Below, one piece after another: positions 1 to 64,000 of a stretch of DNA of 64,000 nt. Every line of letters begins with the position of its first letter. Positions within the stretch are counted from its first letter, which is position 1. The notes below the pieces were generated by a model that was given only the letters and a program-made list of their open reading frames with translations, did not search any database and had not been told where the DNA came from. The translations under genes were made by a program, and so were the position numbers. The stretch is from Candidatus Poribacteria bacterium (GTDB taxonomy: Bacteria; Poribacteria; WGA-4E; WGA-3G), in contig OZ251518.1 in the NCBI GenBank assembly GCA_965242965.1, positions 4,192,001 to 4,256,000 on the forward strand. The letters are read 5' to 3'.

Positions 1-2
1 GC

Positions 3-104
3 GGCACCGAATGGTATATCGTTGAGCAGGAAAGTTACGCCTACTCGCCAATCGAATGCGTGGAACGATGCATCGAAAATCTACGAAAGATGGGGAAAAT
101 CTAG
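3..104 (+). CDS. 3' end of a probable sugar-phosphate isomerase/epimerase (xylose isomerase-like TIM barrel), truncated by the window edge
   Basis: Frame reads GTEWYIVEQESYAYSPIECVERCIENLRKMGKI*; the 'WYIVEQE' tail is typical of this family. Confidence 0.55.
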   Translation, partial: GTEWYIVEQESYAYSPIECVERCIENLRKMGKI

Positions 105-106
105 GT

Positions 107-811
107 TTGCATGCAGCCGAAACCTCACTTTTGCTCTGGTGGGAAGATTTCTACCGTCCCGTTTTTGAGTATATCCTCCCCAAAATGGGAACGTTGGAGG
201 GCAAAAAGGTGCTGGAATTAGGCACTGGGACAGGCGGCACGGCGACGCTGCTTGCCAAACGCGGCGCAACCGTCGTCGGCATCGATTTACTGCCTTTTCG
301 CCTCGACGAAGCGAAGAGGCGCGCGGCGCAACACAACGTCGCCGACGCGGTTGACTTCGCGCGCATGGACGCAACGCAACTCGCCTTCCCAGACAACACC
401 TTCGATTTCGTCATCTCCAAATCGGTGCTTGTGTTCACCGAGCACGCGCAAACCGCGAGCGAATGCTACCGCGTCCTCAAACCGAGCGGGAAGGCGATTT
501 TCATCGAGAATATGCGCAAACACCCGGCAGTATGGCTCTATCGGAAGCTGTTCTTAAAATATTCCGGCAAGTTGCACTACTTCTCACTGCGCGACATTGC
601 GGCAGTCGGTGCTGAATTTGAGGAGATGGAGCATCGAGAGTTCCATCTCCTCGCCTTGGGCGCGCTCCTCTGGCAACGCGGTATTTCTATCCCGGCGTTT
701 TACCGTTGGACACTTCGGTATCTGAAAGGCGTTGACGCGCTTCTCTTGCGGCTCTTTCCTTTCCTCAAGCAATTCTGTTGGATTACGGCGATGATTTGCG
801 AGAAACGGTGA
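107..811 (+). CDS. Class I SAM-dependent methyltransferase
   Basis: VLELGTGTG motif I, GIDL, DATQLAFPDNTFDFV; likely TTG start at 107 just after the upstream stop (ORF track start 56). Confidence 0.85.
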   Translation: MHAAETSLLLWWEDFYRPVFEYILPKMGTLEGKKVLELGTGTGGTATLLAKRGATVVGIDLLPFRLDEAKRRAAQHNVADAVDFARMDATQLAFPDNTFDFVISKSVLVFTEHAQTASECYRVLKPSGKAIFIENMRKHPAVWLYRKLFLKYSGKLHYFSLRDIAAVGAEFEEMEHREFHLLALGALLWQRGISIPAFYRWTLRYLKGVDALLLRLFPFLKQFCWITAMICEKR

Positions 812-963
812 GGAAAAATATGGCCGGGGATAGCCCCCGGCCATGTTTTTTTATGGGTGGCAAGGCGAGGGGAACTCGCTCGCATGCGCGTGTGGCATCC
901 GAGGGCCCAAGCCCTACGGAGAGGACAGCCCCCGGCCTCTGTTCCAAGAACGGGAGGGTTCTC

Positions 964-1803
964 CTACCGCTTCTTGAGGTTACCCCATGTGGTAGCGAGT
1001 TTGCCCTGTGCTTCAACAGCAACAACCGCGCCACCTGCCAGGTCGCGCACTTCATCTTCGCTTAAGGCGCGGTCCCAGAAATAGACCTCATCGATCATCC
1101 CATCAATCCAGATGTCGTTGCCTTCATCGCCGCCGCGGGCCCTGCCGACTCCGAGTTCAATCGGTTCGTTGGGGAACGAAAGAAGTGGCGGCGTAATTGC
1201 TCTCGGATGCTCTTGCCCACTTTCAGGGACGATAGTGTCCCCACCGGTAGCCGAGGAGGTCACGTAGGCTTTCGCCTCGGTGCCATCGACGACATAGGCG
1301 ACGTGCGCCCATTCTTCAGCCGCGTAAACCCCATCGGTGCGGAACCACCCTTCGGTGCCTTCCCAGCAGCTCCCCCAGGTCATGTCGGTATCGGTGACGG
1401 TGCAAATGCGCACCATGAAATTCGCGCCCCATCCGACTTTTTCTCCCTTGAAAAGCACGCCGCCGTGGTCCCGGCCGCCGCCCTCGCGGATGTAAAGCCA
1501 CAATGAGATGGAGAAAACGCCATCGTCTTGCTCAAGACTCGCGTCAGATGGAATTTCAACGTATTGCCCGGTGTTCTCGCCGGTGGCGGGATTCTCCGGG
1601 TTTTCAAGGTTGAGTGCCATCCCGGACTGCCCAGCGGCGACGCTGGCACCGTTCATCAACTCACCATCGTTACCGCCGATGGAATCGCTAGCGGTGCCAT
1701 CGTCAAAGTTCCATACAGAGACGAGGCCATCTTCCAAACCGGCGTAACTATTGACAGTGAAAACCGTGAGCGTTAAAAACGCAAAGAGACATAATTGCTT
1801 CAC
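964..1803 (-). CDS. Secreted LamG/concanavalin A-like domain protein with KLATTWG tail
   Basis: Signal peptide, WNFDDG, WAHVAYV, GMIDEVYFWDRALS, C-terminal AVEAQGKLATTWGNLK. Confidence 0.85.
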   Translation of the reverse strand: MKQLCLFAFLTLTVFTVNSYAGLEDGLVSVWNFDDGTASDSIGGNDGELMNGASVAAGQSGMALNLENPENPATGENTGQYVEIPSDASLEQDDGVFSISLWLYIREGGGRDHGGVLFKGEKVGWGANFMVRICTVTDTDMTWGSCWEGTEGWFRTDGVYAAEEWAHVAYVVDGTEAKAYVTSSATGGDTIVPESGQEHPRAITPPLLSFPNEPIELGVGRARGGDEGNDIWIDGMIDEVYFWDRALSEDEVRDLAGGAVVAVEAQGKLATTWGNLKKR

Positions 1804-1957
1804 AATAAAAACTCCTTATTTTGTGGAACGCGGCGGTAGGCGCAGTTTGAAACAGCCCCTACCGGGCCGCGAACGTAAACGTAGCGGGTTCGTGACGTAA
1901 TTTCACAATTCCGCGTTGAATAAACGGAAGGCGACGGTGCGCGCCGCCTCCGTAAAC

Positions 1958-2782
1958 TTAGCGACGGTGGTAGGATTTCATCTTCCCCCATGTCGTCGCT
2001 AATTTCCCTTCGGCTTTGACGGCCAGAGCCCTATCCGGTCGTGTGCCGTTCGCCAGGTCCTGCACCTCGTCCTCAGACAACGCCCGATCCCAGATGATGA
2101 TCTCGTCAATCATGCCATCGAGGAAGGTATCGTTCCCAGCGTTGCCGCCAATCTGCCGACCTGCACCGATTTCTAGGGGACGATCCTTGAAAAGGTTGTA
2201 AGGTTCAGGCGCGACTTGTGGATTCGCTTGGCCGCTGGCGGGAATGTTGATTTTGCCGCCATCTTCCTGAACATAAGCGATGGCTTCCTCACCGTCCGCC
2301 GTTTGACAGACATGATACCACTCCTCGGCATCAATAACACCATCAGTCCGCATCCAGTTTTCGGTACCACCATTGGTTGTGCCGAAGGTCATGTCGGTAT
2401 TATTAAGCGTGAGGAGTCGGAAGGTGAAATTAGCCCCCCATCCAACTTTTTCGCCTTTCCAAACGCCGGCGTGGTCTGCACCGTTTCGGACGTAAAGCCA
2501 ATACGATACGGTATGCGGTCCTTCAATGGCGTTTTCAAGCCCGGCGTTGAAAGGCACCTCGGCACGCGTATCTTTGCTTCCATCTACGTCCAACGCCTTG
2601 CCAAACCTGCCTTTATCAACGACCTTGGCGGCTTTGAAGAGTTCGCCGTGGGCATCACCGATGGCATCGGTGACTTTTCCATCGTCAAACGTCCACGCGG
2701 CGATGACTCCATCGTTCAGGTCTGCCTGCACAGAACCAATCGCCAGCGCAACGACGAAAATGACTGAAATAAGAAATTTCAT
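1958..2782 (-). CDS. Secreted LamG-like domain protein, paralog of 964..1803
   Basis: Signal peptide, WTFDDG, shared KGEKVGWGANF motif, GMIDEIIIWDRALS, KLATTWG tail; GGAGG RBS. Confidence 0.85.
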   Translation of the reverse strand: MKFLISVIFVVALAIGSVQADLNDGVIAAWTFDDGKVTDAIGDAHGELFKAAKVVDKGRFGKALDVDGSKDTRAEVPFNAGLENAIEGPHTVSYWLYVRNGADHAGVWKGEKVGWGANFTFRLLTLNNTDMTFGTTNGGTENWMRTDGVIDAEEWYHVCQTADGEEAIAYVQEDGGKINIPASGQANPQVAPEPYNLFKDRPLEIGAGRQIGGNAGNDTFLDGMIDEIIIWDRALSEDEVQDLANGTRPDRALAVKAEGKLATTWGKMKSYHRR

Positions 2783-2844
2783 TTAATAAACCTCCTCTAG
2801 TTGAGAGAGTGGACAGAGAGACAAACCTCCGTCCAATAAATTTG

Positions 2845-3137
2845 TAGGGTGATAGGCCTCGGAAGAGACCTGGTGCAACGAAAGTAGCCCGCGACGCAGC
2901 GGCGTGCGTCCGGGCACGAAGACAGTTCAACGGGAAATCCCGATGCTGCCTTACAACGTAAGAGATTAACGGACGTAAAGTGAAGGGGGGGGTCGATTCT
3001 GCCTAGCCGATTGTTAAAACAACCGTCAGCACGTGAGCGCGCGAAAGGGCTGCGCGCTACGCCGCCCGGATGCGCGTGACAACTTCTGGTCTTTTCGTCT
3101 CTGAAATTGATACGTGCGTTTCGCATGTCCATCACCT
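2845..3137 (-). ncRNA. Candidate structured leader RNA, copy 1
   Basis: Colinear motif and stem conservation with 53820..54188, including compensatory changes; lies between a sigma70-like promoter and the LamG gene. Confidence 0.55.
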
Positions 3138-3196
3138 TACAGTTCCGTTCTGCTCCATAGATAGAAATTGTAGGTTTAATCCCACTTTTGTCATTA

Positions 3197-3225
3197 AATA
3201 TACATAAATTTTAATTTTTTGTCAA
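3197..3225 (-). promoter_or_regulatory. Sigma70-like promoter
   Basis: Minus strand TTGACA-17 nt-TATATT with TG before the -10 box. Confidence 0.7.
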
Positions 3226-3336
3226 CTTTTTTTGTCAAAAAAAATCCCGAACGCAACAGAGCCCGATAGGAAAACCCGGCGGGTTGCCTTCTCCAAATTT
3301 CGCTTGCCCTATTTTTCATATCATGCTAAATTAACA

Positions 3337-4430
3337 GCGGGTGTTTCATAATTCGTTCAACGTCGCGGTGACAGGCCCCTGCTACGGTAACACCTAAGAA
3401 ATCGTTCCCTTTAACGTAGGGCGAGGGCCTGTCCCTCGCCACGTATCAAGTTTTCCTTCTATACCGTAGGGCGAGGGCCTGTCCCTCGCCATGCACAGGT
3501 CTGAGCAGCAAACATCCGGGGTCTCTGGGTTGCAGGCGTTTTTCGCCGAGGTCGGCAGATCGCGGGGGACAGGCCCCCGCGCTACGGAAAAAAACGGCGT
3601 GCGTTACCGTAGGGCGAGGGCCTGTCCCTCGCCGTGCCTAAGGTCCTTTAGGTCCTTAATGTCTATAGATGAGCGGGATTAACGGCACCCTAAGGTCCTT
3701 TAGGTCCTTAATATGATTTTTCATGTCTTGTCTCCCGCACATTAAGGTCCTAACGGACCTTGAAAAGTTTGGCAGACCGGGGTTGCTATAGACATGCAGG
3801 ACCTAAAGGACCTGAAGAGGCATCCATTGCAAAAAAAGAATGCTCGTTGCGCGGGAGATAATCCTGGAAATCGTGTGAATCTTGTGAATCCTGCTTCAGA
3901 CGATTAAGATCGCGGGGGACAGGCCCCCGCGCTACGGTAACACCTAAGAAATCGCCCCCGGGCACCGTAGGGCGAGGGCCTGTCCCTCGCCGTGCCTAAG
4001 GTCTGTAAGACCTTAATGTCTATAGCATCTGCATCGCACAGCATCCTAAGGTCCTTTAGGTCCTTAATATGATTTTTCACGTCTTGTCTCCCGCACATTA
4101 AGGTCCTAACGGACCTTGAAAAGTTTGGCAGACCGGGGTTGCTATAGACATGCAGGTCTTAAAAGACCTGAAGAGGCATCGATTGCAAAAAGAGTGCTCG
4201 TTGCGCGGGAGATAATCCTGGAAATCGTGTAAATCTTGGAAATCCTGCTTCAGACACTTAAGAGCGCGGGGGACAGGTAATTTGTCTCGTCTCTGTAGTT
4301 CAGGATCGCCTGATCCTGACCCGTTCGGGAGCGGGCGCTCCCGAACTACAGCGGTGGGCCCGATGCCTTCCGGTATTCGCCCGCTCCCCAAGGGGGAATA
4401 AATACCGAAACGGAGTTATGAAACACCCTC
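3337..4430. mobile_element. MITE-like element (14-bp TIR) filled with REP modules
   Basis: Ends GCGGGTGTTTCATA / TATGAAACACCCTC; flanking direct repeat AAATTAACA (9 bp). Confidence 0.8.
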
Positions 4431-4474
4431 AAATTAACAACACTAGCATTTCAAAAAAAAAGAAGGATTTATTC

Positions 4475-6718
4475 GTGCAGATTACCCAACAATACGCCAC
4501 CAACCTAGCCGCGCGCCTTCGTTGCGCTTTTTGCACGTCCCTCATCGCGCTCATCTTCCTCGTGGTGTCGGGATGCGATGAGAAACAGCCGCCCGCACCG
4601 GTGCCGGAAGTCGCCGAAGTCGCTACCCCTGTCGAATTTCCAAAACCTCGCGTCGCGGATTGGCACATGTTTATGCATGATTTAGACTTTTCCGGTGTTA
4701 GCGCGGATAAGACGCTCACGCCGCCGCTCCAGTTGCTATGGCAATTCAAAACCGGCGGCCCACTTCACGCTTCACCCGTAGTCGCAAACGGCGTTCTTTA
4801 CATCGGCTCAACCGACGGCAAATTGTATGCACTGAATGCCAAGGCGTGGGACATCAAATGGGTTTTCGACGCAGGCAGTGCCATCCGTTATGCCGCGACT
4901 GTGTTGGGAAACCGAGTCTATTTCAGCGCAAGGAATAACAGAGTTTACGCGCTCAACGCCGAGACAGGCGAGTCGGTGTGGGAGTTCAAATCCACGAATT
5001 GGATGGACGCGCCGCCGATTGTCGTCGATGGGAAACTCTATATCGGCGCGTTTCCGTCAAAAATTTATCAATTGAACGCGATGACCGGCACGCTTGAAGC
5101 GACGCGCGAACGCACCGTCAGGATTCGCGGGATTGAATACGGCTGCGCGAACGGCGTATTCCGTCCGGTCTCCCCACTCTACAATGCAAAGTTGTGGCGA
5201 GCCCAGACAGCGGGAAGCAACAGCTATCCTATCATCGCGAACGGGTTCGTCTATATCGGCGCGCGCGATGGGCATATCTACGCGTTTGACGAAACATCGA
5301 AAACGGAAACGTGGGCATATCAGACGCGCGGTTTTATTGACGCGGCACCCGCTATCGCCGAAGGCATCCTCTACGCCACCTCCGGTGATGGGACAGTTTA
5401 CGCCTTCGGAAACGCCTCGTCTCATCCTGCAGACGCGCCTGCCAGTCCCACGCGCGCGGTCGGCATCGTCACGCACGATAACGCCGCTGTTTACGTCAAT
5501 AGGGGCGCGACGACAGAAAAACCGGCAGAGAAACCACTCCTGCACCTCAACGACAACGTTGCGCTGCCGATTCTGCAATTCGCCGATGGATGGTATGAAG
5601 TTGAACTGCCGAACGGCGAACGCGGCTGGATGGATACCCTCGCCTTCGGAGAGTTTGAAGAGACAGAAGGCGTGCTGTTTAACACAAACTTCTGCGGCAA
5701 GCGGCGGACATTACAACTCGTTGAAGGCGCAGAATACCCGCGCTGGAGCCCCGATGGCGAACTCATCGCGATGCTGAAAAGAACCGAACTCCGCGGCAGA
5801 TACTGGCAGGCGAGTGAACTGCTCATCATGGACAAAGAGGCGAAACGGGTGCGCAAACTTTATACAGCAAACTCGCAGGCTTCCCAGAGTGCCATTTACA
5901 ACCCGCATCTCTCCTGGTCCCTCGATAGTCGCCTCTTGGCGTTTGAAGTGGACGAAAAGACTGAACGTTACGTTTACACCATAGATTGGAAACTCGGCAG
6001 GGTTAAAAAGTTAGTCCGAGGCGACGCTCCCGCCTGGTCCCCCACGTCAAACCGCCTCGTGTTTCGGCGGCGCGATAAAGGGTTGGATGTCATCTACCGC
6101 ATCAACAGCGATGGAAGTGCGATGCAGGCGATTGCGCGTGTGCCAGTTGAACCGCGGAAGCGCGCTTACACCTATCTCCCCGCGCCAACTTGGGCACCCG
6201 ATGGGACGCGCGTGGCGTTTGGTGTCCACAATCAGAAATATGTCGGCATCCGCATCCAAGGCGCAAACGGGAAACGTTTGAAGGAGATACCGACGCAGCA
6301 TCAGCACGTCGCGCACATCAACTGGGCGGCAGATGGAACGCAACTCGCCTATGTGTTATCCGGTAGCAACCGTCCGGGGCAACTCCTTGATAAGCAACTC
6401 CACCTCGCCGATGCGATCTCCACGTCAACCCAGACGCAGATTTTGAGGCACACATCGCCAACTTGGGCACCGACAGGGAAGCGGCTATCGTATTTAGAAC
6501 GCGAGGATTGCGAGGGGCTCCGCTGGAAACTCTGGATTTACGACGCTGAAACCGGGCGCAAATTCCCGATTGCCCGAACGCAACTGAAGGTGACATCTGT
6601 CGTCTGGATGCCAGATGGAAAGCATCTCTGCCTGTGGCACACGTCAGATTACCTCCGCGATAACGCCTATAAACCGGCGATAACGAAGGGGTGGATTGTG
6701 CCCATTGAGATACCTTGA
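4475..6718 (+). CDS. Lipoprotein with PQQ-like (BamB-type) beta-propeller, SH3-like domain and TolB/PD40 propeller
   Basis: LVVSGC lipobox-like motif, repeated 'W.F......SP.V.NG.LYIG', WYEVELPNGERGW (SH3), repeated 'P.WSPDG'; GTG start at 4475 (the ATG at 4418 lies in a TIR). Confidence 0.8.
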   Translation: MQITQQYATNLAARLRCAFCTSLIALIFLVVSGCDEKQPPAPVPEVAEVATPVEFPKPRVADWHMFMHDLDFSGVSADKTLTPPLQLLWQFKTGGPLHASPVVANGVLYIGSTDGKLYALNAKAWDIKWVFDAGSAIRYAATVLGNRVYFSARNNRVYALNAETGESVWEFKSTNWMDAPPIVVDGKLYIGAFPSKIYQLNAMTGTLEATRERTVRIRGIEYGCANGVFRPVSPLYNAKLWRAQTAGSNSYPIIANGFVYIGARDGHIYAFDETSKTETWAYQTRGFIDAAPAIAEGILYATSGDGTVYAFGNASSHPADAPASPTRAVGIVTHDNAAVYVNRGATTEKPAEKPLLHLNDNVALPILQFADGWYEVELPNGERGWMDTLAFGEFEETEGVLFNTNFCGKRRTLQLVEGAEYPRWSPDGELIAMLKRTELRGRYWQASELLIMDKEAKRVRKLYTANSQASQSAIYNPHLSWSLDSRLLAFEVDEKTERYVYTIDWKLGRVKKLVRGDAPAWSPTSNRLVFRRRDKGLDVIYRINSDGSAMQAIARVPVEPRKRAYTYLPAPTWAPDGTRVAFGVHNQKYVGIRIQGANGKRLKEIPTQHQHVAHINWAADGTQLAYVLSGSNRPGQLLDKQLHLADAISTSTQTQILRHTSPTWAPTGKRLSYLEREDCEGLRWKLWIYDAETGRKFPIARTQLKVTSVVWMPDGKHLCLWHTSDYLRDNAYKPAITKGWIVPIEIP

Positions 6719-6729
6719 AAAAAATAATC

Positions 6730-7133
6730 AAGGGGGTTTCATATTTCGATGCAATACCGTAGGAGAGCCCTCCCTGTCTCGATGTTCCCGTAGCGCGGGG
6801 GCCTGTCCCCCGCGAGCGTTGGCGTGCGCGAGGCATGGCGAGGGACAGGCCCTCGCCCTACGGTAAGGGGGAGGCGTTTTTTTCGTCGTAGCGCGGGGGC
6901 CTGTCCCCCGCGAGCGTTGGCGTGCGCGAGGCATGGCGAGGGACAGGCCAACGCCCTCCGGTGAGGGGGAGGCGTTTTTTTCGTCGTAGCGCGGGGGCCT
7001 GTCCCCCGCGGGCGTTGGCGTGCGCGAGGCATGGCGAGGGACAGGCCCTCGCCCTCCGGTAAGGGGGAGGCGTTTTTTTCGTCGTAGCGCGGAGCCTGTC
7101 ACCACGACGTTGAGCGAGTTATGAAACATCCTC
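6730..7133. mobile_element. MITE-like element with tandem REPIN units
   Basis: AAGGGGGTTTCATA ... TATGAAACATCCTC; 8-bp direct repeat AAATAATC on both sides. Confidence 0.8.
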
Positions 7134-7180
7134 AAATAATCCCATTCCTTTAAAGCAATGTTTAAAGAAGGATACCAAGC

Positions 7181-8620
7181 ATGAAACCCAACATCCTCTG
7201 GCTCTGTAGTGACCAGCAGCGATTTGATACACTCGGCTGCTACGGAAACCCGTTCGTGCAAACGCCGAATCTAGACAGGTTGGCGGCAGAAGGCGTGCTT
7301 TTTGAAAACGCCTACTCGCAAAGCCCGGTCTGCACGCCGAGCCGCGCTAGTTTCCTCACGGGTAGATACCCGCGCACCACTCGATGCCGACAAAACGGAC
7401 AGGCAATCCCGCCTGATGAAGTGCTCGTCACAAAACTGCTCTGCGATGCAGGATACGTTTGCGGCTTGGCAGGCAAACTCCACCTCGCGCCTTGCAATCC
7501 GAGCGTCTGTCAAGGCACAGAAAAACGCATTGATGACGGCTATGCTCAGTTCTCCTGGTCGCACGACCCGAGCGATGTCTGGTTTGCGCACGATTATCAA
7601 CAGTGGCTGCGCGATAAAGGGCTCCAGCGAGGAAGCAAGCCGTTCGCCGATTCACAATACGTCCAAGTGATTCCATCGGAAGAGCACAGCCAGACGACGT
7701 GGAGTATTGAGCGCGCGATGTCGTTCATCAGGAGGGCCAGTAACTTTGAGCAACCGTGGCTATTTTCGGTGAACATGTTCGACCCGCACCACGCGTTCGA
7801 CCCGCCAGTCGCCGCCCTTGAACGCTATCGCGAGATACTCGACGACATTCCACTACCGAACTACGTCGAAGGCGAATTGGAAAACAAACCGATTTGGCAG
7901 CAGACCGACCACGGTGGCGCGTATGGCAAAAGAGCCGGGTATCCTTACAAGGCCATGACTCGGGCAGACCATCGCTGGGTGCGCGCCGCCTACTGGGCGA
8001 TGATTGACGTAATCGATACGCAAATCGGCAGACTGCTTGACTTCTTGGAGGAGACAGGGCAGCGCGAAAACACCATCGTCATTTTCACGTCCGACCACGG
8101 TGAAATGCTCGGGGACCACGGTATCTATCTGAAGGGCCCTTATTTCTACGAACCCGCTATCCGAGTGCCGCTGATTATCTCAGGTCCGGGTATGTTGAAC
8201 AACGGTTCGCGTTCGGATGCGCTCGTCGAATTAGTCGATCTGGCACCGACGCTGCTGGCGGCATCCGACTTGGAACGTCACCCCGGCATGCAGGGGCAAA
8301 GCCTCCTCCCGATGCTGACAGGCGATGTCCCCTTGGATGCGCATCGCGACGATGTCTATTGTGAATACTACAACGCGATGGGATGGCACAGAGAGCCTGT
8401 CGCGCACGCAACGATGGTGCGGGACAAACGGTATAAGTTAGTCGCCGCGCACGGCACAAACGGCGGTGAACTCTATGATTTGGAAACGGATGCACAGGAG
8501 ACGCGCAACCTCTGGCACGATGCCGATTATAGCGGCGTTCGGCTGGCAATGCAGGAACGGCTCATCGATCGGATGGCGTGGACGGTGGATCCGCTGCCAG
8601 AACGCCAGGCACCGTGGTAG
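7181..8620 (+). CDS. Formylglycine-dependent sulfatase
   Basis: KPNILW..SDQQR, CTPSRAS (CxPxR), GKLH, FTSDHGEMLGDHG. Confidence 0.93.
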   Translation: MKPNILWLCSDQQRFDTLGCYGNPFVQTPNLDRLAAEGVLFENAYSQSPVCTPSRASFLTGRYPRTTRCRQNGQAIPPDEVLVTKLLCDAGYVCGLAGKLHLAPCNPSVCQGTEKRIDDGYAQFSWSHDPSDVWFAHDYQQWLRDKGLQRGSKPFADSQYVQVIPSEEHSQTTWSIERAMSFIRRASNFEQPWLFSVNMFDPHHAFDPPVAALERYREILDDIPLPNYVEGELENKPIWQQTDHGGAYGKRAGYPYKAMTRADHRWVRAAYWAMIDVIDTQIGRLLDFLEETGQRENTIVIFTSDHGEMLGDHGIYLKGPYFYEPAIRVPLIISGPGMLNNGSRSDALVELVDLAPTLLAASDLERHPGMQGQSLLPMLTGDVPLDAHRDDVYCEYYNAMGWHREPVAHATMVRDKRYKLVAAHGTNGGELYDLETDAQETRNLWHDADYSGVRLAMQERLIDRMAWTVDPLPERQAPW

Positions 8621-8629
8621 AAATGCGTG

Positions 8630-9056
8630 TTCCCCGTAGCGCGGGGGCCTGTCCCCCGCGAGCTCTAGCGTCCTCAATTTTCACCGTAGCGCGGGGGCCT
8701 GTCCTTCGCCATCGTCCGCGCGCCAGGTCCTGTAGGTCAGGATCGCCTGATCCTGACTCGTTTGTGATCAGGCGATCACAAACTACAGAGAGGGAGAACA
8801 AAAAAACGTCTCTTGTTCTCTTAGGTCCTTTAGGACCTAAAAACATAACTTGACGATGGACAAAGCGAGGGACAGGCCCTCGCCCTACGGTGAAAGGGGG
8901 GTTTTCCTCCGCCGAGGTTCCGGTAGGAGAGACCTCCCGGTCTCGATTTTTAAATATATCGGGACAGGGATGTCCCTCCTACCGAAGACATATCGGGACA
9001 AGGATGTCCCGCCTACTGAAAGACATATCGGGACAAGGATGTCCCTCCTACTGAAG
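8630..9056. repeat. Cluster of GTAG-type REP palindromes
   Basis: GTAGCGCGGGGGCCTGTCCCCCGCG, GTAGGTCAGGATCGCCTGATCCTGAC and three tandem ATCGGGACAAGGATGTCCC.CCTAC-like units. Confidence 0.8.
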
Positions 9057-9061
9057 CACGC

Positions 9062-9295
9062 CTATGCCGTTGATGCAACCGGCGCGCTGTGGAAACGTGA
9101 AAATTCTTTTCGGGCAAGCAACTCCTGATTCGTCTGGAGACTCGCCTCGTGAAACTGATACTCGTTTTTACCGAGTCGGTAATAACACCGGAGATGCCCG
9201 GCATCAACCGCCTGTTTGAGAGCGGCGGCGGAAATGCCGAGCATCCGCGCGGCTTCCATGAGATTATATTCTACCGTCAATGCACGTATTCTCAT
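9062..9295 (-). CDS. Small excisionase/MerR-like helix-turn-helix protein
   Basis: YNLMEAARMLGISAAALKQAVDAGHL matches an HTH_17-like pattern. Confidence 0.6.
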   Translation of the reverse strand: MRIRALTVEYNLMEAARMLGISAAALKQAVDAGHLRCYYRLGKNEYQFHEASLQTNQELLARKEFSRFHSAPVASTA

Positions 9296-9933
9296 ACTAT
9301 CTCCTTTTACAAAAATTAACGCAAAAAGGAGACGGAGGGTTTCATATTAGCATCTTAGAAAAAATACGCATCTCAATCTGCCTGTGCTGCTGCATCGCAA
9401 TGTCCCAGAATGCGGCGGCAGAAAATGTGTTGTCGCGCTGGGATAAAGCAATTTTTGACAGCATCTACGACGCGCCGCCGCGTCGCGAACCGATGTGGAC
9501 ATTAATGGAAGGCATAACTGAATTCGGACACTATCGCGCGGTGATGGGAGTCTCCATGCTGCTCATGGCTTACGGCAATGACTCGCATCGGGAGACAGGG
9601 CGGTTGCTGACCTCGGCGTTCTTGGTAACAGGCACGATGACTTACGGCATGAAACGCCTGGTCGGACGAAAGCGGCCGCTCGATGAGACATTGGGGAATC
9701 CCGCTTTTCCATCGGGACATACGTCACTGGCGTTCACTTCCGCCACCGTTTTAGGGTATCGGTATCCGCGTTGGCGCGTGCCGCTTTACGTCGGCGCGGG
9801 CCTCGTCGGATTTTCGCGCATCTATCTTGGGCGGCACTACGCATCAGATGTGATAGTCGGCGCGGCGTTAGGCACCGCGGTGGGAGTGCTTGTGCAACAC
9901 AACGCACCGATGCTGTTAAGGTGGGAATTTTAA
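9280..9933 (+). CDS. PAP2-family membrane phosphatase
   Basis: K.LVGRKRP, FPSGH and SRIYLGRHYASD motifs; true start probably downstream (e.g. ATG ~9400). Confidence 0.85.
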   Translation: MHVFSYYLLLQKLTQKGDGGFHISILEKIRISICLCCCIAMSQNAAAENVLSRWDKAIFDSIYDAPPRREPMWTLMEGITEFGHYRAVMGVSMLLMAYGNDSHRETGRLLTSAFLVTGTMTYGMKRLVGRKRPLDETLGNPAFPSGHTSLAFTSATVLGYRYPRWRVPLYVGAGLVGFSRIYLGRHYASDVIVGAALGTAVGVLVQHNAPMLLRWEF

Positions 9934-9934
9934 C

Positions 9935-10210
9935 GAGGGTATTTCATAACTCGCTCAACGTCGCGGGGGACAGGTCCCCGCGATACGATAAAAAACGCCC
10001 CCTTCACCGTAGGGCGAGGGCCTGTCCCTCGCCATGCGTTTTGGTGTCAGACCTCCTCACCCCTGTAGGTCAGGATCACCTGATCCTGACCTGTTTGTGA
10101 TCAGGCGATCACAAACTACAGAGGGGAAACACACATCGTGGCGATGGAGATCGCGGGGGACAGGCCCCCGCGCTACGGAAAAAAAACGGTTCTTGAGCCA
10201 TCGCGGGGGA
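9935..10210. repeat. One-ended MITE remnant / REP cluster
   Basis: Starts GAGGGTATTTCATAA; no closing TIR seen. Confidence 0.65.
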
Positions 10211-10237
10211 GGCAGGCAGAATAAAAGGAGATTTGAA

Positions 10238-12019
10238 ATGGTAACCGCAATACGTCCTAAAGACGATTTTGTCAAAGAACGTGAGAATTCAGGACGCACC
10301 CGACAACTCTATTTTGGCGACAATCTCGGTATCTTACGCCAGATGCCATCGAATTATGTCGCCCTAGGTTGCACCGATCCGCCGTTCAACAGCGGACGCA
10401 ACTATAACATCGTTCTCGGCGCAATGGCGCAAGAAACGGCTTTCAAGGATACTTGGAAGTATGATGACGCGGCAATGGATACCCGCGCGGAAATCGCAGC
10501 GTATGCTAGAGATGATACGCTCGACGCAGACTATCAGAATGCTTATGTCAACGCCGATAACTACCTGAAAGGTTTTGACATGGTTTACGGCGAACCTACG
10601 CGTGGCTCAGACGCTAAACTACGCGCGTATCTTACCTTCATGGCACCCCGTATCGTTGAGATTCGACGGGTGCTGAAGGACGACGGTAGTTTCTACCTAC
10701 ATTGCGATGACGCTGCTAGTCCTTATCTCAGAGGACTCTGTGATGCGGTTTTCGGGCGTAAGCAGTTTCGCAATGAGATTGTTTGGAAGCGTCATAATGC
10801 ACATAGTGATGGCAAACAATATGGACGTATTCATGACATTATTTTGCTTTATACGAAGAGCAGTAAATGGATATGGAATCCTGTCTATACCCCTTATGAA
10901 GATGGGTATCTCGAAAGAGTTTATCGGCGTGAAGACGAAAGAGGTCGTTATACTCTTGGAGATTTAACAGCGTCAGGTATCACTCAAAGTGGTGAGTCTG
11001 GAAAAGCATGGCGCGGCGTGAATCCGAGCGATGTCGGCAATCACTGGCGAGCCTACCGCCGAAAAGCATGGCCCGAAGATGTGATGCCGCCCGATAATTA
11101 CGAATCAATGTCCGTTCACGAAAAACTGGACGCGTTAGATGCCGCTGGATTAGTTCATTGGAGCCGTAACGGGAAACCGAGTTTTAAGAGGTATCTGTCA
11201 ACAGCAAAAGGCGTTGCTGTCCAAGATATAATTTCGGATATCAAAGCATTGAAGAGGCCTAAATATCCCACCGAGAAGCCTCGTGAGTTATACGAGCGGT
11301 TTATCAAGACTTCATCAAACGAAGGCGACATCGTCCTAGATCCGTTTGGCGGTGGCGGGACAACGATTGACGCTGCGGAGACATTAAAGCGCGGTTGGAT
11401 TGGCATCGATTTGACGGTGCTGTCATTAGAGCCTATCCAAAAGCGTATGTCCGAGCGTCATCATCTTAACGCATTCACTGATTATCCCGTCAAGGGTTAT
11501 CCCGTGAATATGGAGGAAGTCCGAGCGATGCTGGCGCGGGGAGAGAACTCGCAGCGATATAAGGACTTTGAGCAGTGGGCGGTGACGCGTCTCGGCTTGA
11601 AACCTACGAGATATGTCGGCGATGGCGGCATTGATGGTATCGGCACGCGTCTGGCATGGAATGCTGATAAACTGAAGGAAACGGAACTGAAATCCGTTGC
11701 CGAAGTCAAATCGGGACAGATTAGCGTTAGTGTCGTGCGTGCTTTCCGAACGTCACTGCGCGATGCTGAAGCCACGATTGGTATCCTGATTGGTATCACT
11801 CCTATTTCTGCGGGTGTCAAGCAAGAGCTGCAGAAAGAAGGCACTTATACGCATAACGGGCAAGAGTATCCCCGCCTGCAATACTGGCAGATTACGGACA
11901 GATACTTCGAGAATCCCGCATCCATCGCTTTGGATTTGAAACTGGCATGGAAACCTGAGCCCATCAATCAATTTAAAGCGCATTTTGCGGATACACAGCA
12001 GGATTTTCTTGACAAATAA
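10238..12019 (+). CDS. Site-specific N6A/N4C DNA methyltransferase (beta-type motif order) fused to an Mrr-like PD-(D/E)xK domain
   Basis: LYFGDNL, DPPFNS, YPTEKP, LDPFGGGGTT; C-terminal FEQWAV..GDGGIDG..AEVKSG; AAGGAG RBS before ATG 10238. Confidence 0.85.
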   Translation: MVTAIRPKDDFVKERENSGRTRQLYFGDNLGILRQMPSNYVALGCTDPPFNSGRNYNIVLGAMAQETAFKDTWKYDDAAMDTRAEIAAYARDDTLDADYQNAYVNADNYLKGFDMVYGEPTRGSDAKLRAYLTFMAPRIVEIRRVLKDDGSFYLHCDDAASPYLRGLCDAVFGRKQFRNEIVWKRHNAHSDGKQYGRIHDIILLYTKSSKWIWNPVYTPYEDGYLERVYRREDERGRYTLGDLTASGITQSGESGKAWRGVNPSDVGNHWRAYRRKAWPEDVMPPDNYESMSVHEKLDALDAAGLVHWSRNGKPSFKRYLSTAKGVAVQDIISDIKALKRPKYPTEKPRELYERFIKTSSNEGDIVLDPFGGGGTTIDAAETLKRGWIGIDLTVLSLEPIQKRMSERHHLNAFTDYPVKGYPVNMEEVRAMLARGENSQRYKDFEQWAVTRLGLKPTRYVGDGGIDGIGTRLAWNADKLKETELKSVAEVKSGQISVSVVRAFRTSLRDAEATIGILIGITPISAGVKQELQKEGTYTHNGQEYPRLQYWQITDRYFENPASIALDLKLAWKPEPINQFKAHFADTQQDFLDK

Positions 12020-12022
12020 ACC

Positions 12023-12585
12023 GAGGGTGTTTCACATATTAATGCCTTCCCGGTGGGAGAGACCTCCTGGTCTCGATGTCTCTCCTACCGACAGGCATCG
12101 GGCCCAACTCTGTAGTTCGGGAGCGCCTGCTCCCGAACGGGTCAGGAGCAGGTGCTCCTGAACTACAGGAGTGATGCAGTCTGCGGGCCAAACGCATGGC
12201 GAGGGAAACCCGCTCGCATGCGCGTGTGGCATGCGAGGGCCCAAGCCCTACGATGAAGGGCAGGCGTTTTTCATCGTAGCGCGGGGCCCTGTCCCCCGCG
12301 AGCTCCATCGTCAAGAGTCGCGTTTTAGGTCCGTTAGGACCTACATGTCTATAGAAAAACGTGTCGTCCCGTTTTCAAGGGCCTTTAGGTCCTTAATAAA
12401 AACACGCGCGGCCCTGGCAAAACACATTAAGGACCTAAAGGACCTTAGGATTCTTAGCGGGCACGCGTGCTATAGACATTAAGGTCCTACGGACCTAAGA
12501 GAACCAGAGACGTTTTTTTCGTAGCGGGAACGATGGCGAGGGACAGGCCCTCGCCCTACGATGAAGGGGCGGCGTTTTTTCATTC
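12023..12585. repeat. One-ended MITE remnant / REP cluster
   Basis: Starts GAGGGTGTTTCACA; several REP families and AGGTCC/GGACCT modules. Confidence 0.7.
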
Positions 12586-12607
12586 CACGGGCAGCGTGCT
12601 GTTTCCA

Positions 12608-12967
12608 TTACGCCACGTTCTCCATGCGCGCGGCATCGGTTTCAGGCGTAGGCATCGCCTCGGTTAAGGGTTCAATCGTCAGCCGACAGCCGAGTGCCTT
12701 GAGGAGCACGGCGAACCTGTCTAGCGGCGGTGCCGCGTCGCCGGCAAGCAGCTGTGCAAGCGTCTCCGGTTCCAACTGCGTCTGCTTTGCGAGTTCAGCA
12801 ATCCCACCTTGTGATTGGACAACGGTGTCAACTGCGTTTAGCACAGCGGCAACATTCCCAAAGCGTTCATATTCTTCCATTACTGCGTGGAGAAAGCCGC
12901 TTGCTTCCTCCTTGTCATTAGCAAACCTCTCAATGAGGTATGCGTCCCAGTCTCCCATTTTCCTCAT
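12608..12967 (-). CDS. HTH antitoxin (addiction module antidote, HigA-like)
   Basis: QGGIAELAKQTQL...L.ALG..L; overlaps the toxin stop codon by 4 nt. Confidence 0.8.
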   Translation of the reverse strand: MRKMGDWDAYLIERFANDKEEASGFLHAVMEEYERFGNVAAVLNAVDTVVQSQGGIAELAKQTQLEPETLAQLLAGDAAPPLDRFAVLLKALGCRLTIEPLTEAMPTPETDAARMENVA

Positions 12968-13302
12968 CGTTGTGACTCCTTATAGTCCCGCCAATAAGTT
13001 TTGGCACGTTGAATGTCCCGATGCTGCGAGGACTTGTCACCGCCGGAGAGCAAAAGGACAATGGTGTTTCCGACTTGCCCGAAATAGATACGATAGCCGG
13101 CCCCGAAGTCCAAGCGCAGTTCAGATACACCACTTCCCACCGATTCACAATCACCGAAATTGCCGGCTTTGACTGAGTTCAGTCGTGCCACAATTCGCTC
13201 TCGCGTTGTCTTGTCTCGGATTCCCTCAAACCATTCGTTGAAAGGAGCTCGGCCGGTTGCAGTCCGGTAGTATTGCAGTTCTCGTGGATGTGCTTCGCGC
13301 AT
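12964..13302 (-). CDS. RelE/ParE-family toxin (addiction module killer, HigB-like)
   Basis: GNFGDCESVGSGVSELRLDFGAGYRIYF, LLSGGDKSSQ..DI..AK.YW. Confidence 0.9.
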   Translation of the reverse strand: MREAHPRELQYYRTATGRAPFNEWFEGIRDKTTRERIVARLNSVKAGNFGDCESVGSGVSELRLDFGAGYRIYFGQVGNTIVLLLSGGDKSSQHRDIQRAKTYWRDYKESQR

Positions 13303-13317
13303 GGTTACTCATTCGCC

Positions 13318-14301
13318 TTAAATTTCATAACGGACTAACTTGCGCGCCGCTTCTACAATTTGGGCTGTCCCCGGAATAACAAAGTTCTCCATGACAGGCG
13401 CGAACGGCACCGGCACCGGCGCAGCGGCTACACGCTCAATCGGGGCATCAAGATAGTCAAACGCTTCCCGGACGACAAGGGCGGCAATCTCCGCACCGAA
13501 CCCCGCTCTCCCAACCGCCTCGTGCGCGATGAGGAGCCGATTCGTCTTCTTGACTGAATTGAAAATCGTCTCTTTGTCAAGAGGCATCAACGTCCTCGGA
13601 TCGACGACTTCAGCAGAGATGCCTTCGTCGGCGAGCTCGTCTGCGGCAGTCAATGCCTGGAGCACCATCCGGGAAGTAGCAAGGATAGTAATATCATCCC
13701 CCGCGCGCTTCACCTCGGCGACACCCAACGGAATCGTATACTCCTCTTCCGGGATGTCTCCCTCTTCCGTATAGAGGAGTTTATGCTCAATAAACATAAT
13801 CGGATTGTCGTCACGGATTGCTGTTTTCAACAACCCTTTTGCATCGTAGGGGGTTGCTGGCATCACCACGAGGAGCCCGGGGATGTGCACAAACCATGCC
13901 TCCAAACTCTGTGCATGTTGCGCCGCCGAGGAGCGTCCGGCACCGCCTTGCGTCCGAATCACCAGCGGCACATCAAGCTGTCCACCTACCATATACCGAA
14001 TCTTCGCTACCTGATTAACAATCTGATCCATGCCGACGGCAGTGAAGTCAATATACATCAACTCGGCGACAGGACGCATGCCGGTAACGGCGGCACCGAG
14101 TGCAGTGCCGATAATAGCGGCTTCGGAGATAGGCGTGTTGCGCACGCGCTCCTTGCCAAATTGCTGGAAGAGGCCATCTGTCACCTTATAGGCACCCCCG
14201 TATTCGGCGATGTCCTCTCCCATCAGAAAAACTGCTGCGTCGCGATGCATCTCCTCAACGAGTGCCTCTTTGAGGGCATCGCGATAGGTAATTGTCTTCA
14301 T
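13318..14301 (-). CDS. 2-oxoacid/acetoin dehydrogenase E1 beta subunit
   Basis: GEDIAEYGG, NTPISEAAI, GMRPVAE, AAQHAQ, PYDAKGLL, DYLDAPI. Confidence 0.92.
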   Translation of the reverse strand: MKTITYRDALKEALVEEMHRDAAVFLMGEDIAEYGGAYKVTDGLFQQFGKERVRNTPISEAAIIGTALGAAVTGMRPVAELMYIDFTAVGMDQIVNQVAKIRYMVGGQLDVPLVIRTQGGAGRSSAAQHAQSLEAWFVHIPGLLVVMPATPYDAKGLLKTAIRDDNPIMFIEHKLLYTEEGDIPEEEYTIPLGVAEVKRAGDDITILATSRMVLQALTAADELADEGISAEVVDPRTLMPLDKETIFNSVKKTNRLLIAHEAVGRAGFGAEIAALVVREAFDYLDAPIERVAAAPVPVPFAPVMENFVIPGTAQIVEAARKLVRYEI

Positions 14302-14391
14302 TTTTTAGTCTCTGCTTCCTTGTGGGCCGCGTCAGTTCAACGTGGCGGCCCCTAGCGATATTTCCATCCCAGTCTTTTCCAATTTTCCTAT

Positions 14392-14841
14392 GAGGGTGTT
14401 TCATAAATCGCTCAATGTCGCGGTGACAGGTCCCGCGCTACGGTAAAAAAAACGCCTTCCCCTCACGTAGTGCGAGGGACAGGCCCTCGCCATGCTGCGA
14501 TCGCGGGTTGGCAGAAGCAGCCGAAGTCCAGGTCTCCATCTATAGCCTGTCCCTCGCCATGCTGCGATCGCGGGGGACAGGCCCCCGCGCTACGGTAAAA
14601 AACGCCGTCCCTTCATCGTAGGGCGAGGGCCCTCGCAGGGTTCCACACGCGCATCCGAGCGGGTTTCCCTCGCCATGCGCTTTGCTGGCAGACCGCATCA
14701 CCTCTGTAGGTCAAGATCGCCTGATCTTGACCCGTTCGGGAGCGGGCGCTCCCGAACTACAGAGGTGGGCCCGATGCCTGCCGGGATTCGCTCGCCCTCC
14801 AAGGCGTGATAAATACCGAAACGGAGTTATGAAACACCCCC
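14392..14841. mobile_element. MITE-like element with REP modules
   Basis: GAGGGTGTTTCATA ... TATGAAACACCCCC; flanks AATTTTCCTAT / AATTTTCCGAT (11 bp, 1 mismatch). Confidence 0.78.
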
Positions 14842-14956
14842 AATTTTCCGATAGGTTGCCAGATTGAAGTCCCGCACCGAGTGCTTTTCAGGCGTTTCTT
14901 TCATATCGTTAGAGTGTATCACAAAAGGTCTTTTCTTTCAAAAAATGCGCAACTGA

Positions 14957-16306
14957 TTACGAAATCAACCCCTCCATTTGCATCCACTCGATCGTCTGCG
15001 CGAAGGCTTGCACCGTTTTTGCGATGTCCTCTTCAGTATGCGCGGCGGTAGTCATCCCACCGTTACTGGCGAGATCGATGCCGTTGAGCAACATCCCGCA
15101 TCGGAGCGGTGTGAGCAATCGCTCATCGTTGCCGCCTTTCAGTTTCCGGTAATCCCACTCGTAGGCGTTAAATTCCACCGCACGGATATCCTTCTCACCG
15201 TGCCCGATGAGCAGCTTGATGCCAGAGAATTCGCCGTAAACCGCCCAATCTAAGTCGTGCGCGTCAATAAGTTGGTTCAATTCCTTACGAAGCTGTTTGG
15301 CAATGCGGTTCGCCTGCTGATGCGGCTTTCCTGTCTTGACGATGTTGAGCATCGCGATGCCCGCGGATGCAGAGAGCGGATTCGCGTTAAAGGTGCCAGG
15401 GTGCGGCATCTTCAAGCCGCGTTTCTCCGACTGCCTTGAGATGAGTTCCAGAATCTCCGCTTTTCCGACAAGCGCGCCGCCGGGCAGTCCTCCCGCTAAA
15501 ATTTTCGCGAGCGTTGTCATATCCGGTGTGACATCGTAATAGGTTTGCGCTCCGCCCGGTGCAACGCGAAACCCCGTGATAACCTCATCAAAAATGAGTA
15601 GGACACCGTGCGCTTGCGTGAGCTCCCGCAGTTGCCTCAAAAATACCCCATCGGTTGGCACGATACCGAAAGACGCACCGGTAGGTTCAAGGATAACGCA
15701 GGCGATGTCAGCATCCGATTTCAATAGGTTTTCCACTGCACCGATGTCGTTCGGTGGACAGAGGAGGGTGGTATCCCGCACCTCTTGCGGAATGCCCGGC
15801 ACCGGCACATCAAACGGCGGGTATGCGCCCAAGATGAGGCTGTCGTGCCAGCCGTGAAAATGCCCGGTGAACTTTAACACCTTGTTCTTGCCTGTGTAGG
15901 TGCGCGCGAGACGCATCGCCATCAGCGTCGCCTCAGTCCCAGAACTGACAAACCGAATCCGTTCCGCCGATGGGACAAGTTCGTTTACGAGGCGTGCCCA
16001 TTCCAATTCAAGTGGGTGGCACGCGCCGTAGTGAGTGCCGCGATGCATCTGCGCCGTTACGGCTTCGACAACCGCAGGCGGATTGTGTCCGAGGAGCAAC
16101 GCGCCGTGGCCCGCCCAGTAATCGATAAATTCTTGTCCCTCAATCCCCCACTTCTTCGCGCCATCCGCGTGCGAAATGTAGACAGGGAAGGGTGCCATAT
16201 ACCGGCCGTCGTGCGTTACGCCATCGGGAAATAGTTGCGTCGCCGCGCGCGCGAGTGCTCTATCTTTTGCGAAGGTTTTTTGATACCGCTCCAAAATCGT
16301 TTTCAT
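14957..16306 (-). CDS. Class III PLP aminotransferase (glutamate-1-semialdehyde aminomutase-like)
   Basis: SSGTEAT, FTGHFHG, LIFDEVITGFR, AKILAGGLP, GTFNANP. Confidence 0.88.
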   Translation of the reverse strand: MKTILERYQKTFAKDRALARAATQLFPDGVTHDGRYMAPFPVYISHADGAKKWGIEGQEFIDYWAGHGALLLGHNPPAVVEAVTAQMHRGTHYGACHPLELEWARLVNELVPSAERIRFVSSGTEATLMAMRLARTYTGKNKVLKFTGHFHGWHDSLILGAYPPFDVPVPGIPQEVRDTTLLCPPNDIGAVENLLKSDADIACVILEPTGASFGIVPTDGVFLRQLRELTQAHGVLLIFDEVITGFRVAPGGAQTYYDVTPDMTTLAKILAGGLPGGALVGKAEILELISRQSEKRGLKMPHPGTFNANPLSASAGIAMLNIVKTGKPHQQANRIAKQLRKELNQLIDAHDLDWAVYGEFSGIKLLIGHGEKDIRAVEFNAYEWDYRKLKGGNDERLLTPLRCGMLLNGIDLASNGGMTTAAHTEEDIAKTVQAFAQTIEWMQMEGLIS

Positions 16307-16420
16307 GGTTTTTCCCCGAAGTAGCGAACAGTTTGAATTAGGATATTCCCACAAAAAGACAGAAATGTCAATTGTCAATCAAAACGTGAGAGGACGCGAC
16401 GGATGCCGCGTCCCTCAAAA

Positions 16421-17212
16421 CTAACGCGCTGTTTTCAGCCGTCCCCAGGTTGTCGTTAGTTTACCGCGCGCCTCCACGGCGAGGAAGCCATCAACGCCAT
16501 CGTTCATGATAGTGTTTACCTCTTCCTCCGTTAACCCGCGCTTCCAAATGTTCAAATCATCCATGAGGCCGGTGAACGGCCGGTTATTGTCAATGTTATA
16601 GCCGACGCGTGCCCCTGCATCCCAGTCGGGCGCGATGGGTGTGCCAACCCGTGCCTTCTCTTCACCAACGTTCTTCCCATTGATGTAAAGCACAGCCATG
16701 CCTTCGGCACGGCTGAACGTGCCGGCGTAATGCACCCATTCGTTCGCCTCATTCTTGCCAGCGCGGATGTCAAAGATAGTCGTGCCACCGGGACTCCGAT
16801 TGAGCCAGCGATAATTGCCATCGCCGCGCGCCTCCGGATGCACCAGCCACGTGTTGTCCCCGGCGCGAGCGTTGAAGAGTGCCATGTCGGAGACTGCCTC
16901 AACGTTAATCCACGCGACGACGCTCATTCCTTCCGTCGGAATATCGTCCGGATTAATGTTCGGGCCGTCCAAATCTAGGAAGCTGCCAGCGACGAAATGC
17001 GCGGCTTTCCCGAACTTCCCATCGTCCGACTGCGTAACCTTCCCGTTAATCACGCCATCATACCCGCGCCCAGATTTTTCAACGACAGCATCGCCGCTGA
17101 AGTCCTCGTAGTCAAAGTATAAAACCAGGTCTGGTTCCCGCACATCGGCGGATACACCGCTGCCTTGGTATGCCAAAAGTAGGCACGTCAAAAACATCAT
17201 GTAGGTTTTCAT
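16421..17212 (-). CDS. Secreted LamG-like domain protein with KLTTTWG tail
   Basis: Signal peptide, LYFDYE, WVHYAGTF, GLMDDLNIWKRGLT, AVEARGKLTTTWGRLK. Confidence 0.85.
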   Translation of the reverse strand: MKTYMMFLTCLLLAYQGSGVSADVREPDLVLYFDYEDFSGDAVVEKSGRGYDGVINGKVTQSDDGKFGKAAHFVAGSFLDLDGPNINPDDIPTEGMSVVAWINVEAVSDMALFNARAGDNTWLVHPEARGDGNYRWLNRSPGGTTIFDIRAGKNEANEWVHYAGTFSRAEGMAVLYINGKNVGEEKARVGTPIAPDWDAGARVGYNIDNNRPFTGLMDDLNIWKRGLTEEEVNTIMNDGVDGFLAVEARGKLTTTWGRLKTAR

Positions 17213-17343
17213 TTTCCGAATCTCCTTTTTTCGCAATATTACTCTGATAAGAGCCATTTACAACATTTTAACATTTTTCTCTCCGCTGATGCAAGAAATA
17301 AATTCCTTGATTTTAACCCCCGTTTTTTGGTAAATTAAAATAT

Positions 17344-19170
17344 ATGAACATTTCACCCATAGATTGGGCAATTCTCATCGGTTATATCGCGTTCGCGCTA
17401 GGGCTCGGCATCTACTTCTCCAAGCGTGCCGGACAGAATATGGACGAATTCTTCATTTCCGGACGTAATCTGCCGTGGTGGCTCGCCGGCACCTCTATGG
17501 TAGCAACAACGTTCGCGGCAGATACGCCGCTCGCTGTCACCGGGCTCGTTGTCAACGAAGGCATCGCCGGCAACTGGCTGTGGTGGAACGCTGTGTTAGG
17601 CGGCATGCTAGCGACGTTCCTCTTCTCCCGGCTCTGGCGGCGCGCCGAAATTATCACGGATGTTGAACTGACAGAGCTCCGCTATTCAGGGCCCTCCGCA
17701 AGTTTTTTGCGCGGTTTCCGTGCGCTCTACATCGGCTTACCGATTAACTGCATTACGATGGGCTGGGTAATCCTCGCGATGCAGAAGATTGTCGTTCTCA
17801 CCTTCGGGCTGCCGGAGACAGTGAGTTGGGAAATCACGGTGCTGCAGGAGCCCTTCGGCTTAACTATCAGCACAAAGGTGCTGGTTGTCATGGGGTGCCT
17901 GCTCATCGCCGGCATTTACTGCGCGCTCTCCGGGTTCTGGGGGGTTGTCATGACAGACCTGGTTCAATTCGGCATGGCGATGGTGGGTTCCCTCGCATTG
18001 GCAGGCATCGCTATCAATAAAGTTGGCGGCATCGACACTCTCAAGGAGAAACTGCGCGAGATTTACGGCGCAGAGCATACCGTGTTAAATTTTACTCCCG
18101 ACTTCGGCGCGGGCGAAATGGCAATCGTCACCTTCGGTGTCTACCTCGGTGTGCAGTGGTGGGCATCTAATGGGGTTGATGGCAGCGGCTACATCGCACA
18201 GCGGATGTTCGCAACGAAGGATGAACGGCACACGCTTCTCGCGACGTTGTGGTTCAACATTGCGCACTACACACTCCGTCCGTGGCCGTGGATTCTCGTC
18301 GCGCTCGTGGCGATGGTAGTCTACCCCGGCATCGGGGACTTGCAGCACGCCGACCCGGGCTTACGCGACGCAGAGGCAGGTTACCCGATGCTGATGCTCA
18401 GTTATTTGCCGACAGGATTGCTCGGGCTAATGTTAACGGCGTTTTTGGCGGCGTTCATGTCAACCATTGACACGCATCTCAACTGGGGCGCGTCCTATCT
18501 CGTCAACGATTTCTACAAACGCTTTTTCAAGCCGCAAGCCGCCGCGAGTCACTATGTCGCCGCCTCGCGCGTCGCCGTAGTCTGTATCATGATAATTGCC
18601 GGTGGCGCGAGTCTCCTAATGGATTCTATCGCAGGCGCGTGGAAATTCCTCATCGCGCTCAATTCCGGGATTGGGCTCGTGCAGATTCTGCGTTGGTATT
18701 GGTGGCGTATTAACGCCTGGTCAGAAATTTCAGCGATGATTGCGGCGTTAATCGCCTCCATTGTAGTCTTCACCGTGCCACAAACGAAAGACGCATTCGC
18801 GCTCCAGATGCTCATCATCGTGCCATTTTCCACGGTGGTATGGATAGTCGTCACGTTCTTAACTTCACCGGTATCACCCGCAACGCTGACAGCATTTTAC
18901 CATCGCGTGCGCCCCAGTGTGAGGGGATGGAGTCCTGTTATTGCGGCAATAGGAGAGGGCGTGGAAACCCCAGAGAAACGTGGCGCGCCTGCCTTGCTCG
19001 CTTGGGTTATCGGTGCCGCTTTCATCTATGCGATGCTGTTCGGCATCGGCAAACTCCTGCTAGGATTTACCGGCATTGGAATCGCTTTTATGGTTATCGC
19101 CGCTCTATCAGGAATTCTTCTTCTAAACTTTTTAGGTAGGAGTATTGATGACACCCGCAAATCGCAGTGA
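17344..19170 (+). CDS. Sodium:solute symporter (SSS family)
   Basis: FFISGRNLPWWLAGTSMVATTFAADTPL, AAFMST; many TM helices. Confidence 0.9.
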   Translation: MNISPIDWAILIGYIAFALGLGIYFSKRAGQNMDEFFISGRNLPWWLAGTSMVATTFAADTPLAVTGLVVNEGIAGNWLWWNAVLGGMLATFLFSRLWRRAEIITDVELTELRYSGPSASFLRGFRALYIGLPINCITMGWVILAMQKIVVLTFGLPETVSWEITVLQEPFGLTISTKVLVVMGCLLIAGIYCALSGFWGVVMTDLVQFGMAMVGSLALAGIAINKVGGIDTLKEKLREIYGAEHTVLNFTPDFGAGEMAIVTFGVYLGVQWWASNGVDGSGYIAQRMFATKDERHTLLATLWFNIAHYTLRPWPWILVALVAMVVYPGIGDLQHADPGLRDAEAGYPMLMLSYLPTGLLGLMLTAFLAAFMSTIDTHLNWGASYLVNDFYKRFFKPQAAASHYVAASRVAVVCIMIIAGGASLLMDSIAGAWKFLIALNSGIGLVQILRWYWWRINAWSEISAMIAALIASIVVFTVPQTKDAFALQMLIIVPFSTVVWIVVTFLTSPVSPATLTAFYHRVRPSVRGWSPVIAAIGEGVETPEKRGAPALLAWVIGAAFIYAMLFGIGKLLLGFTGIGIAFMVIAALSGILLLNFLGRSIDDTRKSQ

Positions 19171-19912
19171 GAGGAACCTATCTATTGTCGGCATTATTCC
19201 TGCGCGCTATGCCTCCAGCCGATTTGAGGGGAAGCCGTTGGCGGACATCTTCGGGAAACCGATGGTGCAGCACGTTTACGAACGCGCCTGCTGCGCCGAA
19301 ACGCTTGACGAAGTCATCGTCGCTACCGATGATAGGCGCATCTACGATGCCGTCATCGGATTCGACGGAAATGTTCAGATGACTGGCGAGTGCGCCACCG
19401 GCACCGAACGCGTCGCGCGCGTAGCAGCAGGGCTAACGTGCGACATCGTCGTCAATATCCAAGGCGACGAACCGTTGCTTGAACCCGCACAACTCGATCT
19501 GATGATACGTCCCTTCATGGCACAAGACGTGCAAGTCGCCACGCTCAAACAACGCATTGAGAACGTGGCGGACTATCGGGACGTGAACGTCGTGAAAGTT
19601 GTCACAAATTTGCGAGGCGATGCGTTATATTTCTCGCGGGCACCAATGCCGGGTAGAATCGATGAAACGGCACTGCAAGCCTCTCCTGTCTATCGGCACG
19701 TCGGCTTATATGCCTACCGCCGCGAGCGGCTCCTCGCCTTCACAAAGTGGGATAGCACGCCTTATGAAAAGGCGGAAGGGTTAGAGCAGCTGCGCTTTTT
19801 GGAGCACGGCGTGCCTATCCACGTCGTTGAAACCGATACACCCCTTATTGGTGTCGATGTGCCTGCGGACTTAGCCCGCGTGAAGCGAATTCTTTCCGCA
19901 ACTGCATCGTAG
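19145..19912 (+). CDS. kdsB: 3-deoxy-manno-octulosonate cytidylyltransferase
   Basis: IIPARYASSRFEGKPL, VNIQGDEP, ALYFSR, HVGLYAY, LEQLRFLE. Confidence 0.93.
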   Translation: MMTPANRSERNLSIVGIIPARYASSRFEGKPLADIFGKPMVQHVYERACCAETLDEVIVATDDRRIYDAVIGFDGNVQMTGECATGTERVARVAAGLTCDIVVNIQGDEPLLEPAQLDLMIRPFMAQDVQVATLKQRIENVADYRDVNVVKVVTNLRGDALYFSRAPMPGRIDETALQASPVYRHVGLYAYRRERLLAFTKWDSTPYEKAEGLEQLRFLEHGVPIHVVETDTPLIGVDVPADLARVKRILSATAS

Positions 19913-20480
19913 GGCTTGGGCCCTCGCATGCCACACGCGCAGGCGAGCGGGTTTCCCTCGCCGTGCAACGATCTTCGCGAAAACTGTCTGAATCAGGATT
20001 TAAGGGCATTAGGGTACCGTAGGGCTTGGGCCCTCGCATGCCACACGCGCAGGCGAGCGGGTTTCCCTCGCCGTGCAACGATCTTCGCGAAAACTGTCTG
20101 AAGCAGGATTTAAGGGCATTGGGGTACCGTAGGGCGAGGGCCTGTCCCTCGCCGTGCAACGATCTTCGCGAAAACTGTCTGAAGCAGGATTTACCGGGTT
20201 AGAGGATTTTCAGGATTAGGCAATTTCTGGAGGAAGGTGACAGCATCGCGGGGGACAGGCCCCCGCGCTACGTATCTTCGGGCTGCATCGCGGGGGACAG
20301 GCCCCCGCGCTACGTATCTTGAGGGTGTTTCATAATTCCGTAGTTATCCCCCCTGGGGGGAGTGCCACGTATCGGGCCTACCTCTGTAGTTCGGGAGCAC
20401 CCGCTCCCGAACGGGTCAGGATCAGGCGATCCTGCCCTACAGAGGTGATGCAGTCTGCCAGCAAAACGCATGGCGAAGGA
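19909..20480. repeat. ~110-bp tandem REP units followed by a MITE left end (20321)
   Basis: Three related units containing CCCTCGCCGTGCAACGATCTTCGCGAAAACTGTCTGAA; GAGGGTGTTTCATAA at 20321. Confidence 0.8.
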
Positions 20481-20497
20481 ATAAACAAGCAAAAAAA

Positions 20498-22123
20498 ATG
20501 ACAAAATATATTTTCGTGACAGGCGGCGTTATCTCCGGTATCGGCAAAGGCATTACGACAGCATCGCTGGGCCGGTTGCTCATTAACCGCGGGTTTAAGG
20601 TGATGGTAGTCAAGATCGACCCGTACCTCAACGTTGATGCCGGCGTGATGAACCCGTTCCAACACGGTGAAGTGTTCGTCACACATGATGGTGCAGAGAC
20701 AGACTTGGATGTGGGCAACTATGAACGGTTTCTGGGCATCGATCTGAATCGGCACTCGAACTTCACCACCGGCTCCGTCTACAGCGAGGTTATCGCGAAG
20801 GAGCGGCGCGGCGATTATCTCGGCGAAACGGTGCAACTTATTCCGCACATCACCGATGAAATAAAACACCGCATTTATCAACTCGGCAAGGATACCGATG
20901 CGGACATCGTCATCACGGAGATAGGCGGCACCATCGGCGATTTCGAGATGCCACCGTTCGTGGAGGCAATCCGACAGATGGCGGTAGAAGTGGGACGCGA
21001 AAATACGATGTTCCTGCACGTTTCGCTGATTTATACGCTACCGAACGGCGAGAGCAAAAGCAAACCGACGCAGCACAGTATCCGCAAACTCCAAGAATTG
21101 GGTATCCAACCAGACCTTTTGCTTTGCCGCACCCGCCAACCGCTTGATAAAAGCGTGCGCACGAAAGTCGCGATGCTCTGCGGGATTAGCGAAGACTGCA
21201 TTCTTGAAGGGTTAGATACGAACTGCGTTGACGAGATTCCGCTTAATTTTGAAAAGCAGGGGATGGGCGCGCTCGTCTCAAAGCGACTCGGGCTGGAAAA
21301 GCGTGCATCGCAGGATACCGAATGGCGCGCGATGGTGGATAAACTCAAAAACCCGAAGCACACGGCGCGCATCGCCATCGTTGGAAAATATACCAGTGGC
21401 AGCGATGCCTACATCAGCGTGCAGGAGGCACTCAAACACGGCGGGATTGCCAACGAAGCAGCAATTGAGATGCGGTGGATAGACGCAGAGACACTCGTTG
21501 GCACTGCTTGTTGTAGCACCACTTTTGAAAATATGGACGGCATCCTCGTGCCGGGAGGGTTCGGGTATCGCGGCATTGACGGCATGCTCGTTGCGGCGCA
21601 ATATGCGCGCGAAAATCGTATCCCCTATTTAGGCCTCTGCCTCGGCATGCAGTGCCTCGTGATAGACTTCGCGCGGAACGTCGCTAACCTCCAAAACGCG
21701 AACAGCACGGAAGTCGATGCCGATACGCCGCATCCTGTCATCGATTTAATGGAGGAACAACGCGCCATCGCTGACCTCGGGGCGACGATGCGACTCGGCA
21801 TTTACCCGTGTGTTTTGAAAAAAGAGACGAAAAGTTACGCCGCATATCAGCAACCTATTATCGTGGAGCGGCACCGGCACCGGTATGAGTTCAACAACCG
21901 TTACCGCACGGAATTAGAATCGGCGGGGCTCTCTTTTAGCGGTGTTTCCCCAGACGAAAGCCTCGTTGAAATCGCGGAGGTAACGGCGCATCCGTGGATG
22001 GTAGGTTCGCAGTTCCATCCCGAATTTCAGTCAAAACCGCTTGCACCGCATCCCCTCTTCCGCGATTTTATCGCCGCGGCGTTGGGTTATCAAGAAAAAA
22101 ACGTCCACGTAAGCACTACGTAA
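20498..22123 (+). CDS. pyrG: CTP synthase
   Basis: KYIFVTGGVISGIGKG, DPYLNVD, GLCLGMQ, ERHRHRYE, QFHPE. Confidence 0.97.
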   Translation: MTKYIFVTGGVISGIGKGITTASLGRLLINRGFKVMVVKIDPYLNVDAGVMNPFQHGEVFVTHDGAETDLDVGNYERFLGIDLNRHSNFTTGSVYSEVIAKERRGDYLGETVQLIPHITDEIKHRIYQLGKDTDADIVITEIGGTIGDFEMPPFVEAIRQMAVEVGRENTMFLHVSLIYTLPNGESKSKPTQHSIRKLQELGIQPDLLLCRTRQPLDKSVRTKVAMLCGISEDCILEGLDTNCVDEIPLNFEKQGMGALVSKRLGLEKRASQDTEWRAMVDKLKNPKHTARIAIVGKYTSGSDAYISVQEALKHGGIANEAAIEMRWIDAETLVGTACCSTTFENMDGILVPGGFGYRGIDGMLVAAQYARENRIPYLGLCLGMQCLVIDFARNVANLQNANSTEVDADTPHPVIDLMEEQRAIADLGATMRLGIYPCVLKKETKSYAAYQQPIIVERHRHRYEFNNRYRTELESAGLSFSGVSPDESLVEIAEVTAHPWMVGSQFHPEFQSKPLAPHPLFRDFIAAALGYQEKNVHVSTT

Positions 22124-22141
22124 GCACAGATGGCTATAATT

Positions 22142-22338
22142 GGGCCTACCTCTGTAGTTCGGGAGCGCCCGCTCCCGAACGGTTCAGGATCGGGCGATCC
22201 TGAACTACAGGGGTGATGCGGTCTGCTAGCCAAACGCATGGCGAGGGACAGGCCCTCGCCCTACGTGAAGGGGCGGCGTTTTTTCACCGCAGCGCGGGGC
22301 CTGTCACCGCGACGTTGAGCGATTTATGAAACACGCTC
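22142..22338. repeat. REP cluster ending in a MITE right end
   Basis: Ends TATGAAACACGCTC; its first ~100 bp repeat 20374..20476. Confidence 0.75.
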
Positions 22339-22342
22339 ATAT

Positions 22343-23623
22343 ATGTCCGAATGGAGAAAACTTATGAAGAACACAGCCACAATCCACTCGCGCGCATGGT
22401 ATGGCGACGAAGAACTGACGCTGAATTTCCCTACCGGTTGGGAAGTGGAGATACTGGGCCCGAAAGATGGCCCCGCGCTCTCCGATGCCCAATTTGCGCA
22501 GGCATTCGCCGAACCCATCGGCACACCCCGCATCGCCGCAATGGCGAAGGGCAAAAAGAGTGCCGCCATCGTTGTCGATGACCTGAGTCGCCCGACACCT
22601 GCCGCCAAGGTCATCCCGTTTCTCCTCCGCGAACTCACCGAAGCCGGTGTCCCGAAATCGGAGATTCAGTTCGTCGTCGGAGGCGGTTCGCACCGGCCCC
22701 TCACGGATGCGGAAGCCGCCAAGAAAGTCGGCACCGATATCGCCGCCGAATACGAAGTGACGAGCCATAACTTTATGGCAGGAGATCTGCGCGCCTTGGG
22801 AAGTCTTGACAACGGCTTGCCCATCTATGTCAACCGTGTCGTCGCCGATGCCGAGTTCAAAATCTGCCTCGGCGGTATCTATCCGCACGGTGCCGTCGGT
22901 TTCGGCGGCGGCGCGAAACTCGTCGTCCCCGGCATCGCTGGGTTCGCAACGATGTTCTACTTCCATTCGTTCTCACCGAGCCGTGGGCACGCCGTAATTG
23001 AACGCCAGGGAAACGAACCAGATCATCGCGATTTCTCCGAGGCGGTGGCGCGAAAACTGGGACTTGACGTTATTGCCAACGTTGTGCTGAATAGCCGCCG
23101 CGAAATCTGCGGCTTGTTCGTGGGTGACTTCGTGCAGGCGCATCGCAAAGGCGCGCATTTCGCTTTGGATACTTACGGCACCGTCATACCGGAAACTAGC
23201 CGAAAAGCGACAGACCTGGTTGTATTGAACTGCTATCCGCTCGATGCCGATCCGATTCAGACAGGGAAGGCACTCTGGGCCCCGCGCTATTTCGAGAAGG
23301 CGTGGAAGTTGGCACTCAACCCTGCCACCGATGGTATCTGCTATCACGGCCTGTTTGACCAGGTAGATTATGCGCGGTTCCTGCGGCAGCGGGAAGGGAA
23401 GGCGCAGCCTGAGTTGCCCGCGCCGCGACTCGGGCGGCGGGAGCAACTGCACGTCTGGTCCGAGCATTTTCGGGTAGATGATTTCTATAAGAAACATCCG
23501 GATGCGTTGCTCTTCCGCGATTTGGCGCAGCTGCTCCAATTATTCGCGGAGAAACTGCCAGCGAATGCGAAGGTGGCGGTGCTGCCTGCCGCTGGCATCC
23601 AGGTCCTCGCAGCGGGCAATTAA
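22343..23623 (+). CDS. LarA (lactate racemase) family nickel-pincer isomerase homolog
   Basis: ALxxPIG-like AFAEPIGTP, DDLSRPTP, GSHRP, PHGAVGFGGGAKLVVPGIAG. Confidence 0.82.
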   Translation: MSEWRKLMKNTATIHSRAWYGDEELTLNFPTGWEVEILGPKDGPALSDAQFAQAFAEPIGTPRIAAMAKGKKSAAIVVDDLSRPTPAAKVIPFLLRELTEAGVPKSEIQFVVGGGSHRPLTDAEAAKKVGTDIAAEYEVTSHNFMAGDLRALGSLDNGLPIYVNRVVADAEFKICLGGIYPHGAVGFGGGAKLVVPGIAGFATMFYFHSFSPSRGHAVIERQGNEPDHRDFSEAVARKLGLDVIANVVLNSRREICGLFVGDFVQAHRKGAHFALDTYGTVIPETSRKATDLVVLNCYPLDADPIQTGKALWAPRYFEKAWKLALNPATDGICYHGLFDQVDYARFLRQREGKAQPELPAPRLGRREQLHVWSEHFRVDDFYKKHPDALLFRDLAQLLQLFAEKLPANAKVAVLPAAGIQVLAAGN

Positions 23624-23625
23624 TC

Positions 23626-24100
23626 GAGGGTGTTTCATATTTCGATGTGTTCGGTAGGAGAGACCTCGGGGCTCGATTTCCGGTAGGCGAGACCTCCTGG
23701 TCTCGATGTTCCCGTAGCGCGGGGGCCTGTCCCCCGCGATCTCCATCGGCACGATTTCTTCGTAGTGCGGGGGCCTGTCCCCCGCGAGCGTCCATCGTCA
23801 AGTTATGTTTTTAGGTCCTTCAGGACCTGAAGAGAACAAGAGACATTTTTTCCGTAGCGCGGACGATGGCGAGGGACAGGCCCTCGCCCTACGGTACCGC
23901 ACGCCGTTTTTTTTCGTAGCGCGTGGGCCCTCGGATGCCACACGCGCATCCGAGCGGGTTTCCCCCGCGAGCGTTGGAGTGCGCGGACGCTGGCGAGGGA
24001 CCTATTGCATCGAGACCAGGAGGTCTCTCCTACCGGGAAAACGGAAGCGTTCGAGGTCTCACGAAACCATTTTTACAAAAACGAGTTATGAAACACTCTC
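23626..24100. mobile_element. MITE-like element with REP modules
   Basis: GAGGGTGTTTCATA ... TATGAAACACTCTC; 8-bp direct repeat AATTAATC. Confidence 0.82.
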
Positions 24101-24137
24101 AATTAATCCGTCCTTTCATCGGAGCAATTCTTGAAAC

Positions 24138-24653
24138 ATGTTAAAAAAACTTAACACCACCCTCGGCAAGATTGAAACCGGACTGTTATGCGGCATCGTC
24201 GCGATGATGGTAGGGCTCGCAATCCTCAAAATCGTCCTGCGCTATATCTTCCACACTAGTCTCCTGTGGAGCGATGTAATGTTGCAACACTTGACGCTCT
24301 GGCTTTGCTTCCTCGGTGCCGCTCTCGCTACTTGCGAGAGGCGACACATCAGCATCGATGTGCTAAACCGAATTTTGCCCAAAAACATTACGCGCTGGAG
24401 CACGCTCATCGTGGATAGTCTCAGTCTTCTCGTGGTGGCAATTCTCGCCTATTACGGGTTTGAATTTCTCGGAGACGAACGGCAGAGTCCGGCGGTGCTA
24501 ATTGGGAGCATTCCGCTGTGGTGGGCAAAGGCGATTATTCCGTTCGGGTTTGTGTTAATCGGGGTGCATCTGATCCTCCAACTGGGTTTGTGGTTCTCGG
24601 AAAATCATAATCAGGAGAATGAGGAAAATCAAGAACGGGAGCGCGCAGACTGA
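24138..24653 (+). CDS. dctQ: TRAP transporter small permease
   Basis: 4 TM helices, LWLCFLGAALA...RHISIDVL. Confidence 0.85.
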   Translation: MLKKLNTTLGKIETGLLCGIVAMMVGLAILKIVLRYIFHTSLLWSDVMLQHLTLWLCFLGAALATCERRHISIDVLNRILPKNITRWSTLIVDSLSLLVVAILAYYGFEFLGDERQSPAVLIGSIPLWWAKAIIPFGFVLIGVHLILQLGLWFSENHNQENEENQERERAD

Positions 24654-24661
24654 GGGACATC

Positions 24662-25144
24662 GAGGGTGTTTCATATACCAATGCCTTGCCGGTAGGAGAG
24701 ACCTCCTGGTCTCGATGCAATCGGGCGGCGCGCCTCCCGGGGTCGCGGCGGCAGAAGGTCCCCCCTTCATCGGAGGGCGAAAGCCTGTCCCTCGCCATCG
24801 CTCGCGCGCCAGGTTCTGTAAGTCAGGATCGCCTGCTCCTGACCCGTTTGTGATCAGGCGATCACAAACTACAGATGCGGAAACACACATCGTGACGATG
24901 GACAACGCGGGGGAAACCCGCTCGGATGCGCGTATGGCATCCGAGGGCCCCCGCGCTACGATAAAAAACGTCTCTTAGGTCCTAAAAGACCTAAAACGCC
25001 ACCGCTTGACGATGGCGATCGCGGGGGACAGGCCCCCGCGCTACGGGAACATCGAGACCAGGAGGGCTCTCCTACGGGGACATCAATTGCATCGAGACCG
25101 GGAGGGCTCTCCTACGGGTGTGCATCGATTTATGAAACACCCTC
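24662..25144. mobile_element. MITE-like element between dctQ and dctM
   Basis: Perfect TIRs GAGGGTGTTTCATA / TATGAAACACCCTC; degenerate flanks AGGGACATC / AGGTAAATC. Confidence 0.75.
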
Positions 25145-25177
25145 AGGTAAATCAAGAATGGAAGGAGAAAGAAACGC

Positions 25178-26464
25178 ATGGGTATCTTAATTGGCGGGGG
25201 ATTGGTGCTGTTCGCGCTGTTTGGCGGCGCGCTGTTCGCACTGCTCGGCGCGGCGGCGATTATCGGCTACGCCACCGCCGGCGAACCTATCTCCACGGTG
25301 CTAATCGATTTCAATCGACTCACGAAGAATCCGACGATTCTGGTGATTCCGCTGTTTACGTTCGCCGGGTATCTGCTGGCAGAAGGCAAGGCACCGCGCC
25401 GGCTGATTGCGTTCGCGCGAGCGAGCGTCGGATGGGCACCCGGCGGTATCGCCATCGTCGTGCTGTTTACGTGCGCGTTTTTTACCACCTTCACCGGCGC
25501 ATCAGGCATCACGATTATCGCACTCGGCGGCTTGCTATTTCCTGTCCTGCGTCAAACTTATACCGAACGGTTTTCACTCGGGCTCGTCACTGCATCTGGA
25601 AGCATCGGGTTGCTCTTTCCACCGAGCATTCCGCTCATCCTCTACGCGATTATCGCGCGGGAGAGCATCGACAGGATGTTACTCGCAGGGATTATTCCCG
25701 GCCTGCTCATCCTCTTTGTTCTCGGCACTTACTGTTGCGGGTGGAGTCTCATCAAACGGACAGAAACAACGCCGTTTGACGCGGGGGCACTAATACGAAC
25801 ACTTTGGGAAGCGAAATGGGAACTGCTCCTACCGTTTCTGGTGTTAGGCGGTATCTTATCCGGCTGGATTACGCTTGACGAGGCGGCGGCGTTAACGGCT
25901 ATTTATGTCTTCGTCGTTGAAGTCTGCATCCATCGTTCTATCTCCGTGCGAGATTTGCCGCGCATTGTCAAGGAGAGCATGCTGTTAGTCGGCGCGATTC
26001 TCATTATTCTCGGCATCGCCCTCGGATTGACAAACTATCTCATCACGCTGGACGTGCCGACGAGTGTGCTGGAGTGGATTCAAGCCAAAACCGAAAACAG
26101 AGTCATCATGCTGATTGGGCTCAACATCTTCCTGCTCATCGTCGGCTGCTTGATGGACATCTTCTCTGCGATTATCATCGTGGTGCCGCTGCTACTGCCC
26201 CTCGCGGAGGAGTTCGGGATTGACAAGGCGCACCTCGGCATTATTGTCTTGACGAACCTTGAAATCGGGTATTTGACACCCCCGGTAGGGATGAATCTGT
26301 TCATTTCCAGCCTGAAATTTGAACGCCCGGTGGTGCTGCTTTATCGTTCCGTGTTGCTGTTTATCGGCTTATTGCTGATAGCCCTCTTGCTGGTGACATA
26401 TTTGCCGGAGTTGAGTTTGTGGCTGCCGCGGGTGTTGGGGAAAACGCCGCTGTCGATTTTGTGA
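25178..26464 (+). CDS. dctM: TRAP transporter large permease
   Basis: IPLFTFAG, SGSIGLLFPPSIP, EIGYLTPPVGMNLF. Confidence 0.9.
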   Translation: MGILIGGGLVLFALFGGALFALLGAAAIIGYATAGEPISTVLIDFNRLTKNPTILVIPLFTFAGYLLAEGKAPRRLIAFARASVGWAPGGIAIVVLFTCAFFTTFTGASGITIIALGGLLFPVLRQTYTERFSLGLVTASGSIGLLFPPSIPLILYAIIARESIDRMLLAGIIPGLLILFVLGTYCCGWSLIKRTETTPFDAGALIRTLWEAKWELLLPFLVLGGILSGWITLDEAAALTAIYVFVVEVCIHRSISVRDLPRIVKESMLLVGAILIILGIALGLTNYLITLDVPTSVLEWIQAKTENRVIMLIGLNIFLLIVGCLMDIFSAIIIVVPLLLPLAEEFGIDKAHLGIIVLTNLEIGYLTPPVGMNLFISSLKFERPVVLLYRSVLLFIGLLLIALLLVTYLPELSLWLPRVLGKTPLSIL

Positions 26465-26494
26465 GAAATGGACAGATAGAGAGATCCGCGTCTG

Positions 26495-26782
26495 CCACGG
26501 GCATGGCGAGGGACAGGCCCTCGCCCTACGGTGAGGGGGGGCGTTTTTTCCCGTAGCGCGGGGGCCCTCGGATGCCACACGCGCATCCGAGCGGGTTTCC
26601 CCCGCGATCGTTGGGTGGCACGAACGATGGCGAGGGACAGGCCCTCGCCCTACGGTGAAGTGCCGTTTTTTTCGTAGCGCGGGGGCCTGTCCCCCGCGAG
26701 CGAAGGTGGACCCGATGCCTGCCGGTATTCGCCCGCCCGCCAAGGCGGGATACATACCGAAACGGCGTTAGGAAACACCCTC
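26495..26782. repeat. REP cluster ending in a MITE right end
   Basis: REP palindromes; ends TTAGGAAACACCCTC directly against the cas2 remnant. Confidence 0.7.
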
Positions 26783-26784
26783 AC

Positions 26785-26890
26785 AATATTGCAGACAACC
26801 GGCGGCAGAATCAACTCGCGAAAGTGCTGGAAGGATTCGGTTACCGCGTCCAGCGCAGCGTTTTTGAAGCGCGTCTCAGCACCCAAACGC
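26785..26890 (+). pseudogene. cas2: cas2 fragment
   Basis: Translates NIADNRRQNQLAKVLEGFGYRVQRSVFEARLS, matching Cas2 (YDI.D..R...AK.L...G.RVQ.SVFE); no start codon, C-terminal half missing. Confidence 0.8.
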
Positions 26891-26971
26891 TCCCGGTCTC
26901 TGAGCCACCGCGCGGCTTATCCGCTCGGAAAGGGGAATTTTCCATCAACCTTCTGAAAAATTTAAAAAAAT

Positions 26972-27239
26972 TTGACATTTCCGTTCATTTATCGTATAAT
27001 TAATAACGAAGACCCAAATGCGATACGCGCCGCCACGCTCGGCAACCCCACAATTACCCACAAACCGCTGTGTCACAGGGGTTTTGGAGACATCGTGCGA
27101 GAACATCGCGTTTGGATCAAGGAGGACAAGGGTTCTTGCGTATTTTCGCAGAACCTGCGCCCGAAAAAACGCCCGCTTTGAATCGCGTTTGGCTCTGGGC
27201 TTTTGATACCCGGGCACAGAGGGGTTCAAAAGCATAGGG
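26972..27239 (+). promoter_or_regulatory. CRISPR leader 1 with sigma70 promoter
   Basis: TTGACA(26972)-17-TATAAT(26995); homologous to leader 2 (GGACAAGGGTTCTTGCG...GCACAGAGGG.TTCAAAAGCATAGGG). Confidence 0.85.
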
Positions 27240-28546
27240 GTTTGGAAACGCCTTCCCGTTTGAAGGGAATAGAAACTTCCTCGAAGAATGCCCGGTTCAA
27301 TTCGGTGAGGGCTTTGTTTGGAAACGCCTTCCCGTTTGAAGGGAATAGAAACAAACGGTTATCCTGAATTCGGCTATCAGGCTTTGCTTCTTGTTTGGAA
27401 ACGCCTTCCCGTTTGAAGGGAATAGAAACTTGAACTTGATTGCTTCGATTTCGACCCCGTAAGTAAAGTTTGGAAACGCCTTCCCGGTTGAAGGGAATAG
27501 AAACATGAGGTCCGTCGCTTTCTTGGCACTGCCGATGATGGGTTCGGAAACGCCGTCCCGTTTGAAGGGAATAGAAACAAAAGCACCGCCTTCCGCTCGA
27601 TCGGTTTCAAACGGCGTTTGGAAACGCCGTCCCGTTTGAAGGGAATAGAAACTCGATCGGTTTAAGGCTTGCGAGGGCCTGTCTTAACGGTTTGGAAACG
27701 CCTTCCCGTTTGAAGGGAATAGAAACTTGTCAAACTTGTTCGTTTGGACCTGAATCTGTCCTAAGTTTGGAAACGCCTTCCCGTTTGAAGGGAATAGAAA
27801 CGATAACGCCGTTTCGCCCATCGCTTCGCGAGCCTCAACGTTTGGAAACGCCTTCCCGTTTGAAGGGAATAGAAACCGGCGATACATTCAGGCACGCACT
27901 CAGTGCATCCGCGTTTGGAAACGCCTTCCCGTTTGAAGGGAATAGAAACATAAGCCCGTAGTGCTTATGGCTCGTGGTAATCCCAAGTTTGGAAACGCCT
28001 TCCCGTTTGAAGGGAATAGAAACTCCCAGCAGACCTTACAATAATCGCCCTCGATATAGTTTGGAAACGCCTTCCCGTTTGAAGGGAATAGAAACTGTTT
28101 GGTATAATCGCAGGTAAAATGACTAAAACTAATGTTTGGAAACGCCTTCCCGTTTGAAGGGAATAGAAACGTAAAATAAACACTCGTCTCGATCGGGCTG
28201 TGTACCGTTTGGAAACGCCGTCCCGTTTGAAGGGAATAGAAACTTGAAAGTAGAATAATTAGTTCGCGAAGTAATAGGTTTAGTTCGGAAACGCCTTCCC
28301 GCTTGAAGGGAATAGAAACACCTTCGCAGACATCGCATCCATCGGCTGGATATGGAGTTTGGAAACGCCTTCCCGCTTGAAGGGAATAGAAACCTATCAA
28401 CCGTTATTGCTCCTTGAAGCGTACGATCGAAGAGTTTGGAAACGCCTTCCCGCTTGAAGGGAATAGAAACAACGCACCTTGCGGCTGACGATCAAAGACG
28501 ACGAAGTGAATTAGGAAACGCCTTCCCGCTTGAAGGGAATAGAAAC
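27240..28546 (+). CRISPR. CRISPR array 1: 18 repeats, 17 spacers
   Basis: 37-bp repeat GTTTGGAAACGCCTTCCCGTTTGAAGGGAATAGAAAC with unique spacers of about 35-40 nt; distal repeats degenerate. Confidence 0.98.
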
Positions 28547-28698
28547 TTTTTACTCACAACACGGCAGCAAAACGCAAACCGCGAAACGTGAAAAAAGGAG
28601 CAATTGACAATGAGACCAGGAGGGCTCGCCTACCCGGAAGAAATCGAGATATGAAACACCCGCAAAATAGGTTACCTAGTTGAAGAGGAAACAACAAC

Positions 28699-30486
28699 AT
28701 GCAAACAGAAACCAAAGTTCACCACCCACCAGACGAACAGCATATCCTGCTCACTAGCCTTGGCAGGAATGCCATTGAAACGGAATACAAATGGCAAGGA
28801 GACCGGAAAATTACCGCATCTCTCACACCACTTGCATTAGTGCAGTTTCTCCAAGCGGAGGAACGTCCTAATCGCGTTGTCACGTTGGTTACGGAAAAGG
28901 CTCAGCGAGACACATGGCCAATCTTTCAGGAGGGGATACTCGAGGTTCTTGGAGTTACCCCGGAAATGGTTGAGATTTCTATCGGCAGTACCGACGATGA
29001 AATCCGCCAGATTCTTGCGGCTGTCGCCAGCAAAATTCCCGCAGGCGCGCAACTCACACTTGATGTGACGCAGGGGCTCCGCCATTTTCCGTTCATCTTT
29101 TACGCGCTGGCGCTTTACCTGAAATCGCTGCGCGGTGTCAAGGTGCGCGGAGTCTACTACGGCATGGTAGATGCATTTCCAAAAGAGGCACCCAAACCGA
29201 TTATTGACTTGCAACCGCTATTGGCATTGCCGGAGTGGTTTCATGCGGTGCGGATGTTCCGGGAACACGGGACAACCTCGCCGATAGCAGAACTGCTTCA
29301 ACCTCTCGCGCCGAGGCTTCGGCAAGAAAAACCGGAACTGTTTGACTCCGGTGACAGGGATGCCAGGCGCGAACGAGATCAGTTAGCAAGGCAAGTTGAA
29401 CGGGCTGTTGATGCATTGGAAAAATACGCGTTTGCTTATGAATCTGCCTTACCTCTCGAATTGGGAGCTGCCAGCGGGGAACTCAGCACTCGTATTGAAA
29501 CACTTGCCACGCTCAACATCCCAGGGACTCCACCCCTCGCTACGGAATTAGCGACGGCGGTTACCGAGGCAGCCGAAGAGACTGTCTTTGCAGTGCACCC
29601 TGGGAGAAAAGGGAATTGGAAAACGCGAGTGCCTTTGGACGAAAATGAGTTAGTCCGCCAAGCGCGTATGATTGACAGGTATCTGGCGCGCGAACAATTG
29701 CCATTGGCGTTTGGCTTGATGCGTGAATGGGTAGTCTCTTGGGCCATCTTTCAATCGGACGAGCCAACCGAGCGATGGTTGGATAACGGAAGCCGCCGAC
29801 GCTACGAGCAACGCCTGGGCGCGCTCGGCGAATTCGCGAGGAATCCAGCGTTTCGAGACATCATCACGCCAGCACAGCAGGTTTTTGGCACCTTCTGGCA
29901 TCGGTTGACAAACCAACTCCGCAACGCATTACATCACCATGGAATGCGCGAAGAAGTTGTCAAACAGCCGCTTCCCTCGCTTCAAGAGGTGCAAGAATTC
30001 TGGAATCGACTGAAAGAAATGGACATGGAATTGCCCACGTTGGGTGGTGGTAAAGGCACGTTGCTACTTTCGCCACAAGGGACACGGCATGGCGTGTTGT
30101 TCTCTGCACTAAAAGTCGCAAAACCTGATACCTGCGTTGTTATTTGTTCGGCGGCGACAGCAGGCAGCATTCAGGAAGCAGCCAAACGCGCGGGGTTTGA
30201 GGGTAAGATTGAAAAAATTGAATTGGCAGAACCGCACGGTGGCTATGCCGAAATCGCGCAGGCGGTAGCACAAGCACGGGAGGAACTGTTGAATGCCGAT
30301 GCCGTTGTCGCCAACCTGACAGGCGGCACGACGCTGATGGGCATAGTCGTCCAGCAGATGACAGAAGAGGCGAGCAAGTTGGGTCGCGATGTCCGCCGTT
30401 TCGCCCTGGTCGATCGCAGGCCACCAGTCGAGCAAGATAACAACCCGTTTGTGCAAGGGGAGGCATACTGGCTGGATACAACCTGA
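28699..30486 (+). CDS. csx1: Csx1/Csm6-like CARF-HEPN ribonuclease with a second CARF-like C-terminal domain
   Basis: LLTSLG, LDVTQGLRHFP (TM1812-type CARF), RNALHH (RxxxxH HEPN), C-terminal LLLSPQG...ANLTGGTTLMG. Confidence 0.8.
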   Translation: MQTETKVHHPPDEQHILLTSLGRNAIETEYKWQGDRKITASLTPLALVQFLQAEERPNRVVTLVTEKAQRDTWPIFQEGILEVLGVTPEMVEISIGSTDDEIRQILAAVASKIPAGAQLTLDVTQGLRHFPFIFYALALYLKSLRGVKVRGVYYGMVDAFPKEAPKPIIDLQPLLALPEWFHAVRMFREHGTTSPIAELLQPLAPRLRQEKPELFDSGDRDARRERDQLARQVERAVDALEKYAFAYESALPLELGAASGELSTRIETLATLNIPGTPPLATELATAVTEAAEETVFAVHPGRKGNWKTRVPLDENELVRQARMIDRYLAREQLPLAFGLMREWVVSWAIFQSDEPTERWLDNGSRRRYEQRLGALGEFARNPAFRDIITPAQQVFGTFWHRLTNQLRNALHHHGMREEVVKQPLPSLQEVQEFWNRLKEMDMELPTLGGGKGTLLLSPQGTRHGVLFSALKVAKPDTCVVICSAATAGSIQEAAKRAGFEGKIEKIELAEPHGGYAEIAQAVAQAREELLNADAVVANLTGGTTLMGIVVQQMTEEASKLGRDVRRFALVDRRPPVEQDNNPFVQGEAYWLDTT

Positions 30487-30494
30487 AAAAAAGT

Positions 30495-30649
30495 TTGACA
30501 AAAATGCGAGATGATGTTAAACTTTATGCATCAATTGGAGAAAGTCTCAAGAAAGTTGAGACGCGCAGCCTCGGTGGCAGGGAATCAAAACCATTAAACC
30601 ATAAAACCGCCCCCAAATATTGACAAAAAATGCGGCATAATGTTAAACT
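30495..30649 (+). promoter_or_regulatory. Tandem duplicated sigma70-like promoters upstream of cas10
   Basis: TTGACAAAAATGCGAGATGATGTTAAACT (30495) and TTGACAAAAAATGCGGCATAATGTTAAACT (30620). Confidence 0.65.
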
Positions 30650-30718
30650 AGAAGGGAACATTCTTAGCGTGACATATTGGGCAGAACCACTAGAAACAAC
30701 AAAGCATCAGAGGGGTTT

Positions 30719-33322
30719 ATGACACGAGACTGGAAAACCGGTAAACCTATTGAGGAAGCACGGCATCGGTGGAAAGATCTGATTCTTGACGATGCTTTCG
30801 GCATCACGCAGGCGGACTGGGACACCGTCATTGAGCAAACCGCTGCGCACATTCGGCGTTGGGATGCATTCAACATTGCCGAACGGATTGCTTGCATGGT
30901 GGAGTTGCTCGCGCCGCCGCTCCAAAGGTTATGGCAAGGAAAAGAGGGCGAAGTGCCGTTCCGATGGCTACCGTGCCGTTCGCTCCCTGGCGCGACTGTG
31001 GCGGACCACGGGTTGACTGCCGCCGCCATCGCATATTGCCTCGGTTACGATAACGGCTTCCGGTCTGATACTGAAACGTTGGACCTGCTCCGTCTCTCTG
31101 CACTGACAGCGACATGGCAAGACGATGGACTCGGCGAAGTCTACGACGCGGTCTGGAACGGACTCTTCCCCATCGCGCCAAACGCAACCGGTGACACGTT
31201 AGCACAAATCGTGCATCTGGCGAAAACTGCCGCTGCTGAACGCCTATGCTTTATCAATTCACACTGGCAGGCTCCGAACGCCGAAGAAATTAATGATGCG
31301 CTTGAAACTATCCTCGGCACCGCCGCTTTTGCGTCGCACCCGCTCAAACAAGAGAACGGGTTAACCCAAAAGCAAATCGGTTTGGTGCTTGGCGGTGCCA
31401 CGAAGATAAAAGCCTATTTCCTTGAATCAGCGAAACTGCCGGAAATTCGCGGGGCGAGTGCACTGCTAGACAGACTGAATCTAGAAGATATTCCAGCCCT
31501 CTTTGGACAAGATATCCGCGGCGACGCGCCAAGAACTGAACGTCTACGTAACGCGTTTTGTGAACGGACAGGGCACCGGTTGTCGGCACCCGAATGTATC
31601 ATCTATGTAGCCGGTGGGAACACGCTTGCGTTTACCCCGGTTTCTGTCGTTCACCAGATTGCCGATGAAATGGAGCGGCTTTACAGCCAAGAAACGCTTG
31701 TCGCTAACAGCGTTGCTGTCGGTGAATGTTTTGATTTGCTTGAATTGCAATATGGTTTGAACCCGGCGCAGTTTTGGCTTGAAGAGTTCGCCCAAGCGTG
31801 CGAAAACCCGAAAACTACGGCACTGATGCAGCACGCTTACGGCGGCAAAGCGGCGACAGATTTTCTCAGCAAGAAGTGTTTCGGCGAGTTAACGACGAAG
31901 TTGGCACGCGCGCAATTCCATCGCCGAGAAGGGAACCCAACGCCACATCGCACCACACAGCGCAATCTACCGACATCCGTTGAACTCGTTTCTTATCAGG
32001 AACGCTGCGCGAGTTGTGAGCGAAGACCGGCGGTGATGCGTCACCCTCGGAGGCTCTGCGAGGCGTGCACCCGAAAGTCCGTTACCGGACGCATCGCCAA
32101 ACGCAACGTCACCCCTGAGGACTTGCATCACTATTTGCAGGTGCTGCACCCCTGGGCTCCCTCCAGCCAAAACGCTCAAGGGGAATGGTGTCTCCAAGAC
32201 TGGAGTTCGCTCTTTGAAACCTATCTAGAGGTTATGGGAAAAGCCGACTGCTATGCGCAGTCTACCGAGCACCTTGAAAAGATTGAGGGGCCCCGAGATC
32301 TGGAGGATATCGCCACGGCAAGCAAACCCGGCGGTTTCGTGACATTCATCTACGCAGATGGCAACAACATGGGCAGCTATTTAGAGAATGTTGCAACACC
32401 GGCACAGTACCGGCAGTTTTCGGAACGCGTGTTTCTCGCACTCCAGCAAGCGACATTTGACGCATTGGCGGTGCAGCTGACTCCCACTCAAAGGAATCGC
32501 CACCCGTTTGAAATTGTCTCCATCGGCGGCGATGATCTGGTGCTAATTGTACCTGGCAGTAAGGCGTTTGAAGTCGTTCATGCTATCGGCGAAAACTTTG
32601 ACAGGACGTTTGAGAGCCGCGCCCAGTTTGCTGAAACACTCCGTCCATCGCAACGATATACCCCGAAGGAATGGTTTGATAACCGAGAGATGCAACCCGC
32701 GATAAGCCTCTCCCTTGGTTTTGTCATTGCAGCCGAACACACGCCCATTGCGTTCTTGGAGCATCTCGCCGGCAGCCTGCTGAAATCGGCGAAAAAACAA
32801 GCGAAGACACTGAAAACACCGGACATCGGATACCTTGGCGGCACCGCGGATTTTCTGGTGCTGAAGTCGCTCTCCATGATTACCAGCGAACTGGGTGATT
32901 TCCGGAAGCGGTTCTATCACTTCGGTGAAGAAGAAACGGACGCGCTCACGATGCGTCCCTTCACCTTGCATGAATTGGACGGCTTCATCAAAACAGTGCG
33001 CGCCTTCAAAGACAGCGAATTCCCGCGTTCCCAACTGTATCAACTGCGGCAATCGCTCCACCTCGGCAGGATGACATCAACACTAGAGTATCTCTACTTT
33101 CGCTGTCGGCTAAGCGATGGAAAAGGCGAAACACTGCAACGCGAGTTGGAAGAAAACTGGCAGGGAACTGAAAGAGGCGTGAACTTGGGACCGTGGTATC
33201 CAAAGGGCACGGAGCCGGAACGCTACGAAACGTTGCTGTTGGATCTGATTGAGGCGTATGATTTTATCGCCAGCACCAACGACGAAACGGAGAGGAACGC
33301 TAATGGCAGAAGCATCAATTGA
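30719..33322 (+). CDS. cas10: Type III-D Cas10 with an intact cyclase motif and no evident HD nuclease
   Basis: IKAYFLESAKLPEIRGASALL, YVAGGN, CxxC pairs, YADGNNMG, SIGGDDLV. Confidence 0.92.
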   Translation: MTRDWKTGKPIEEARHRWKDLILDDAFGITQADWDTVIEQTAAHIRRWDAFNIAERIACMVELLAPPLQRLWQGKEGEVPFRWLPCRSLPGATVADHGLTAAAIAYCLGYDNGFRSDTETLDLLRLSALTATWQDDGLGEVYDAVWNGLFPIAPNATGDTLAQIVHLAKTAAAERLCFINSHWQAPNAEEINDALETILGTAAFASHPLKQENGLTQKQIGLVLGGATKIKAYFLESAKLPEIRGASALLDRLNLEDIPALFGQDIRGDAPRTERLRNAFCERTGHRLSAPECIIYVAGGNTLAFTPVSVVHQIADEMERLYSQETLVANSVAVGECFDLLELQYGLNPAQFWLEEFAQACENPKTTALMQHAYGGKAATDFLSKKCFGELTTKLARAQFHRREGNPTPHRTTQRNLPTSVELVSYQERCASCERRPAVMRHPRRLCEACTRKSVTGRIAKRNVTPEDLHHYLQVLHPWAPSSQNAQGEWCLQDWSSLFETYLEVMGKADCYAQSTEHLEKIEGPRDLEDIATASKPGGFVTFIYADGNNMGSYLENVATPAQYRQFSERVFLALQQATFDALAVQLTPTQRNRHPFEIVSIGGDDLVLIVPGSKAFEVVHAIGENFDRTFESRAQFAETLRPSQRYTPKEWFDNREMQPAISLSLGFVIAAEHTPIAFLEHLAGSLLKSAKKQAKTLKTPDIGYLGGTADFLVLKSLSMITSELGDFRKRFYHFGEEETDALTMRPFTLHELDGFIKTVRAFKDSEFPRSQLYQLRQSLHLGRMTSTLEYLYFRCRLSDGKGETLQRELEENWQGTERGVNLGPWYPKGTEPERYETLLLDLIEAYDFIASTNDETERNANGRSIN

Positions 33323-35171
33323 GAAACGGTGGAAAATTACTGCAACCGTTGATACCGCACTCTGTATCGGCGATAGCGGGGTTAGCGACACCTCCGCAGA
33401 CACGACAACCGTGAAGACGAGCGATGGGAGACTTTACATTCCTGCCTCAACCTTCAAGGGCACTTGGCGACACGCCTGTGAGGCAATTGCGCGCGGACAG
33501 GAACACTTCGTCTGCAACAGCCCACGTGCAGAAACGATGTGCGCGGAAGCCCACTGCGTTGTCTGTCAACTCTTCGGAGCACCGACGTTGGCGGCCAAAA
33601 TTTTCCTGAGCGATTTAGCCGCGGCGACAGAATTGGCGGCGCAATCTACCGAAATCCGAAACGGGGTGACTCTCAATCGCCAGCGAAGAACTGCTGAAGA
33701 ACAACGGCTCTATTTCACGGAAACGAGCTTATCCCACGCGGGCATTGCGTTTTCAGGGGATGTCACACTAGCGAATGAAGTTACGGAGGCACAGATTGAA
33801 CTGCTGAAGGCAGGACTTCAGGCCATTCACGCAATAGGAACGGGAAAATCACGCGGGCTCGGTTGGTTGAATATTGAAATTGAACGAGAGGAAAAGGAAA
33901 CTTTCGATGCAGGTTCATCAATAGAACCAGCTCTTTCAGAGGGGTTCACCGAGTTAGCTATTGAAGTCACCCTGCAGTCGCCGATGACTGCGGGTGGGCG
34001 CAAACCAACAGGACAAGCCGTTGAAGCGGTTCAATACGTTCGCGGTGGATTAATCCGCGGTGCTATAGCGAAGGCGTGGCTGGCAGCCCCTGAAAACGGT
34101 GAACCGGACGCTGACTTCCAGCAACTGTTCCTCAGTAACGAAGGCGGTATCTTCCGAAATTGTTATCCCGCCGCAAATGTCTTGCCCGCGACAGCAGTGG
34201 GATGCAAGGATTTCCCGGGGTTCCTCAGCGCAGGCGTTAGCGAAGCACACGGCATTTTTGATACGCTTTTGGAGCAACTCGCCTCGGAACACGCAAATTG
34301 GCTGATATCGCCCAATTGCCCGCATTGCGGCGGGCGCGTGGAAGCACAAACCGGGTTTTATGCACAACGAAACGATGCAACTTATGAACGGAAAACCGTC
34401 AACACTCGGCTGCTCACCCGCGTGGCTATCAACCGACATCGCAAGGTGGCAGAAGAGGGACTGCTCTATCACTTGACAGCCATTGATACGGTAGTAACTG
34501 AAAGCGGAACTGGCCGTTTGCACGGTTCCGCGCGAGTCCCATCACGCCTTGCAAGTCGCGTCGCGGAGACGCTGCAAAAACAGGTGCATCGCCTCGGCGG
34601 TGGCACATCGCGCGGGCTCGGCTGTGTCCACGTGAAGGTGCAACAATGCGAGCATCCCGACGCTTTGGCACAACGCATTCGCGATTTCAACGCCTTGTTG
34701 CAAGAGATATGGGAGGTGTATCGTCACCTCCCATCAGTAGCGATGGAAACGCTGGAAAGCACCTACTTCAGCATCGATTTGCAAGCCGACACACTGCTCA
34801 CTGCCGAAGATGGATGGCAACGCAGTATGGTGCTGAACGCGCCGATGCTGCAACAGATAACGGGATGTAATCTCCCAGTCAAACTCGTGCGCAGTTTCGC
34901 CAGTTACGATTATGTCAGCGGATGGAACGCGGCGTGGGGACTGCCAAAAGAGACAGCACTTGTCACGCGGATGGGGAGTGTCTTTGTGTTTCACACCCCG
35001 GATATTGATGCATGGATGCCGGTATTAAAGACGCTTGAAGAGCAGGGTATCGGCGCGCGGCGAGAAGAAGGGTTCGGGCAGATGTTGGTGTGTGCCCCGT
35101 TCCATCTCCGAACGCGAACAAAGGTTAAATGCGCAGCCCAGTGGCTGGGCAACGCGGAGGAATCGAAATGA
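33303..35171 (+). CDS. csx10: Csx10 (Cas7-Cas5 RAMP fusion)
   Basis: YIPASTFKG, C..C.LFG, IGTGKSRGLG, second RAMP YVRGGLIRGA, LGGGTSRGLG, GIGARREEGFG. Confidence 0.85.
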   Translation: MAEASIEKRWKITATVDTALCIGDSGVSDTSADTTTVKTSDGRLYIPASTFKGTWRHACEAIARGQEHFVCNSPRAETMCAEAHCVVCQLFGAPTLAAKIFLSDLAAATELAAQSTEIRNGVTLNRQRRTAEEQRLYFTETSLSHAGIAFSGDVTLANEVTEAQIELLKAGLQAIHAIGTGKSRGLGWLNIEIEREEKETFDAGSSIEPALSEGFTELAIEVTLQSPMTAGGRKPTGQAVEAVQYVRGGLIRGAIAKAWLAAPENGEPDADFQQLFLSNEGGIFRNCYPAANVLPATAVGCKDFPGFLSAGVSEAHGIFDTLLEQLASEHANWLISPNCPHCGGRVEAQTGFYAQRNDATYERKTVNTRLLTRVAINRHRKVAEEGLLYHLTAIDTVVTESGTGRLHGSARVPSRLASRVAETLQKQVHRLGGGTSRGLGCVHVKVQQCEHPDALAQRIRDFNALLQEIWEVYRHLPSVAMETLESTYFSIDLQADTLLTAEDGWQRSMVLNAPMLQQITGCNLPVKLVRSFASYDYVSGWNAAWGLPKETALVTRMGSVFVFHTPDIDAWMPVLKTLEEQGIGARREEGFGQMLVCAPFHLRTRTKVKCAAQWLGNAEESK

Positions 35172-35635
35172 GCCGAATAGAACACATTCCAGCGCAGCTG
35201 ACGACGGTGTTAATGGAAAAGGAAATTGGCTTGCGGATGGAAGTGCTTATCCCCAAGATGCAAAAGATGGCGAAAGACTACAACCTGCGCGAGGAACATT
35301 CGCCGTTCCGGAACGTGTTGAATGTCGCCACCGACGCAGCTGGCGGGATTGAGGTAACACAGAATTTTATCCGCTATCAACTCGGACGGAGCGGTGCCAA
35401 CCGGATATGGAGCAGCACCGTCGGCGGCAAAAAATTCGCTGTAGCATTGGTAGAGGCAATTGAAGGTTTACGCGACGAAGCGAAAATCGTCGTTGAGAGA
35501 ATGGGCGCGCATTTGGATACCAAGTTGGATGACGCATGGCTGCAGCGCGTGCATGTCCGCCTCATGCAGCTCTACCTCGGCAACCTCGTCCGTTACCAAG
35601 TGTTTCTGGCGAAGGAAAAAGGAGGAAGGAAGTAA
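35168..35635 (+). CDS. cas11: Cas11/Csm2-like small subunit
   Basis: All-helical ~155 aa with NFIRYQLGR, positioned between csx10 and cas7. Confidence 0.7.
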   Translation: MSRIEHIPAQLTTVLMEKEIGLRMEVLIPKMQKMAKDYNLREEHSPFRNVLNVATDAAGGIEVTQNFIRYQLGRSGANRIWSSTVGGKKFAVALVEAIEGLRDEAKIVVERMGAHLDTKLDDAWLQRVHVRLMQLYLGNLVRYQVFLAKEKGGRK

Positions 35636-36447
35636 TGTTTGACACCTTTCATTCGCGACTCAATCTACAAGGCGAACTTGAAACGCTCACGGCGTTTCGC
35701 ATCGGTGCAGGCCGCTCAACCTCTCCTGTCAGCGCAGATCTGCCTGTCGTGCGCGATGCCGCGAATCTCCCCTACATCCCCGGCTCTAGTTTCAAGGGAG
35801 TGCTCCGTTCTTACGTTGAGAGCGTCATGCGGAGTTTGTCGGCTGAGACGCGCATCGTCTGCAATCCGACGGATAACCAGGTGCAGTGCATCACGTCAAA
35901 CCAGATGCAGAATCTTCGACAGGAGCGTGACAACCACCGATGGGACAGCGCGCGGTTCAGCGAAGAAATCTTGGCGCGAACCTGTTGGGTTTGTCAAGTC
36001 TTCGGTTCGCCTTGGTATGCATCCAAACTTCACATTCGCGACCTGCCCGTCCAGTCATCCCTCTGGTTTGGGCAATATCAGCAACGTGATGGTGTCGCGA
36101 TCGACCGCGATACCGAGACAGCCGCCAACCAGAAACTCTACGGTTACGAAGTCGTTCCAGCCGGCATCCGATTCGACTTTCGCGCCGTTGTTGATAACGC
36201 CGAGGATTGGCAACTCGGCCTGTTGTATACCGGGCTCGCTGCTTTTGAAAACAACCGTTTGACTCTTGGCGGTGGCAGCAGCCGCGGACTCGGGTTAGTC
36301 CACCTATCGCTTGCATCCGAATGCTACATCGACAAACAGCATCTGATGAAGCACCTGACAGCGGGATATGAAGGCGAAGCGGCAGAACGTCAGGCGTGGC
36401 TGCAAGCGTTTCACGCCAAAATCGAACAGCAATTGGAGACGCGGTAA
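35635..36447 (+). CDS. csm3: Cas7/Csm3 RAMP
   Basis: FRIGAG..SADLPVVRD, PYIPGSSFKGVLR, C..CQVFG, GVAIDRDT, LGGGSSRGLG. Confidence 0.9.
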   Translation: MFDTFHSRLNLQGELETLTAFRIGAGRSTSPVSADLPVVRDAANLPYIPGSSFKGVLRSYVESVMRSLSAETRIVCNPTDNQVQCITSNQMQNLRQERDNHRWDSARFSEEILARTCWVCQVFGSPWYASKLHIRDLPVQSSLWFGQYQQRDGVAIDRDTETAANQKLYGYEVVPAGIRFDFRAVVDNAEDWQLGLLYTGLAAFENNRLTLGGGSSRGLGLVHLSLASECYIDKQHLMKHLTAGYEGEAAERQAWLQAFHAKIEQQLETR

Positions 36448-37394
36448 TGCACAAGCGGATTGTCAACCAAGCCACGATTGAACTCGCGATTTCGCCCGTG
36501 GGTCCACTGCTCATCAAAGCGGGCGACCAGGGGGCAGACCCGACGAAACCTGACATGGAGTTCGTTGAAACCTACCACGCGGGGGGCAGGAGCGTCTATC
36601 TCCCCGGGTCATCGCTCAAGGGCGCGATGAGGGCGCACTGCGAACGCATTGTCCGAACCATCGGCGGTGCAAACCCGAATGCAGGAAACGTTTGGACGTG
36701 TAACCCCTTGAAAGAGACAGAACCGTGCCGCAATTTGCAAACGGAGCATCAGGAAGATACCGCTGCTATCTACCGAAATTCATGCACTGTTTGCCAACTC
36801 TTCGGTAGCACCGATATCGCCGCACACGCACGTATCGCCGATGCCTATCCTGTTGAACTAGCCGACATTCAACTGGAAGAACGGAATGGTGTCGCGATCG
36901 ACCGCGTCTACGGTTCAGTAGCCTACGGCCCGTTCAACTTCCAAGTGCTGACAGCCGGCGAATTCATCACTAAAATTATGGTGAAAAACTTCACCACCGC
37001 GCAACTCGCGCTCATCGCCCTGGCTATCCGCGATTTTGCAGAACAGCGGGTTGGACTCGGTTTCGCCAAATCACGTGGGTTAGGACAGGTGAATATGAAA
37101 GTTACGCGCGTGGAAATCCGGTACCCAACTGTCATCGTTGAAGAGGGACAATTGCAAATACTTGGACTCCACCGCGGGCGATTTGGCGACAATTGCCTCA
37201 TCGGTGCCGGCGACTTCGTCAACACGGATGAGCGGCAGGCTTACGGGTTCCCCGAATCCGACACGGTTGAGGCAACCGTGCATGCCCAACCCGATGCAAT
37301 TCTCGGTGCCACTCTCGTTTTTGAGGAACCAGATGCCATCACAGCACTATGGCGAGGCTGTGTGCAGTCTTGGCGGGAAACTGTCAGCCTGTAA
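36447..37394 (+). CDS. cas7: Cas7-group RAMP
   Basis: YLPGSSLKGAMR, C..CQLFG, GVAIDR, LGFAKSRGLG. Confidence 0.88.
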   Translation: MHKRIVNQATIELAISPVGPLLIKAGDQGADPTKPDMEFVETYHAGGRSVYLPGSSLKGAMRAHCERIVRTIGGANPNAGNVWTCNPLKETEPCRNLQTEHQEDTAAIYRNSCTVCQLFGSTDIAAHARIADAYPVELADIQLEERNGVAIDRVYGSVAYGPFNFQVLTAGEFITKIMVKNFTTAQLALIALAIRDFAEQRVGLGFAKSRGLGQVNMKVTRVEIRYPTVIVEEGQLQILGLHRGRFGDNCLIGAGDFVNTDERQAYGFPESDTVEATVHAQPDAILGATLVFEEPDAITALWRGCVQSWRETVSL

Positions 37395-37431
37395 CGGCGG
37401 ATGTCTTCACATCCGCCCGTGAGGAGAACCG

Positions 37432-37920
37432 ATGGAGAAAGCAATTGTTGCAACCGCGCACGTGCCAGACGTGTCAACGCTCGTAGCGCAAATTGACACG
37501 CTCACGTTCGGCGAACGAACCTATTATCTGCTCCAACGGCCTGATTCCATCTCCGATTGGACAGCCGGCTGTCCTGACACCGCCGAAATTCAAAAATATG
37601 CCCTCGGCCGACTGTTTGGAGAAAACGGCGAACTGCGTTGGCAGAAAATCGATACCGGCTATACGCTACTTTGGCTTTCCGAAGGGGAATTGCCGGCAGG
37701 ATTTGCACCGATGGGGACATGGGAGATGACAAAATCCCCAGACCAGCTGCTACTCGGCGGCGGCGAGACGGAGCCGTGGCGGGATACGCGCATCCCCCGA
37801 AAACTAGCATATCCCATGGCATGGAGTCAGTCGCCAAAGGTGCGGGTAATTCAGTATCGTGACAGAGACTTGCAAACTATCCGGTTCACGCGCTATACCG
37901 GTTTCATTCAGGGAGGTTAA
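37432..37920 (+). CDS. csx19: Csx19 (type III-D subunit)
   Basis: GRLFGENGELRW, LLLGG, V..Y...IRFTRY tail; size and position typical of III-D. Confidence 0.75.
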   Translation: MEKAIVATAHVPDVSTLVAQIDTLTFGERTYYLLQRPDSISDWTAGCPDTAEIQKYALGRLFGENGELRWQKIDTGYTLLWLSEGELPAGFAPMGTWEMTKSPDQLLLGGGETEPWRDTRIPRKLAYPMAWSQSPKVRVIQYRDRDLQTIRFTRYTGFIQGG

Positions 37921-37924
37921 AAAC

Positions 37925-38911
37925 ATGGGATACCCCCGACATGGCGGAAGAAGTGGCGGCAGACAGTCTCAGCAGCCAGACCCCAAACCTTTCGACTTCG
38001 TATCCCTGCCCCATCGTGTAGCTCGGAAAAAGCCCATTGGGCATGAACAGTATCACGCGGCACACCTAACAGGCCAGCTGCAAGGCACCCTTGAGGCACT
38101 CTCGCCTCTCCATATCGGCAGCGGTATCATTGAACTGGGGCAGGATGTTGAACTCATCAAAACGGTGGTGCGGACAGGCGGGAGAGTCGTCATACCCGGC
38201 AGCTCCCTCAAAGGGGCGATTCGGAGCATCGCCGAGGCGATTTCGGAGAGCTGCGTTTGCAAAGTCTCACGAGATGCACAACGCGCACTACCTAGAGACT
38301 TTCAGGAATGCAGACAGAAAGAACGCTTGTGCATCGCTTGTCGGATATTCGGTGCGATGGGATTTCAGGGAAACGTTGCAATCCAAGACGCACCCCACAT
38401 TCACGGACAAATCGTCACGGCACAGGTTCCCGAACTCTATCGCCCGCGAATCCGCCGAGGCGCGCGAGACGTGCCAGGGCGCAAATTTTACATGCACGGA
38501 CAAGTCGCCTCGGGCCGAACCCCTGTAGAGGCATGCGATGTCGGTTCCAGGTTCCGATTCATTATGCAGGTAGATAACCTGACGCAAGCGGAGTGGGGAC
38601 TCTTGCTTACAGCCTTAGGCCAACACCCCGACTATCCGTTCAAACTGAAGATGGGCGGAGCTAAGCCAGTCTGCTTCGGTTCAATGGACGTTCAAATAGA
38701 ACAGATCCAACTTGAAGACCAGGCTCGCGACCGGTATTTGGCGTGGGATGTGCGTCCGGAAGCCGCAAAAACCGGCGCGCCGTTGGAAATGTGGATACGC
38801 GACTGCATTGCGCAAGCAGCAGATTCACTCATCGTGCAGGATTTACTGGAAGACCTGGCTCAAATCCTGCGGCACCCAAACCAACGCAACTGCCCATCTG
38901 GGCTCTATTGA
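37925..38911 (+). CDS. cas7: Cas7-group RAMP (Csm5-like)
   Basis: PFDFV, LSPLHIGSG, IPGSSLKGAIRS, C..CRIFG, GRKFYMHG, KMGGAKPVCFG. Confidence 0.85.
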   Translation: MGYPRHGGRSGGRQSQQPDPKPFDFVSLPHRVARKKPIGHEQYHAAHLTGQLQGTLEALSPLHIGSGIIELGQDVELIKTVVRTGGRVVIPGSSLKGAIRSIAEAISESCVCKVSRDAQRALPRDFQECRQKERLCIACRIFGAMGFQGNVAIQDAPHIHGQIVTAQVPELYRPRIRRGARDVPGRKFYMHGQVASGRTPVEACDVGSRFRFIMQVDNLTQAEWGLLLTALGQHPDYPFKLKMGGAKPVCFGSMDVQIEQIQLEDQARDRYLAWDVRPEAAKTGAPLEMWIRDCIAQAADSLIVQDLLEDLAQILRHPNQRNCPSGLY

Positions 38912-38922
38912 GGAAGGCACTG

Positions 38923-39552
38923 ATGCAAACGCAGCAGATGAACGAAAAACTGTGGAAAATCGCCCACAAACTCGCGTTTGATTTAGTTGACTGGGGCACC
39001 GATCCCAATGAACTCGGCAAAGTCATCGCGTTTGTGCGTCGGCACCAAGACGATACCGACGCGAAATCGCGGCTCATGCTGCTGGTGCAGCGGTTGGCGA
39101 GTAGCCGCAACGCGCTTATCCGGAGCCGGCAAACACAGGGATTTTATCAAAATATTCAAGAAGCATTCAGCGAACATCTCCGCGATATCAGCAATCCCGC
39201 TGAAATCCTGCTTATTCTCGGCTGGAGCCTACGGTTGATGCGTTACTATCGTGCGGAACCGACGTTTGCTGTTGAATATGAATTTGAGCCGTCCCCGGTG
39301 AATTCACCTGCGCCGCCTACACCGAAACCGGATCCACCGAAACCGGATCCACCGAAGGTCAAGGCCGGGGACAGGGTAAATGCGACGGTTCTGAAGAAGG
39401 ATGGCTTCAAGGTGACAGTGCGATTAGAGACTGACGCACGCGAAGAAGTCTCCTTTGAAGGTCCTTATTATCCCGGCCTGGTCGGCGCACAAGTTAAGGT
39501 GAGGGTCCAGAGGGTTGATAAGGGCGGTCGGATAACCAAAGTCATTCCGTAG
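38923..39552 (+). CDS. CRISPR-linked helical protein with Pro-rich linker and C-terminal S1/OB-like domain
   Basis: Helical N-domain (ILGWSLRLMRYY), PKPDPPKPDPP linker, KAGDRVNATVLK...VKVRV beta-domain. Confidence 0.65.
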   Translation: MQTQQMNEKLWKIAHKLAFDLVDWGTDPNELGKVIAFVRRHQDDTDAKSRLMLLVQRLASSRNALIRSRQTQGFYQNIQEAFSEHLRDISNPAEILLILGWSLRLMRYYRAEPTFAVEYEFEPSPVNSPAPPTPKPDPPKPDPPKVKAGDRVNATVLKKDGFKVTVRLETDAREEVSFEGPYYPGLVGAQVKVRVQRVDKGGRITKVIP

Positions 39553-39581
39553 AAAATACGCTTGAGTCTGGAGGTAAAGGC

Positions 39582-40832
39582 ATGATTTTTAGAAATGCAG
39601 TTGCTGAAAGGGATGGCATCAATCCGCGCGAGGAACTGGAGAAATTCGTGATCGGTAATCGCGCGCACATTAAACAGAGTCGTGTTAATGAGAAAATCGG
39701 CCATGAGTTAAAATCCTGCGACGAAGATGTTTGGCTCACGGAACTGGTTCGGACTCAGAATCCTTATACTGTTCTTGAGGCATGCTTTGCCTCGGGGCGA
39801 TTGCATAATTTGGCTGCCAACCGCCGCTGGGTTAGTCTTGACTCGGAATATGAAGGACGCGAACTTGTGGGGGAAATTCTAGAGGCGTTGGGCTTTAGAA
39901 AGGAAGTAAAGCCTTCGGGTCTTACGCAAATTCGAGAAGAAATCGATCCGCGCTTGGAACCTGCCGAAGTTGACCCACAACGGTTTGCAGCAGAAGAAGC
40001 CCTTGACTTTGCCGCCGGAATGGGAACAGTCATGGAAGCATTGTTGGATAAATTATTCCGTTTCCATAGCGAAACGTTCCTCCGGCATGCTGAACTAACA
40101 GCGGCGGACATTGACAAACTACGTGATCAGTATCGGCGAACGCGCCCACGAACGCTAGGTCGTTATGTGGGACTCCAGAATGACGAAAAGGGCGATAAAC
40201 GTGGATTTTTGGCAAGACTAATGAAATTTGCAGAAGAAGACGCAGCACTTATCGCCTACTGTGACAGGTACTTTCAGCGGATAGTGCCCTTGGACGAGAG
40301 TGAGATTGCTGCTGTTGGTATGTTCACGATATACCGCAACTGGATTGTCCATAATATATGGGACTGGACCCAATACCCGCGCATCCTAAATAATGCTCAA
40401 ACTAACTTGTTAAGCATGGATGAGGCAACTCGCGGCGAATGGGAGAGAAGTTGGCAGCAGGTAACTGAAGCGGTTGATTGGGCAAAGAAAAACGGGGATC
40501 CCGAACCCGCTCTTCCAAAACGTGAGATGCTCCAAAGGATGGCTGTTTTCTTCAGGGCCTTCCTTAAATCGCTATCCCAAGGAATCTACCCCAAAGTCAT
40601 TGTGATGCAGTCCTACGTCGTCGACAATTATGGAACTCATCAAATTACCGCGGAGGACGATGCAGGAGAGACAGTCTTCCTTACCGACTGTGAATTCGAG
40701 CCATTTACGGAGTTCTACTATCTGGCACATACCAATCTTGTTGGCATTGAACCAATTCTCGTGAGGAAAGATGAACTAGGGAAGTGGGGAATTCAACAGG
40801 ATAGCATGGACGCATCACAGAAGGAGGCTTAA
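39582..40832 (+). CDS. Uncharacterised protein with putative HEPN motif inside the cas operon
   Basis: 416-aa ORF with GGAGG RBS; MEALL helix, RTLGRY, RNWIVH (RxxxxH). Confidence 0.65.
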   Translation: MIFRNAVAERDGINPREELEKFVIGNRAHIKQSRVNEKIGHELKSCDEDVWLTELVRTQNPYTVLEACFASGRLHNLAANRRWVSLDSEYEGRELVGEILEALGFRKEVKPSGLTQIREEIDPRLEPAEVDPQRFAAEEALDFAAGMGTVMEALLDKLFRFHSETFLRHAELTAADIDKLRDQYRRTRPRTLGRYVGLQNDEKGDKRGFLARLMKFAEEDAALIAYCDRYFQRIVPLDESEIAAVGMFTIYRNWIVHNIWDWTQYPRILNNAQTNLLSMDEATRGEWERSWQQVTEAVDWAKKNGDPEPALPKREMLQRMAVFFRAFLKSLSQGIYPKVIVMQSYVVDNYGTHQITAEDDAGETVFLTDCEFEPFTEFYYLAHTNLVGIEPILVRKDELGKWGIQQDSMDASQKEA

Positions 40833-40835
40833 AGC

Positions 40836-41843
40836 ATGCCGAAAAACGTGCTCTTATCATCACTCGGATTATCACCCGCTGTTGTCACCGAAACGATTGA
40901 TGCCCTTCAAAACACCGGCATCCGAATTGACACGGTGGTGCTGCTCACCACTGCAAACGAACGGATTGTCAACACATACATTCCGCTACTGCAGGACGAC
41001 TTTGCCGATACTTACGGGGGAAGAATTGAACTCACCTATGCTCCCATTACGAACAATGACATTTGGACAGCACAGGATAATCTGGAATTCATCGGGTTAG
41101 CCACCGCGTATCTGAATACCCATCGGAAGCGGGGAGATAACGTCTATGTCAGCATCGCAGGCGGCAGGAAAACGATGTCCGCCGCTTTAGCAATTGTGAC
41201 GCAACTTTTCGGCGCGAAAGGGTTGTATCATGTCCTCACCCTGGAAGAGGTCGAGAAACAACACCACCCTTACGAATCGCTGAGAAACGCACCTGAAAAA
41301 CGTCGCGAGGCTCTTCACCCAGATGTCCAGTTGATGGAGCTCGTCTCCATTCCCGTCGTCGGGCTGTTTCCGTATCTGAGCCAAATCACCGGTGTTTTGC
41401 AGGGAGATACCGCTCAGGCTGAAGCGAATGTGACAGATTTGCTTCGTGACAATGAACTCATTGATGACGAGGGAAAGATAACGCCGGCAGGCAGCAACCT
41501 CTTGAAAATCTTGAGCGAAGTGGAAACCGCGCCGGAACCCTCCACTATCCCGCCGAACCAAAAAGAGATTCGCGTCCCCCGCCATAATATCCCGAAACAG
41601 GAAGAGGAGAAGCTGCGGACTATCGCCAACCGGATATGCTATGATCCGTTTGTGAATCGCATTGCAACCACGGATTGGAACTCGCAAACGCAGCAGCCTT
41701 ACCGAATCAACCCGGATAATTCGATTACCCTCTTTATCCCGAAGACCACGAAGGGGTTAACGCTTAGAATCTTTACCACGGCGAACACACGAGCGCAAGC
41801 CGAATACGTCGCGCAAAGATTGTTGCTCGCCGTGAGCCGATAA
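40836..41843 (+). CDS. NE0113/Csx14-type CARF protein with wHTH and small C-terminal domain
   Basis: LLSSLGLSPAVVTET, SIAGGRKTMSA, LYHV; LI...GKITPAG (wHTH-like); ~90-aa alpha/beta tail. Confidence 0.8.
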   Translation: MPKNVLLSSLGLSPAVVTETIDALQNTGIRIDTVVLLTTANERIVNTYIPLLQDDFADTYGGRIELTYAPITNNDIWTAQDNLEFIGLATAYLNTHRKRGDNVYVSIAGGRKTMSAALAIVTQLFGAKGLYHVLTLEEVEKQHHPYESLRNAPEKRREALHPDVQLMELVSIPVVGLFPYLSQITGVLQGDTAQAEANVTDLLRDNELIDDEGKITPAGSNLLKILSEVETAPEPSTIPPNQKEIRVPRHNIPKQEEEKLRTIANRICYDPFVNRIATTDWNSQTQQPYRINPDNSITLFIPKTTKGLTLRIFTTANTRAQAEYVAQRLLLAVSR

Positions 41844-41874
41844 CACCATTGAAATCGGAGAGACGGAGAGAATC

Positions 41875-42864
41875 GTGTCTGCACAGAAACCGTTATCAAA
41901 CGCCTTGCGAATGACAAACTTCCAATTCGCCCGATACCGCTTCACCTATACCGTCCAAGAACCGCTACGGATGCCACCCGACAAAGGCAACATCTTCCGC
42001 AGCCGACTCGGATACACACTGCGCGACATCACCTGCCTGGGACACGAAAACGCATGCGCAAAGCAGTGCCAACACCCAGAACGGTGCGTCTACTCGCAAT
42101 GTTTTGAAACACCCGTGCCGGAAAACGCGCCGTTTCTCCGCGGACAACCCTTCGCGCCGCATCCGTTCATACTCGAACCACCGCTCACAGGGAAACAGCA
42201 TTACGCTCCCGGCGATACCTTCGCCTGCACACTCATCCTCATCGGCAGCGCCATCAACCTGCTCCCGTGGCTAGCGTTCACCTTCAATGAAATCGGCAAA
42301 CGCCGCATCGGACTTCGCGGCCGGCGCGGGAAGTGTGAACTCAACACCATTGAGAGTCTTCCTGCGCGCGGCACCGAGCCCCCCGAAACGATTTATACCT
42401 CCCAAACCGAGAGGCTAATGGGAGCAGGTAGGCTTCTCCGCCTTGACGATGTGCTACGCGGCGCGCCGCACGTCACCGACACGCTTACACTTGATTTCCG
42501 AACGCCGACGAGCCTCAAAGTGGAGGGACGCTGGATGCGCGACGTGACGTTTGAATTGCTCATCCGCAATCTCCTCCGACGCATCCGGTTCTTGAGTTAC
42601 TTCCATTGTGGCGAAGACCTGGGTGTGGATGCACATGCTTTGCTGAAGGCGGCGAGGGCTGTCACGCATACCTCGCACTTGCAATGGGTGCGGAAGGAAC
42701 GCCGGTCTTTCCGAACAAAGCGTGTTGTCCCGATGGGTGGGTTCGTTGGTAAAGTTCGGTTCGCGGGAGAGTTGTCCCCGTTTCTGCCGCTGATTTTCTT
42801 GGGAGAATATCTCCACATTGGGCATCACACTGCATTTGGGTTCGGGCAGTATCGCATCTGTTAA
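41875..42864 (+). CDS. cas6: Cas6 crRNA-processing endoribonuclease
   Basis: PHPFILEPP, F.TPT, GGFVG, terminal G-loop HIGHHTAFGFGQY. Confidence 0.9.
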   Translation: MSAQKPLSNALRMTNFQFARYRFTYTVQEPLRMPPDKGNIFRSRLGYTLRDITCLGHENACAKQCQHPERCVYSQCFETPVPENAPFLRGQPFAPHPFILEPPLTGKQHYAPGDTFACTLILIGSAINLLPWLAFTFNEIGKRRIGLRGRRGKCELNTIESLPARGTEPPETIYTSQTERLMGAGRLLRLDDVLRGAPHVTDTLTLDFRTPTSLKVEGRWMRDVTFELLIRNLLRRIRFLSYFHCGEDLGVDAHALLKAARAVTHTSHLQWVRKERRSFRTKRVVPMGGFVGKVRFAGELSPFLPLIFLGEYLHIGHHTAFGFGQYRIC

Positions 42865-42937
42865 CAACAGCAAAGGAGAGGTTCATTTCGGGGAGAGGAA
42901 TTTTCCTTCACGCTGCTGAAAAAATTCAAAAGAAAAA

Positions 42938-43085
42938 TTGACATTTCCGTTCATTTATGGTATCATTAATAATGAAAGAGCGGACAAGGGTTCTTGCGTT
43001 TTTTGGCAGAACCTGCGCCCGATTTGAATCGCATTTGGATCTAGGCTTTTGAGAACTACGCACAGAGGGTTTCAAAAGCATAGGG
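42938..43085 (+). promoter_or_regulatory. CRISPR leader 2 with sigma70 promoter
   Basis: TTGACA(42938)-17-TATCAT(42961); homologous to leader 1. Confidence 0.85.
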
Positions 43086-44694
43086 GTTTGGATACACCGT
43101 CCCGGTTGAAGGGAATAGAAACTATTAATAATATAGCCGAATGGGATCGGAATTCTTAAGTTAGGAAACGCCTTCCCGTTTGAAGGGAATAGAAACTGAC
43201 CACCAGTGCATTCCGCTGCCACCATGCCAGCAGACCCGTTTGGAAACGCCGTCCCGGTTGAAGGGAATAGAAACACAAACGAAGCCTTGGCTGCCAGCGC
43301 AGAGACATCCGTTCGGAAACGCCGTCCCGGTTGAAGGGAATAGAAACGCCGCAATCATACCAGCAGACGCTCGGAATCTTGCAGTTTGGAAACGCCGTCC
43401 CGTTTGAAGGGAATAGAAACGTCAAGGTCCGATGGTTAAGTTGGTGCGAGGACCAGGTTTGGAAACGCCGTCCCGGTTGAAGGGAATAGAAACAGTATCC
43501 GTCCTTTCTTGATGGCGACTGAATGCCCCGTGCATCGTTCGGAAACGCCGTCCCGTTTGAAGGGAATAGAAACTTTACTTTTTTGCCGATTGCAACGCCT
43601 CGACAATCCTGTCGTTTGGAAACGCCGTCCCGTTTGAAGGGAATAGAAACTTTAGCCATCCACTATTCCAAGTGTCATAATACTTTTGGAAACGCCTTCC
43701 CGGTTGAAGGGAATAGAAACTTCCCGATGTAGCCTTCTTCGCGGGCTTGGTCTAGCGTAAGTTTGGAAACGCCTTCCCGGTTGAAGGGAATAGAAACGTG
43801 CCAGCCTGATCGACGGCTGCATACGCATTCTTGACTTGTTTGGAAACGCCTTCCCGGTTGAAGGGAATAGAAACAACTGGCTAAATCAAGTTCGGATGAG
43901 AGCGTTAAGATATGTTTGGAAACGCCTTCCCGGTTGAAGGGAATAGAAACTCGTAAGACACTTGTGATACCTTGTCCCCGTTGAGTTTGGAAACGCCTTC
44001 CCGGTTGAAGGGAATAGAAACTTTCCTTCGGTCAGCCTTAAGTTGACATTCCCCGTTGAGTTTGGAAACGCCTTCCCGTTTGAAGGGAATAGAAACTGAT
44101 AATGGCTCGGCATCGCTATCCGTCTTGACGTTTGGAAACGCCTTCCCGGTTGAAGGGAATAGAAACCCATGATGAACCGCAGCTAGCTCTTTATTGCCAT
44201 CGTTTGGAAACGCCTTCCCGTTTGAAGGGAATAGAAACTTGCCTCGACCTCGTTGAAATTCATATCAAATCCCAAGTGTTTGGAAATGCCTTCCTGTTTG
44301 AAGGGAATAGAAACGCGAGGGAAGCCCGCTGCGCTACCTCTTTCGCAAGGTTGAGTTTGGAAACGCCTTCCCGGTTGAAGGGAATAGAAACTTTAGAATC
44401 CGGAGATTTTCTTCGGCATCAAAAAGCCGAGTTTGGAAACGCCTTCCCGGTTGAAGGGAATAGAAACCCAGTCGTCTTACAGGTTAGCGCATGATTAATT
44501 ATCGTTCGGAAACGCCTTCCCGGTTGAAGGGAATAGAAACATAGCCGCACACCGATGCTGTCCACCGGCAAGCCACAAGTTTGGAAACGCCTTCCCGGTT
44601 GAAGGGAATAGAAACTCATAGTACTCGATCGTAGGTCCATATTTGTCGCAATAGCATGTTCAGAAACGCCTTCCCGCTTGAAGGGAATAGAAAC
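43086..44694 (+). CRISPR. CRISPR array 2: 22 repeats, 21 spacers
   Basis: Same 37-bp repeat family (variants CCCGG/CCCGT, GCCG/GCCT); first, second and last repeats diverged. Confidence 0.98.
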
Positions 44695-44759
44695 CTCTCA
44701 TTCACAACACGGCAGCAAAACGCAAATCGCAAAACCTGAAAAAAAAGCAGAAATTAACA

Positions 44760-45164
44760 ATGAAATATGTAGTGAATCTGGAAGGCCACGATGGATTATT
44801 CAGTTGCAAAACTGAATTCAAATGCGGCGACGAATTCTTCGCCCGCGGCATCAGCAACTACGGCGATGACGACATCGACTACCTGAGCAACGAACTCGCA
44901 AAAGACATCTCCGGCGGAATTTACGCGCATTTCGAGGAGGTCATCCAAGAAGCCGAAACCAACGGCGAAGATAGCGAGAAGGCTTGGGAAGAACAGCACG
45001 ACGAAAACAACGTCTATCGTTACCGCGACGGCGATGACGCATGGGAAATCGCCATTCAACACGGCTGGGGCGTTGTGACAGATACCGTCGCCCTCACCAC
45101 CGGCGAGGCAATCATGCCGCACTTGCGCGAAGAGTTGGAGGCATACATCGCCAGCACCGCCTAA
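44760..45164 (+). CDS. Small, very acidic hypothetical protein
   Basis: 134-aa D/E-rich ORF with coding-like codon use, directly after array 2. Confidence 0.65.
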   Translation: MKYVVNLEGHDGLFSCKTEFKCGDEFFARGISNYGDDDIDYLSNELAKDISGGIYAHFEEVIQEAETNGEDSEKAWEEQHDENNVYRYRDGDDAWEIAIQHGWGVVTDTVALTTGEAIMPHLREELEAYIASTA

Positions 45165-45199
45165 CCTACTCCCCACCGAGAGCCCGCTCTCACCCAGCG

Positions 45200-45470
45200 G
45201 GCTCAAGGGATTTGTCGGTAGGCACCCCGGGTCTCCATACCTCCCGGTAGGAGAGGCCTCGGGTCTTGATTTTCCCGTAGCGCGGGGGCCCTCGGATGCC
45301 ATACGCGCATCCGAGCGGGTTTCCCCCGCGATCGTTCCCGGTAGGAGAGACCTCCTGGTCTCGATTTTTTGTCACTATCGGGACAAGGATGTCCCTCCTA
45401 CGGGAAGTCGGGACAAGGATGTCCCGCCTACCGAGTGCATATCGGGACAAGGATGTCCCGCCTACCCATC
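45200..45470. repeat. REP cluster
   Basis: GTAGGAGAGACCTCCTGGTCTCG, GTAGCGCGGGGGCCC, tandem TCGGGACAAGGATGTCCC.CCTAC. Confidence 0.75.
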
Positions 45471-45562
45471 GCAATGCACATCCTATTTCGCGAATTGCAT
45501 CAATTTCACGGATATGATACGATATACACAGAATTGAGATGATTTGCTGGAGGTTAGAAACT

Positions 45563-46663
45563 ATGAGTCGTGTCCGTATTGGGATTATCGGATGTGGGGC
45601 GATCGCGCAGGTCCAGCACCTCCCCAACCTTGCCGAACTGCATCGTGAATTTGAGGTGCCGATTGTTTGTGACTTGTCGCCCGGTGCGGCGAAGGCGGTC
45701 GCGCAGCGATTCCACATCCCCGACTTCGTCACAGATTATACCGAACTGCTCAAAACAGACGTAGATGCGGTGCTGCTCTGCCACGGAGATCCGAAGACAG
45801 AAGTGGCACTCGCCGCCTTTGAGGCAGGGAAACATGTCTTCATTGAGAAACCTGTCTGCTTTTCGCTCCAAGAGATGGATGCGATGCTTGCGGCGCAACG
45901 GAAGGCTGGCACCGTCGGACAGGCAGGCTATATGAAAGTGCATGATCCGGCATTTCAACTCGCCAAGCGCGAAGTGGATACGATGACAGGTTATCGCTTC
46001 GTTCAGATTAATCACCTGCATCCGAACAATAGTTTGCACTTAAGTCAGTTTGACGTGGAGCGGTTCAACGACGTGCCGCCAGATGCGTTTAAACCGGCGG
46101 GTGCGGCGCGCGAAAAGGCACTCGCCGAAGCGATTGGGGATATAGTGAATAGAACAGGCTCGCCTGAGCCTTTTGCCGAAAGGGCGTTTTTCTTGCTGGC
46201 GGGTAGCATGATTCACGACATCTACAGCCTGCGCGTCATGCTCGGTTCGCCGAGTGAGGTGGTGAGCGTAGAAATTTGGGCTGATGGACGCGGTGTCAGC
46301 ATCGTGTTTGCGTATCCGAACGGGGCGCGCTGCATCGCTACTTGGGTAGATCTACCAGACCTCTGGGATTTCAAGGAGACGTTGGAGATTTACGGCAATG
46401 ACAAACGGGTGCTGGTTTCCTATCCTACCGGTTTCTCTCGTGGTATTCTGTCGGAGGTGACGATACACGGCATCGATGCGGAGGGGGTAACCTACAGCAA
46501 GAAGCCGGCGGTTGAGTGGGAGAGTGCTTTTGTGCGAGAGTTGCGGCATTTCCACGAGTGTATCACCGAAGGGACGGCGTGTTATACGTCCTTGGCATCG
46601 GCTCGGCATGACATCGCATTGATTATTGATATTGTGCGGTGTTATATGGAAGGGAAACAGTGA
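45563..46663 (+). CDS. Gfo/Idh/MocA-family oxidoreductase
   Basis: RIGIIGCGAIA, AGKHVFIEKP, SMIHD. Confidence 0.9.
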   Translation: MSRVRIGIIGCGAIAQVQHLPNLAELHREFEVPIVCDLSPGAAKAVAQRFHIPDFVTDYTELLKTDVDAVLLCHGDPKTEVALAAFEAGKHVFIEKPVCFSLQEMDAMLAAQRKAGTVGQAGYMKVHDPAFQLAKREVDTMTGYRFVQINHLHPNNSLHLSQFDVERFNDVPPDAFKPAGAAREKALAEAIGDIVNRTGSPEPFAERAFFLLAGSMIHDIYSLRVMLGSPSEVVSVEIWADGRGVSIVFAYPNGARCIATWVDLPDLWDFKETLEIYGNDKRVLVSYPTGFSRGILSEVTIHGIDAEGVTYSKKPAVEWESAFVRELRHFHECITEGTACYTSLASARHDIALIIDIVRCYMEGKQ

Positions 46664-47400
46664 ACGTAGCGCGGGGGCCTGTCCCCCGCGCGAACATCCG
46701 CCGATTCACCGTAGCGCGGGGGCCTGTCCCCCGCGATCTCTCAGGTGTCTGAAGCAGGATTTTCAAGATTCACAAGATTTTCAGGATTATCTTCCTCGCG
46801 GCGGGGAAACCTCTGCTGAAAAGGGCGGCACTTTAACTCCGTTTTCCCGCGGCGCAGCATCGGTTGGAGACTAGAGTTCCTAATCTTGCTAATCGTGATA
46901 ATCGTGTAAATCCTGCTTCAGACGATTTGCTTGGCGAGGGACAGGCCCTCGCCCTACGGTGAAAGGGGCATGCACAGCAGACACGCGTTGCATCAACCCG
47001 ATGCAACGCGAGGGACAGGTTTTCCCACCGCCCTACGGTTCGGCGGCGCGGTTTGGATAACTACGAACTAAAACGCACATTAAGGTCCTACAGACCTTAG
47101 GCATCTTCGCGTCGCTGCGCGCTATAGACATTAAGGTCTTACGCCCTAAAGAGATGTTTTATTGGAATAAAACTTCCTAATCCTGCGCTAGACAGCACGG
47201 CGAGGGACAGGCCCTCGCCCTACGGTTCGTGGGCATGCACAGCAGACACGCGTTGCATCAATCCGAGGCACGGCGAGGGACAGGCCCTCGCCCTATGGTG
47301 AACAGGCGCAAACTGCCGAACGAATCATAGCGCGGGGCCCTGTTCCCCGCGCGAACATCCGCCCATTCACCGTAGCGCGGGGGCCTGTCCCCCGCGATCT
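46664..47400. repeat. Large REP / short-module cluster
   Basis: Multiple GTAG REPs, CAGGATTTTCAAGATT and CATTAAGGTCC modules. Confidence 0.75.
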
Positions 47401-47503
47401 ACCAACTCAGCGAAAAACGTCTGAATGAGGGGTAACGCTGTCATGATTGCAACCCTCGGCGTTGGTTGCGTGGAGGATTTGGCAGCACATTGCGTAAGTG
47501 CAG

Positions 47504-48661
47504 CTAATCTTCCTCTTGAGACCCTTCTGAGAGTAGCATCTCGGCGATGTCTTTCGGCAGCACAACATCGTACTGCTTCTCAAAGTTGTGAATCTCCTGG
47601 TTAAACAAATCCTTGAGTTTCAGGACTTGATTCTCAGCAGCCTTGAGATTCGCTCCTCGATTCCTAGCAGCCTCCAGATCTGCTCTGGCCTCGTCCCATT
47701 CCTGTCTGCGTAACCGAATTATGGCTCGCTCAAAATAGAACAGGGGCTCATTGGGATTCAGTTCTATCGCCTTGTTATAGTCCTCAATGACACTCTTGAA
47801 GACATCGTCAAGGTTAAAATCCTCGCTATTAGCCAGGGCCAGGGCGCGATTGCGATAGGCCATGGGATCTTCTGGACTGAGTTTAATAACCTCGGTATAG
47901 CTAGCGGCGGCGCTACTATAATGGCCTTCTTGGAATTGCGATTGGGCGTGAAGATTATAGTTTTGGCTGCTGTGTTCCAGCTTCCGGGCTATCTCATAAT
48001 TCCCTTTAAAACGCTCAAGGGCGTGGGGAAGAATCTCCCGCCATTTGATAAACCCGTGGATATCATTGTAGATACGCTCTTCAGATATGTCATGGCACCT
48101 TTCCAAGTAGTCTAACATAGGCCGTTTGAGTTCTCTACGGATAAACACGATACACGCTGGTTGGACAAAACCTGTCTTTGATTCAACAAGGATGCTCTTC
48201 TGGGATTCAATACGGCTAATTGTCCGGAGCGGGGGCACGACTCTGTAGTTATCAGTGCACTGCGGTTTTCTGGGCAGTAAAATAACCCTACCTGTTCCGC
48301 CTTCTAGCTCGCCACATGCGAAGAAGAGAGCAATGAGGTAATCAGTCGTGAAGTCTATCAAGTTGGTTTTACAGCCATAATGCTGGAGCTGGGTTAGAAT
48401 TTCATCATCACCGAGATCGGATATTTCGGGGAGATAGGTTTTAACCTTATCCAAAATTACGTTTTGGCTGCCCATAATGTCGGGAGCCTCTATTTTACTC
48501 GTAAGATAGGGCCGATAGAGGTCCGAGCATACTTTTGGGTGACATTCGGCTTCACCCCTGTAGATGTAATCTCCGAGCACAGATTTGTCCGCTATCTCGC
48601 GGATTTTCAGCCAAACTTCGTCTGGCACATGTTGAGAATCCGATGGGTTGATCTTGTTCAT
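47504..48661 (-). CDS. FRG-domain protein with C-terminal TPR repeats
   Basis: YIYRGE, LQHYGCKTNLIDFT..LIALFFAC, RIESQKS; TPRs (AYRNRA, DYNKAIELNP). Confidence 0.85.
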   Translation of the reverse strand: MNKINPSDSQHVPDEVWLKIREIADKSVLGDYIYRGEAECHPKVCSDLYRPYLTSKIEAPDIMGSQNVILDKVKTYLPEISDLGDDEILTQLQHYGCKTNLIDFTTDYLIALFFACGELEGGTGRVILLPRKPQCTDNYRVVPPLRTISRIESQKSILVESKTGFVQPACIVFIRRELKRPMLDYLERCHDISEERIYNDIHGFIKWREILPHALERFKGNYEIARKLEHSSQNYNLHAQSQFQEGHYSSAAASYTEVIKLSPEDPMAYRNRALALANSEDFNLDDVFKSVIEDYNKAIELNPNEPLFYFERAIIRLRRQEWDEARADLEAARNRGANLKAAENQVLKLKDLFNQEIHNFEKQYDVVLPKDIAEMLLSEGSQEED

Positions 48662-48793
48662 GTCGCTTCGCTCCGTTAAGGTTAACCGGATAACTCGATC
48701 GATTCTAAAAACATCGCTGCAACCGACGGAAACGCACCACACGATTGCAGCGATGGAAGGACGGATCCGAACATCCGCCCTTACCCAAACACC

Positions 48794-50377
48794 TCACTTC
48801 ATAATGAGCATTTTGCCCGTGGCAGCGAAGTCTCCAGCGGTGAGGGTATAGAAATACACCCCACTTGCAACGCGTTCGCCTACCTCGTTTCTGCCATCCC
48901 AATATGCAGCACGACTCCGACTCTGATAGAAACCAGCCGCCTGATGCCCCAACGCCAACGTCCGAACCACCGTCCCATCGACGGTATAGATTGTCAGTGT
49001 CACCTCTGCTGGTTCGGCGAGGTGATACGGTATCCACGTCTCCGGATTAAACGGATTCGGATAATTGGCAAGCAGGACTGTCTCTTTCGGCTGTGCTTCG
49101 ACGCGCGTTAATGCCGCTAAGAGCCGCTCCAATGCAGCAATCCCGGCCGGATCTGCGTTCGCTGCCTTTGCATCGCGGAGCCACCGTTGCACATCTGCTG
49201 CTTGTAGGCTTCCGGTCTTGATGGCTGCCTGTGTTAATGCAGGCGCAGCTGCAGCATCCACCGCCTTTATCACGGCGAGGATGTCATCAACATCAACCTT
49301 CCCATCGTTATTGACATCCGCCCTCCGGTTTGCACCGCCACCGACAGTTTTCCCATAGTTTTTGGCCACCTCCACCAGATCGTTCACGTTGACTTTACCA
49401 TTCCCTGTCACATCCACCGTGAGTAACCGATACAAACGGATGGTTTTCTGACTATCAACTGCGAGAATCTGCCCATTCGGCGAAAACAAGGGAGCGGGCA
49501 CGTGGCTGTATCCCGTGAGCGTGGCTTTGCGGGCACCCGTGTTCGGATCCCAGAGGCGGATGGTGTGGTCATTACTCCCACTCGCCAGCGTCTGGCCGTT
49601 CGGATGGAACGCTAACGAAGAAACATAATGCGTATGCCCCCGCAGCACGCGCAGGGTGCCGTGCGTATCGGGATTCCATAGGCGGACGGTGTAGTCAGTA
49701 CTCCCGCTCGCGAGGATGCGGCCATCCGGACTCCACGCCACGCTGGTTACCCCAGCCGTATGCCCGCGCAGCACGGCGAAGTTGATACCGTTGTTCGGAT
49801 TCCACAACCGCACCGTGCCATCAACACTCGCACTCGCCAGCGTCCTACCATCCGGACTCCACGCCACGCTGATTACCCAATTCGTATGCCCCCGCAGCGT
49901 GCGCACATGATGTCGGTTGTTATTACCCACATTCCAGATGCGGATGGTGTTGTCATAACTCCCACTCGCCAGCAGATAACTGTTTGGCTTGAAGGCAAGG
50001 CTGGTGACTCTCCCTGTATGCCCCTCCACTTTGCCGCGCCAATCGCCATCCTCGCTATAGCGCATCCGAATGTCGTGATTCAGAGTCCCACCATAGGCGA
50101 TGAAGTGAGAGTCATGCGAGGGCAGCGCAATGGCGGCGACATTATTGCCGACATCCTGGCTCCAGCGTTGTCTGCCGGTGGTGACATCCCAGGCGCGGAG
50201 GGTGTCGTCTCTACTCCCACTGATAAGCGTCCCGTTATCCTTGAAGGCTATTTTCCAGACACCTTCCGTGTGTCCTGTCAAGGTATTGGTGTGGACGTAT
50301 TGTTGCGCGTTAGCGGTCGTCAGTGCCATCGCTGCTGTCAACACCAGCGTTAAGGTTAAAACCATTAATCTTTTCAT
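48794..50377 (-). CDS. Secreted WD40-repeat protein with dockerin-like motifs and FlgD-Ig/T9SS-like C-terminal domain
   Basis: GH..V.SVAWSPDG.LASGS.D.T.RLW repeats; DVTGNGKVNVND and DVNNDGKVDVDD; LLANYPNPFNPETWIPY...WDGRNE.GE.VASGVYFY. Confidence 0.9.
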   Translation of the reverse strand: MKRLMVLTLTLVLTAAMALTTANAQQYVHTNTLTGHTEGVWKIAFKDNGTLISGSRDDTLRAWDVTTGRQRWSQDVGNNVAAIALPSHDSHFIAYGGTLNHDIRMRYSEDGDWRGKVEGHTGRVTSLAFKPNSYLLASGSYDNTIRIWNVGNNNRHHVRTLRGHTNWVISVAWSPDGRTLASASVDGTVRLWNPNNGINFAVLRGHTAGVTSVAWSPDGRILASGSTDYTVRLWNPDTHGTLRVLRGHTHYVSSLAFHPNGQTLASGSNDHTIRLWDPNTGARKATLTGYSHVPAPLFSPNGQILAVDSQKTIRLYRLLTVDVTGNGKVNVNDLVEVAKNYGKTVGGGANRRADVNNDGKVDVDDILAVIKAVDAAAAPALTQAAIKTGSLQAADVQRWLRDAKAANADPAGIAALERLLAALTRVEAQPKETVLLANYPNPFNPETWIPYHLAEPAEVTLTIYTVDGTVVRTLALGHQAAGFYQSRSRAAYWDGRNEVGERVASGVYFYTLTAGDFAATGKMLIMK

Positions 50378-50761
50378 GATAGATTTCTCCTTGTTGTTAT
50401 CGGGACCGGGAGGTCCCTCCTACTGAAGAGAGTGGATATGAACATCCACCCTCATTCGGATTTCGATGCAAGGCGAGGGACCAGTTTCCCTCGCCTTACG
50501 GTAACTAATCGGTAGGCGCGGTTTGCAGCCGCGCTTTCCGAGGTGTGTGGACAGGCACGGTGCCCGTTCATCTTCGTCTGTCTGAATCGCGGATTTACGG
50601 GATTTCAGGATGAGGGTTTCTTGTTGAGGGATCCCCTCTTTCCCGGTAGGCGCAACCTCCCGGTCGCGATGCCCATCCAACCTGTTCGTGCATCCGAGTG
50701 TAATGGCGGATGGCGTTCCTACCCGCCCATCTGTCTCGTTCAGACAAGAAACACCGGCTAC

Positions 50762-51133
50762 CTATGCGTCAGCATCCTCATCGTCATAGGCTTTCCCGGC
50801 AGCACTGATCTCATCCTCATAATACGCTGCGAGCTGCTTGCGCACACGGTCGCACCGCTTGAGCCATCCCCTAAGATAGTGCTGATATTTCTCAGGATTT
50901 TTCCGCGCGAGCCGCCGATAGTGTTGCCGCTTTTCTGCATCGTAGCGGTCGATCAGTTCGTTATCAAAACCCACAACCTGCGTCTCAACCGTGTTTTCGG
51001 AGAAAAACCGTGCAACAGCAGCCCGCGTCTGGGGACTCCACACCCCGTCAACAGTCGCCCCGACGATCCGCTGGATTATCCGCGTGGCAGCGGTACCGGC
51101 GTTCGTTGCAAAGTCGCCGTGGATGTTTCGCTG
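50762..51133 (-). pseudogene. 5'-truncated GH108/PG-binding_3 lysozyme (phage endolysin-like) remnant
   Basis: DFATNAG.AA.RIIQRIVGATVDGVW..QT and R..HY..L..KNP....YLRGWLKR; in-frame stop upstream, catalytic N-terminus absent. Confidence 0.65.
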
Positions 51134-51297
51134 TTATTCTTCATTCGCGCCTCATCGTTTCAGAGGTGTGTCCGGTGCGTTTGCACCGTCGTGCGAGGCG
51201 TACGTCGCCTCGGTCCTTCAGGAGCGTTGTGTGTTCGCGTCTCCGGAAGGTGTCGGTACCGGTCGCCGCGTTGTTTTAGCGGCGCGTGTGCCGCATT

Positions 51298-51329
51298 CCG
51301 GTTGGCAGGCAGTTTTGCCTGCCAACGGT
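51298..51329. terminator. Strong hairpin downstream of the coiled-coil gene
   Basis: GTTGGCAGGCA-GTTT-TGCCTGCCAAC; no clear U-tract on the minus strand. Confidence 0.4.
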
Positions 51330-51409
51330 TCGATTAAAAGTAGGTTTGCGATGCGTAATACCAAATTTACCTGAGTAGTTCGGGATCAGGCGATCGCAAT
51401 CTACAAAAA

Positions 51410-53527
51410 TTATCCGCTGCTGGCATCCTCCTCTTCCGGCAGATCCTGAGAGGTCCGGTAATTGTGAGCTTCAATGCCCAGTTGCTGGAAGTTATTTGCC
51501 GTTTTGACAATCGCCATCGCTTTTCGGCGTTCGTCCTCTGAGACAAAGTCAACTAGTTCCTCCGCGCGTTGAATCATCTCAGCTACAAAAGGAGGCGGAG
51601 TCAACTGGGTTACAGTTCCTGTTTCCGGATCTAGTTCCTCCAGCAATGTCTCCTGGGCTGCGCTTTGTGCCTCTGGCGTTAGCGCAATGATAAGCATCGC
51701 ATCAGTCTCCGTGGAATCGGCCAAGAATTCGGATCCCTCTAAAGTCCTCACATCAGCACCGGCTGAATCAATCGATTCTTGAGTCTCACTTAACGCGGCG
51801 GTTATCTCATCGGCATCAAGTGCAACTTCACCTGCTGCACTAGCGGCACTAGCGATTTCGCCGAGGTCGCTTAGGAGATCAATAAGACCTGCCCCGGGTA
51901 TTAAAGCCAATGCCACCCCAATCCCTTTCCTGACCAGGCGCCGCCGTGCCTTGCGCTGGACTTCGTCGCGGAAGTTGCTATATTCCTGGACGGTTTCCTC
52001 GTAGTTCTCGCGTAGACCCTGGTAGTTCTGCTCAAGGCCTTGGTAATGTCCGACCAGCCGCTTGGAACGATTGGACTCACTCCGAAGTGCGGCACCGCAA
52101 ACTTGTAGTGATACCTCACAGAGATAGAGCCCCCAGAGAGCCGCTTGGTTACTCTGAGTTACCTCGTCTAAATTGGTTTCAAGGTTCGCACAGCGTTGGT
52201 ATTCCTGAGCCAGTTGGGTTTCTAGCGTTTCGCGATGCTGTCGGACTTGCCCAAGTTCGTTTTCCAAGGTCTCGCTGCGCTGGCGTTCCTGCGAAAGTTC
52301 GTTTTCCAAGGTTGCGCATTGCTCGCGCGCCTCCGCAAGATCGCTTTCCAAACTTTCACACCGCTGGCGTTCCTGCGAAAGTTGGCTTTCTAGCGTTAAG
52401 CACCATTCGCGTACTTGCGCAAGTTCGGTTTCCAAATTCCCGTACTGTTCAAGTGCTTGTGTGAGTTCGCTTTCCAATTCTGCGCATCGCTCACGTGCCT
52501 GTGCCAATTCGCTGGAGATACGCGCGTTGAGTTGATTGGCCTCCTCCAGGGCCTGGACATGACGTGCAATCTCCCCGTTAGCGTGATTCAAGTCACTTTC
52601 CAAGGTTGCGTTCGCTCGTTCAAGTTCCACGTGCCGCGCGTGTGCCTGTGACAAGTTGCTTTCCAGGGTCGCGTTCGTCTGCTCCAATGTTGCGATTTGG
52701 GTATTCGCGTGTTCCAAACCGCTTTCCAAAGTTGCGTTATTCCGTTGGAGTTCGACATTCCGCGCGTTTGACTGCGACAAATCGGTGTCTAAGGTTGCGT
52801 TTCTCTGTTCCAGGTCTGCACAACGCGTGTTCGCGCGATTCAAGTCGCTTGTAAGATTCACGTTGGTTTGCTCAAGTTCAACGTTGCGCGTGCTTGTCTG
52901 CGCCAAATCACTTTCCAGGTTCGCGTTCGCCTGTTCCAGCCCCGCAATTTGGGTATTCGCGTGTGCCAAACCGCTGTCTAAGGTGGCGTTAGTTTGTTCG
53001 AGTTCAACATGCCGCGCGTGTGCCTGCGTCAAGCTGCTTTCCAAGTTCGCGTTCGTCTGTTCAAACTCTGCACAACGCGTGTTCGCGTGATTCAAGTCGC
53101 TTGTAAGATTCGCGTTGGTTTGTTCAAGTTCAACATGCCGCGCGTGTGCTTGCGTCAAGTTGCTTTCCAGGGTCGCGTTCGTCTGTCCCAGTTCGGCGAT
53201 TTGGGTATTCGCGTCTGCCAAACCGCTGTCTAAGGTTGCGTTATTCCGTTCAAGTGCCACGTTCCGCGTGTTTGCCGCCGACAAATCGCCGTCTAAAGTG
53301 GTGTTCCTCTGTTCCAGATCCGCGTTCTGTGTATTCACCAGCGACAAGTTGCTCGTTAAACTCGCGTTCGTCTGCCTGAGTTCCTCCAATTCTCCAGAGA
53401 GACGTTCATTGCGGGTAGCGGCATGAGAGAGGTTATTGGTGAGGTCATTCTTCTTTGAGAATAACCATGCTCCCACTCCCACACAAATAATGAGTCCTAT
53501 GAGAAGCACGATAGTTACGGGATCCAT
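51410..53527 (-). CDS. Membrane-anchored long coiled-coil protein with 21-aa and 14-aa tandem repeats
   Basis: N-terminal TM (IVLLIGLIICVGVGAWLF); repeats such as ELEQTNANLTSDLNHANTRCA, then LESQLSQERQRCES; hydrophobic GIGVALALIPGAGLI. Confidence 0.8.
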   Translation of the reverse strand: MDPVTIVLLIGLIICVGVGAWLFSKKNDLTNNLSHAATRNERLSGELEELRQTNASLTSNLSLVNTQNADLEQRNTTLDGDLSAANTRNVALERNNATLDSGLADANTQIAELGQTNATLESNLTQAHARHVELEQTNANLTSDLNHANTRCAEFEQTNANLESSLTQAHARHVELEQTNATLDSGLAHANTQIAGLEQANANLESDLAQTSTRNVELEQTNVNLTSDLNRANTRCADLEQRNATLDTDLSQSNARNVELQRNNATLESGLEHANTQIATLEQTNATLESNLSQAHARHVELERANATLESDLNHANGEIARHVQALEEANQLNARISSELAQARERCAELESELTQALEQYGNLETELAQVREWCLTLESQLSQERQRCESLESDLAEAREQCATLENELSQERQRSETLENELGQVRQHRETLETQLAQEYQRCANLETNLDEVTQSNQAALWGLYLCEVSLQVCGAALRSESNRSKRLVGHYQGLEQNYQGLRENYEETVQEYSNFRDEVQRKARRRLVRKGIGVALALIPGAGLIDLLSDLGEIASAASAAGEVALDADEITAALSETQESIDSAGADVRTLEGSEFLADSTETDAMLIIALTPEAQSAAQETLLEELDPETGTVTQLTPPPFVAEMIQRAEELVDFVSEDERRKAMAIVKTANNFQQLGIEAHNYRTSQDLPEEEDASSG

Positions 53528-53819
53528 TTTCAGCCTCCTCACTTCTGCGTGGCCGGGATTGTTTTGCGTGCCCAACTGTCAGAAGTGTGAAACGGTACCG
53601 GATTAAAAACACCTGCCAACGTCCAGTCACTTTCGCGTTCGTCATCGATGCTTCTCCGTTTACCAACCCTATCAGCGTTTTTTGCTGCAGACGCGCGGCG
53701 GACGCGCGCGACCGCGCCTCGCCGAGGCAAAAAACGCGCAGAAGTATCCAACGAAAACAAGGGATAACAAACAGAGGAGGTGAAAACGGAAGCGAGTGCA
53801 ACCAGAAATCTGGCAGGGA

Positions 53820-54188
53820 AAACATGCACCGGGGAAGGAATCCCGATGCAACGAAAATAACCCGCCACGCAAAGAATGCGTGCGGGATTGAAGACAGCAT
53901 GACGACGAAAGTCGCCGCTGTTAAGTGAATAAACTTTGCTTAACGCCTGTGGGTGTCGGGGGGGGTCGAGCCTCCCCTCTGGGCATTAAGCCGAACGGGA
54001 ACTCGTGACGGCGCGACAAACGGGCCAGACGCGCACCGGATGTGCGGCATCTCGCGGGGCCCGGGCAGGTCTACGGCGACCTTTTTCGCAATGGAAGAAT
54101 CAATTCGCTGGTTCACGGTATCGTTCCTTGTTCAGCAAGTTTGCGGATTTCAGTCTCATGGTGGCGCGTTTTTTCGCGTGCATCACCA
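53820..54188 (-). ncRNA. Candidate structured leader RNA, copy 2
   Basis: Homologous to 2845..3137 with covarying stems and an ~80-nt insertion. Confidence 0.55.
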
Positions 54189-54199
54189 CGTTGGCATTA

Positions 54200-54228
54200 A
54201 TGATACACAAAAACGTGGGAAATGTCAA
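54200..54228 (-). promoter_or_regulatory. Sigma70-like promoter
   Basis: Minus strand TTGACA-17 nt-TATCAT with TG before the -10 box. Confidence 0.7.
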
Positions 54229-54429
54229 ACATTTTTCGCGAAAAATCGTGGAAATGTTCACAATTCACCACATTCTAGATGAATTTCGGTTTTTTGTCAA
54301 CGTTTTTCTACGAAAAATCGTGAAATCGGTCGAATTCGCGCGAAAAATCGCCAAAAATGTTTAAAACTGATTTTATTTTTGCAAATGTCGCGTTTTTTGT
54401 CAAGGTTATTTCGCGAAAAAACGCTGCTG

Positions 54430-54605
54430 CTACCGTAGCGCGGGGGCCTGTCCCCCGCGATCTCTCCGCCGAAACGAGAAACGTCCGCAGCCCAGAGGCC
54501 ACGGACGTTTGCTGTTAAGACCGGCGCGTGGCGAGGGACAGGCCCTCGCCCTACGGTGGCAGGAGAATTTTGGCATGGCGAGGGACAGGCCCTCGCCCTA
54601 CGGTG
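54430..54605. repeat. REP cluster
   Basis: GTAGCGCGGGGGCCTGTCCCCCGCG and two GGCGAGGGACAGGCCCTCGCCCTAC. Confidence 0.75.
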
Positions 54606-54656
54606 GAACAGGCGCAAACTCCTTCCGCGCCTTCCGGATAGCGGTGAAAACGCAAA

Positions 54657-56672
54657 TTATTCTTCCGCTTCCTTCTCCACGTCTTCACCTTCGGGTGGCA
54701 TCATGCCGTTTTCCTCATCGGCCGCTTTAATCGTAATCTCTGTCTCTTTAAAGCCGAACACGACAAAGCCGTCAATGACGAGTTCGGAGTCTACACTCGG
54801 TGGCGGCTCAAACTCGCCTGGAAAGGGGAATGCACCCGGCGGCGGGAAATCTTCCAGTCCCGGCAGTTCTTCCGGCGGTGGTGGCAACTCTTCCGGCGGT
54901 TCACCATTTTCCGGTAGTTCACCCATTTCAGGGAAATCTTCTGGCCCCGGAAAATCGCCGCCGAAGCCTGTTGATGTCAGGGTTACCGTAATCAATCCCG
55001 GGTCTACCTGATCTTCCCGTTTTTGTTGGATCAGTTCGTCCAGAGTCTTGGGAACCGGTCTCTCCTCGTCTTCGTCGTCAAATCCAAAGTCCACAATTAA
55101 TCCGGGCGGCGGCGGACCAAATTCACCAAAGAAATCTGAGCCGCCTGAGACGACGAGACTTGCTTCGCCTCCCGGAAAATCTTCAGGGATTTCAAGGAGA
55201 ATTTCTCTCTCAATCGTGCGTCCGTTTTTGGCGGTGCTCCAATGCGGGACGAGCGTAATTGTGACAGGGAGCGTTTCTCCCGGCATCACTTCTGTCGGCG
55301 TGTTCACTTCGTCAATCTCTGCAGAAGCAATTTGCGGTTTATCCGTGATAGCGATTGATACCGCTTTCAACGTGGCTTTGCCCGCGCTGTTTTGGAGCCG
55401 CTGGGTGAAGGATTGAACGATGAAATCCGTAGTAATTAGCACATCAAAAAACGGATTCGGCGATGTGCTGCGGAACGGTTCTGAATAAACTTCTTCCGTC
55501 TCTTTAAAGTGAAGTGTCACGGAGCCTTCCACTGTTCCCGGACTAGTCTCCATCCGAAGTGCGTCCATGGTAACCGCGGCAACGACTGGGATAAACGACT
55601 CATAGCCGTAAGCAACGACGTGGTGTTTCTCCATCACCGTGTTGTTAGCAGGATGATAGGAGACGGTTACCGGAATCATTGCCGGGGCTGAACCGAGTTC
55701 CCCCACAATACACGGCAAGAGATCTTTGGTTACCGTGCCGATAGGGTTGCCAATCGCGTATGACGATTTATACGGCAGGTGTAAATTGGGGACGATTCCA
55801 TCAACGGCTGCCTTGTAGACAGGCAATGCGGCTTGCCCTCTGTTGGACATGGGGTGGCCAAATGCGACAAATTTGTCGTCGTAAACTTGCGCCACGGTCC
55901 CGAACGCGATCGAATTAACGACATCGCCGGTAGATACAGCGACACCAATCATATCCCCTGCGGCGAGTTTGGGAGAATTCCCTGCCGCGGGTGCCGCTGG
56001 CGCGCCGCCAATATGCGCATACAATTCAACAAAATTGAATTGCGAGGCAGAGAGATGGGACGCGAGCTCTTGGATTCGGTGCGGTTGAATGCCTGTAATC
56101 ATCATCGGCGTTTTCACCGGCGCATAGGTAGCATGAATACCCGGCGCGGCAGGGTTGTCCGGTTGTTCCAAGAACTCACCGAACGTCGGATGTGCAATGG
56201 CTGCTTTCATCGCGTCAATAGGCGTTACCCAGAACCGATACGGTGGTTTATCAAAAATACCGCCATAACCCAGCGCGCCCATGACGCGGCCTGGCGGGCC
56301 AACAGGACTCCCAGACATTCCTTGTGCAATGCCGCCTAAAGCCTCCGCCGAAGCATCGATGTATTCACATTCGTAGACAGGGAAGCCGAAACTAGAAACT
56401 CGAACCCCGCGGAACCGGACTTGAAGTTTCACTTTACTCGTGCCTTCCAGCACGGTAATCATTTCTAGCGGCGTTTTCACGGAGAGGGCTCTCACTTCAG
56501 CCTCGGACATATCCTCTAGTTGCACATCGCCGACAAACGGCGCGGCGTTAAACGCATCCGTGACATCGGCGGCCGTCGGATTTTCTGGCTGCGCTAACTC
56601 CTCATCTTGCGAACAGCTCAATTGAAATAGCATTGCGAGAGCAATGCCTGCCAACACAAAAAGACGTTTCAC
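54657..56672 (-). CDS. Lipoprotein with SpoIVB/peptidase S55-like domain and acidic Pro-rich tail
   Basis: QLSC lipobox-like motif, GGIAQGMSGSPV, GTV, AFGHPM. Confidence 0.75.
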   Translation of the reverse strand: MKRLFVLAGIALAMLFQLSCSQDEELAQPENPTAADVTDAFNAAPFVGDVQLEDMSEAEVRALSVKTPLEMITVLEGTSKVKLQVRFRGVRVSSFGFPVYECEYIDASAEALGGIAQGMSGSPVGPPGRVMGALGYGGIFDKPPYRFWVTPIDAMKAAIAHPTFGEFLEQPDNPAAPGIHATYAPVKTPMMITGIQPHRIQELASHLSASQFNFVELYAHIGGAPAAPAAGNSPKLAAGDMIGVAVSTGDVVNSIAFGTVAQVYDDKFVAFGHPMSNRGQAALPVYKAAVDGIVPNLHLPYKSSYAIGNPIGTVTKDLLPCIVGELGSAPAMIPVTVSYHPANNTVMEKHHVVAYGYESFIPVVAAVTMDALRMETSPGTVEGSVTLHFKETEEVYSEPFRSTSPNPFFDVLITTDFIVQSFTQRLQNSAGKATLKAVSIAITDKPQIASAEIDEVNTPTEVMPGETLPVTITLVPHWSTAKNGRTIEREILLEIPEDFPGGEASLVVSGGSDFFGEFGPPPPGLIVDFGFDDEDEERPVPKTLDELIQQKREDQVDPGLITVTLTSTGFGGDFPGPEDFPEMGELPENGEPPEELPPPPEELPGLEDFPPPGAFPFPGEFEPPPSVDSELVIDGFVVFGFKETEITIKAADEENGMMPPEGEDVEKEAEE

Positions 56673-57151
56673 TTTTATTCCTCCGAAAACAGAGTTTCGC
56701 GCTCTGTTTTGAGTTGTTGTCGGGCAAACTCACCGGGTTAGGGGCTTTCGCTCAACAAAGATTGAATTCGTATCATATCATAGTGGTTAGTAAACTTTAT
56801 TTGAGTTCTTCTTCAGAATCATTTTCGTTCATTCCGTGTTTTTGTGAGTGTTTTTCGCAAAGAAACAAGAAACGCCTATTAAATCCTACAGACCTTAGTC
56901 ATCTTCGCGCCACGGCGCGCTGACATTAAGGGCTTACAGCCCTAAAGAGGTGTTTTATCAACATGCATCGAGACCAGGAGGTCTCTCCTACCTAAAAGAG
57001 ACGTTTCGGCGCGATACCCTCCTAATCCTGAAAATCGTGATAATCTTGTAAATCCTGCTCATCTTTTGGCACGGCGAAGGACAGGTTTTCCCAACGCACT
57101 ACGGGGAAAATGGAAAAGGGCGGATGGTTAATGACATCCGCCCTGACACAT

Positions 57152-59026
57152 TTATTCGCCATCCGCTGCCGGTAATATCATGATAGACGCGCTTTGCGTG
57201 CCAGCCACGATAAAGCCATCAATCACGAGTTCAGCCCCGACATCCGGCCGTTCCTCAATATCGGCGGCCGGCGGCGGTGATAGCACTTCTGGTGGCGGAG
57301 CACCTTCAAGCTGCCCCAACGGCGGGCCCTCGCCAAAACCTGTCGGCACCAGCGTCACCGTGATTAACCCCGGGTCGACTTGCTCCGCCAGTTTCTGCTC
57401 AATGAGCTCGTCCAAATTCTTTGGATTTGGAATCCCCGGGACAAAGCCGGGAATCGCGCCCTGAGGCGGCGGGCCTTGTGCTGCATCTTGAGGCGGAATA
57501 CTACCGAACGCGGCAGCAGCAACTGTGACGGTTGCTTCGCCAGGAGGAAACGCCTCGGGAACTTCAAACTGCACCTCCCGCTGTATCATCCGGCCATCCT
57601 CAGGCGCAACACTCCAATGCGGCAGCAGGACTACCGTGGCGTTGACACTCTCACCGGCAGTGATTTCGTCGGGAACAATAATCTCGTCGATCAAGGCGCG
57701 GACAATCCGTGGGCTGTCCGTAACAGTAATCGACACGGATTTCAGTGTCGCCTTGCCAACGTTATTGGTGAGCAGATCCGTGAAGGACGCGACGATGGCG
57801 TTCACCGTGTTTACCACATCCATAAATGGAGTGGCAGACGCAATCCGAAACGACTCGGTATAGACGCTGTCAGTCTCTTTAAAGGCAAGCGTTACAGTGC
57901 CTTCCGTTGAGCCGGAGCTGCGTTCCATCCGGAGCGAGTCAACGGTAGTCGCCACAGTAATTGCAATGAGTTGTTCGTAGCCGTAGGAGACAGCGTGATG
58001 TCTCTCTACCGCATTGTTGTTGACAGGCTGATAGACAATCGTTACGGGAATGGTTTCCGGCACGGGACCCAGTTCGCCGACAATCGCCGGCGTGAGGTCC
58101 TTCGTAATTGTGCCGATGGGGTTGCCGATGGCGTATGACGATTTCGACGATGACTGCAGGCTCGTCTCGATGCCCCGAACACCTGCCTTGTAAACAGGGA
58201 GTGCCGCGGACCCCGTGGAAGACATCGGGTGCCCGAACGCGACGAATTTATCGTCGTAAACCTGCGTGACGGTGCCGAAGCCCATGGTGTTTGCGACATC
58301 GCCCGTGACGAGTGCAACGCCGATCATATCGCCTGCGGAAAGGTTCGGTGAGAAACCAGCAGGGGGTGCGGCGGGCGCGCCATCAAAGGTTGCATGGAAT
58401 TCAACAAAATCGAATTCGCTGCCTTCCAGATACGCCGAGATTTCTCGGAGGCGGTGCGGTTGAATGCCGCTGATCATCACCGGTGTTTTAACCGGTGCGT
58501 AGAGGCTGTGCATCGGTGCGGCGGGGGCTTCTTCCAAGAATTCCCCGAGTGTCCGATGTTCAATCGATGCCTTCATCGCGTCAATAGGCGTTACTAAGAA
58601 CGGATAGGGTGCTTTAGAGAAGCCCTGGCCATAAGCAACCGCGCCCATGACTCGCCCTGGCGGCCCGACAGGACTGCCAGACATTCCAGCGGAGATACCG
58701 GCTAAGGCATCCGCCGAAGCATCAATGAATTCACACTCGTAGACGGGGAAGCCGAACCCGATATCTCGCAATCCGCGGAACCGCACCTGAAGTTTGACTT
58801 TGGCGGTGCCTTCCACCACGGTAATCATCTCCAAGGGGGCTTTAAACGAGAGGGCTCTCACTTCATCCTCGAACATATCTTCTAAGTGAACGTCGCCGGC
58901 GAATGGTGGCGCGCCTATCGTCGATGAGTCGGCGGCAGTCGGCGGTGTAGGTTGTTCATCCGTGGCGCAGCCGAATTGAAACAGCACCGCGAGGACAACA
59001 CTTGCAACAACAAAAAAGCGTTTCAT
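57152..59026 (-). CDS. Paralogous SpoIVB/S55-like lipoprotein
   Basis: QFGC lipobox-like motif, GISAGMSGSPV, AFGHPM; colinear similarity to 54657..56672. Confidence 0.75.
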   Translation of the reverse strand: MKRFFVVASVVLAVLFQFGCATDEQPTPPTAADSSTIGAPPFAGDVHLEDMFEDEVRALSFKAPLEMITVVEGTAKVKLQVRFRGLRDIGFGFPVYECEFIDASADALAGISAGMSGSPVGPPGRVMGAVAYGQGFSKAPYPFLVTPIDAMKASIEHRTLGEFLEEAPAAPMHSLYAPVKTPVMISGIQPHRLREISAYLEGSEFDFVEFHATFDGAPAAPPAGFSPNLSAGDMIGVALVTGDVANTMGFGTVTQVYDDKFVAFGHPMSSTGSAALPVYKAGVRGIETSLQSSSKSSYAIGNPIGTITKDLTPAIVGELGPVPETIPVTIVYQPVNNNAVERHHAVSYGYEQLIAITVATTVDSLRMERSSGSTEGTVTLAFKETDSVYTESFRIASATPFMDVVNTVNAIVASFTDLLTNNVGKATLKSVSITVTDSPRIVRALIDEIIVPDEITAGESVNATVVLLPHWSVAPEDGRMIQREVQFEVPEAFPPGEATVTVAAAAFGSIPPQDAAQGPPPQGAIPGFVPGIPNPKNLDELIEQKLAEQVDPGLITVTLVPTGFGEGPPLGQLEGAPPPEVLSPPPAADIEERPDVGAELVIDGFIVAGTQSASIMILPAADGE

Positions 59027-59164
59027 TTTTTCTCCTAAATTTATAGATGTTTCTGTTTTTCTTTTGATGTGTCAAATTGACTTGACCAAAAGTGTGTATA
59101 TAGTATACCCACTTTTTTCACGATTGTCAAGAAAAAGACTTTTGGTTAGAGCAATAACGCCGCC

Positions 59165-59735
59165 CCCTCACCGTAGGGCGAGGGCCTGTCCCTTGCCATC
59201 GTTCGCGCGCCAGGCACTGTATGTCAGGATCGCCTGATCCTGACCCGTTTGTGATCAGGCGATCACAAACTACAGCGGGGGAAACACACATCGGGACGAT
59301 GGCGATCGCGGGGGCCTGTCCCCCGCGCTACGATAAAAAAAACGGTTCTTGAGCGATCGCGGGGGACAGGCCCCGCGCTACGGTGAAAAAACGCCGCCCC
59401 TTCACGTAGGGCGAGGGCCCTCGCATGCCACCCGCGCAGGCGAGCGGGTTTCCCTCGCTATGCGTTTGGGGGTCGGCCCGCATCCCCCCTGTAGGTCAAG
59501 ATCGCCTGATCTTGACCCGTTCGGGATCAGGCGCACCCGAACTACAGGGCGAGAGTGCGCCCCGCCTGTAGTTCAGGAGGGCCTGCTCCTGACTTGGTTG
59601 TGCTCAGGCGATTGCAAACGACAGCGGGCGGCAGAAATCGAGACCGGGAGGTCTCTCCTACGGGGGAGTCGAGACCGGGAGGTCTCTCCTACCGGCAGAA
59701 ATCGAGACAGGTAGGAGGGACATCCTTGTCCCGAT
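59165..59735. repeat. REP cluster
   Basis: At least five REP families in mosaic. Confidence 0.75.
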
Positions 59736-59783
59736 AGGCACATCAAGTTCATCGAGCCCTACAGACAGAACGGAAAACTGGGG

Positions 59784-60548
59784 TTACCACGCCACCCAAC
59801 CGCCATCAACCGCAATGGTTTGTCCTGTCACCCAGTTCGCCGCCTCGGATGCGAGAAATAAGACGGCACCGACGACTTCGTCGACTTCGCCGACGCGCCC
59901 CATCGGGATACGTCTAACGACATCTTCGTAAAATTCCTTCCGCTGCAAGAGGACATCCGCAAGCGGCGTGCGCGTAAATGCCGGGGCAACAGCGTTGACG
60001 GTGACGTTATGCGGTGCCCACTCCACGGCGAGCCCTTTCGTTAACAGCACAACGCCACCCTTACTGCCTGAATACGCCGTGCGCAACGGGCCGCCCACCA
60101 ATCCCATCGTTGATGAGATGTTGATGATCTTCCCGTTTTTCCGCGCTATCATCGGTTTGACGAGCGTCTGCGTCAAAAAGAATAGCCCTTTCAGATTGAG
60201 ATCATAGATAGCATCCCAATCTTCCTCGCTCAGTTCAAGGGCTGGTTTCGGACGGTTAGTCCCCGCGTTGTTGACGAGGACATCAATGCGGCCCCACACC
60301 TCAATGGCGGCTTGCGCGCCGCGGGCTATTTCGTCCATGTTACTCACATCAAATACCACCGGTTCGGCTTCACCGCCGTTGGCGCGAATCTCGCTCGCGA
60401 CTTCTTCCAAGTCGGAAAGCGTTCGGCTATTCAAGAGAATCTTCGCGCCCATCTGCGCAGCGGCGATGGCGATGCCTCTGCCAATGCCTTTGCCGGAACC
60501 AGTGACGAGCATCACTTTGTCCTTCAATTCAAATCCTGGAAATGCCAT
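59784..60548 (-). CDS. Short-chain dehydrogenase/reductase
   Basis: TGSGKGIG, NNAG, YSGSK (YxxxK), VDGG. Confidence 0.92.
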   Translation of the reverse strand: MAFPGFELKDKVMLVTGSGKGIGRGIAIAAAQMGAKILLNSRTLSDLEEVASEIRANGGEAEPVVFDVSNMDEIARGAQAAIEVWGRIDVLVNNAGTNRPKPALELSEEDWDAIYDLNLKGLFFLTQTLVKPMIARKNGKIINISSTMGLVGGPLRTAYSGSKGGVVLLTKGLAVEWAPHNVTVNAVAPAFTRTPLADVLLQRKEFYEDVVRRIPMGRVGEVDEVVGAVLFLASEAANWVTGQTIAVDGGWVAW

Positions 60549-60607
60549 AGTTTACCTCAATTTTCGGTAGTGATGCGCGGTTTCAAACCGCGCCTACCAG
60601 TAAATTC

Positions 60608-61525
60608 TTAAACACTTTCGTTAGGCGCGCTTGGGAAGCGCGCTCTTGCTAGTTTCAATGTGTTTGCTAATAACATCGCGCGCGTCATCGGGCCCACACC
60701 GCCCGGCACCGGTGTGATAAACCCGGCAACCTTCGCTACCTCGGCGAATTTGACATCGCCGACGAGGCGATTGTCAACAGTGTCAACGGCGTTAATGCCG
60801 ACATCAATGACGATTGCGCCCGGCTTCACCATGTCAGCCGTAATCATTTCGGGTTTGCCGACAGCGACGACGAGAATGTCTGCCGATTGTGTCACCGCCG
60901 CCAGATTGTTTGTCCGTGAATGGCAATAGGTGACGGTAGCGTGGCGGTTGAGGAGCATCAAACCAACCGGCTTTCCGACGAGTTGACTCCTGCCGATACA
61001 AACGGCGTGCTTGCCCGCAATCGGCTGTCCTGTGGCTTCGATGAGGCGGATAATCCCCGCCGGCGTGCACGGCGTAATCCGTTCCCTGTCAATGAGTAAA
61101 TTCCCTAAATTGACAGGTGTGAGTCCATCGGCATCCTTATCTGGCGCGATGGCATCAATAACCGCTTGTGTCTCTATGCTTTCGGGCAAAGGCATCTGCA
61201 CCAAGATGCCGTGGATATCCTGCCGTTCGTTGAGACTTTCAACGTGCTGAATGAGCCGCCGTTGCGGAATCTCCGCTGGCAATCGGTGGACTTCTGAATG
61301 GAAATGCACCTTCTCACAATCACGCTGTTTGTGTCGGATATAAATCGTTGAGGCCGGGTCTTCGCCGACTTGCACGACAGCGAGCCCTGGCGTAAACGTG
61401 AGTGTTTTCAGTGCCTTGCGAATCTGGCTACGGACGCGCTTTGCGAGAAGAGTGCCGTTGAGGAGCGTCGCTGACAAGTTTTTTGTCTTTCGCAATGCGT
61501 TTGGTAACGGTTCTGGTGCAATCAC
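60608..61525 (-). CDS. folD: Bifunctional methylene-THF dehydrogenase/cyclohydrolase
   Basis: PGLAVVQVGEDPAS, QMPLP, KDADGL, PCTPAG, GRSQLVGKP, TPVPGGVGPMT; GTG start after GGAGG. Confidence 0.95.
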   Translation of the reverse strand: MIAPEPLPNALRKTKNLSATLLNGTLLAKRVRSQIRKALKTLTFTPGLAVVQVGEDPASTIYIRHKQRDCEKVHFHSEVHRLPAEIPQRRLIQHVESLNERQDIHGILVQMPLPESIETQAVIDAIAPDKDADGLTPVNLGNLLIDRERITPCTPAGIIRLIEATGQPIAGKHAVCIGRSQLVGKPVGLMLLNRHATVTYCHSRTNNLAAVTQSADILVVAVGKPEMITADMVKPGAIVIDVGINAVDTVDNRLVGDVKFAEVAKVAGFITPVPGGVGPMTRAMLLANTLKLARARFPSAPNESV

Positions 61526-61560
61526 GTCTCCCTCCGTATATCTGTTTTTGATGCTAAATT

Positions 61561-61861
61561 GAGGGTGTTTCATAAATCGCTCAACGTCGCGGGGGAACCC
61601 GCTCGGATGCGCGTGTGGCATCCGAGGCCCCCGCGCTCCGGTGAAAAAAACGCTTCCCCTTCACGTAGGGCGGTGGGAAAACCTGTCCCTCGCCATGCGT
61701 TTGGCTGGCAGACTGCATCCCCCCTGTAGGGCAAGATCGCCTGATCTTGACCCGTTCGGGAGCGGGTGCTCCCGAACTACAGAGGTGTGCCCAATACCTT
61801 CAGGGATTCGCCCGCCTTCCAAGGCAGGATAAATACCGAAACGGAGTTATGAAACATCCTC
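61561..61861. mobile_element. MITE-like element with REP modules
   Basis: GAGGGTGTTTCATA ... TATGAAACATCCTC; 8-bp direct repeat GCTAAATT. Confidence 0.82.
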
Positions 61862-61903
61862 GCTAAATTAGAAACCTTGACGAACGCTTTGCGCCAATAC
61901 AAA

Positions 61904-63907
61904 CTACTTATCATTCAGGCGTTTCAACTGTTCCTCAAGGAAGCGCGTCACGGCATCGGCATCGGTGGCTTGGAAGCCGAGAGTGCCGGCCTCCTCAATC
62001 AGAATTGCCATCTGCACCGGGTTGTTTGTGAGCAGTCGCCTTGCCTCTTTGTAATAGCCCGCGGCGAGTTCGTTTTCACCTTGTTCTTGATGAATAACGG
62101 CGAGGTAAATATAAGCGGCGGCGAGCCGTGGGGACTGAGGCCGAATCTGGATAAACTCCTCAAAAGCGAAGCGCGCCTCCGGGTAACGCCTGTCGTCATA
62201 GTGGACGCGCCCGATGCGGAATTGCGCCCGGTCGGCGAAACTATCTTTATACCCGCCGGCGAGGTACCGGTCGCGTTCCGGATACCCGATGGTTGTTTGG
62301 TATGCCTGTAGTGCCTCGTTATAGCGGCGCAGTTTTCGGTAGAGTTCGCCGAGTTGAAAATTCGCCATCATCGCCTGTAGCGCGTTTGGGTGTTCCTTGA
62401 TAACCTTTTCATAAGCGGCGAGTGCCTCGTTTGGCGCGGCGAGTTGTTCGGCGTAAACCAGCCCGGTGCGATAGAGTGCCTCGGCGGTATGAGGCAATTC
62501 CGGATATTTCTCGGCGACTTCCCGATATGCTTCAATCGCCTTTGGGTAATCCGCTAAGTGCCGTTCATAGATGGTGCCGATTTGTAGCAGTGCCCTCGCG
62601 TTTTCGGCATTGCGTAACGCGCCGTTCTCAATTTTCGCGCGCAGGTTTTGAATAGCGGCGCGATGTTCAAGGGCACGGAGTTGCGCGGCTGCAGCCGCCG
62701 CGTCAGGTGTCTCGGGTGCCGTAGCGATGAGATTCCGGGCGATACTCAGCGCGTCGTCAAAATTGGCCGCCGCAACTGCTTTTTCCAACCGTTCATTCTC
62801 CATTTTGGACATCTCCTCCTCAAGTTTTTCGATTTTGGCGTGCAGGAGTGCTTTCACCTCAGTGACACTTTTATCATACATGGAGATTTGCCCTAAATAG
62901 CCGGGCTCAAGGTGTGGCAAATAGGCGTAAAGGAAGGTTTTGAACGCCGCAACCGCCTTCGGATAGTTTTGCGCTGTTTCATGACACACGCCTGTCCAAT
63001 AGAGCACGGCGTGCATATTCCAAAAGTTCGGATATTTCCGTTGGAGTGCATCAAAAACGGCGAGTGCCTGCGGAATCTCCTCGGCGGCGCGATAGATATT
63101 CGCAATCTGGTAAAGTGCCTCGGCGGCGAAATTGCTGGTAGGATAGGTATCGGCGACTTTTTGGTATGCGTCAATAGCCGCTGGCAATTGATGGAGCGCG
63201 GTGTGCTTTAAATGCGCAATCCGCCACTGCGCTTCCGGCGCGACGATGGCATCGGGGTGTGTCCCTAGCAGTGTTTCATACACCTCAATCGCCTTTTCCG
63301 GCCGGTTGAGTTGGGACGGGTTGCGGTAGAGTTCGGCTATCTGAAATTGCGCGAGGGCAGCGAGCGGTGTGCCGTGGTGCGTGCGCGCGAGTTCCTGTTG
63401 CACATGCAGCGATGCCAATGCCGTGCGGATGTCCCGAATCTTCTGTAAACCGGTCTTGTGGACGAAATGGGTGGCCGGAGCCAACTCCACAAGTGCATGG
63501 TAAGTCTGGATTGCCGCCTTGTATTTGCCCATTCGGCTGTAGACATCGCCTTTCTTGATGGAGGCGAGGAAGAGTTCCTCACTTGCGAGCCCTTTTTGCT
63601 CAAGCCGCAAGATCTTGTCGTAAGCCGCCACCGCTTGAGGATACTGCTGCGTGTAGCGGTAGTAAATTTCGCCGATCTGGTAGTAGCACCAACTTTGCAC
63701 GTCGACGTTTGCGTCGGACCGGGCGAGCGCGTCCAGTTTTGTAATTGCCTCTGGGTAGCGTTTGTCCCGAATTAAAGCATTTACCTCATCAACTTGCGCG
63801 CGCGCGCCAGCGAGCAGCGTCAGGCTAAAAAGGAACATCAGCAGCGTGAGGAGTGTCGGCATTTTGCCGCGCTGAGTTTTCGGGTGAACTGATTTTCGCG
63901 TTCGCAT
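61904..63907 (-). CDS. Secreted tetratricopeptide-repeat protein (BamD/YbgF-like repeats)
   Basis: Signal peptide; repeated A.EALY.IA/G...A..AY..V...YP; start may be ATG 63862. Confidence 0.85.
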   Translation of the reverse strand: MRTRKSVHPKTQRGKMPTLLTLLMFLFSLTLLAGARAQVDEVNALIRDKRYPEAITKLDALARSDANVDVQSWCYYQIGEIYYRYTQQYPQAVAAYDKILRLEQKGLASEELFLASIKKGDVYSRMGKYKAAIQTYHALVELAPATHFVHKTGLQKIRDIRTALASLHVQQELARTHHGTPLAALAQFQIAELYRNPSQLNRPEKAIEVYETLLGTHPDAIVAPEAQWRIAHLKHTALHQLPAAIDAYQKVADTYPTSNFAAEALYQIANIYRAAEEIPQALAVFDALQRKYPNFWNMHAVLYWTGVCHETAQNYPKAVAAFKTFLYAYLPHLEPGYLGQISMYDKSVTEVKALLHAKIEKLEEEMSKMENERLEKAVAAANFDDALSIARNLIATAPETPDAAAAAAQLRALEHRAAIQNLRAKIENGALRNAENARALLQIGTIYERHLADYPKAIEAYREVAEKYPELPHTAEALYRTGLVYAEQLAAPNEALAAYEKVIKEHPNALQAMMANFQLGELYRKLRRYNEALQAYQTTIGYPERDRYLAGGYKDSFADRAQFRIGRVHYDDRRYPEARFAFEEFIQIRPQSPRLAAAYIYLAVIHQEQGENELAAGYYKEARRLLTNNPVQMAILIEEAGTLGFQATDADAVTRFLEEQLKRLNDK

Positions 63908-63909
63908 CG

Positions 63910-63999
63910 TCAATATCCTTCTACAGTGCTAGGGAGGTTCTGCAGATGTGTATTCGCCACCTGCACCCAGTTCGTGCCTTGCGCTTGCTCCTTCATGCG
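63910..63999 (-). CDS. 3' end of an upstream gene truncated by the window edge
   Basis: Open frame RMKEQAQGTNWVQVANTHLQNLPSTVEGY* ending next to the TPR gene start. Confidence 0.4.
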   Translation of the reverse strand, partial: RMKEQAQGTNWVQVANTHLQNLPSTVEGY

Positions 64000-64000
64000 C

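Follow-up and report, generated by a model that had tools for sequence, protein, structure and literature searches.

The two related stretches in the window analysed here (64,000 nt of contig OZ251518.1 from a Candidatus Poribacteria bacterium), hereafter copies A and B, are copies of a large unannotated leader-cassette family in sponge-associated Poribacteria. Both are read from the minus strand of the window. The 5′ end of the cassette holds one to three consensus sigma-70-type promoters, followed in the majority type by a 5′ hairpin and then by a Shine-Dalgarno sequence and start. A small ORF of 40–60 codons (up to 61) carries in its last part a pure run of 8–13 C, which encodes Pro-Pro(-Pro) in any frame, and a near-invariant UAA stands 4–6 codons further on. 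After the UAA come a domain of about 120 nt made of three hairpins (Pb, Pc and Pd) and then the ribosome-binding site of an unrelated gene. We hold with moderate confidence that the cassette is a cis-acting, translation-sensing leader, its mechanism (stall, frameshift or tract-length switch) being what we infer from these parts. It is a new RNA family for Rfam, joined to a small ORF that annotation pipelines have left unnamed.

The features of copy A are:

3197–3225, minus strand: promoter-like site TTGACA-17-TATATT (11/12 by consensus scan), aligning with the promoters of other copies
2797–3135, minus strand: leader ORF from the ORF list, running through the C run and the entire hairpin domain to TAG 2799–2797
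2985–2992, minus strand: C8 tract in the sequence, Pro-Pro in any frame
2966–2968, minus strand: conserved UAA inside GUUAA, at the aligned stop position and out of frame with the copy A ORF
2853–2968, minus strand: 3′ hairpin domain, matched by the 3′-domain model R1 at 95.7 bits
2921–2950, 2888–2914 and 2856–2876, minus strand: helices Pb, Pc and Pd
2780–2799, minus strand: junction of TAG 2799–2797, Shine-Dalgarno GAGGAGG 2797–2791 and LamG ATG 2782–2780
1958–2782, minus strand: gene behind the cassette, LamG/Laminin_G_3, 274 aa, secreted-looking (Pfam PF13385, E 2.8e-15)

Those of copy B are:

54403–54375, 54300–54272 and 54228–54200, minus strand: three tandem promoter-like sites by consensus scan, the last being TTGACA-17-TATCAT (11/12)
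54160–54189, minus strand: 5′ hairpin GGUGAUGCACGCG-A6-CGCGCCACC, near the transcript start and conserved in type-B copies
53940–54116, minus strand: small ORF of 58 codons, with Shine-Dalgarno AAGGAA, GUG start, the ending ...GGSTPPDTHRR and UAA 53942–53940
53958–53965, minus strand: C8 tract, read ACC CCC CCC (Thr-Pro-Pro), with a C CCC CCC heptamer
53823–53942, minus strand: 3′ hairpin domain, R1 match of 145 bits
53893–53922, 53861–53886 and 53826–53849, minus strand: helices Pb, Pc and Pd, the last terminator-like and followed by UGUUUUCCCU
53525–53941, minus strand: -1 frame, stop-free over the 401 nt between the UAA position and UGA 53541–53539
51410–53527, minus strand: gene behind the cassette, a 705-aa coiled-coil protein with an N-terminal hydrophobic segment

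What the initial annotation read from the two places was confirmed, and the similarity far exceeds chance. The block TGCAACGAAAGTAG...GAAGACAG lies at 2874–2925 and its counterpart at 53847–53897, including the compensatory swap GACGCA/TGCGTC versus CACGCA/TGCGTG and the stem that keeps its shape (CGGG-AAAT-CCCG versus CGAC-GAAA-GTCG). In each copy, TGCAACG is followed 119 nt later by a G run with TCGA (at 2993 and 53966). The minus-strand promoters at 3225–3197 and 54228–54200 each score 11/12 by consensus scan, and the leaders given as ~410 and ~670 nt measure about 408 nt in copy A and about 666 nt in copy B. Homology of the distal CATCACC match is improbable: copy A has there the Shine-Dalgarno/start region (GGTGATG) of the small ORF, copy B an arm of the 5′ hairpin.

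Rather than being present twice, as had been counted, the cassette occurs about 22 times in its own genome: a profile built from copies A and B finds 22 places at E <= 1.1e-16, and R1 gives 24 matches. Most of the family has 1–22 copies per genome. At least one match to the covariance model of the 3′ part was found in 49/61 family genomes. Among other sampled genomes of the same family, the model matches 81/99; outside the family, it matches 1/51 genomes from other families of the phylum. All of these counts, and those below, overstate independence since the copies are related by descent. Nearly every copy, copy B included, escaped a BLAST search of the own genome with copy A, and a profile search was needed. 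Similarly, BLAST of copy B retrieved the element in only 4/41 related genomes, a limit of sensitivity as the covariance model showed. With the full-length sequence profile only the 3′ domain is recognised in other genera; the 5′ part was compared across genera by eye and by translation.

As the initial annotation had proposed, the element stands 5′ of genes and is co-oriented with them: in 67/70 copies, cassette and following gene share a strand, the gene starting within a few hundred nt. The cassette is retained at orthologous loci, namely LamG (in three genomes, G000, G001 and G002) and an ABC-2 permease (G000 and G001); no R1 match was found upstream of the LamG ortholog of G009 (73% identity). 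The products encoded downstream are unrelated (LamG, coiled-coil, cohesin with a T9SS tail, tyrosinase, TPR, FRG-TPR, dockerin-like, trypsin-like, Big_5, ABC-2 permease, and many without a family), and most often they are secreted, lipoprotein or membrane proteins. They lack the single metabolic or transport theme expected behind a riboswitch, and include none of the proline-related genes expected behind a leader-peptide attenuator that senses proline. A RiPP precursor family was dropped, as there are no shared modifying genes downstream.

The claim of a real, conserved, covarying RNA-level element held for the 3′ part. Cells pair at 91.0% on A5, 88.5% on A6 and 88.3% on A9, and two-sided changes are seen in 15/29, 25/29 and 28/29 pairs, respectively, the last two values coming from two separate sets. 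None of 500 shuffles reaches the observed values, and slid controls pair at 31–55%. The domain folds at an MFE of -45.8 kcal/mol (z -3.19) in copy A and -47.2 kcal/mol (z -6.83) in copy B. Six genera retain it, with compensatory changes. The frequent G-U pairs fix the strand as the minus strand of the window; a plus-strand RNA was discarded because these pairs would turn into C-A and the fold is weaker. Pd was called terminator-like in copy B and not in copy A, and at least 5 U within 10 nt after Pd are found in 37/73 copies. An IS-associated guide RNA, a retron and a group I/II intron were also set aside, there being no such genes nearby and varied neighbours.

No known Rfam family accounts for the domain. 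With Rfam 15 at gathering score, there were no matches on the whole window nor on the 20 loci with other own copies (129,250 bases). Scans by E-value of copy A and four more copies gave unrelated weak matches only, away from the element; copy B was scanned at the gathering threshold only. A possible Rfam motif "Poribacteria-1", named in the initial annotation, would share the phylum and the character of an intergenic conserved RNA, and no family of that name is among the matches at E up to 1–10 on the stretches scanned.

The proposed structured RNA of ~300 nt stands in part: structure is conserved across genera only for the 3′ ~120–145 nt, and the 5′ part lies in the small ORF. The 5′ G run (a C run on the RNA), CGTGA, CCGGATG and the GCGCG stem, which had been taken as RNA structure, all fall inside this ORF, and the 5′ ~180 nt resemble a small translated ORF more than plain structured RNA. 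This was followed in two copy sets, of 73 copies and, for replication, 61 copies. A stop is found at the aligned position in 69/73 and 58/61 copies (127/134 together). Upstream of this stop, its frame stays open over 40 codons or more in 49/73 and 31/61 copies; the corresponding counts for the two other frames are 25/73 and 19/73, and 18/61 and 8/61. For 33 copies from other genera the values are 24 for the frame of the stop and 1 and 5 for the others. The Shine-Dalgarno and start are conserved, and indels among type-B copies are multiples of three. The Shine-Dalgarno, start, kept frame and conserved stop argue for a translated leader and not for a riboswitch-like RNA. The copy B small-ORF peptide has 22 unnamed homologs in the protein collection.

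The peptide itself is weakly constrained (median dN/dS 0.68–0.80, with no clear third-position excess), so the open frame could be a by-product of RNA-level constraint, and six leader peptides gave nothing in Pfam or NCBIfam at E up to 1. CCC makes up 146/704 of the Pro codons in the long ORFs of the window, which identifies the C run as a homopolymer and not an effect of codon usage. The main contig contains 118 runs of C or G of at least 8, 19 of them in the 22 matches; the presence of a tract alone is thus no marker. The upstream ORF is in a frame other than that of the conserved UAA in 23/73 and about 26/61 copies, some of which may be assembly homopolymer errors or decayed copies. GUUAA persists even where it is out of frame (copy A and its orthologs are examples), which hints at an RNA-level role for the motif.

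The two other frames tend to be open through the hairpin domain. Frame +1 is stop-free in 42/73 copies and frame +2 in 61/73, compared with 41–42% in dinucleotide shuffles and 22, 10 and 13 of 73 on the reverse strand; both frames are open in 22/33 copies from other genera. In the replication set they are open in 40 and 41 of 61 copies, and both in 24 (Markov resamples: 34%, 34% and 12.5%). In about one third of copies, an alternative frame ends at the ribosome site of the downstream gene. Such an end near the gene start was found for 22/68 copies, against a shuffled mean of 11.65 (14/20000 shuffles reach the observed value), and for 19/61 copies of the replication set, against 12.69 (287/20000). 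The replication holds for the wider window only: for alternative-frame stops 5–25 nt before the start, the second set showed no enrichment (7/61, with 6.90 expected). In the own genome, 8/22 copies have an alternative-frame stop 12–21 nt before the gene start. The open frame used varies by group: it is -1 in type B and mostly +1 elsewhere. Type-B copies have a -1 frame that is closed 15 codons ahead of the UAA position and stays open for 236–401 nt beyond it, and a C CCC CCC heptamer lies where the zero-frame ORF overlaps the open alternative frame.

Judged by their sequences, copy A is fixed in the read-through frame and copy B is in frame 0, with its -1 frame open up to the Shine-Dalgarno of its gene. 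The possible starts of the copy A ORF are GTG 3135, ATG 3132 and ATG 3126, the last matching the starts of other copies. Copy A and its G001 and G002 orthologs have read-through ORFs of 111, 100 and 116 codons that end 17–18 nt before the LamG ATG; the orthologs keep read-through to the same TAG by way of a 33-nt deletion and paired, compensating -1/+1 and +14/+1 indels. The junction of alternative-frame stop and gene start reads UAGAGGAGG in copy A. In copy B, where the alternative-frame stop before the gene start reads UGAGGAGG, the -1-frame UGA abuts the Shine-Dalgarno GGAGG 53538–53534 and lies 14 nt from ATG 53527–53525.

From these data we propose the following course of events, in which translation of the small ORF, the switching of frame and the regulatory output are inferred from sequence. 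The ribosome translating the small ORF would be the sensor. At the C run it would pause (on polyproline, in an EF-P-dependent manner) and/or change frame, the frame also being set by the genomic length of the C tract. In frame 0, termination at the UAA would leave the hairpin domain folded, after which Pd may serve as a terminator or the leader may remain closed. Since the domain is stop-free in the other frames, ribosomes in these frames are proposed to run through and unfold it. In about one third of copies they would reach the Shine-Dalgarno/start of the gene, giving translational coupling and anti-termination. A more specific form, which we put forward tentatively, makes the C run a programmable gate: the exit frame would decide between termination at the UAA and a run through the hairpins to the ribosome site, and would itself be set by tract length together with EF-P- or tRNA-Pro-dependent slippage during the stall on polyproline. 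The genome encodes efp and tRNA-Pro(GGG). If the gate operates, some twenty surface or secreted-protein genes per genome would be under translation-status control or heritable switching.

Several known systems resemble parts of the cassette. In the pyrBI attenuator, the leader ORF (pyrL) runs through the attenuator hairpin. The cassette shares with attenuators of this kind a short ORF with a Shine-Dalgarno (here 40–61 codons) in a long leader, special codons near its end (here Pro-Pro(-Pro) 4–6 codons before the stop), hairpins behind, and the expectation that the ribosome position decides hairpin formation; the copy A ORF also runs through hairpins, as pyrL does. PMC5021804 describes an E. 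coli experiment in which polyproline placed ahead of the pyrL attenuator led to more termination when EF-P was missing. The cassette differs in that its critical codons are a homopolymeric C run, about 20 copies occur per genome, the genes behind it have no link with proline or with one another, and its hairpins form a conserved three-helix unit, with a U tract that is weak or absent in many copies.

The Salmonella mgtCBR leader contains the proline-codon leader ORF mgtP and shows EF-P-dependent pausing. As in mgtP and ugtL, consecutive Pro codons in a leader or overlapping ORF would tie translation speed to expression or frame; for ugtL, bioRxiv 10.1101/2024.09.11.612453 reports an EF-P pause that affects a frameshift. 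Both are, however, single loci of an enterobacterium, with no conserved downstream RNA domain or homopolymer, and have no sequence or structure similarity to the cassette.

Programmed frameshift sites are known from dnaX, IS3 orfA/orfB and prfB, and tRNA-Pro undergoes +1 slippage at CCC-C. The cassette likewise has a perfect X XXY YYZ heptamer (C CCC CCC), structured RNA downstream, a zero frame that closes soon after the heptamer and an alternative frame that is closed before it and open after. Papers on the subject include PMC5009743, PMC4519876 and PMC12340085. Unlike such sites, the cassette has no stimulatory helix at 5–9 nt: no conserved helix was found at this distance from the C run, the first covarying helix (Pb) lies ~40 nt away, and a possible helix between GUUAA and an upstream UUAAC would enclose the C run and not follow it. 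Moreover, the direction of the open frame differs between groups, and the putative frameshift product looks like a by-product and not a protein. A recoding-based, multi-copy cis-regulator of this kind was not described in the literature searched.

Phase-variable homopolymeric tracts are a feature of contingency loci in Neisseria, Haemophilus and Campylobacter, and the cassette could similarly mediate heritable phase variation. Slipped-strand changes in the length of the C run in the leader would toggle between the UAA-stop and read-through frames, giving an ON/OFF switch for the surface-protein gene. Common to both are a C/G tract of 8–13, surface-protein genes and copies in different frame states. 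The tract varies greatly in length from copy to copy (from 2 to 34 and most often 10 among the 61 copies; 7 to 11 in the own genome), all three frame states occur (31, 18 and 8 of 61), most out-of-frame copies retain an intact upstream ORF, the two remaining frames are both kept open, GUUAA/UAA is conserved even out of frame and the genes behind encode mostly secreted or surface proteins. We nevertheless consider this explanation unlikely. The tract sits in a leader ORF, whereas contingency loci have it in the gene under control or in the spacer of its promoter; the cassette keeps its other frames open, and the one locus tested showed no length variation. At that locus, copy A, contigs of four runs from four studies contain no C8 indels and share the same tract length, as consensus data in which minority variants are hidden. 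Furthermore, the three copy A orthologs share the read-through state, with changes compensated elsewhere, and frame 0 is over-represented, fitting selection for one state. Two scans of metagenome contigs for C-run lengths from other assemblies returned no stretches.

It is distinctly unlikely that the cassette works purely at the RNA level, the reading of the initial annotation, as a riboswitch-like or protein- or sRNA-binding cis-regulator with an incidental open frame and a C run that is a binding or pairing element (for example, a site for Rho or a C-binding protein, or a partner of the flanking GUUAAC palindromes). Against such a regulator stand the conserved Shine-Dalgarno and start, a frame kept over large divergence and indels of 6 and 9 codons, the single aligned stop position in 127/134 copies, the scarcity of stops in the two other frames, the indels that compensate one another in the orthologs of copy A, and the want of a common downstream pathway of the sort found in riboswitch regulons. 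What would fit it are the strong covariation of the 3′ domain, covarying stems within the type-B ORF region (GGGCC/GGCCC versus GGGCA/UGCCC), the dN/dS near 0.7–0.8, and the conservation of the pure C run and GUUAA at the nucleotide level.

The cassette could also be a stand-alone gene family that acts in trans, its product being a small protein and/or an RNA of ~330–370 nt ending at Pd and made from its own promoter. The consensus promoters, the terminator-like Pd with its U-rich tail in copy B, the 22 predictions of the peptide by gene callers and the many copies per genome, as in some sRNA families, agree with this. It is very unlikely given that a gene of like orientation follows 67/70 copies at a distance of a few hundred nt at most, that in neither copy A nor copy B did the consensus scan find a promoter-like site from Pd to the gene, that alternative-frame ORFs extend to the ribosome site of the gene, that the peptide is poorly conserved and without a Pfam or NCBIfam match, and that Pd of copy A is not terminator-like.

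The "mobile promoter" class reportedly described by Matus-Garcia et al. in 2012 comprises homologous 5′ regions before non-homologous genes, and within a single genome the cassette does put one promoter region in front of unrelated genes. That it is just a selfish or duplicated repeat with no role beyond supplying a strong promoter is nonetheless highly improbable. In favour of such a repeat, at least 16 near-identical type-B copies (77–92% identity to copy B) precede unrelated genes of the own genome, congener copy numbers differ (22 versus 11 and 11) and the copy B coiled-coil gene has no ortholog in five relatives. Against it, the domain shows conservation and compensatory changes over six genera, the cassette is kept at the orthologous LamG and ABC-2 permease loci, the homology ends are ragged and modular without terminal repeats, and the orientation is non-random. 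The left ends fall near -55, -105 to -140 and -240 to -370, and the right ends near +335 to 375, +405 to 445 and beyond. A MITE or another mobile repeat is likewise not supported, as these positions give neither sharp common ends nor TIR/TSD-like ones and 67/70 copies are oriented gene-ward.

Almost nothing is known of gene regulation in Poribacteria, which live uncultured as symbionts of sponges. Many of the genes preceded by the cassette encode LamG, cohesin/dockerin-like, Ig-like, TPR, protease or lipoprotein products, and such products are thought to mediate host contact. With about 20 genes per genome, six genera and products of this type, the cassette is likely to be a major control point. 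It also provides a natural case of a slippery, polyproline-coding homopolymer just before a conserved stop and an RNA fold, which makes EF-P-dependent stalling or frameshifting, or leader-borne phase variation, testable in bacteria as a general regulatory input. Finally, the named records that carry the motif are nearly all Candidatus Poribacteria.

All the motifs listed in the initial annotation, their 119-nt spacing and the compensatory swap were found in place in both stretches. The genes behind both copies lie on the minus strand, and the element is therefore read on that strand, from promoter through a small ORF with a C run and a conserved UAA to a 3′ hairpin domain and the gene. The genes are:

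1958-2782, minus strand, LamG protein gene, behind copy A
51410-53527, minus strand, coiled-coil protein gene, behind copy B

The proposed promoter-like sites at 3225-3197 and 54228-54200 each scored 11/12 in a consensus scan, and copy B has two additional such sites upstream. At 54200-54410 (minus strand), and before most copies that resemble copy B, two or three tandem modules of ~75 nt precede the cassette. Each module carries a near-consensus promoter and a repeated motif, TTTCACGATTTTTCGC(A)AAAAA, directly before the -35 box, which may serve as an UP element or be bound by a regulator. Near copy A, contig depth at 3329-3500 was hundreds to thousands of times that of the flanks in all four runs, with many loose ends; the region holds a REP-like hairpin element that is highly repeated and distinct from the cassette.

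The element had been described as present twice. A profile built from both copies located 22 places in its own genome at E <= 1.1e-16; a further place had an E-value of 6e-4. The majority (type B) resemble copy B, with 77-92% identity to it; type A, comprising copy A and one other copy, looks older. R1, a covariance model of the 3′ part (144 positions, 29 pairs, 32 sequences), gave 24 matches in the same genome and was found in 49/61 genomes sampled from the same family, covering all six genera at 1-22 copies per genome. With sampling extended to the phylum, it matched 81/99 other genomes of the family, and gave one weak match among 51 genomes of eight other families. An exact 23-nt pattern scanned over 185,579 species (one genome per species) gave 93 stretches; among the 80 listed, 68 were titled Candidatus or uncultured Poribacteria. 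R1 matched the 12 listed loci titled otherwise strongly at three "uncultured bacterium" loci, weakly (11-20 bits) at four Sphingomonadales loci and not at all at five. No Rfam 15 family reached its gathering score on the window or on 20 loci with other copies from the genome, in line with the suspected novelty, and scanning copy A and four more copies by E-value returned only noise. Full-text literature searches found no paper mentioning "Poribacteria-1", and nothing relevant on Poribacteria with "structured RNA" or "leader peptide".

Several irregular copies or candidate copies were observed. Two weak R1 matches in the own genome (G000:C1:1026003-1026147 and 5009501-5009643) have E-values of about 4e-3 and 5e-3; the first of these opens with a C12 run and is possibly a highly divergent copy. 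One copy is truncated to the promoter and the initial ~175 nt (G000:C1:31609-31773; locus L043, about 6634-7041); a degenerate full copy whose C run is broken (G000:C1:29256-29575) is found 2 kb away. In another genome, two 3′ domains stand in tandem on the same strand, 650 nt apart (L216, G004:C1:3192179-3192980). Loci L028 and L031 (G000:C1:2612466 and 3293358 regions) form a segmental duplication in which the cassettes accompany tyrosinase genes whose proteins are 98.8% identical; the homology reaches the +1400 edge of the compared stretch, and the duplication may extend further.

The position 5′ of genes proved consistent: in 67/70 copies, the frame that occupies most of the following 750 nt is co-oriented with the element. 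In the own genome, a same-strand ORF lies 57-740 nt behind each of 23 copies, most with a Shine-Dalgarno-like motif just ahead. The downstream products are unrelated and include LamG, coiled-coil, cohesin with a T9SS tail, tyrosinase (the duplicated pair), TPR, FRG-TPR, dockerin-like, trypsin-like, Big_5 lipoprotein and ABC-2 permease proteins, with several lacking a family; on visual inspection, about two thirds of them have a signal peptide, a lipobox or a membrane segment at the N-terminus. The cassette is kept at orthologous LamG loci in the own genome and two others (G001, G002), and at orthologous ABC-2 permease loci in the own genome and G001. Type-B homology ends in a ragged, modular way, with a common core that extends from the -35 box at ~-55 to +340-375, a short way beyond the last hairpin, and no transposon-like termini were seen at its ends.

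The original view of a structured, covarying RNA of ~300 nt held for the 3′ ~120 nt, where covariation was found in two sets, and was not supported as such for the 5′ part, which looks translated as a small ORF. Starting at a conserved GUUAA, the 3′ domain folds into three hairpins: Pb, made of an outer and an inner helix; Pc, a helix of 10 bp that has a single-base bulge and bears a distal insertion hairpin that varies; and Pd. UCUUC and CUAUUUUUGUUGCA are conserved single strands. In alignments fitted to the model, a bias in its favor, 88.5% of cells paired in 41 sequences from more than 30 genomes, with two-sided changes in 25/29 pairs (144 cells), and 88.3% in 61 independent copies (28/29 pairs, 211 cells). 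Slid controls paired at 33-55% and 35-47%, respectively, and 0/500 shuffles of the 41-sequence alignment reached the observed values. A hand-made alignment gave 91.0% pairing and 15 pairs with two-sided changes. Many pairs are G-U on the minus strand and would be C-A on the plus strand; the minus-strand folds are also the more stable (z of -3.19 and -6.83, against -2.19 and -5.25).

On the RNA strand, the "G run" of the initial annotation is a C run. In type B, a Shine-Dalgarno sequence (GAGGAA) and GUG open a frame of 57-59 codons that passes through the run as ACC CCC CCC (Thr-Pro-Pro) and ends at the UAA within an invariant GUUAAG. A stop occupies the aligned UAA position in 69/73 copies of the first set. 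At least 40 codons are open upstream in the UAA frame in 49 of the 73, versus 25 and 19 in the other frames (median open lengths 58, 18 and 15 codons); for the 33 copies from other genera, a manual table count gave 24, versus 1 and 5. The second set behaved similarly (stop in 58/61; UAA frame open in 31, versus 18 and 8). Starts with Shine-Dalgarno motifs recur, and the peptides of 40-61 residues have common patterns at the N terminus (M-(K/Q/N)-x-(R/Q)-x-(V/I)-N-x-x-I-(Q/A)-K) and at the C terminus (NYKL-x-PPP-x-x-I-R-stop). They matched nothing in Pfam or NCBIfam, and the protein collection contains 22 unnamed relatives. Within-group indels are whole codons. Constraint on the peptide is weak (median dN/dS 0.68-0.80), codon periodicity gave no clear signal and type B has covarying stems inside the ORF; therefore the frame, rather than the peptide sequence, seems to be selected. 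CCC accounts for 146/704 proline codons in the long ORFs of the window, yet the run is pure C, so the homopolymer as such matters.

Three GUUAA(C) motifs flank the C run, for example in L091, L095 and L109. Two make a small hairpin just before the run, and the third, after it, holds the conserved stop. GUUAAC is palindromic, so the middle motif could pair with either neighbor; in the other two frames, the motifs upstream of the run give UAA stops. Runs of 34 C (L253, G049:C1:133344-133506) and 17 C (L266) were also seen, either as real tract expansions or as assembly artifacts.

The upstream ORF is out of the UAA frame in 23/73 copies of the first set and 26/61 of the second (18 and 8 per other frame), and in most of these it is otherwise intact. 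Copy A is one: from ATG (3126) or GTG (3135), its ORF reads through the C8 run, the UAA and all three hairpins to a TAG at 2799-2797. This stop overlaps the Shine-Dalgarno sequence (GAGGAGG) and lies 17 nt ahead of the LamG ATG. An assembly slip was ruled out, as contigs of four runs from four studies showed no indel at the run. The orthologs in G001 and G002 reach the same TAG with ORFs of 100 and 116 codons, although they carry a 33-nt deletion as well as indels paired as -1/+1 and +14/+1, which restore the frame. An A>G change at 2799 in two of the four runs removes the TAG, and the next in-frame stop is a TGA overlapping the LamG ATG. A strain variant at 2812, a 15-nt insertion, preserves the frame.

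The hairpin domain of the first set is stop-free in 42/73 copies in frame +1 and 61/73 in frame +2, against 41-42% expected from dinucleotide shuffles and 22, 10 and 13 of 73 on the reverse strand. Both alternative frames are open in 22/33 copies from other genera. In the second set, 40 and 41 of 61 were open, and 24 in both (expected 34%, 34% and 12.5%). In copy B, the -1 frame is closed 15 codons upstream of the UAA position and afterwards stays open over 401 nt, up to a UGA abutting the Shine-Dalgarno GGAGG, 14 nt before the ATG. In the own genome, an alternative frame ends 12-21 nt before the annotated start in 8/22 copies and just inside the gene in four more. With automatic start calls and copies related by descent, alternative-frame stops fell within -20 to +25 nt of the start in 22/68 first-set copies with a recognizable gene versus 11.65 expected (reached by 14/20000 shuffles), and in 19/61 versus 12.69 in the second (287/20000). 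Stops 5-25 nt upstream were enriched in the first set (14 versus 5.58) and not in the second (7 versus 6.90), where the excess is located at overlapping stop/start arrangements. The clustering of alternative-frame ends at gene starts is thus suggestive.

Judged from its sequence, the anatomy is that of a translated leader. CCC encodes proline in all frames, so every ribosome would encounter Pro-Pro(-Pro) on a perfectly slippery C CCC CCC immediately ahead of where the frames diverge: one frame reaches the fixed UAA, the other two pass through the hairpins. We therefore think that what happens to the ribosome at the run determines which state the hairpin domain takes and, through it, the expression of the downstream gene. 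The route would be translational coupling and, where Pd is terminator-like (as predicted for copy B), a ribosome kept close behind the polymerase, as in pyrBI. The switch may act by stalling (kinetic), by +1 or -1 slippage (recoding) or through tract length (genetic). The genome encodes efp and three tRNA-Pro genes, one with anticodon GGG. Two reports describe a polyproline stretch ahead of pyrL that raises termination in E. coli lacking EF-P (PMC5021804), and a frameshift at Salmonella ugtL controlled by an EF-P-resolved pause (bioRxiv 10.1101/2024.09.11.612453). Weak points of the proposal are that no conserved helix directly follows the C run and that the open alternative frame differs between groups.

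Among known systems, the element would work most like a leader-peptide attenuator or a coupling leader. It shares a slippery site and overlapping frames with frameshift sites, but lacks a stimulator at their spacing. With contingency loci it shares the tract; however, C-run length did not vary at the single locus examined (copy A, contigs of four runs). A riboswitch would be expected to control a coherent regulon, which the unrelated downstream products do not form. The element lies outside every Rfam family tested, and there is an appreciable chance that it represents a new type of switch.

Behind Pd, at 53600-53760 (minus strand) and in the same region of many type-B leaders, lies a shared pyrimidine-rich stretch that includes CACCUCCUC, which resembles the 16S anti-Shine-Dalgarno sequence. 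These leaders also share a GC-rich hairpin in this region, ahead of the ribosome site of the gene; masking of the Shine-Dalgarno sequence is a possible role of the region.

Follow-up and report, generated by a model that had tools for sequence, protein, structure and literature searches.

How could a ribonuclease-like accessory protein serve a type III CRISPR system if it carries no sensor of its own? As a rule, the accessory nucleases of type III systems respond to Cas10 by way of CARF or SAVED domains that sense cyclic oligoadenylates (cOA); gating of a type III effector by protein-protein contact is, to our knowledge, known only from the single-protein III-E system. The question is raised by an open reading frame at 39582..40832 of the window, meaning the whole stretch of 64,000 nucleotides analyzed here (contig OZ251518.1 of a Candidatus Poribacteria bacterium, positions 4,192,001 to 4,256,000); we use the working name gene X for it and protein X for its product.

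Gene X belongs to a type III-D cas operon on the forward strand (28699..42864), which runs csx1, cas10, csx10, two copies of csx7, csx19, a RAMP gene, csx21, X, a CARF5 gene, and cas6. An earlier note on this DNA had assigned the locus to type III-D, and the assignment stands: Cas10, Csx10 (TIGR02674, 1e-97), two Csx7 proteins (TIGR02581, 5e-59), Csx19/Cas11, a TIGR03986-like RAMP, Csx21, and Cas6 are all present, with CRISPR arrays adjoining. Array 1 (27240..28546, forward strand) and array 2 (43086..44694, forward strand) flank the operon with 18 and 22 repeats of 37 bp, 40 together. The palm domain of Cas10 carries GGDD at residue 617, and nowhere in the 881 aa of the protein is there an HD dipeptide. 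The upstream csx1 (28699-30486, forward strand; PADLOC) encodes a CARF-HEPN-CARF protein. The gene upstream of X that had been described as S1-tailed is csx21 (38923..39552, forward strand; PADLOC Csx21, 5e-37), whose product combines a helical N-terminal domain, a Pro-rich linker, and an S1-like C-terminal stretch; Csx21 is listed as a type III-D-associated protein of unknown function (PMC6546367). Downstream of X lies a CARF5 (Csx14/Crn1-like) gene (40836..41843, forward strand; PF09623, 1.6e-34; PADLOC CARF5, 1e-61), which also matches the NCBIfam ring nuclease Crn1 at 3.7e-12, below the cut-off.

Gene X is read on the same strand as the operon, starts with ATG, and encodes 416 aa of no named family. 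It has its own GGAGG ribosome-binding site, read from the sequence at 39570..39574 (forward strand), 7 nt before the ATG. The gap to the csx21 stop codon (39550-39552) is 29 nt, and the CARF gene begins 3 nt past the stop of X, in keeping with the tight packing that had been pointed out. The product is acidic (pI 5.1) and, as the earlier note had it, is devoid of a CARF, SAVED, or transmembrane domain. Searches gave no family match in Pfam or NCBIfam at an E value of ≤0.01 or in PADLOC at ≤0.1, nor when Pfam was repeated at ≤1, and nothing below an E value of 0.9 among PDB sequences; a profile of the X family found no match in the same family and structure libraries either, and none of the six sequences tried was present in the ESM Atlas. 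The same searches that found no CARF in X found it in four neighboring proteins. A CARF or SAVED domain hidden in the N- or C-terminal domain was considered and rejected, with no model match, a helical N-terminal domain, and a C-terminal domain of only ~65 aa. A membrane effector was likewise rejected, there being no transmembrane segment (top 19-aa Kyte-Doolittle window of 0.96; GRAVY of −0.48).

Is gene X a regular part of such operons? A search of 176 genomes found seven intact copies and three fragments, each immediately behind csx21 in a III-D operon, and no copy outside such operons. Linkage of the homologs to CRISPR loci, a point marked for checking, was therefore found in 7 of 7 readable loci, all of them cas10 operons of one Poribacteria family; this count is defined on the seven Poribacteria loci, with P0005 to P0024 and the Macro and kinase fusions described below standing outside it. 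The loci span three genera, and since all come from one bacterial family the seven contexts are not independent. Two metagenome scans and one viral scan yielded no further X loci. X is a conserved accessory of the type III-D operon in sponge-associated Poribacteria. It is also dispensable to csx21-bearing III-D loci, 8 of 18 of which lack X and 2 of which carry X remnants, and it evolves faster than its neighbors, with 34 to 43% identity between loci versus 54 to 72% for core Cas proteins.

Protein X has 15 homologs at 33 to 99% identity (the close set), and its family comprises 39 representatives at an E value of ≤1e-3, 12 of these at ≤1e-30. A "near" profile search added only P0054 to P0057, and a profile search limited to proteins of 1687 to 4815 aa (37-row alignment) gave no further relatives. 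The homolog clusters are named "hypothetical," plus one "O-acetyl-ADP-ribose deacetylase." Three domains, all encoded on the forward strand, can be distinguished in the alignments. The N-terminal domain (aa 1 to 134; 39582..39983) is mostly helical (75% helix by crude propensity on the alignment), with conserved P61, G104-F105, P111, and G113 and a stretch, L..LA...(x)..ELV..IL..LGF, that may resemble SAP/HeH motifs; it also occurs in the Macro and kinase fusions, and some family-search matches cover this domain only. The central HEPN-like domain (aa 135 to 335; 39984..40586) carries the E150 helix, F161, LG193, and RNxxxH, followed by a basic helix (316 to 335); its 53% helix and 16% strand, again a crude propensity, are compatible with a HEPN fold without being a test of it. 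An insert after the motif (aa 258 to 315; 40353..40526), in which W287 and W291 are invariant in the close family (alignments A1 and A2), is shared by the coiled-coil relative P0044 but not by the Macro and kinase fusions. The beta-rich C-terminal domain (aa 336 to 400; 40587..40781; 45% strand by crude propensity) is the best-conserved part, with an invariant P337 as well as D348 and P391. The stretches singled out earlier by eye, the "E..L..L" helix (E150), TLG (191 to 193), and YPKVIV...GIEPILV (336 to 394), all lie within protein X.

The candidate catalytic motif is RNWIVH (40335..40352, forward strand; R252 to H257), which indeed follows the HEPN-like Rx4H pattern that had been read there. 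R-x4-6-H occurs twice in protein X, at R34 and R252, and the bare string is not significant; it is the conservation that exceeds chance. At the aligned site the R is found in 37 of 37 relatives, the N in 36, and Rx4-6H in 34, so the motif whose conservation had been in question is kept. In this alignment of 37 sequences, with a mean column identity of 15%, only two columns are invariant, R252 being one of them; nine are nearly invariant, N253 and H257 included. The motif is retained even in relatives with only 19 to 24% identity, and the E-helix, LG, RNxxxH, and the following helix come in the same order in all clades.

Does this conservation extend to a recognizable HEPN domain? HEPN domains are all-alpha, roughly four-helix bundles with the motif at a helix start, and two motifs are brought together by dimerization or tandem duplication; a 2013 survey of the superfamily reportedly describes the motif as Rx4-6H, in which the R is usually followed by a polar residue (N/D/H). 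In profile-profile comparisons with hhalign, the best match was that of the Macro-clade profile to HEPN_Swt1 (P = 1.8e-4, 43 columns), followed by the CRISPR clade of X against the same family (P = 9e-4 to 1.8e-3, 32 to 33 columns); the X-family profiles gave P values of 0.009 to 0.043 against DUF4145 (28 to 40 columns) and 0.02 to 0.03 against HepT. For all three HEPN families tested, the best local alignment sits on the catalytic motif, and alignments span only 15 to 43 columns around this short information-rich motif, not the whole domain. Bona fide HEPN families compared with each other gave P values of 2.1e-4, 0.10, and 0.14, a range that the best Swt1-like match equals, and a 3-sequence Csm6 profile gave 0.1 to 0.6 against the X, Swt1, DUF4145, and HepT profiles. 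The Macro-clade score of 30.2 was attained by none of 100 column shuffles (mean, 10.9; maximum, 16.8), and the reversed profile scored 13.4; the score of the CRISPR-clade profile was attained by 6 of 100 shuffles, whose distribution was erratic (standard deviation of 29). Pfam HEPN models were not among the best 25 of 69 families for the 37 X members at an E value of ≤10, and in ten members listed singly one weak Pfam HEPN match appeared (P0045, 633 to 717, to HEPN_Swt1; E = 0.23). A PADLOC scan of the 37 members at ≤10 returned 71 families, the best 25 of which all hit the kinase fusion P0053. Run at ≤10 on five genomes that carry X, the HEPN_Swt1 model missed X itself. Weak matches to this model were seen downstream of X in two genomes, one of them inside a Csx1-like gene of G083. 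Overall, profile comparison gives marginal support for placing X among the HEPN proteins.

Taken together, the motif and its setting lead us to favor, with about even confidence, the reading that X is a sensor-less accessory of the III-D system, probably new, with a divergent HEPN-type ribonuclease center in which RNxxxH is the candidate active site. We infer a HEPN fold, RNase activity, dimerization, and an immune role for it. A module with a helical N-terminal domain, a HEPN-like center, and a conserved beta C-terminal domain would have entered the CRISPR operon without a fused sensor. A homodimer would then pair two RNxxxH helices, as in other single-HEPN proteins, and might cleave RNA in a metal-independent manner on triggering of the III-D system. 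The system, in which Cas10 has GGDD and no HD dipeptide, would thereby gain a second RNase arm.

Must the RNxxxH helix be catalytic at all? Mean identity to the X of the window is 69% (alignment A1) and 53% (A3) in the C-terminal domain versus 46% and 32% in aa 135 to 257, meaning that the key function may lie in the C-terminal domain; moreover, three of 37 members lack the His (P0012, P0019, and P0022, with RNLT[LM]KNPD), and hence catalysis is not universally required. Both observations would suit a noncatalytic adaptor or RNA-binding subunit, which would use the RNxxxH helix for binding or structure and have its function in the C- or N-terminal domain, for example, in tethering to the III-D complex or to RNA; so would the absence of any Pfam HEPN model matching the X members (E = 0.23 at best) and the constant place of X immediately behind csx21, where the core module ends. 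We nevertheless consider such a subunit unlikely, since the R and N persist at 19 to 24% identity and across unlike fusions, as is typical of a catalytic site, and the lack of X in 8 of 18 similar csx21-bearing operons is unexpected for a structural component.

The fusions just mentioned place X in a wider family. The whole three-part module is found behind a Macro domain in eight proteins (P0039, P0041, P0043, P0045, P0047, P0050, P0052, and P0056) and behind a Ser/Thr protein kinase in one, at 19 to 24% identity; named examples of the Macro fusions come from Sandaracinaceae and IMG metagenomes, and the distant fused relatives carry no cas annotation. The occurrence of the same module in other phyla behind Macro or kinase domains suggests a portable effector module, recruited into a CRISPR operon without a fused sensor. 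In six of the eight Macro fusions, a second RN[RQ]LxH lies upstream, recalling tandem-HEPN proteins.

These fusions also bear on the possibility that X regulates rather than executes the response, acting as a HEPN-type stand-alone off-switch that degrades cOA at its HEPN site or as a processor of crRNA or cas transcripts. Some Csm6 enzymes degrade cOA at the HEPN site. A HEPN-like motif without a sensor would fit such a role, as would the dispensability of X and the presence in every X locus of CARF effectors needing to be switched off, and there is a precedent: an ancillary CARF-HEPN ribonuclease of type III is reported to degrade the cOA that activates it, in an abstract that names no site (PMC6599890). 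The window, however, already has the Csx14/Crn1-like CARF5 gene, and the Macro- and kinase-fused relatives keep the module presumably without cOA, which makes a regulator quite unlikely.

Could the missing sensor be supplied by the neighboring gene? The earlier note had offered activation of X by the adjacent CARF protein, that is, in trans through contact with a cOA-sensing partner, and the 3-nt gap in the window would agree with it, as would the presence of a CARF gene behind X in all seven loci (immediately in six, after a small Csx16-like ORF in L013). The downstream CARF protein, however, differs between loci: it is CARF5 in the window, CARF7-RelE in L001, CARF1-HEPN Csm6 in L014 to L017 (the gene being incomplete in L016), and CARF2-HEPN, with Csx16, in L013. 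Activation by the adjacent protein is disfavored because the downstream CARF belongs to four clades across the seven loci. In addition, CARF effector genes follow csx21 in loci without X, in the slot that X otherwise occupies, so that the adjacency reflects a slot and not a pair; activation in trans is thus highly unlikely. Least probable of all is that X came into the operon as a separate conflict or toxin gene with no functional tie to type III immunity: its patchy spread (intact in 7 of 176 genomes), its fast evolution relative to the core genes, the remnants in two loci that indicate easy loss, and the Macro- and kinase-fused distant relatives without cas annotation would be expected of such a gene, but it would hardly keep one position and one strand, tightly spaced, in all seven loci from three genera, or have no copy outside III-D operons in the 176 genomes searched.

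If X is a ribonuclease of the III-D system, how would it be switched on? One doubtful proposal makes X the CRISPR-linked founder of a three-domain module not described before, driven elsewhere by the fused Macro or kinase domain and switched on in III-D systems without CARF or SAVED, either because X touches the Cas10 complex once this has bound its target, with Csx21 as a possible go-between, or because a Cas10 product binds to the beta domain or the Trp-rich insert. For a complex of Csx21 and X, structure prediction scored 0.00 against a mark of 0.32, which is no answer and speaks neither for nor against binding. Matches of the C-terminal domain and the center of X to Csx21 (hhalign P = 0.024 and 0.09, respectively) were rejected, since they fell on trivial stretches. 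Were the proposal true, a collateral RNase of a multi-subunit type III system would be activated in a novel way; more broadly, an active X may point either to a new kind of sensor domain or, in multi-subunit type III systems, to an effector gated by protein-protein contact. With seven intact copies in 176 genomes, all from a single Poribacteria family, the X family is small and taxonomically narrow, which limits its general importance unless the mechanism is new.

No description of the X family surfaced in the literature on Poribacteria and type III CRISPR, on HEPN with Macro domains, or on III-D accessories, nor was one of the Macro/kinase-fused family found in the libraries and literature searched; "Csx21" and "Macro" are absent from the main text of PMC12669027, and supplements to this literature may list the X cluster. 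Like Csm6 and Csx1 (CARF-HEPN), X lies in a type III operon beside effector genes and has an R-N-x-x-x-H motif in a helical region; unlike them, it has no CARF domain and has other flanking domains, and X shows no detectable sequence similarity to the 3-sequence Csm6 profile (hhalign P = 0.097). Real Csm6/Csx1 proteins are encoded in the same loci, at 28699-30486 in the window and by the genes after X in L014 to L017 (match to PDB 5FSH, 1.6e-28). With Swt1-like HEPN proteins (PF18731), X shares an aligned stretch running from a W/F-rich helix to an RNxxAH motif, but only about one-third of the domain aligns and no X member reaches the Pfam cut-off. The Swt1-like proteins of these genomes are mostly open frames of 240 to 1200 aa, many of ~1100 aa, and when the ORFs of 29 Swt1 loci were searched with the X profile (hmmsearch), the best E value was 0.02, in the same motif region, with no other shared part significant. 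The Macro fusions have the entire module in common with X, that is, the N-terminal domain, RNxxxH, and the beta domain; they differ from it in their length (590 to 800 aa), in their N-terminal Macro domain (PF01661), and in lacking the insert at 258 to 315. Through them, X connects CRISPR to a wider Macro- and kinase-fused family, which would represent a new candidate defense effector module. The remaining counterpart is Csx29, the protease of type III-E, an effector gated by direct contact with the type III complex. Its enzyme class differs from that proposed for X; like Csx29, X is an accessory that lies next to the effector genes and lacks a CARF or SAVED sensor, and it would be a conserved RNase-like accessory of this kind, fixed at the end of the effector-gene block.

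X, the 416-residue protein carrying an RNWIVH motif, is encoded at 39582-40832 (+) by an ORF that starts with ATG and has a GGAGG 7 nt 5' of it. The upstream gene stops at 39552, and the downstream gene begins 3 nt past the X stop codon. The earlier note took X for a sensor-less, HEPN-like effector of a type III-D operon, and its description of the sequence is borne out: the motif occupies residues 252 to 257 (40335-40352), and the "E..L..L" helix (E150), TLG (191 to 193), and C-terminal YPKVIV...GIEPILV stretch are all present. As it also held, X has no TM segment (top 19-residue hydropathy window, 0.96) and no CARF or SAVED domain; Pfam, NCBIfam, and PADLOC searches gave no other catalogued domain either. 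X matched none of the PADLOC cas-accessory models, and no solved structure resembling it by sequence was found.

The genes from 28699 to 42864 are all on the + strand and together form a type III-D system: a CARF-HEPN-CARF Csx1 (PADLOC, 1e-147), Cas10 (30677-33322, 881 aa), Csx10 (TIGR02674, 1e-97), two copies of Csx7, Csx19/Cas11, a TIGR03986-like RAMP, Csx21 (38923-39552; PADLOC, 5e-37), which the earlier note called the S1-tailed gene, X, a CARF5/Csx14/Crn1-like protein (PF09623, 1.6e-34), and Cas6. Two co-oriented arrays of the same 37-bp repeat bracket the operon, with 18 copies upstream of csx1 (27240-28546) and 22 copies at 43086-44694, where chance would give none; the first array was not detected by Tandem Repeats Finder. 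Upstream of the operon are housekeeping genes for a TRAP transporter and CTP synthase, and no cas1 or cas2 was found among the ORFs examined at about 15 to 50 kb of the window. Cas10, with GGDD at residue 617, probably lacks an HD nuclease domain, since a motif search found no HD dipeptide across all 881 residues. It also has two CxxC pairs (444 and 461), and its translation probably begins with the ATG at 30719 rather than the TTG at 30677. The csx1-cas10 intergenic region (about 30490-30660) contains two direct repeats that are nearly identical and resemble promoters (TTGACA...GTTAAACT). Both in the window (35129-35635, 168 aa) and in L001, a locus of a Poribacteria MAG (5593-6045, 150 aa), csx10 is separated from the first csx7 by a small ORF that every search run left unannotated. 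Csx21 has a helical N-terminal domain with an invariant SRNALIRS stretch, a Pro-rich linker, part of whose coding sequence is a 15-bp tandem repeat (39320-39356), and a C-terminal beta stretch that is S1-like.

A word-indexed search yielded 15 X homologs of 337 to 462 aa (33 to 99% identity), all unnamed and lacking Pfam domains, and an exhaustive representative search with X gave 39 proteins at E ≤ 1e-3, 12 of them at ≤ 1e-30. Ten long, weak matches were scanned: seven start with a Macro domain (PF01661) and one with a Ser/Thr kinase, while the other two are a coiled-coil protein and a protein with a weak DUF6079 match alone. An eighth Macro fusion was added by profile search. These long proteins align with all three parts of X, not with one alone. 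In the 37-row family alignment (mean column identity, 15%), only R252 and P337 are invariant, and nine more columns reach at least 90% conservation (P61, P111, G113, F161, G193, N253, H257, D348, and P391). At the motif, R is present in 37/37 rows, N in 36/37, and Rx4-6H in 34/37; the three members without His form a single subclade with RNLT[LM]KNPD. A second RN[RQ]LxH precedes the X-like module in six of the eight Macro fusions, where it follows the Macro domain. Directly after the motif, the CRISPR-linked proteins have about 55 additional residues (258 to 315, with W287 and W291 invariant), an insert missing from the Macro and kinase fusions. The best-conserved part of X is its beta-rich C-domain; within the close family it averages 69% identity to X, versus 46% for residues 135 to 257. 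X could hence be pictured as a noncatalytic adaptor that functions through this highly conserved beta domain, which we regard as unlikely; the motif is retained in most of the family.

Does the center of X have a HEPN fold? X profiles were compared by hhalign with three Pfam HEPN families, represented by sets from 176 genomes of the window's phylum (HepT-like, n = 28; Swt1-like, n = 27; DUF4145, n = 25). Central and full-length profiles of X gave P values of 9e-4 to 1.8e-3 over 32 to 33 columns with Swt1-like, 0.009 to 0.011 with DUF4145, and 0.02 to 0.03 with HepT. The central domain of the Macro-fusion relatives, which lacks the insert, gave 1.8e-4 with Swt1-like (43 columns, 48% probability), 0.043 with DUF4145 (40 columns, including the next helix), and 0.022 with HepT. 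For scale, true HEPN families gave 2.1e-4 (Swt1 versus DUF4145), 0.14, and 0.10 with each other, and a shallow profile built from the genuine Csm6 genes of these loci gave 0.1 to 0.6 with the X, Swt1, DUF4145, and HepT profiles. The aligned stretch is short, and in the best local alignment of every comparison RNxxxH falls on the catalytic motif of the family. None of 100 column shuffles reached the Macro-clade score of 30.2 (mean, 10.9; maximum, 16.8; reversed profile, 13.4), and 6 of 100, with an erratic distribution, reached that of the gap-rich profile of the CRISPR-linked clade. Pfam HEPN models matched no family member except P0045, a representative homolog (HEPN_Swt1, E = 0.23). X has the motif by which the HEPN superfamily is recognized, profile support for its membership is marginal, and the center of X rather probably adopts a HEPN fold, with Swt1-like HEPN as the nearest detectable family. 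Outside the window, the same genome has a Swt1-like HEPN domain (C1:2163897-2164244, E = 5.7e-7) in a 504-aa open frame; when the X profile was run against Swt1 loci with hmmsearch, this frame gave the best match, a weak one (E = 0.02).

The most plausible interpretation, at about even chances, is that X is a sensor-less, homodimeric HEPN-type accessory RNase. It would have been recruited from a broader group of conflict proteins with Macro or kinase fusions and would serve as an additional RNA-degrading arm in a III-D system whose Cas10 can make cOA and shows no HD motif. The gene, its conservation, motif, synteny, and dispensability, and the lack of known sensors are direct observations; the fold, catalysis, dimerization, and immune role are inferred. 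A nuclease of this kind might instead be regulatory, for example, a cOA off-switch, which seems distinctly improbable.

A pattern scan of public genomes found one X locus, L001, in a Poribacteria MAG. X matches occur in 10 of the 176 genomes from the window's phylum, all of one family; seven are intact (including the window's genome) and three are fragments. The order cas10-csx10-csx7-csx7-csx19-RAMP-csx21-X holds in 7/7 readable loci, all of them phylogenetically close, with 54 to 72% identity to the window proteins for the core and 34 to 43% for X. The next gene varies: CARF5 in the window, CARF7-RelE in L001, Csm6-type CARF1-HEPN in L014, L015, and L017 (with a PDB 5FSH match at 1.6e-28 for L017), a truncated version of the latter in L016, and, in L013, a 132-aa Csx16-like ORF (10622-11017; PADLOC, 3.4e-7) followed by a CARF2-HEPN Csx1. 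Full-length Csx21 is encoded by 18 of the 176 genomes; X is intact in seven of these, cut by the contig end in one (G116), reduced to a remnant in two, and undetected in eight. Both remnants (38 to 43 residues; G164:C1:3732726-3732854 and G147:C1:4243572-4243685) have internal stops and lie precisely between csx21 and the gene that follows, which shows that X is decaying at certain III-D loci. Five of the eight loci without detected X have a CARF4-PD-DExK or Csx1-like gene after csx21 (1.5 kb read); in G146, only 551 nt downstream are visible. X is thus a dispensable add-on with no fixed CARF partner, situated at an accessory position that separates the core module from the CARF effectors. Activation in trans by a CARF protein is very improbable, as the CARF neighbor of X differs from locus to locus. 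That X is a hitch-hiking conflict gene has the slightest chance of all.

Elsewhere in the window, short GC-rich palindromic tandem repeats (8956-9055 and 45377-45465; 34- to 35-bp units with GGGACAAGGATGTCCC) and 98- to 110-bp repeats (6789-7100 and 19908-20142) look like dispersed REP-like intergenic elements, and a long degenerate tandem repeat at 52253-53317 (periods of 42, 63, 126, and 252 bp) probably codes for a protein of repetitive sequence. An FRG-domain and TPR protein adjoins a WD40 beta-propeller protein downstream of the CRISPR locus (47504-48742 [-] and 48794-50377 [-]).

The X family is small and its CRISPR-linked clade narrow. No mention of X was found in passages of the 2018 accessory-gene survey (PMC6546367) and the 2025 classification (PMC12669027), the supplements of which might list it. 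The CARF domain that defines Csm6/Csx1 was tested for in X and is absent, so X is not a member of that group, although the two may work in a similar way. X would represent a new domain architecture among CRISPR type III accessory proteins, HEPN-like and without a known sensor.
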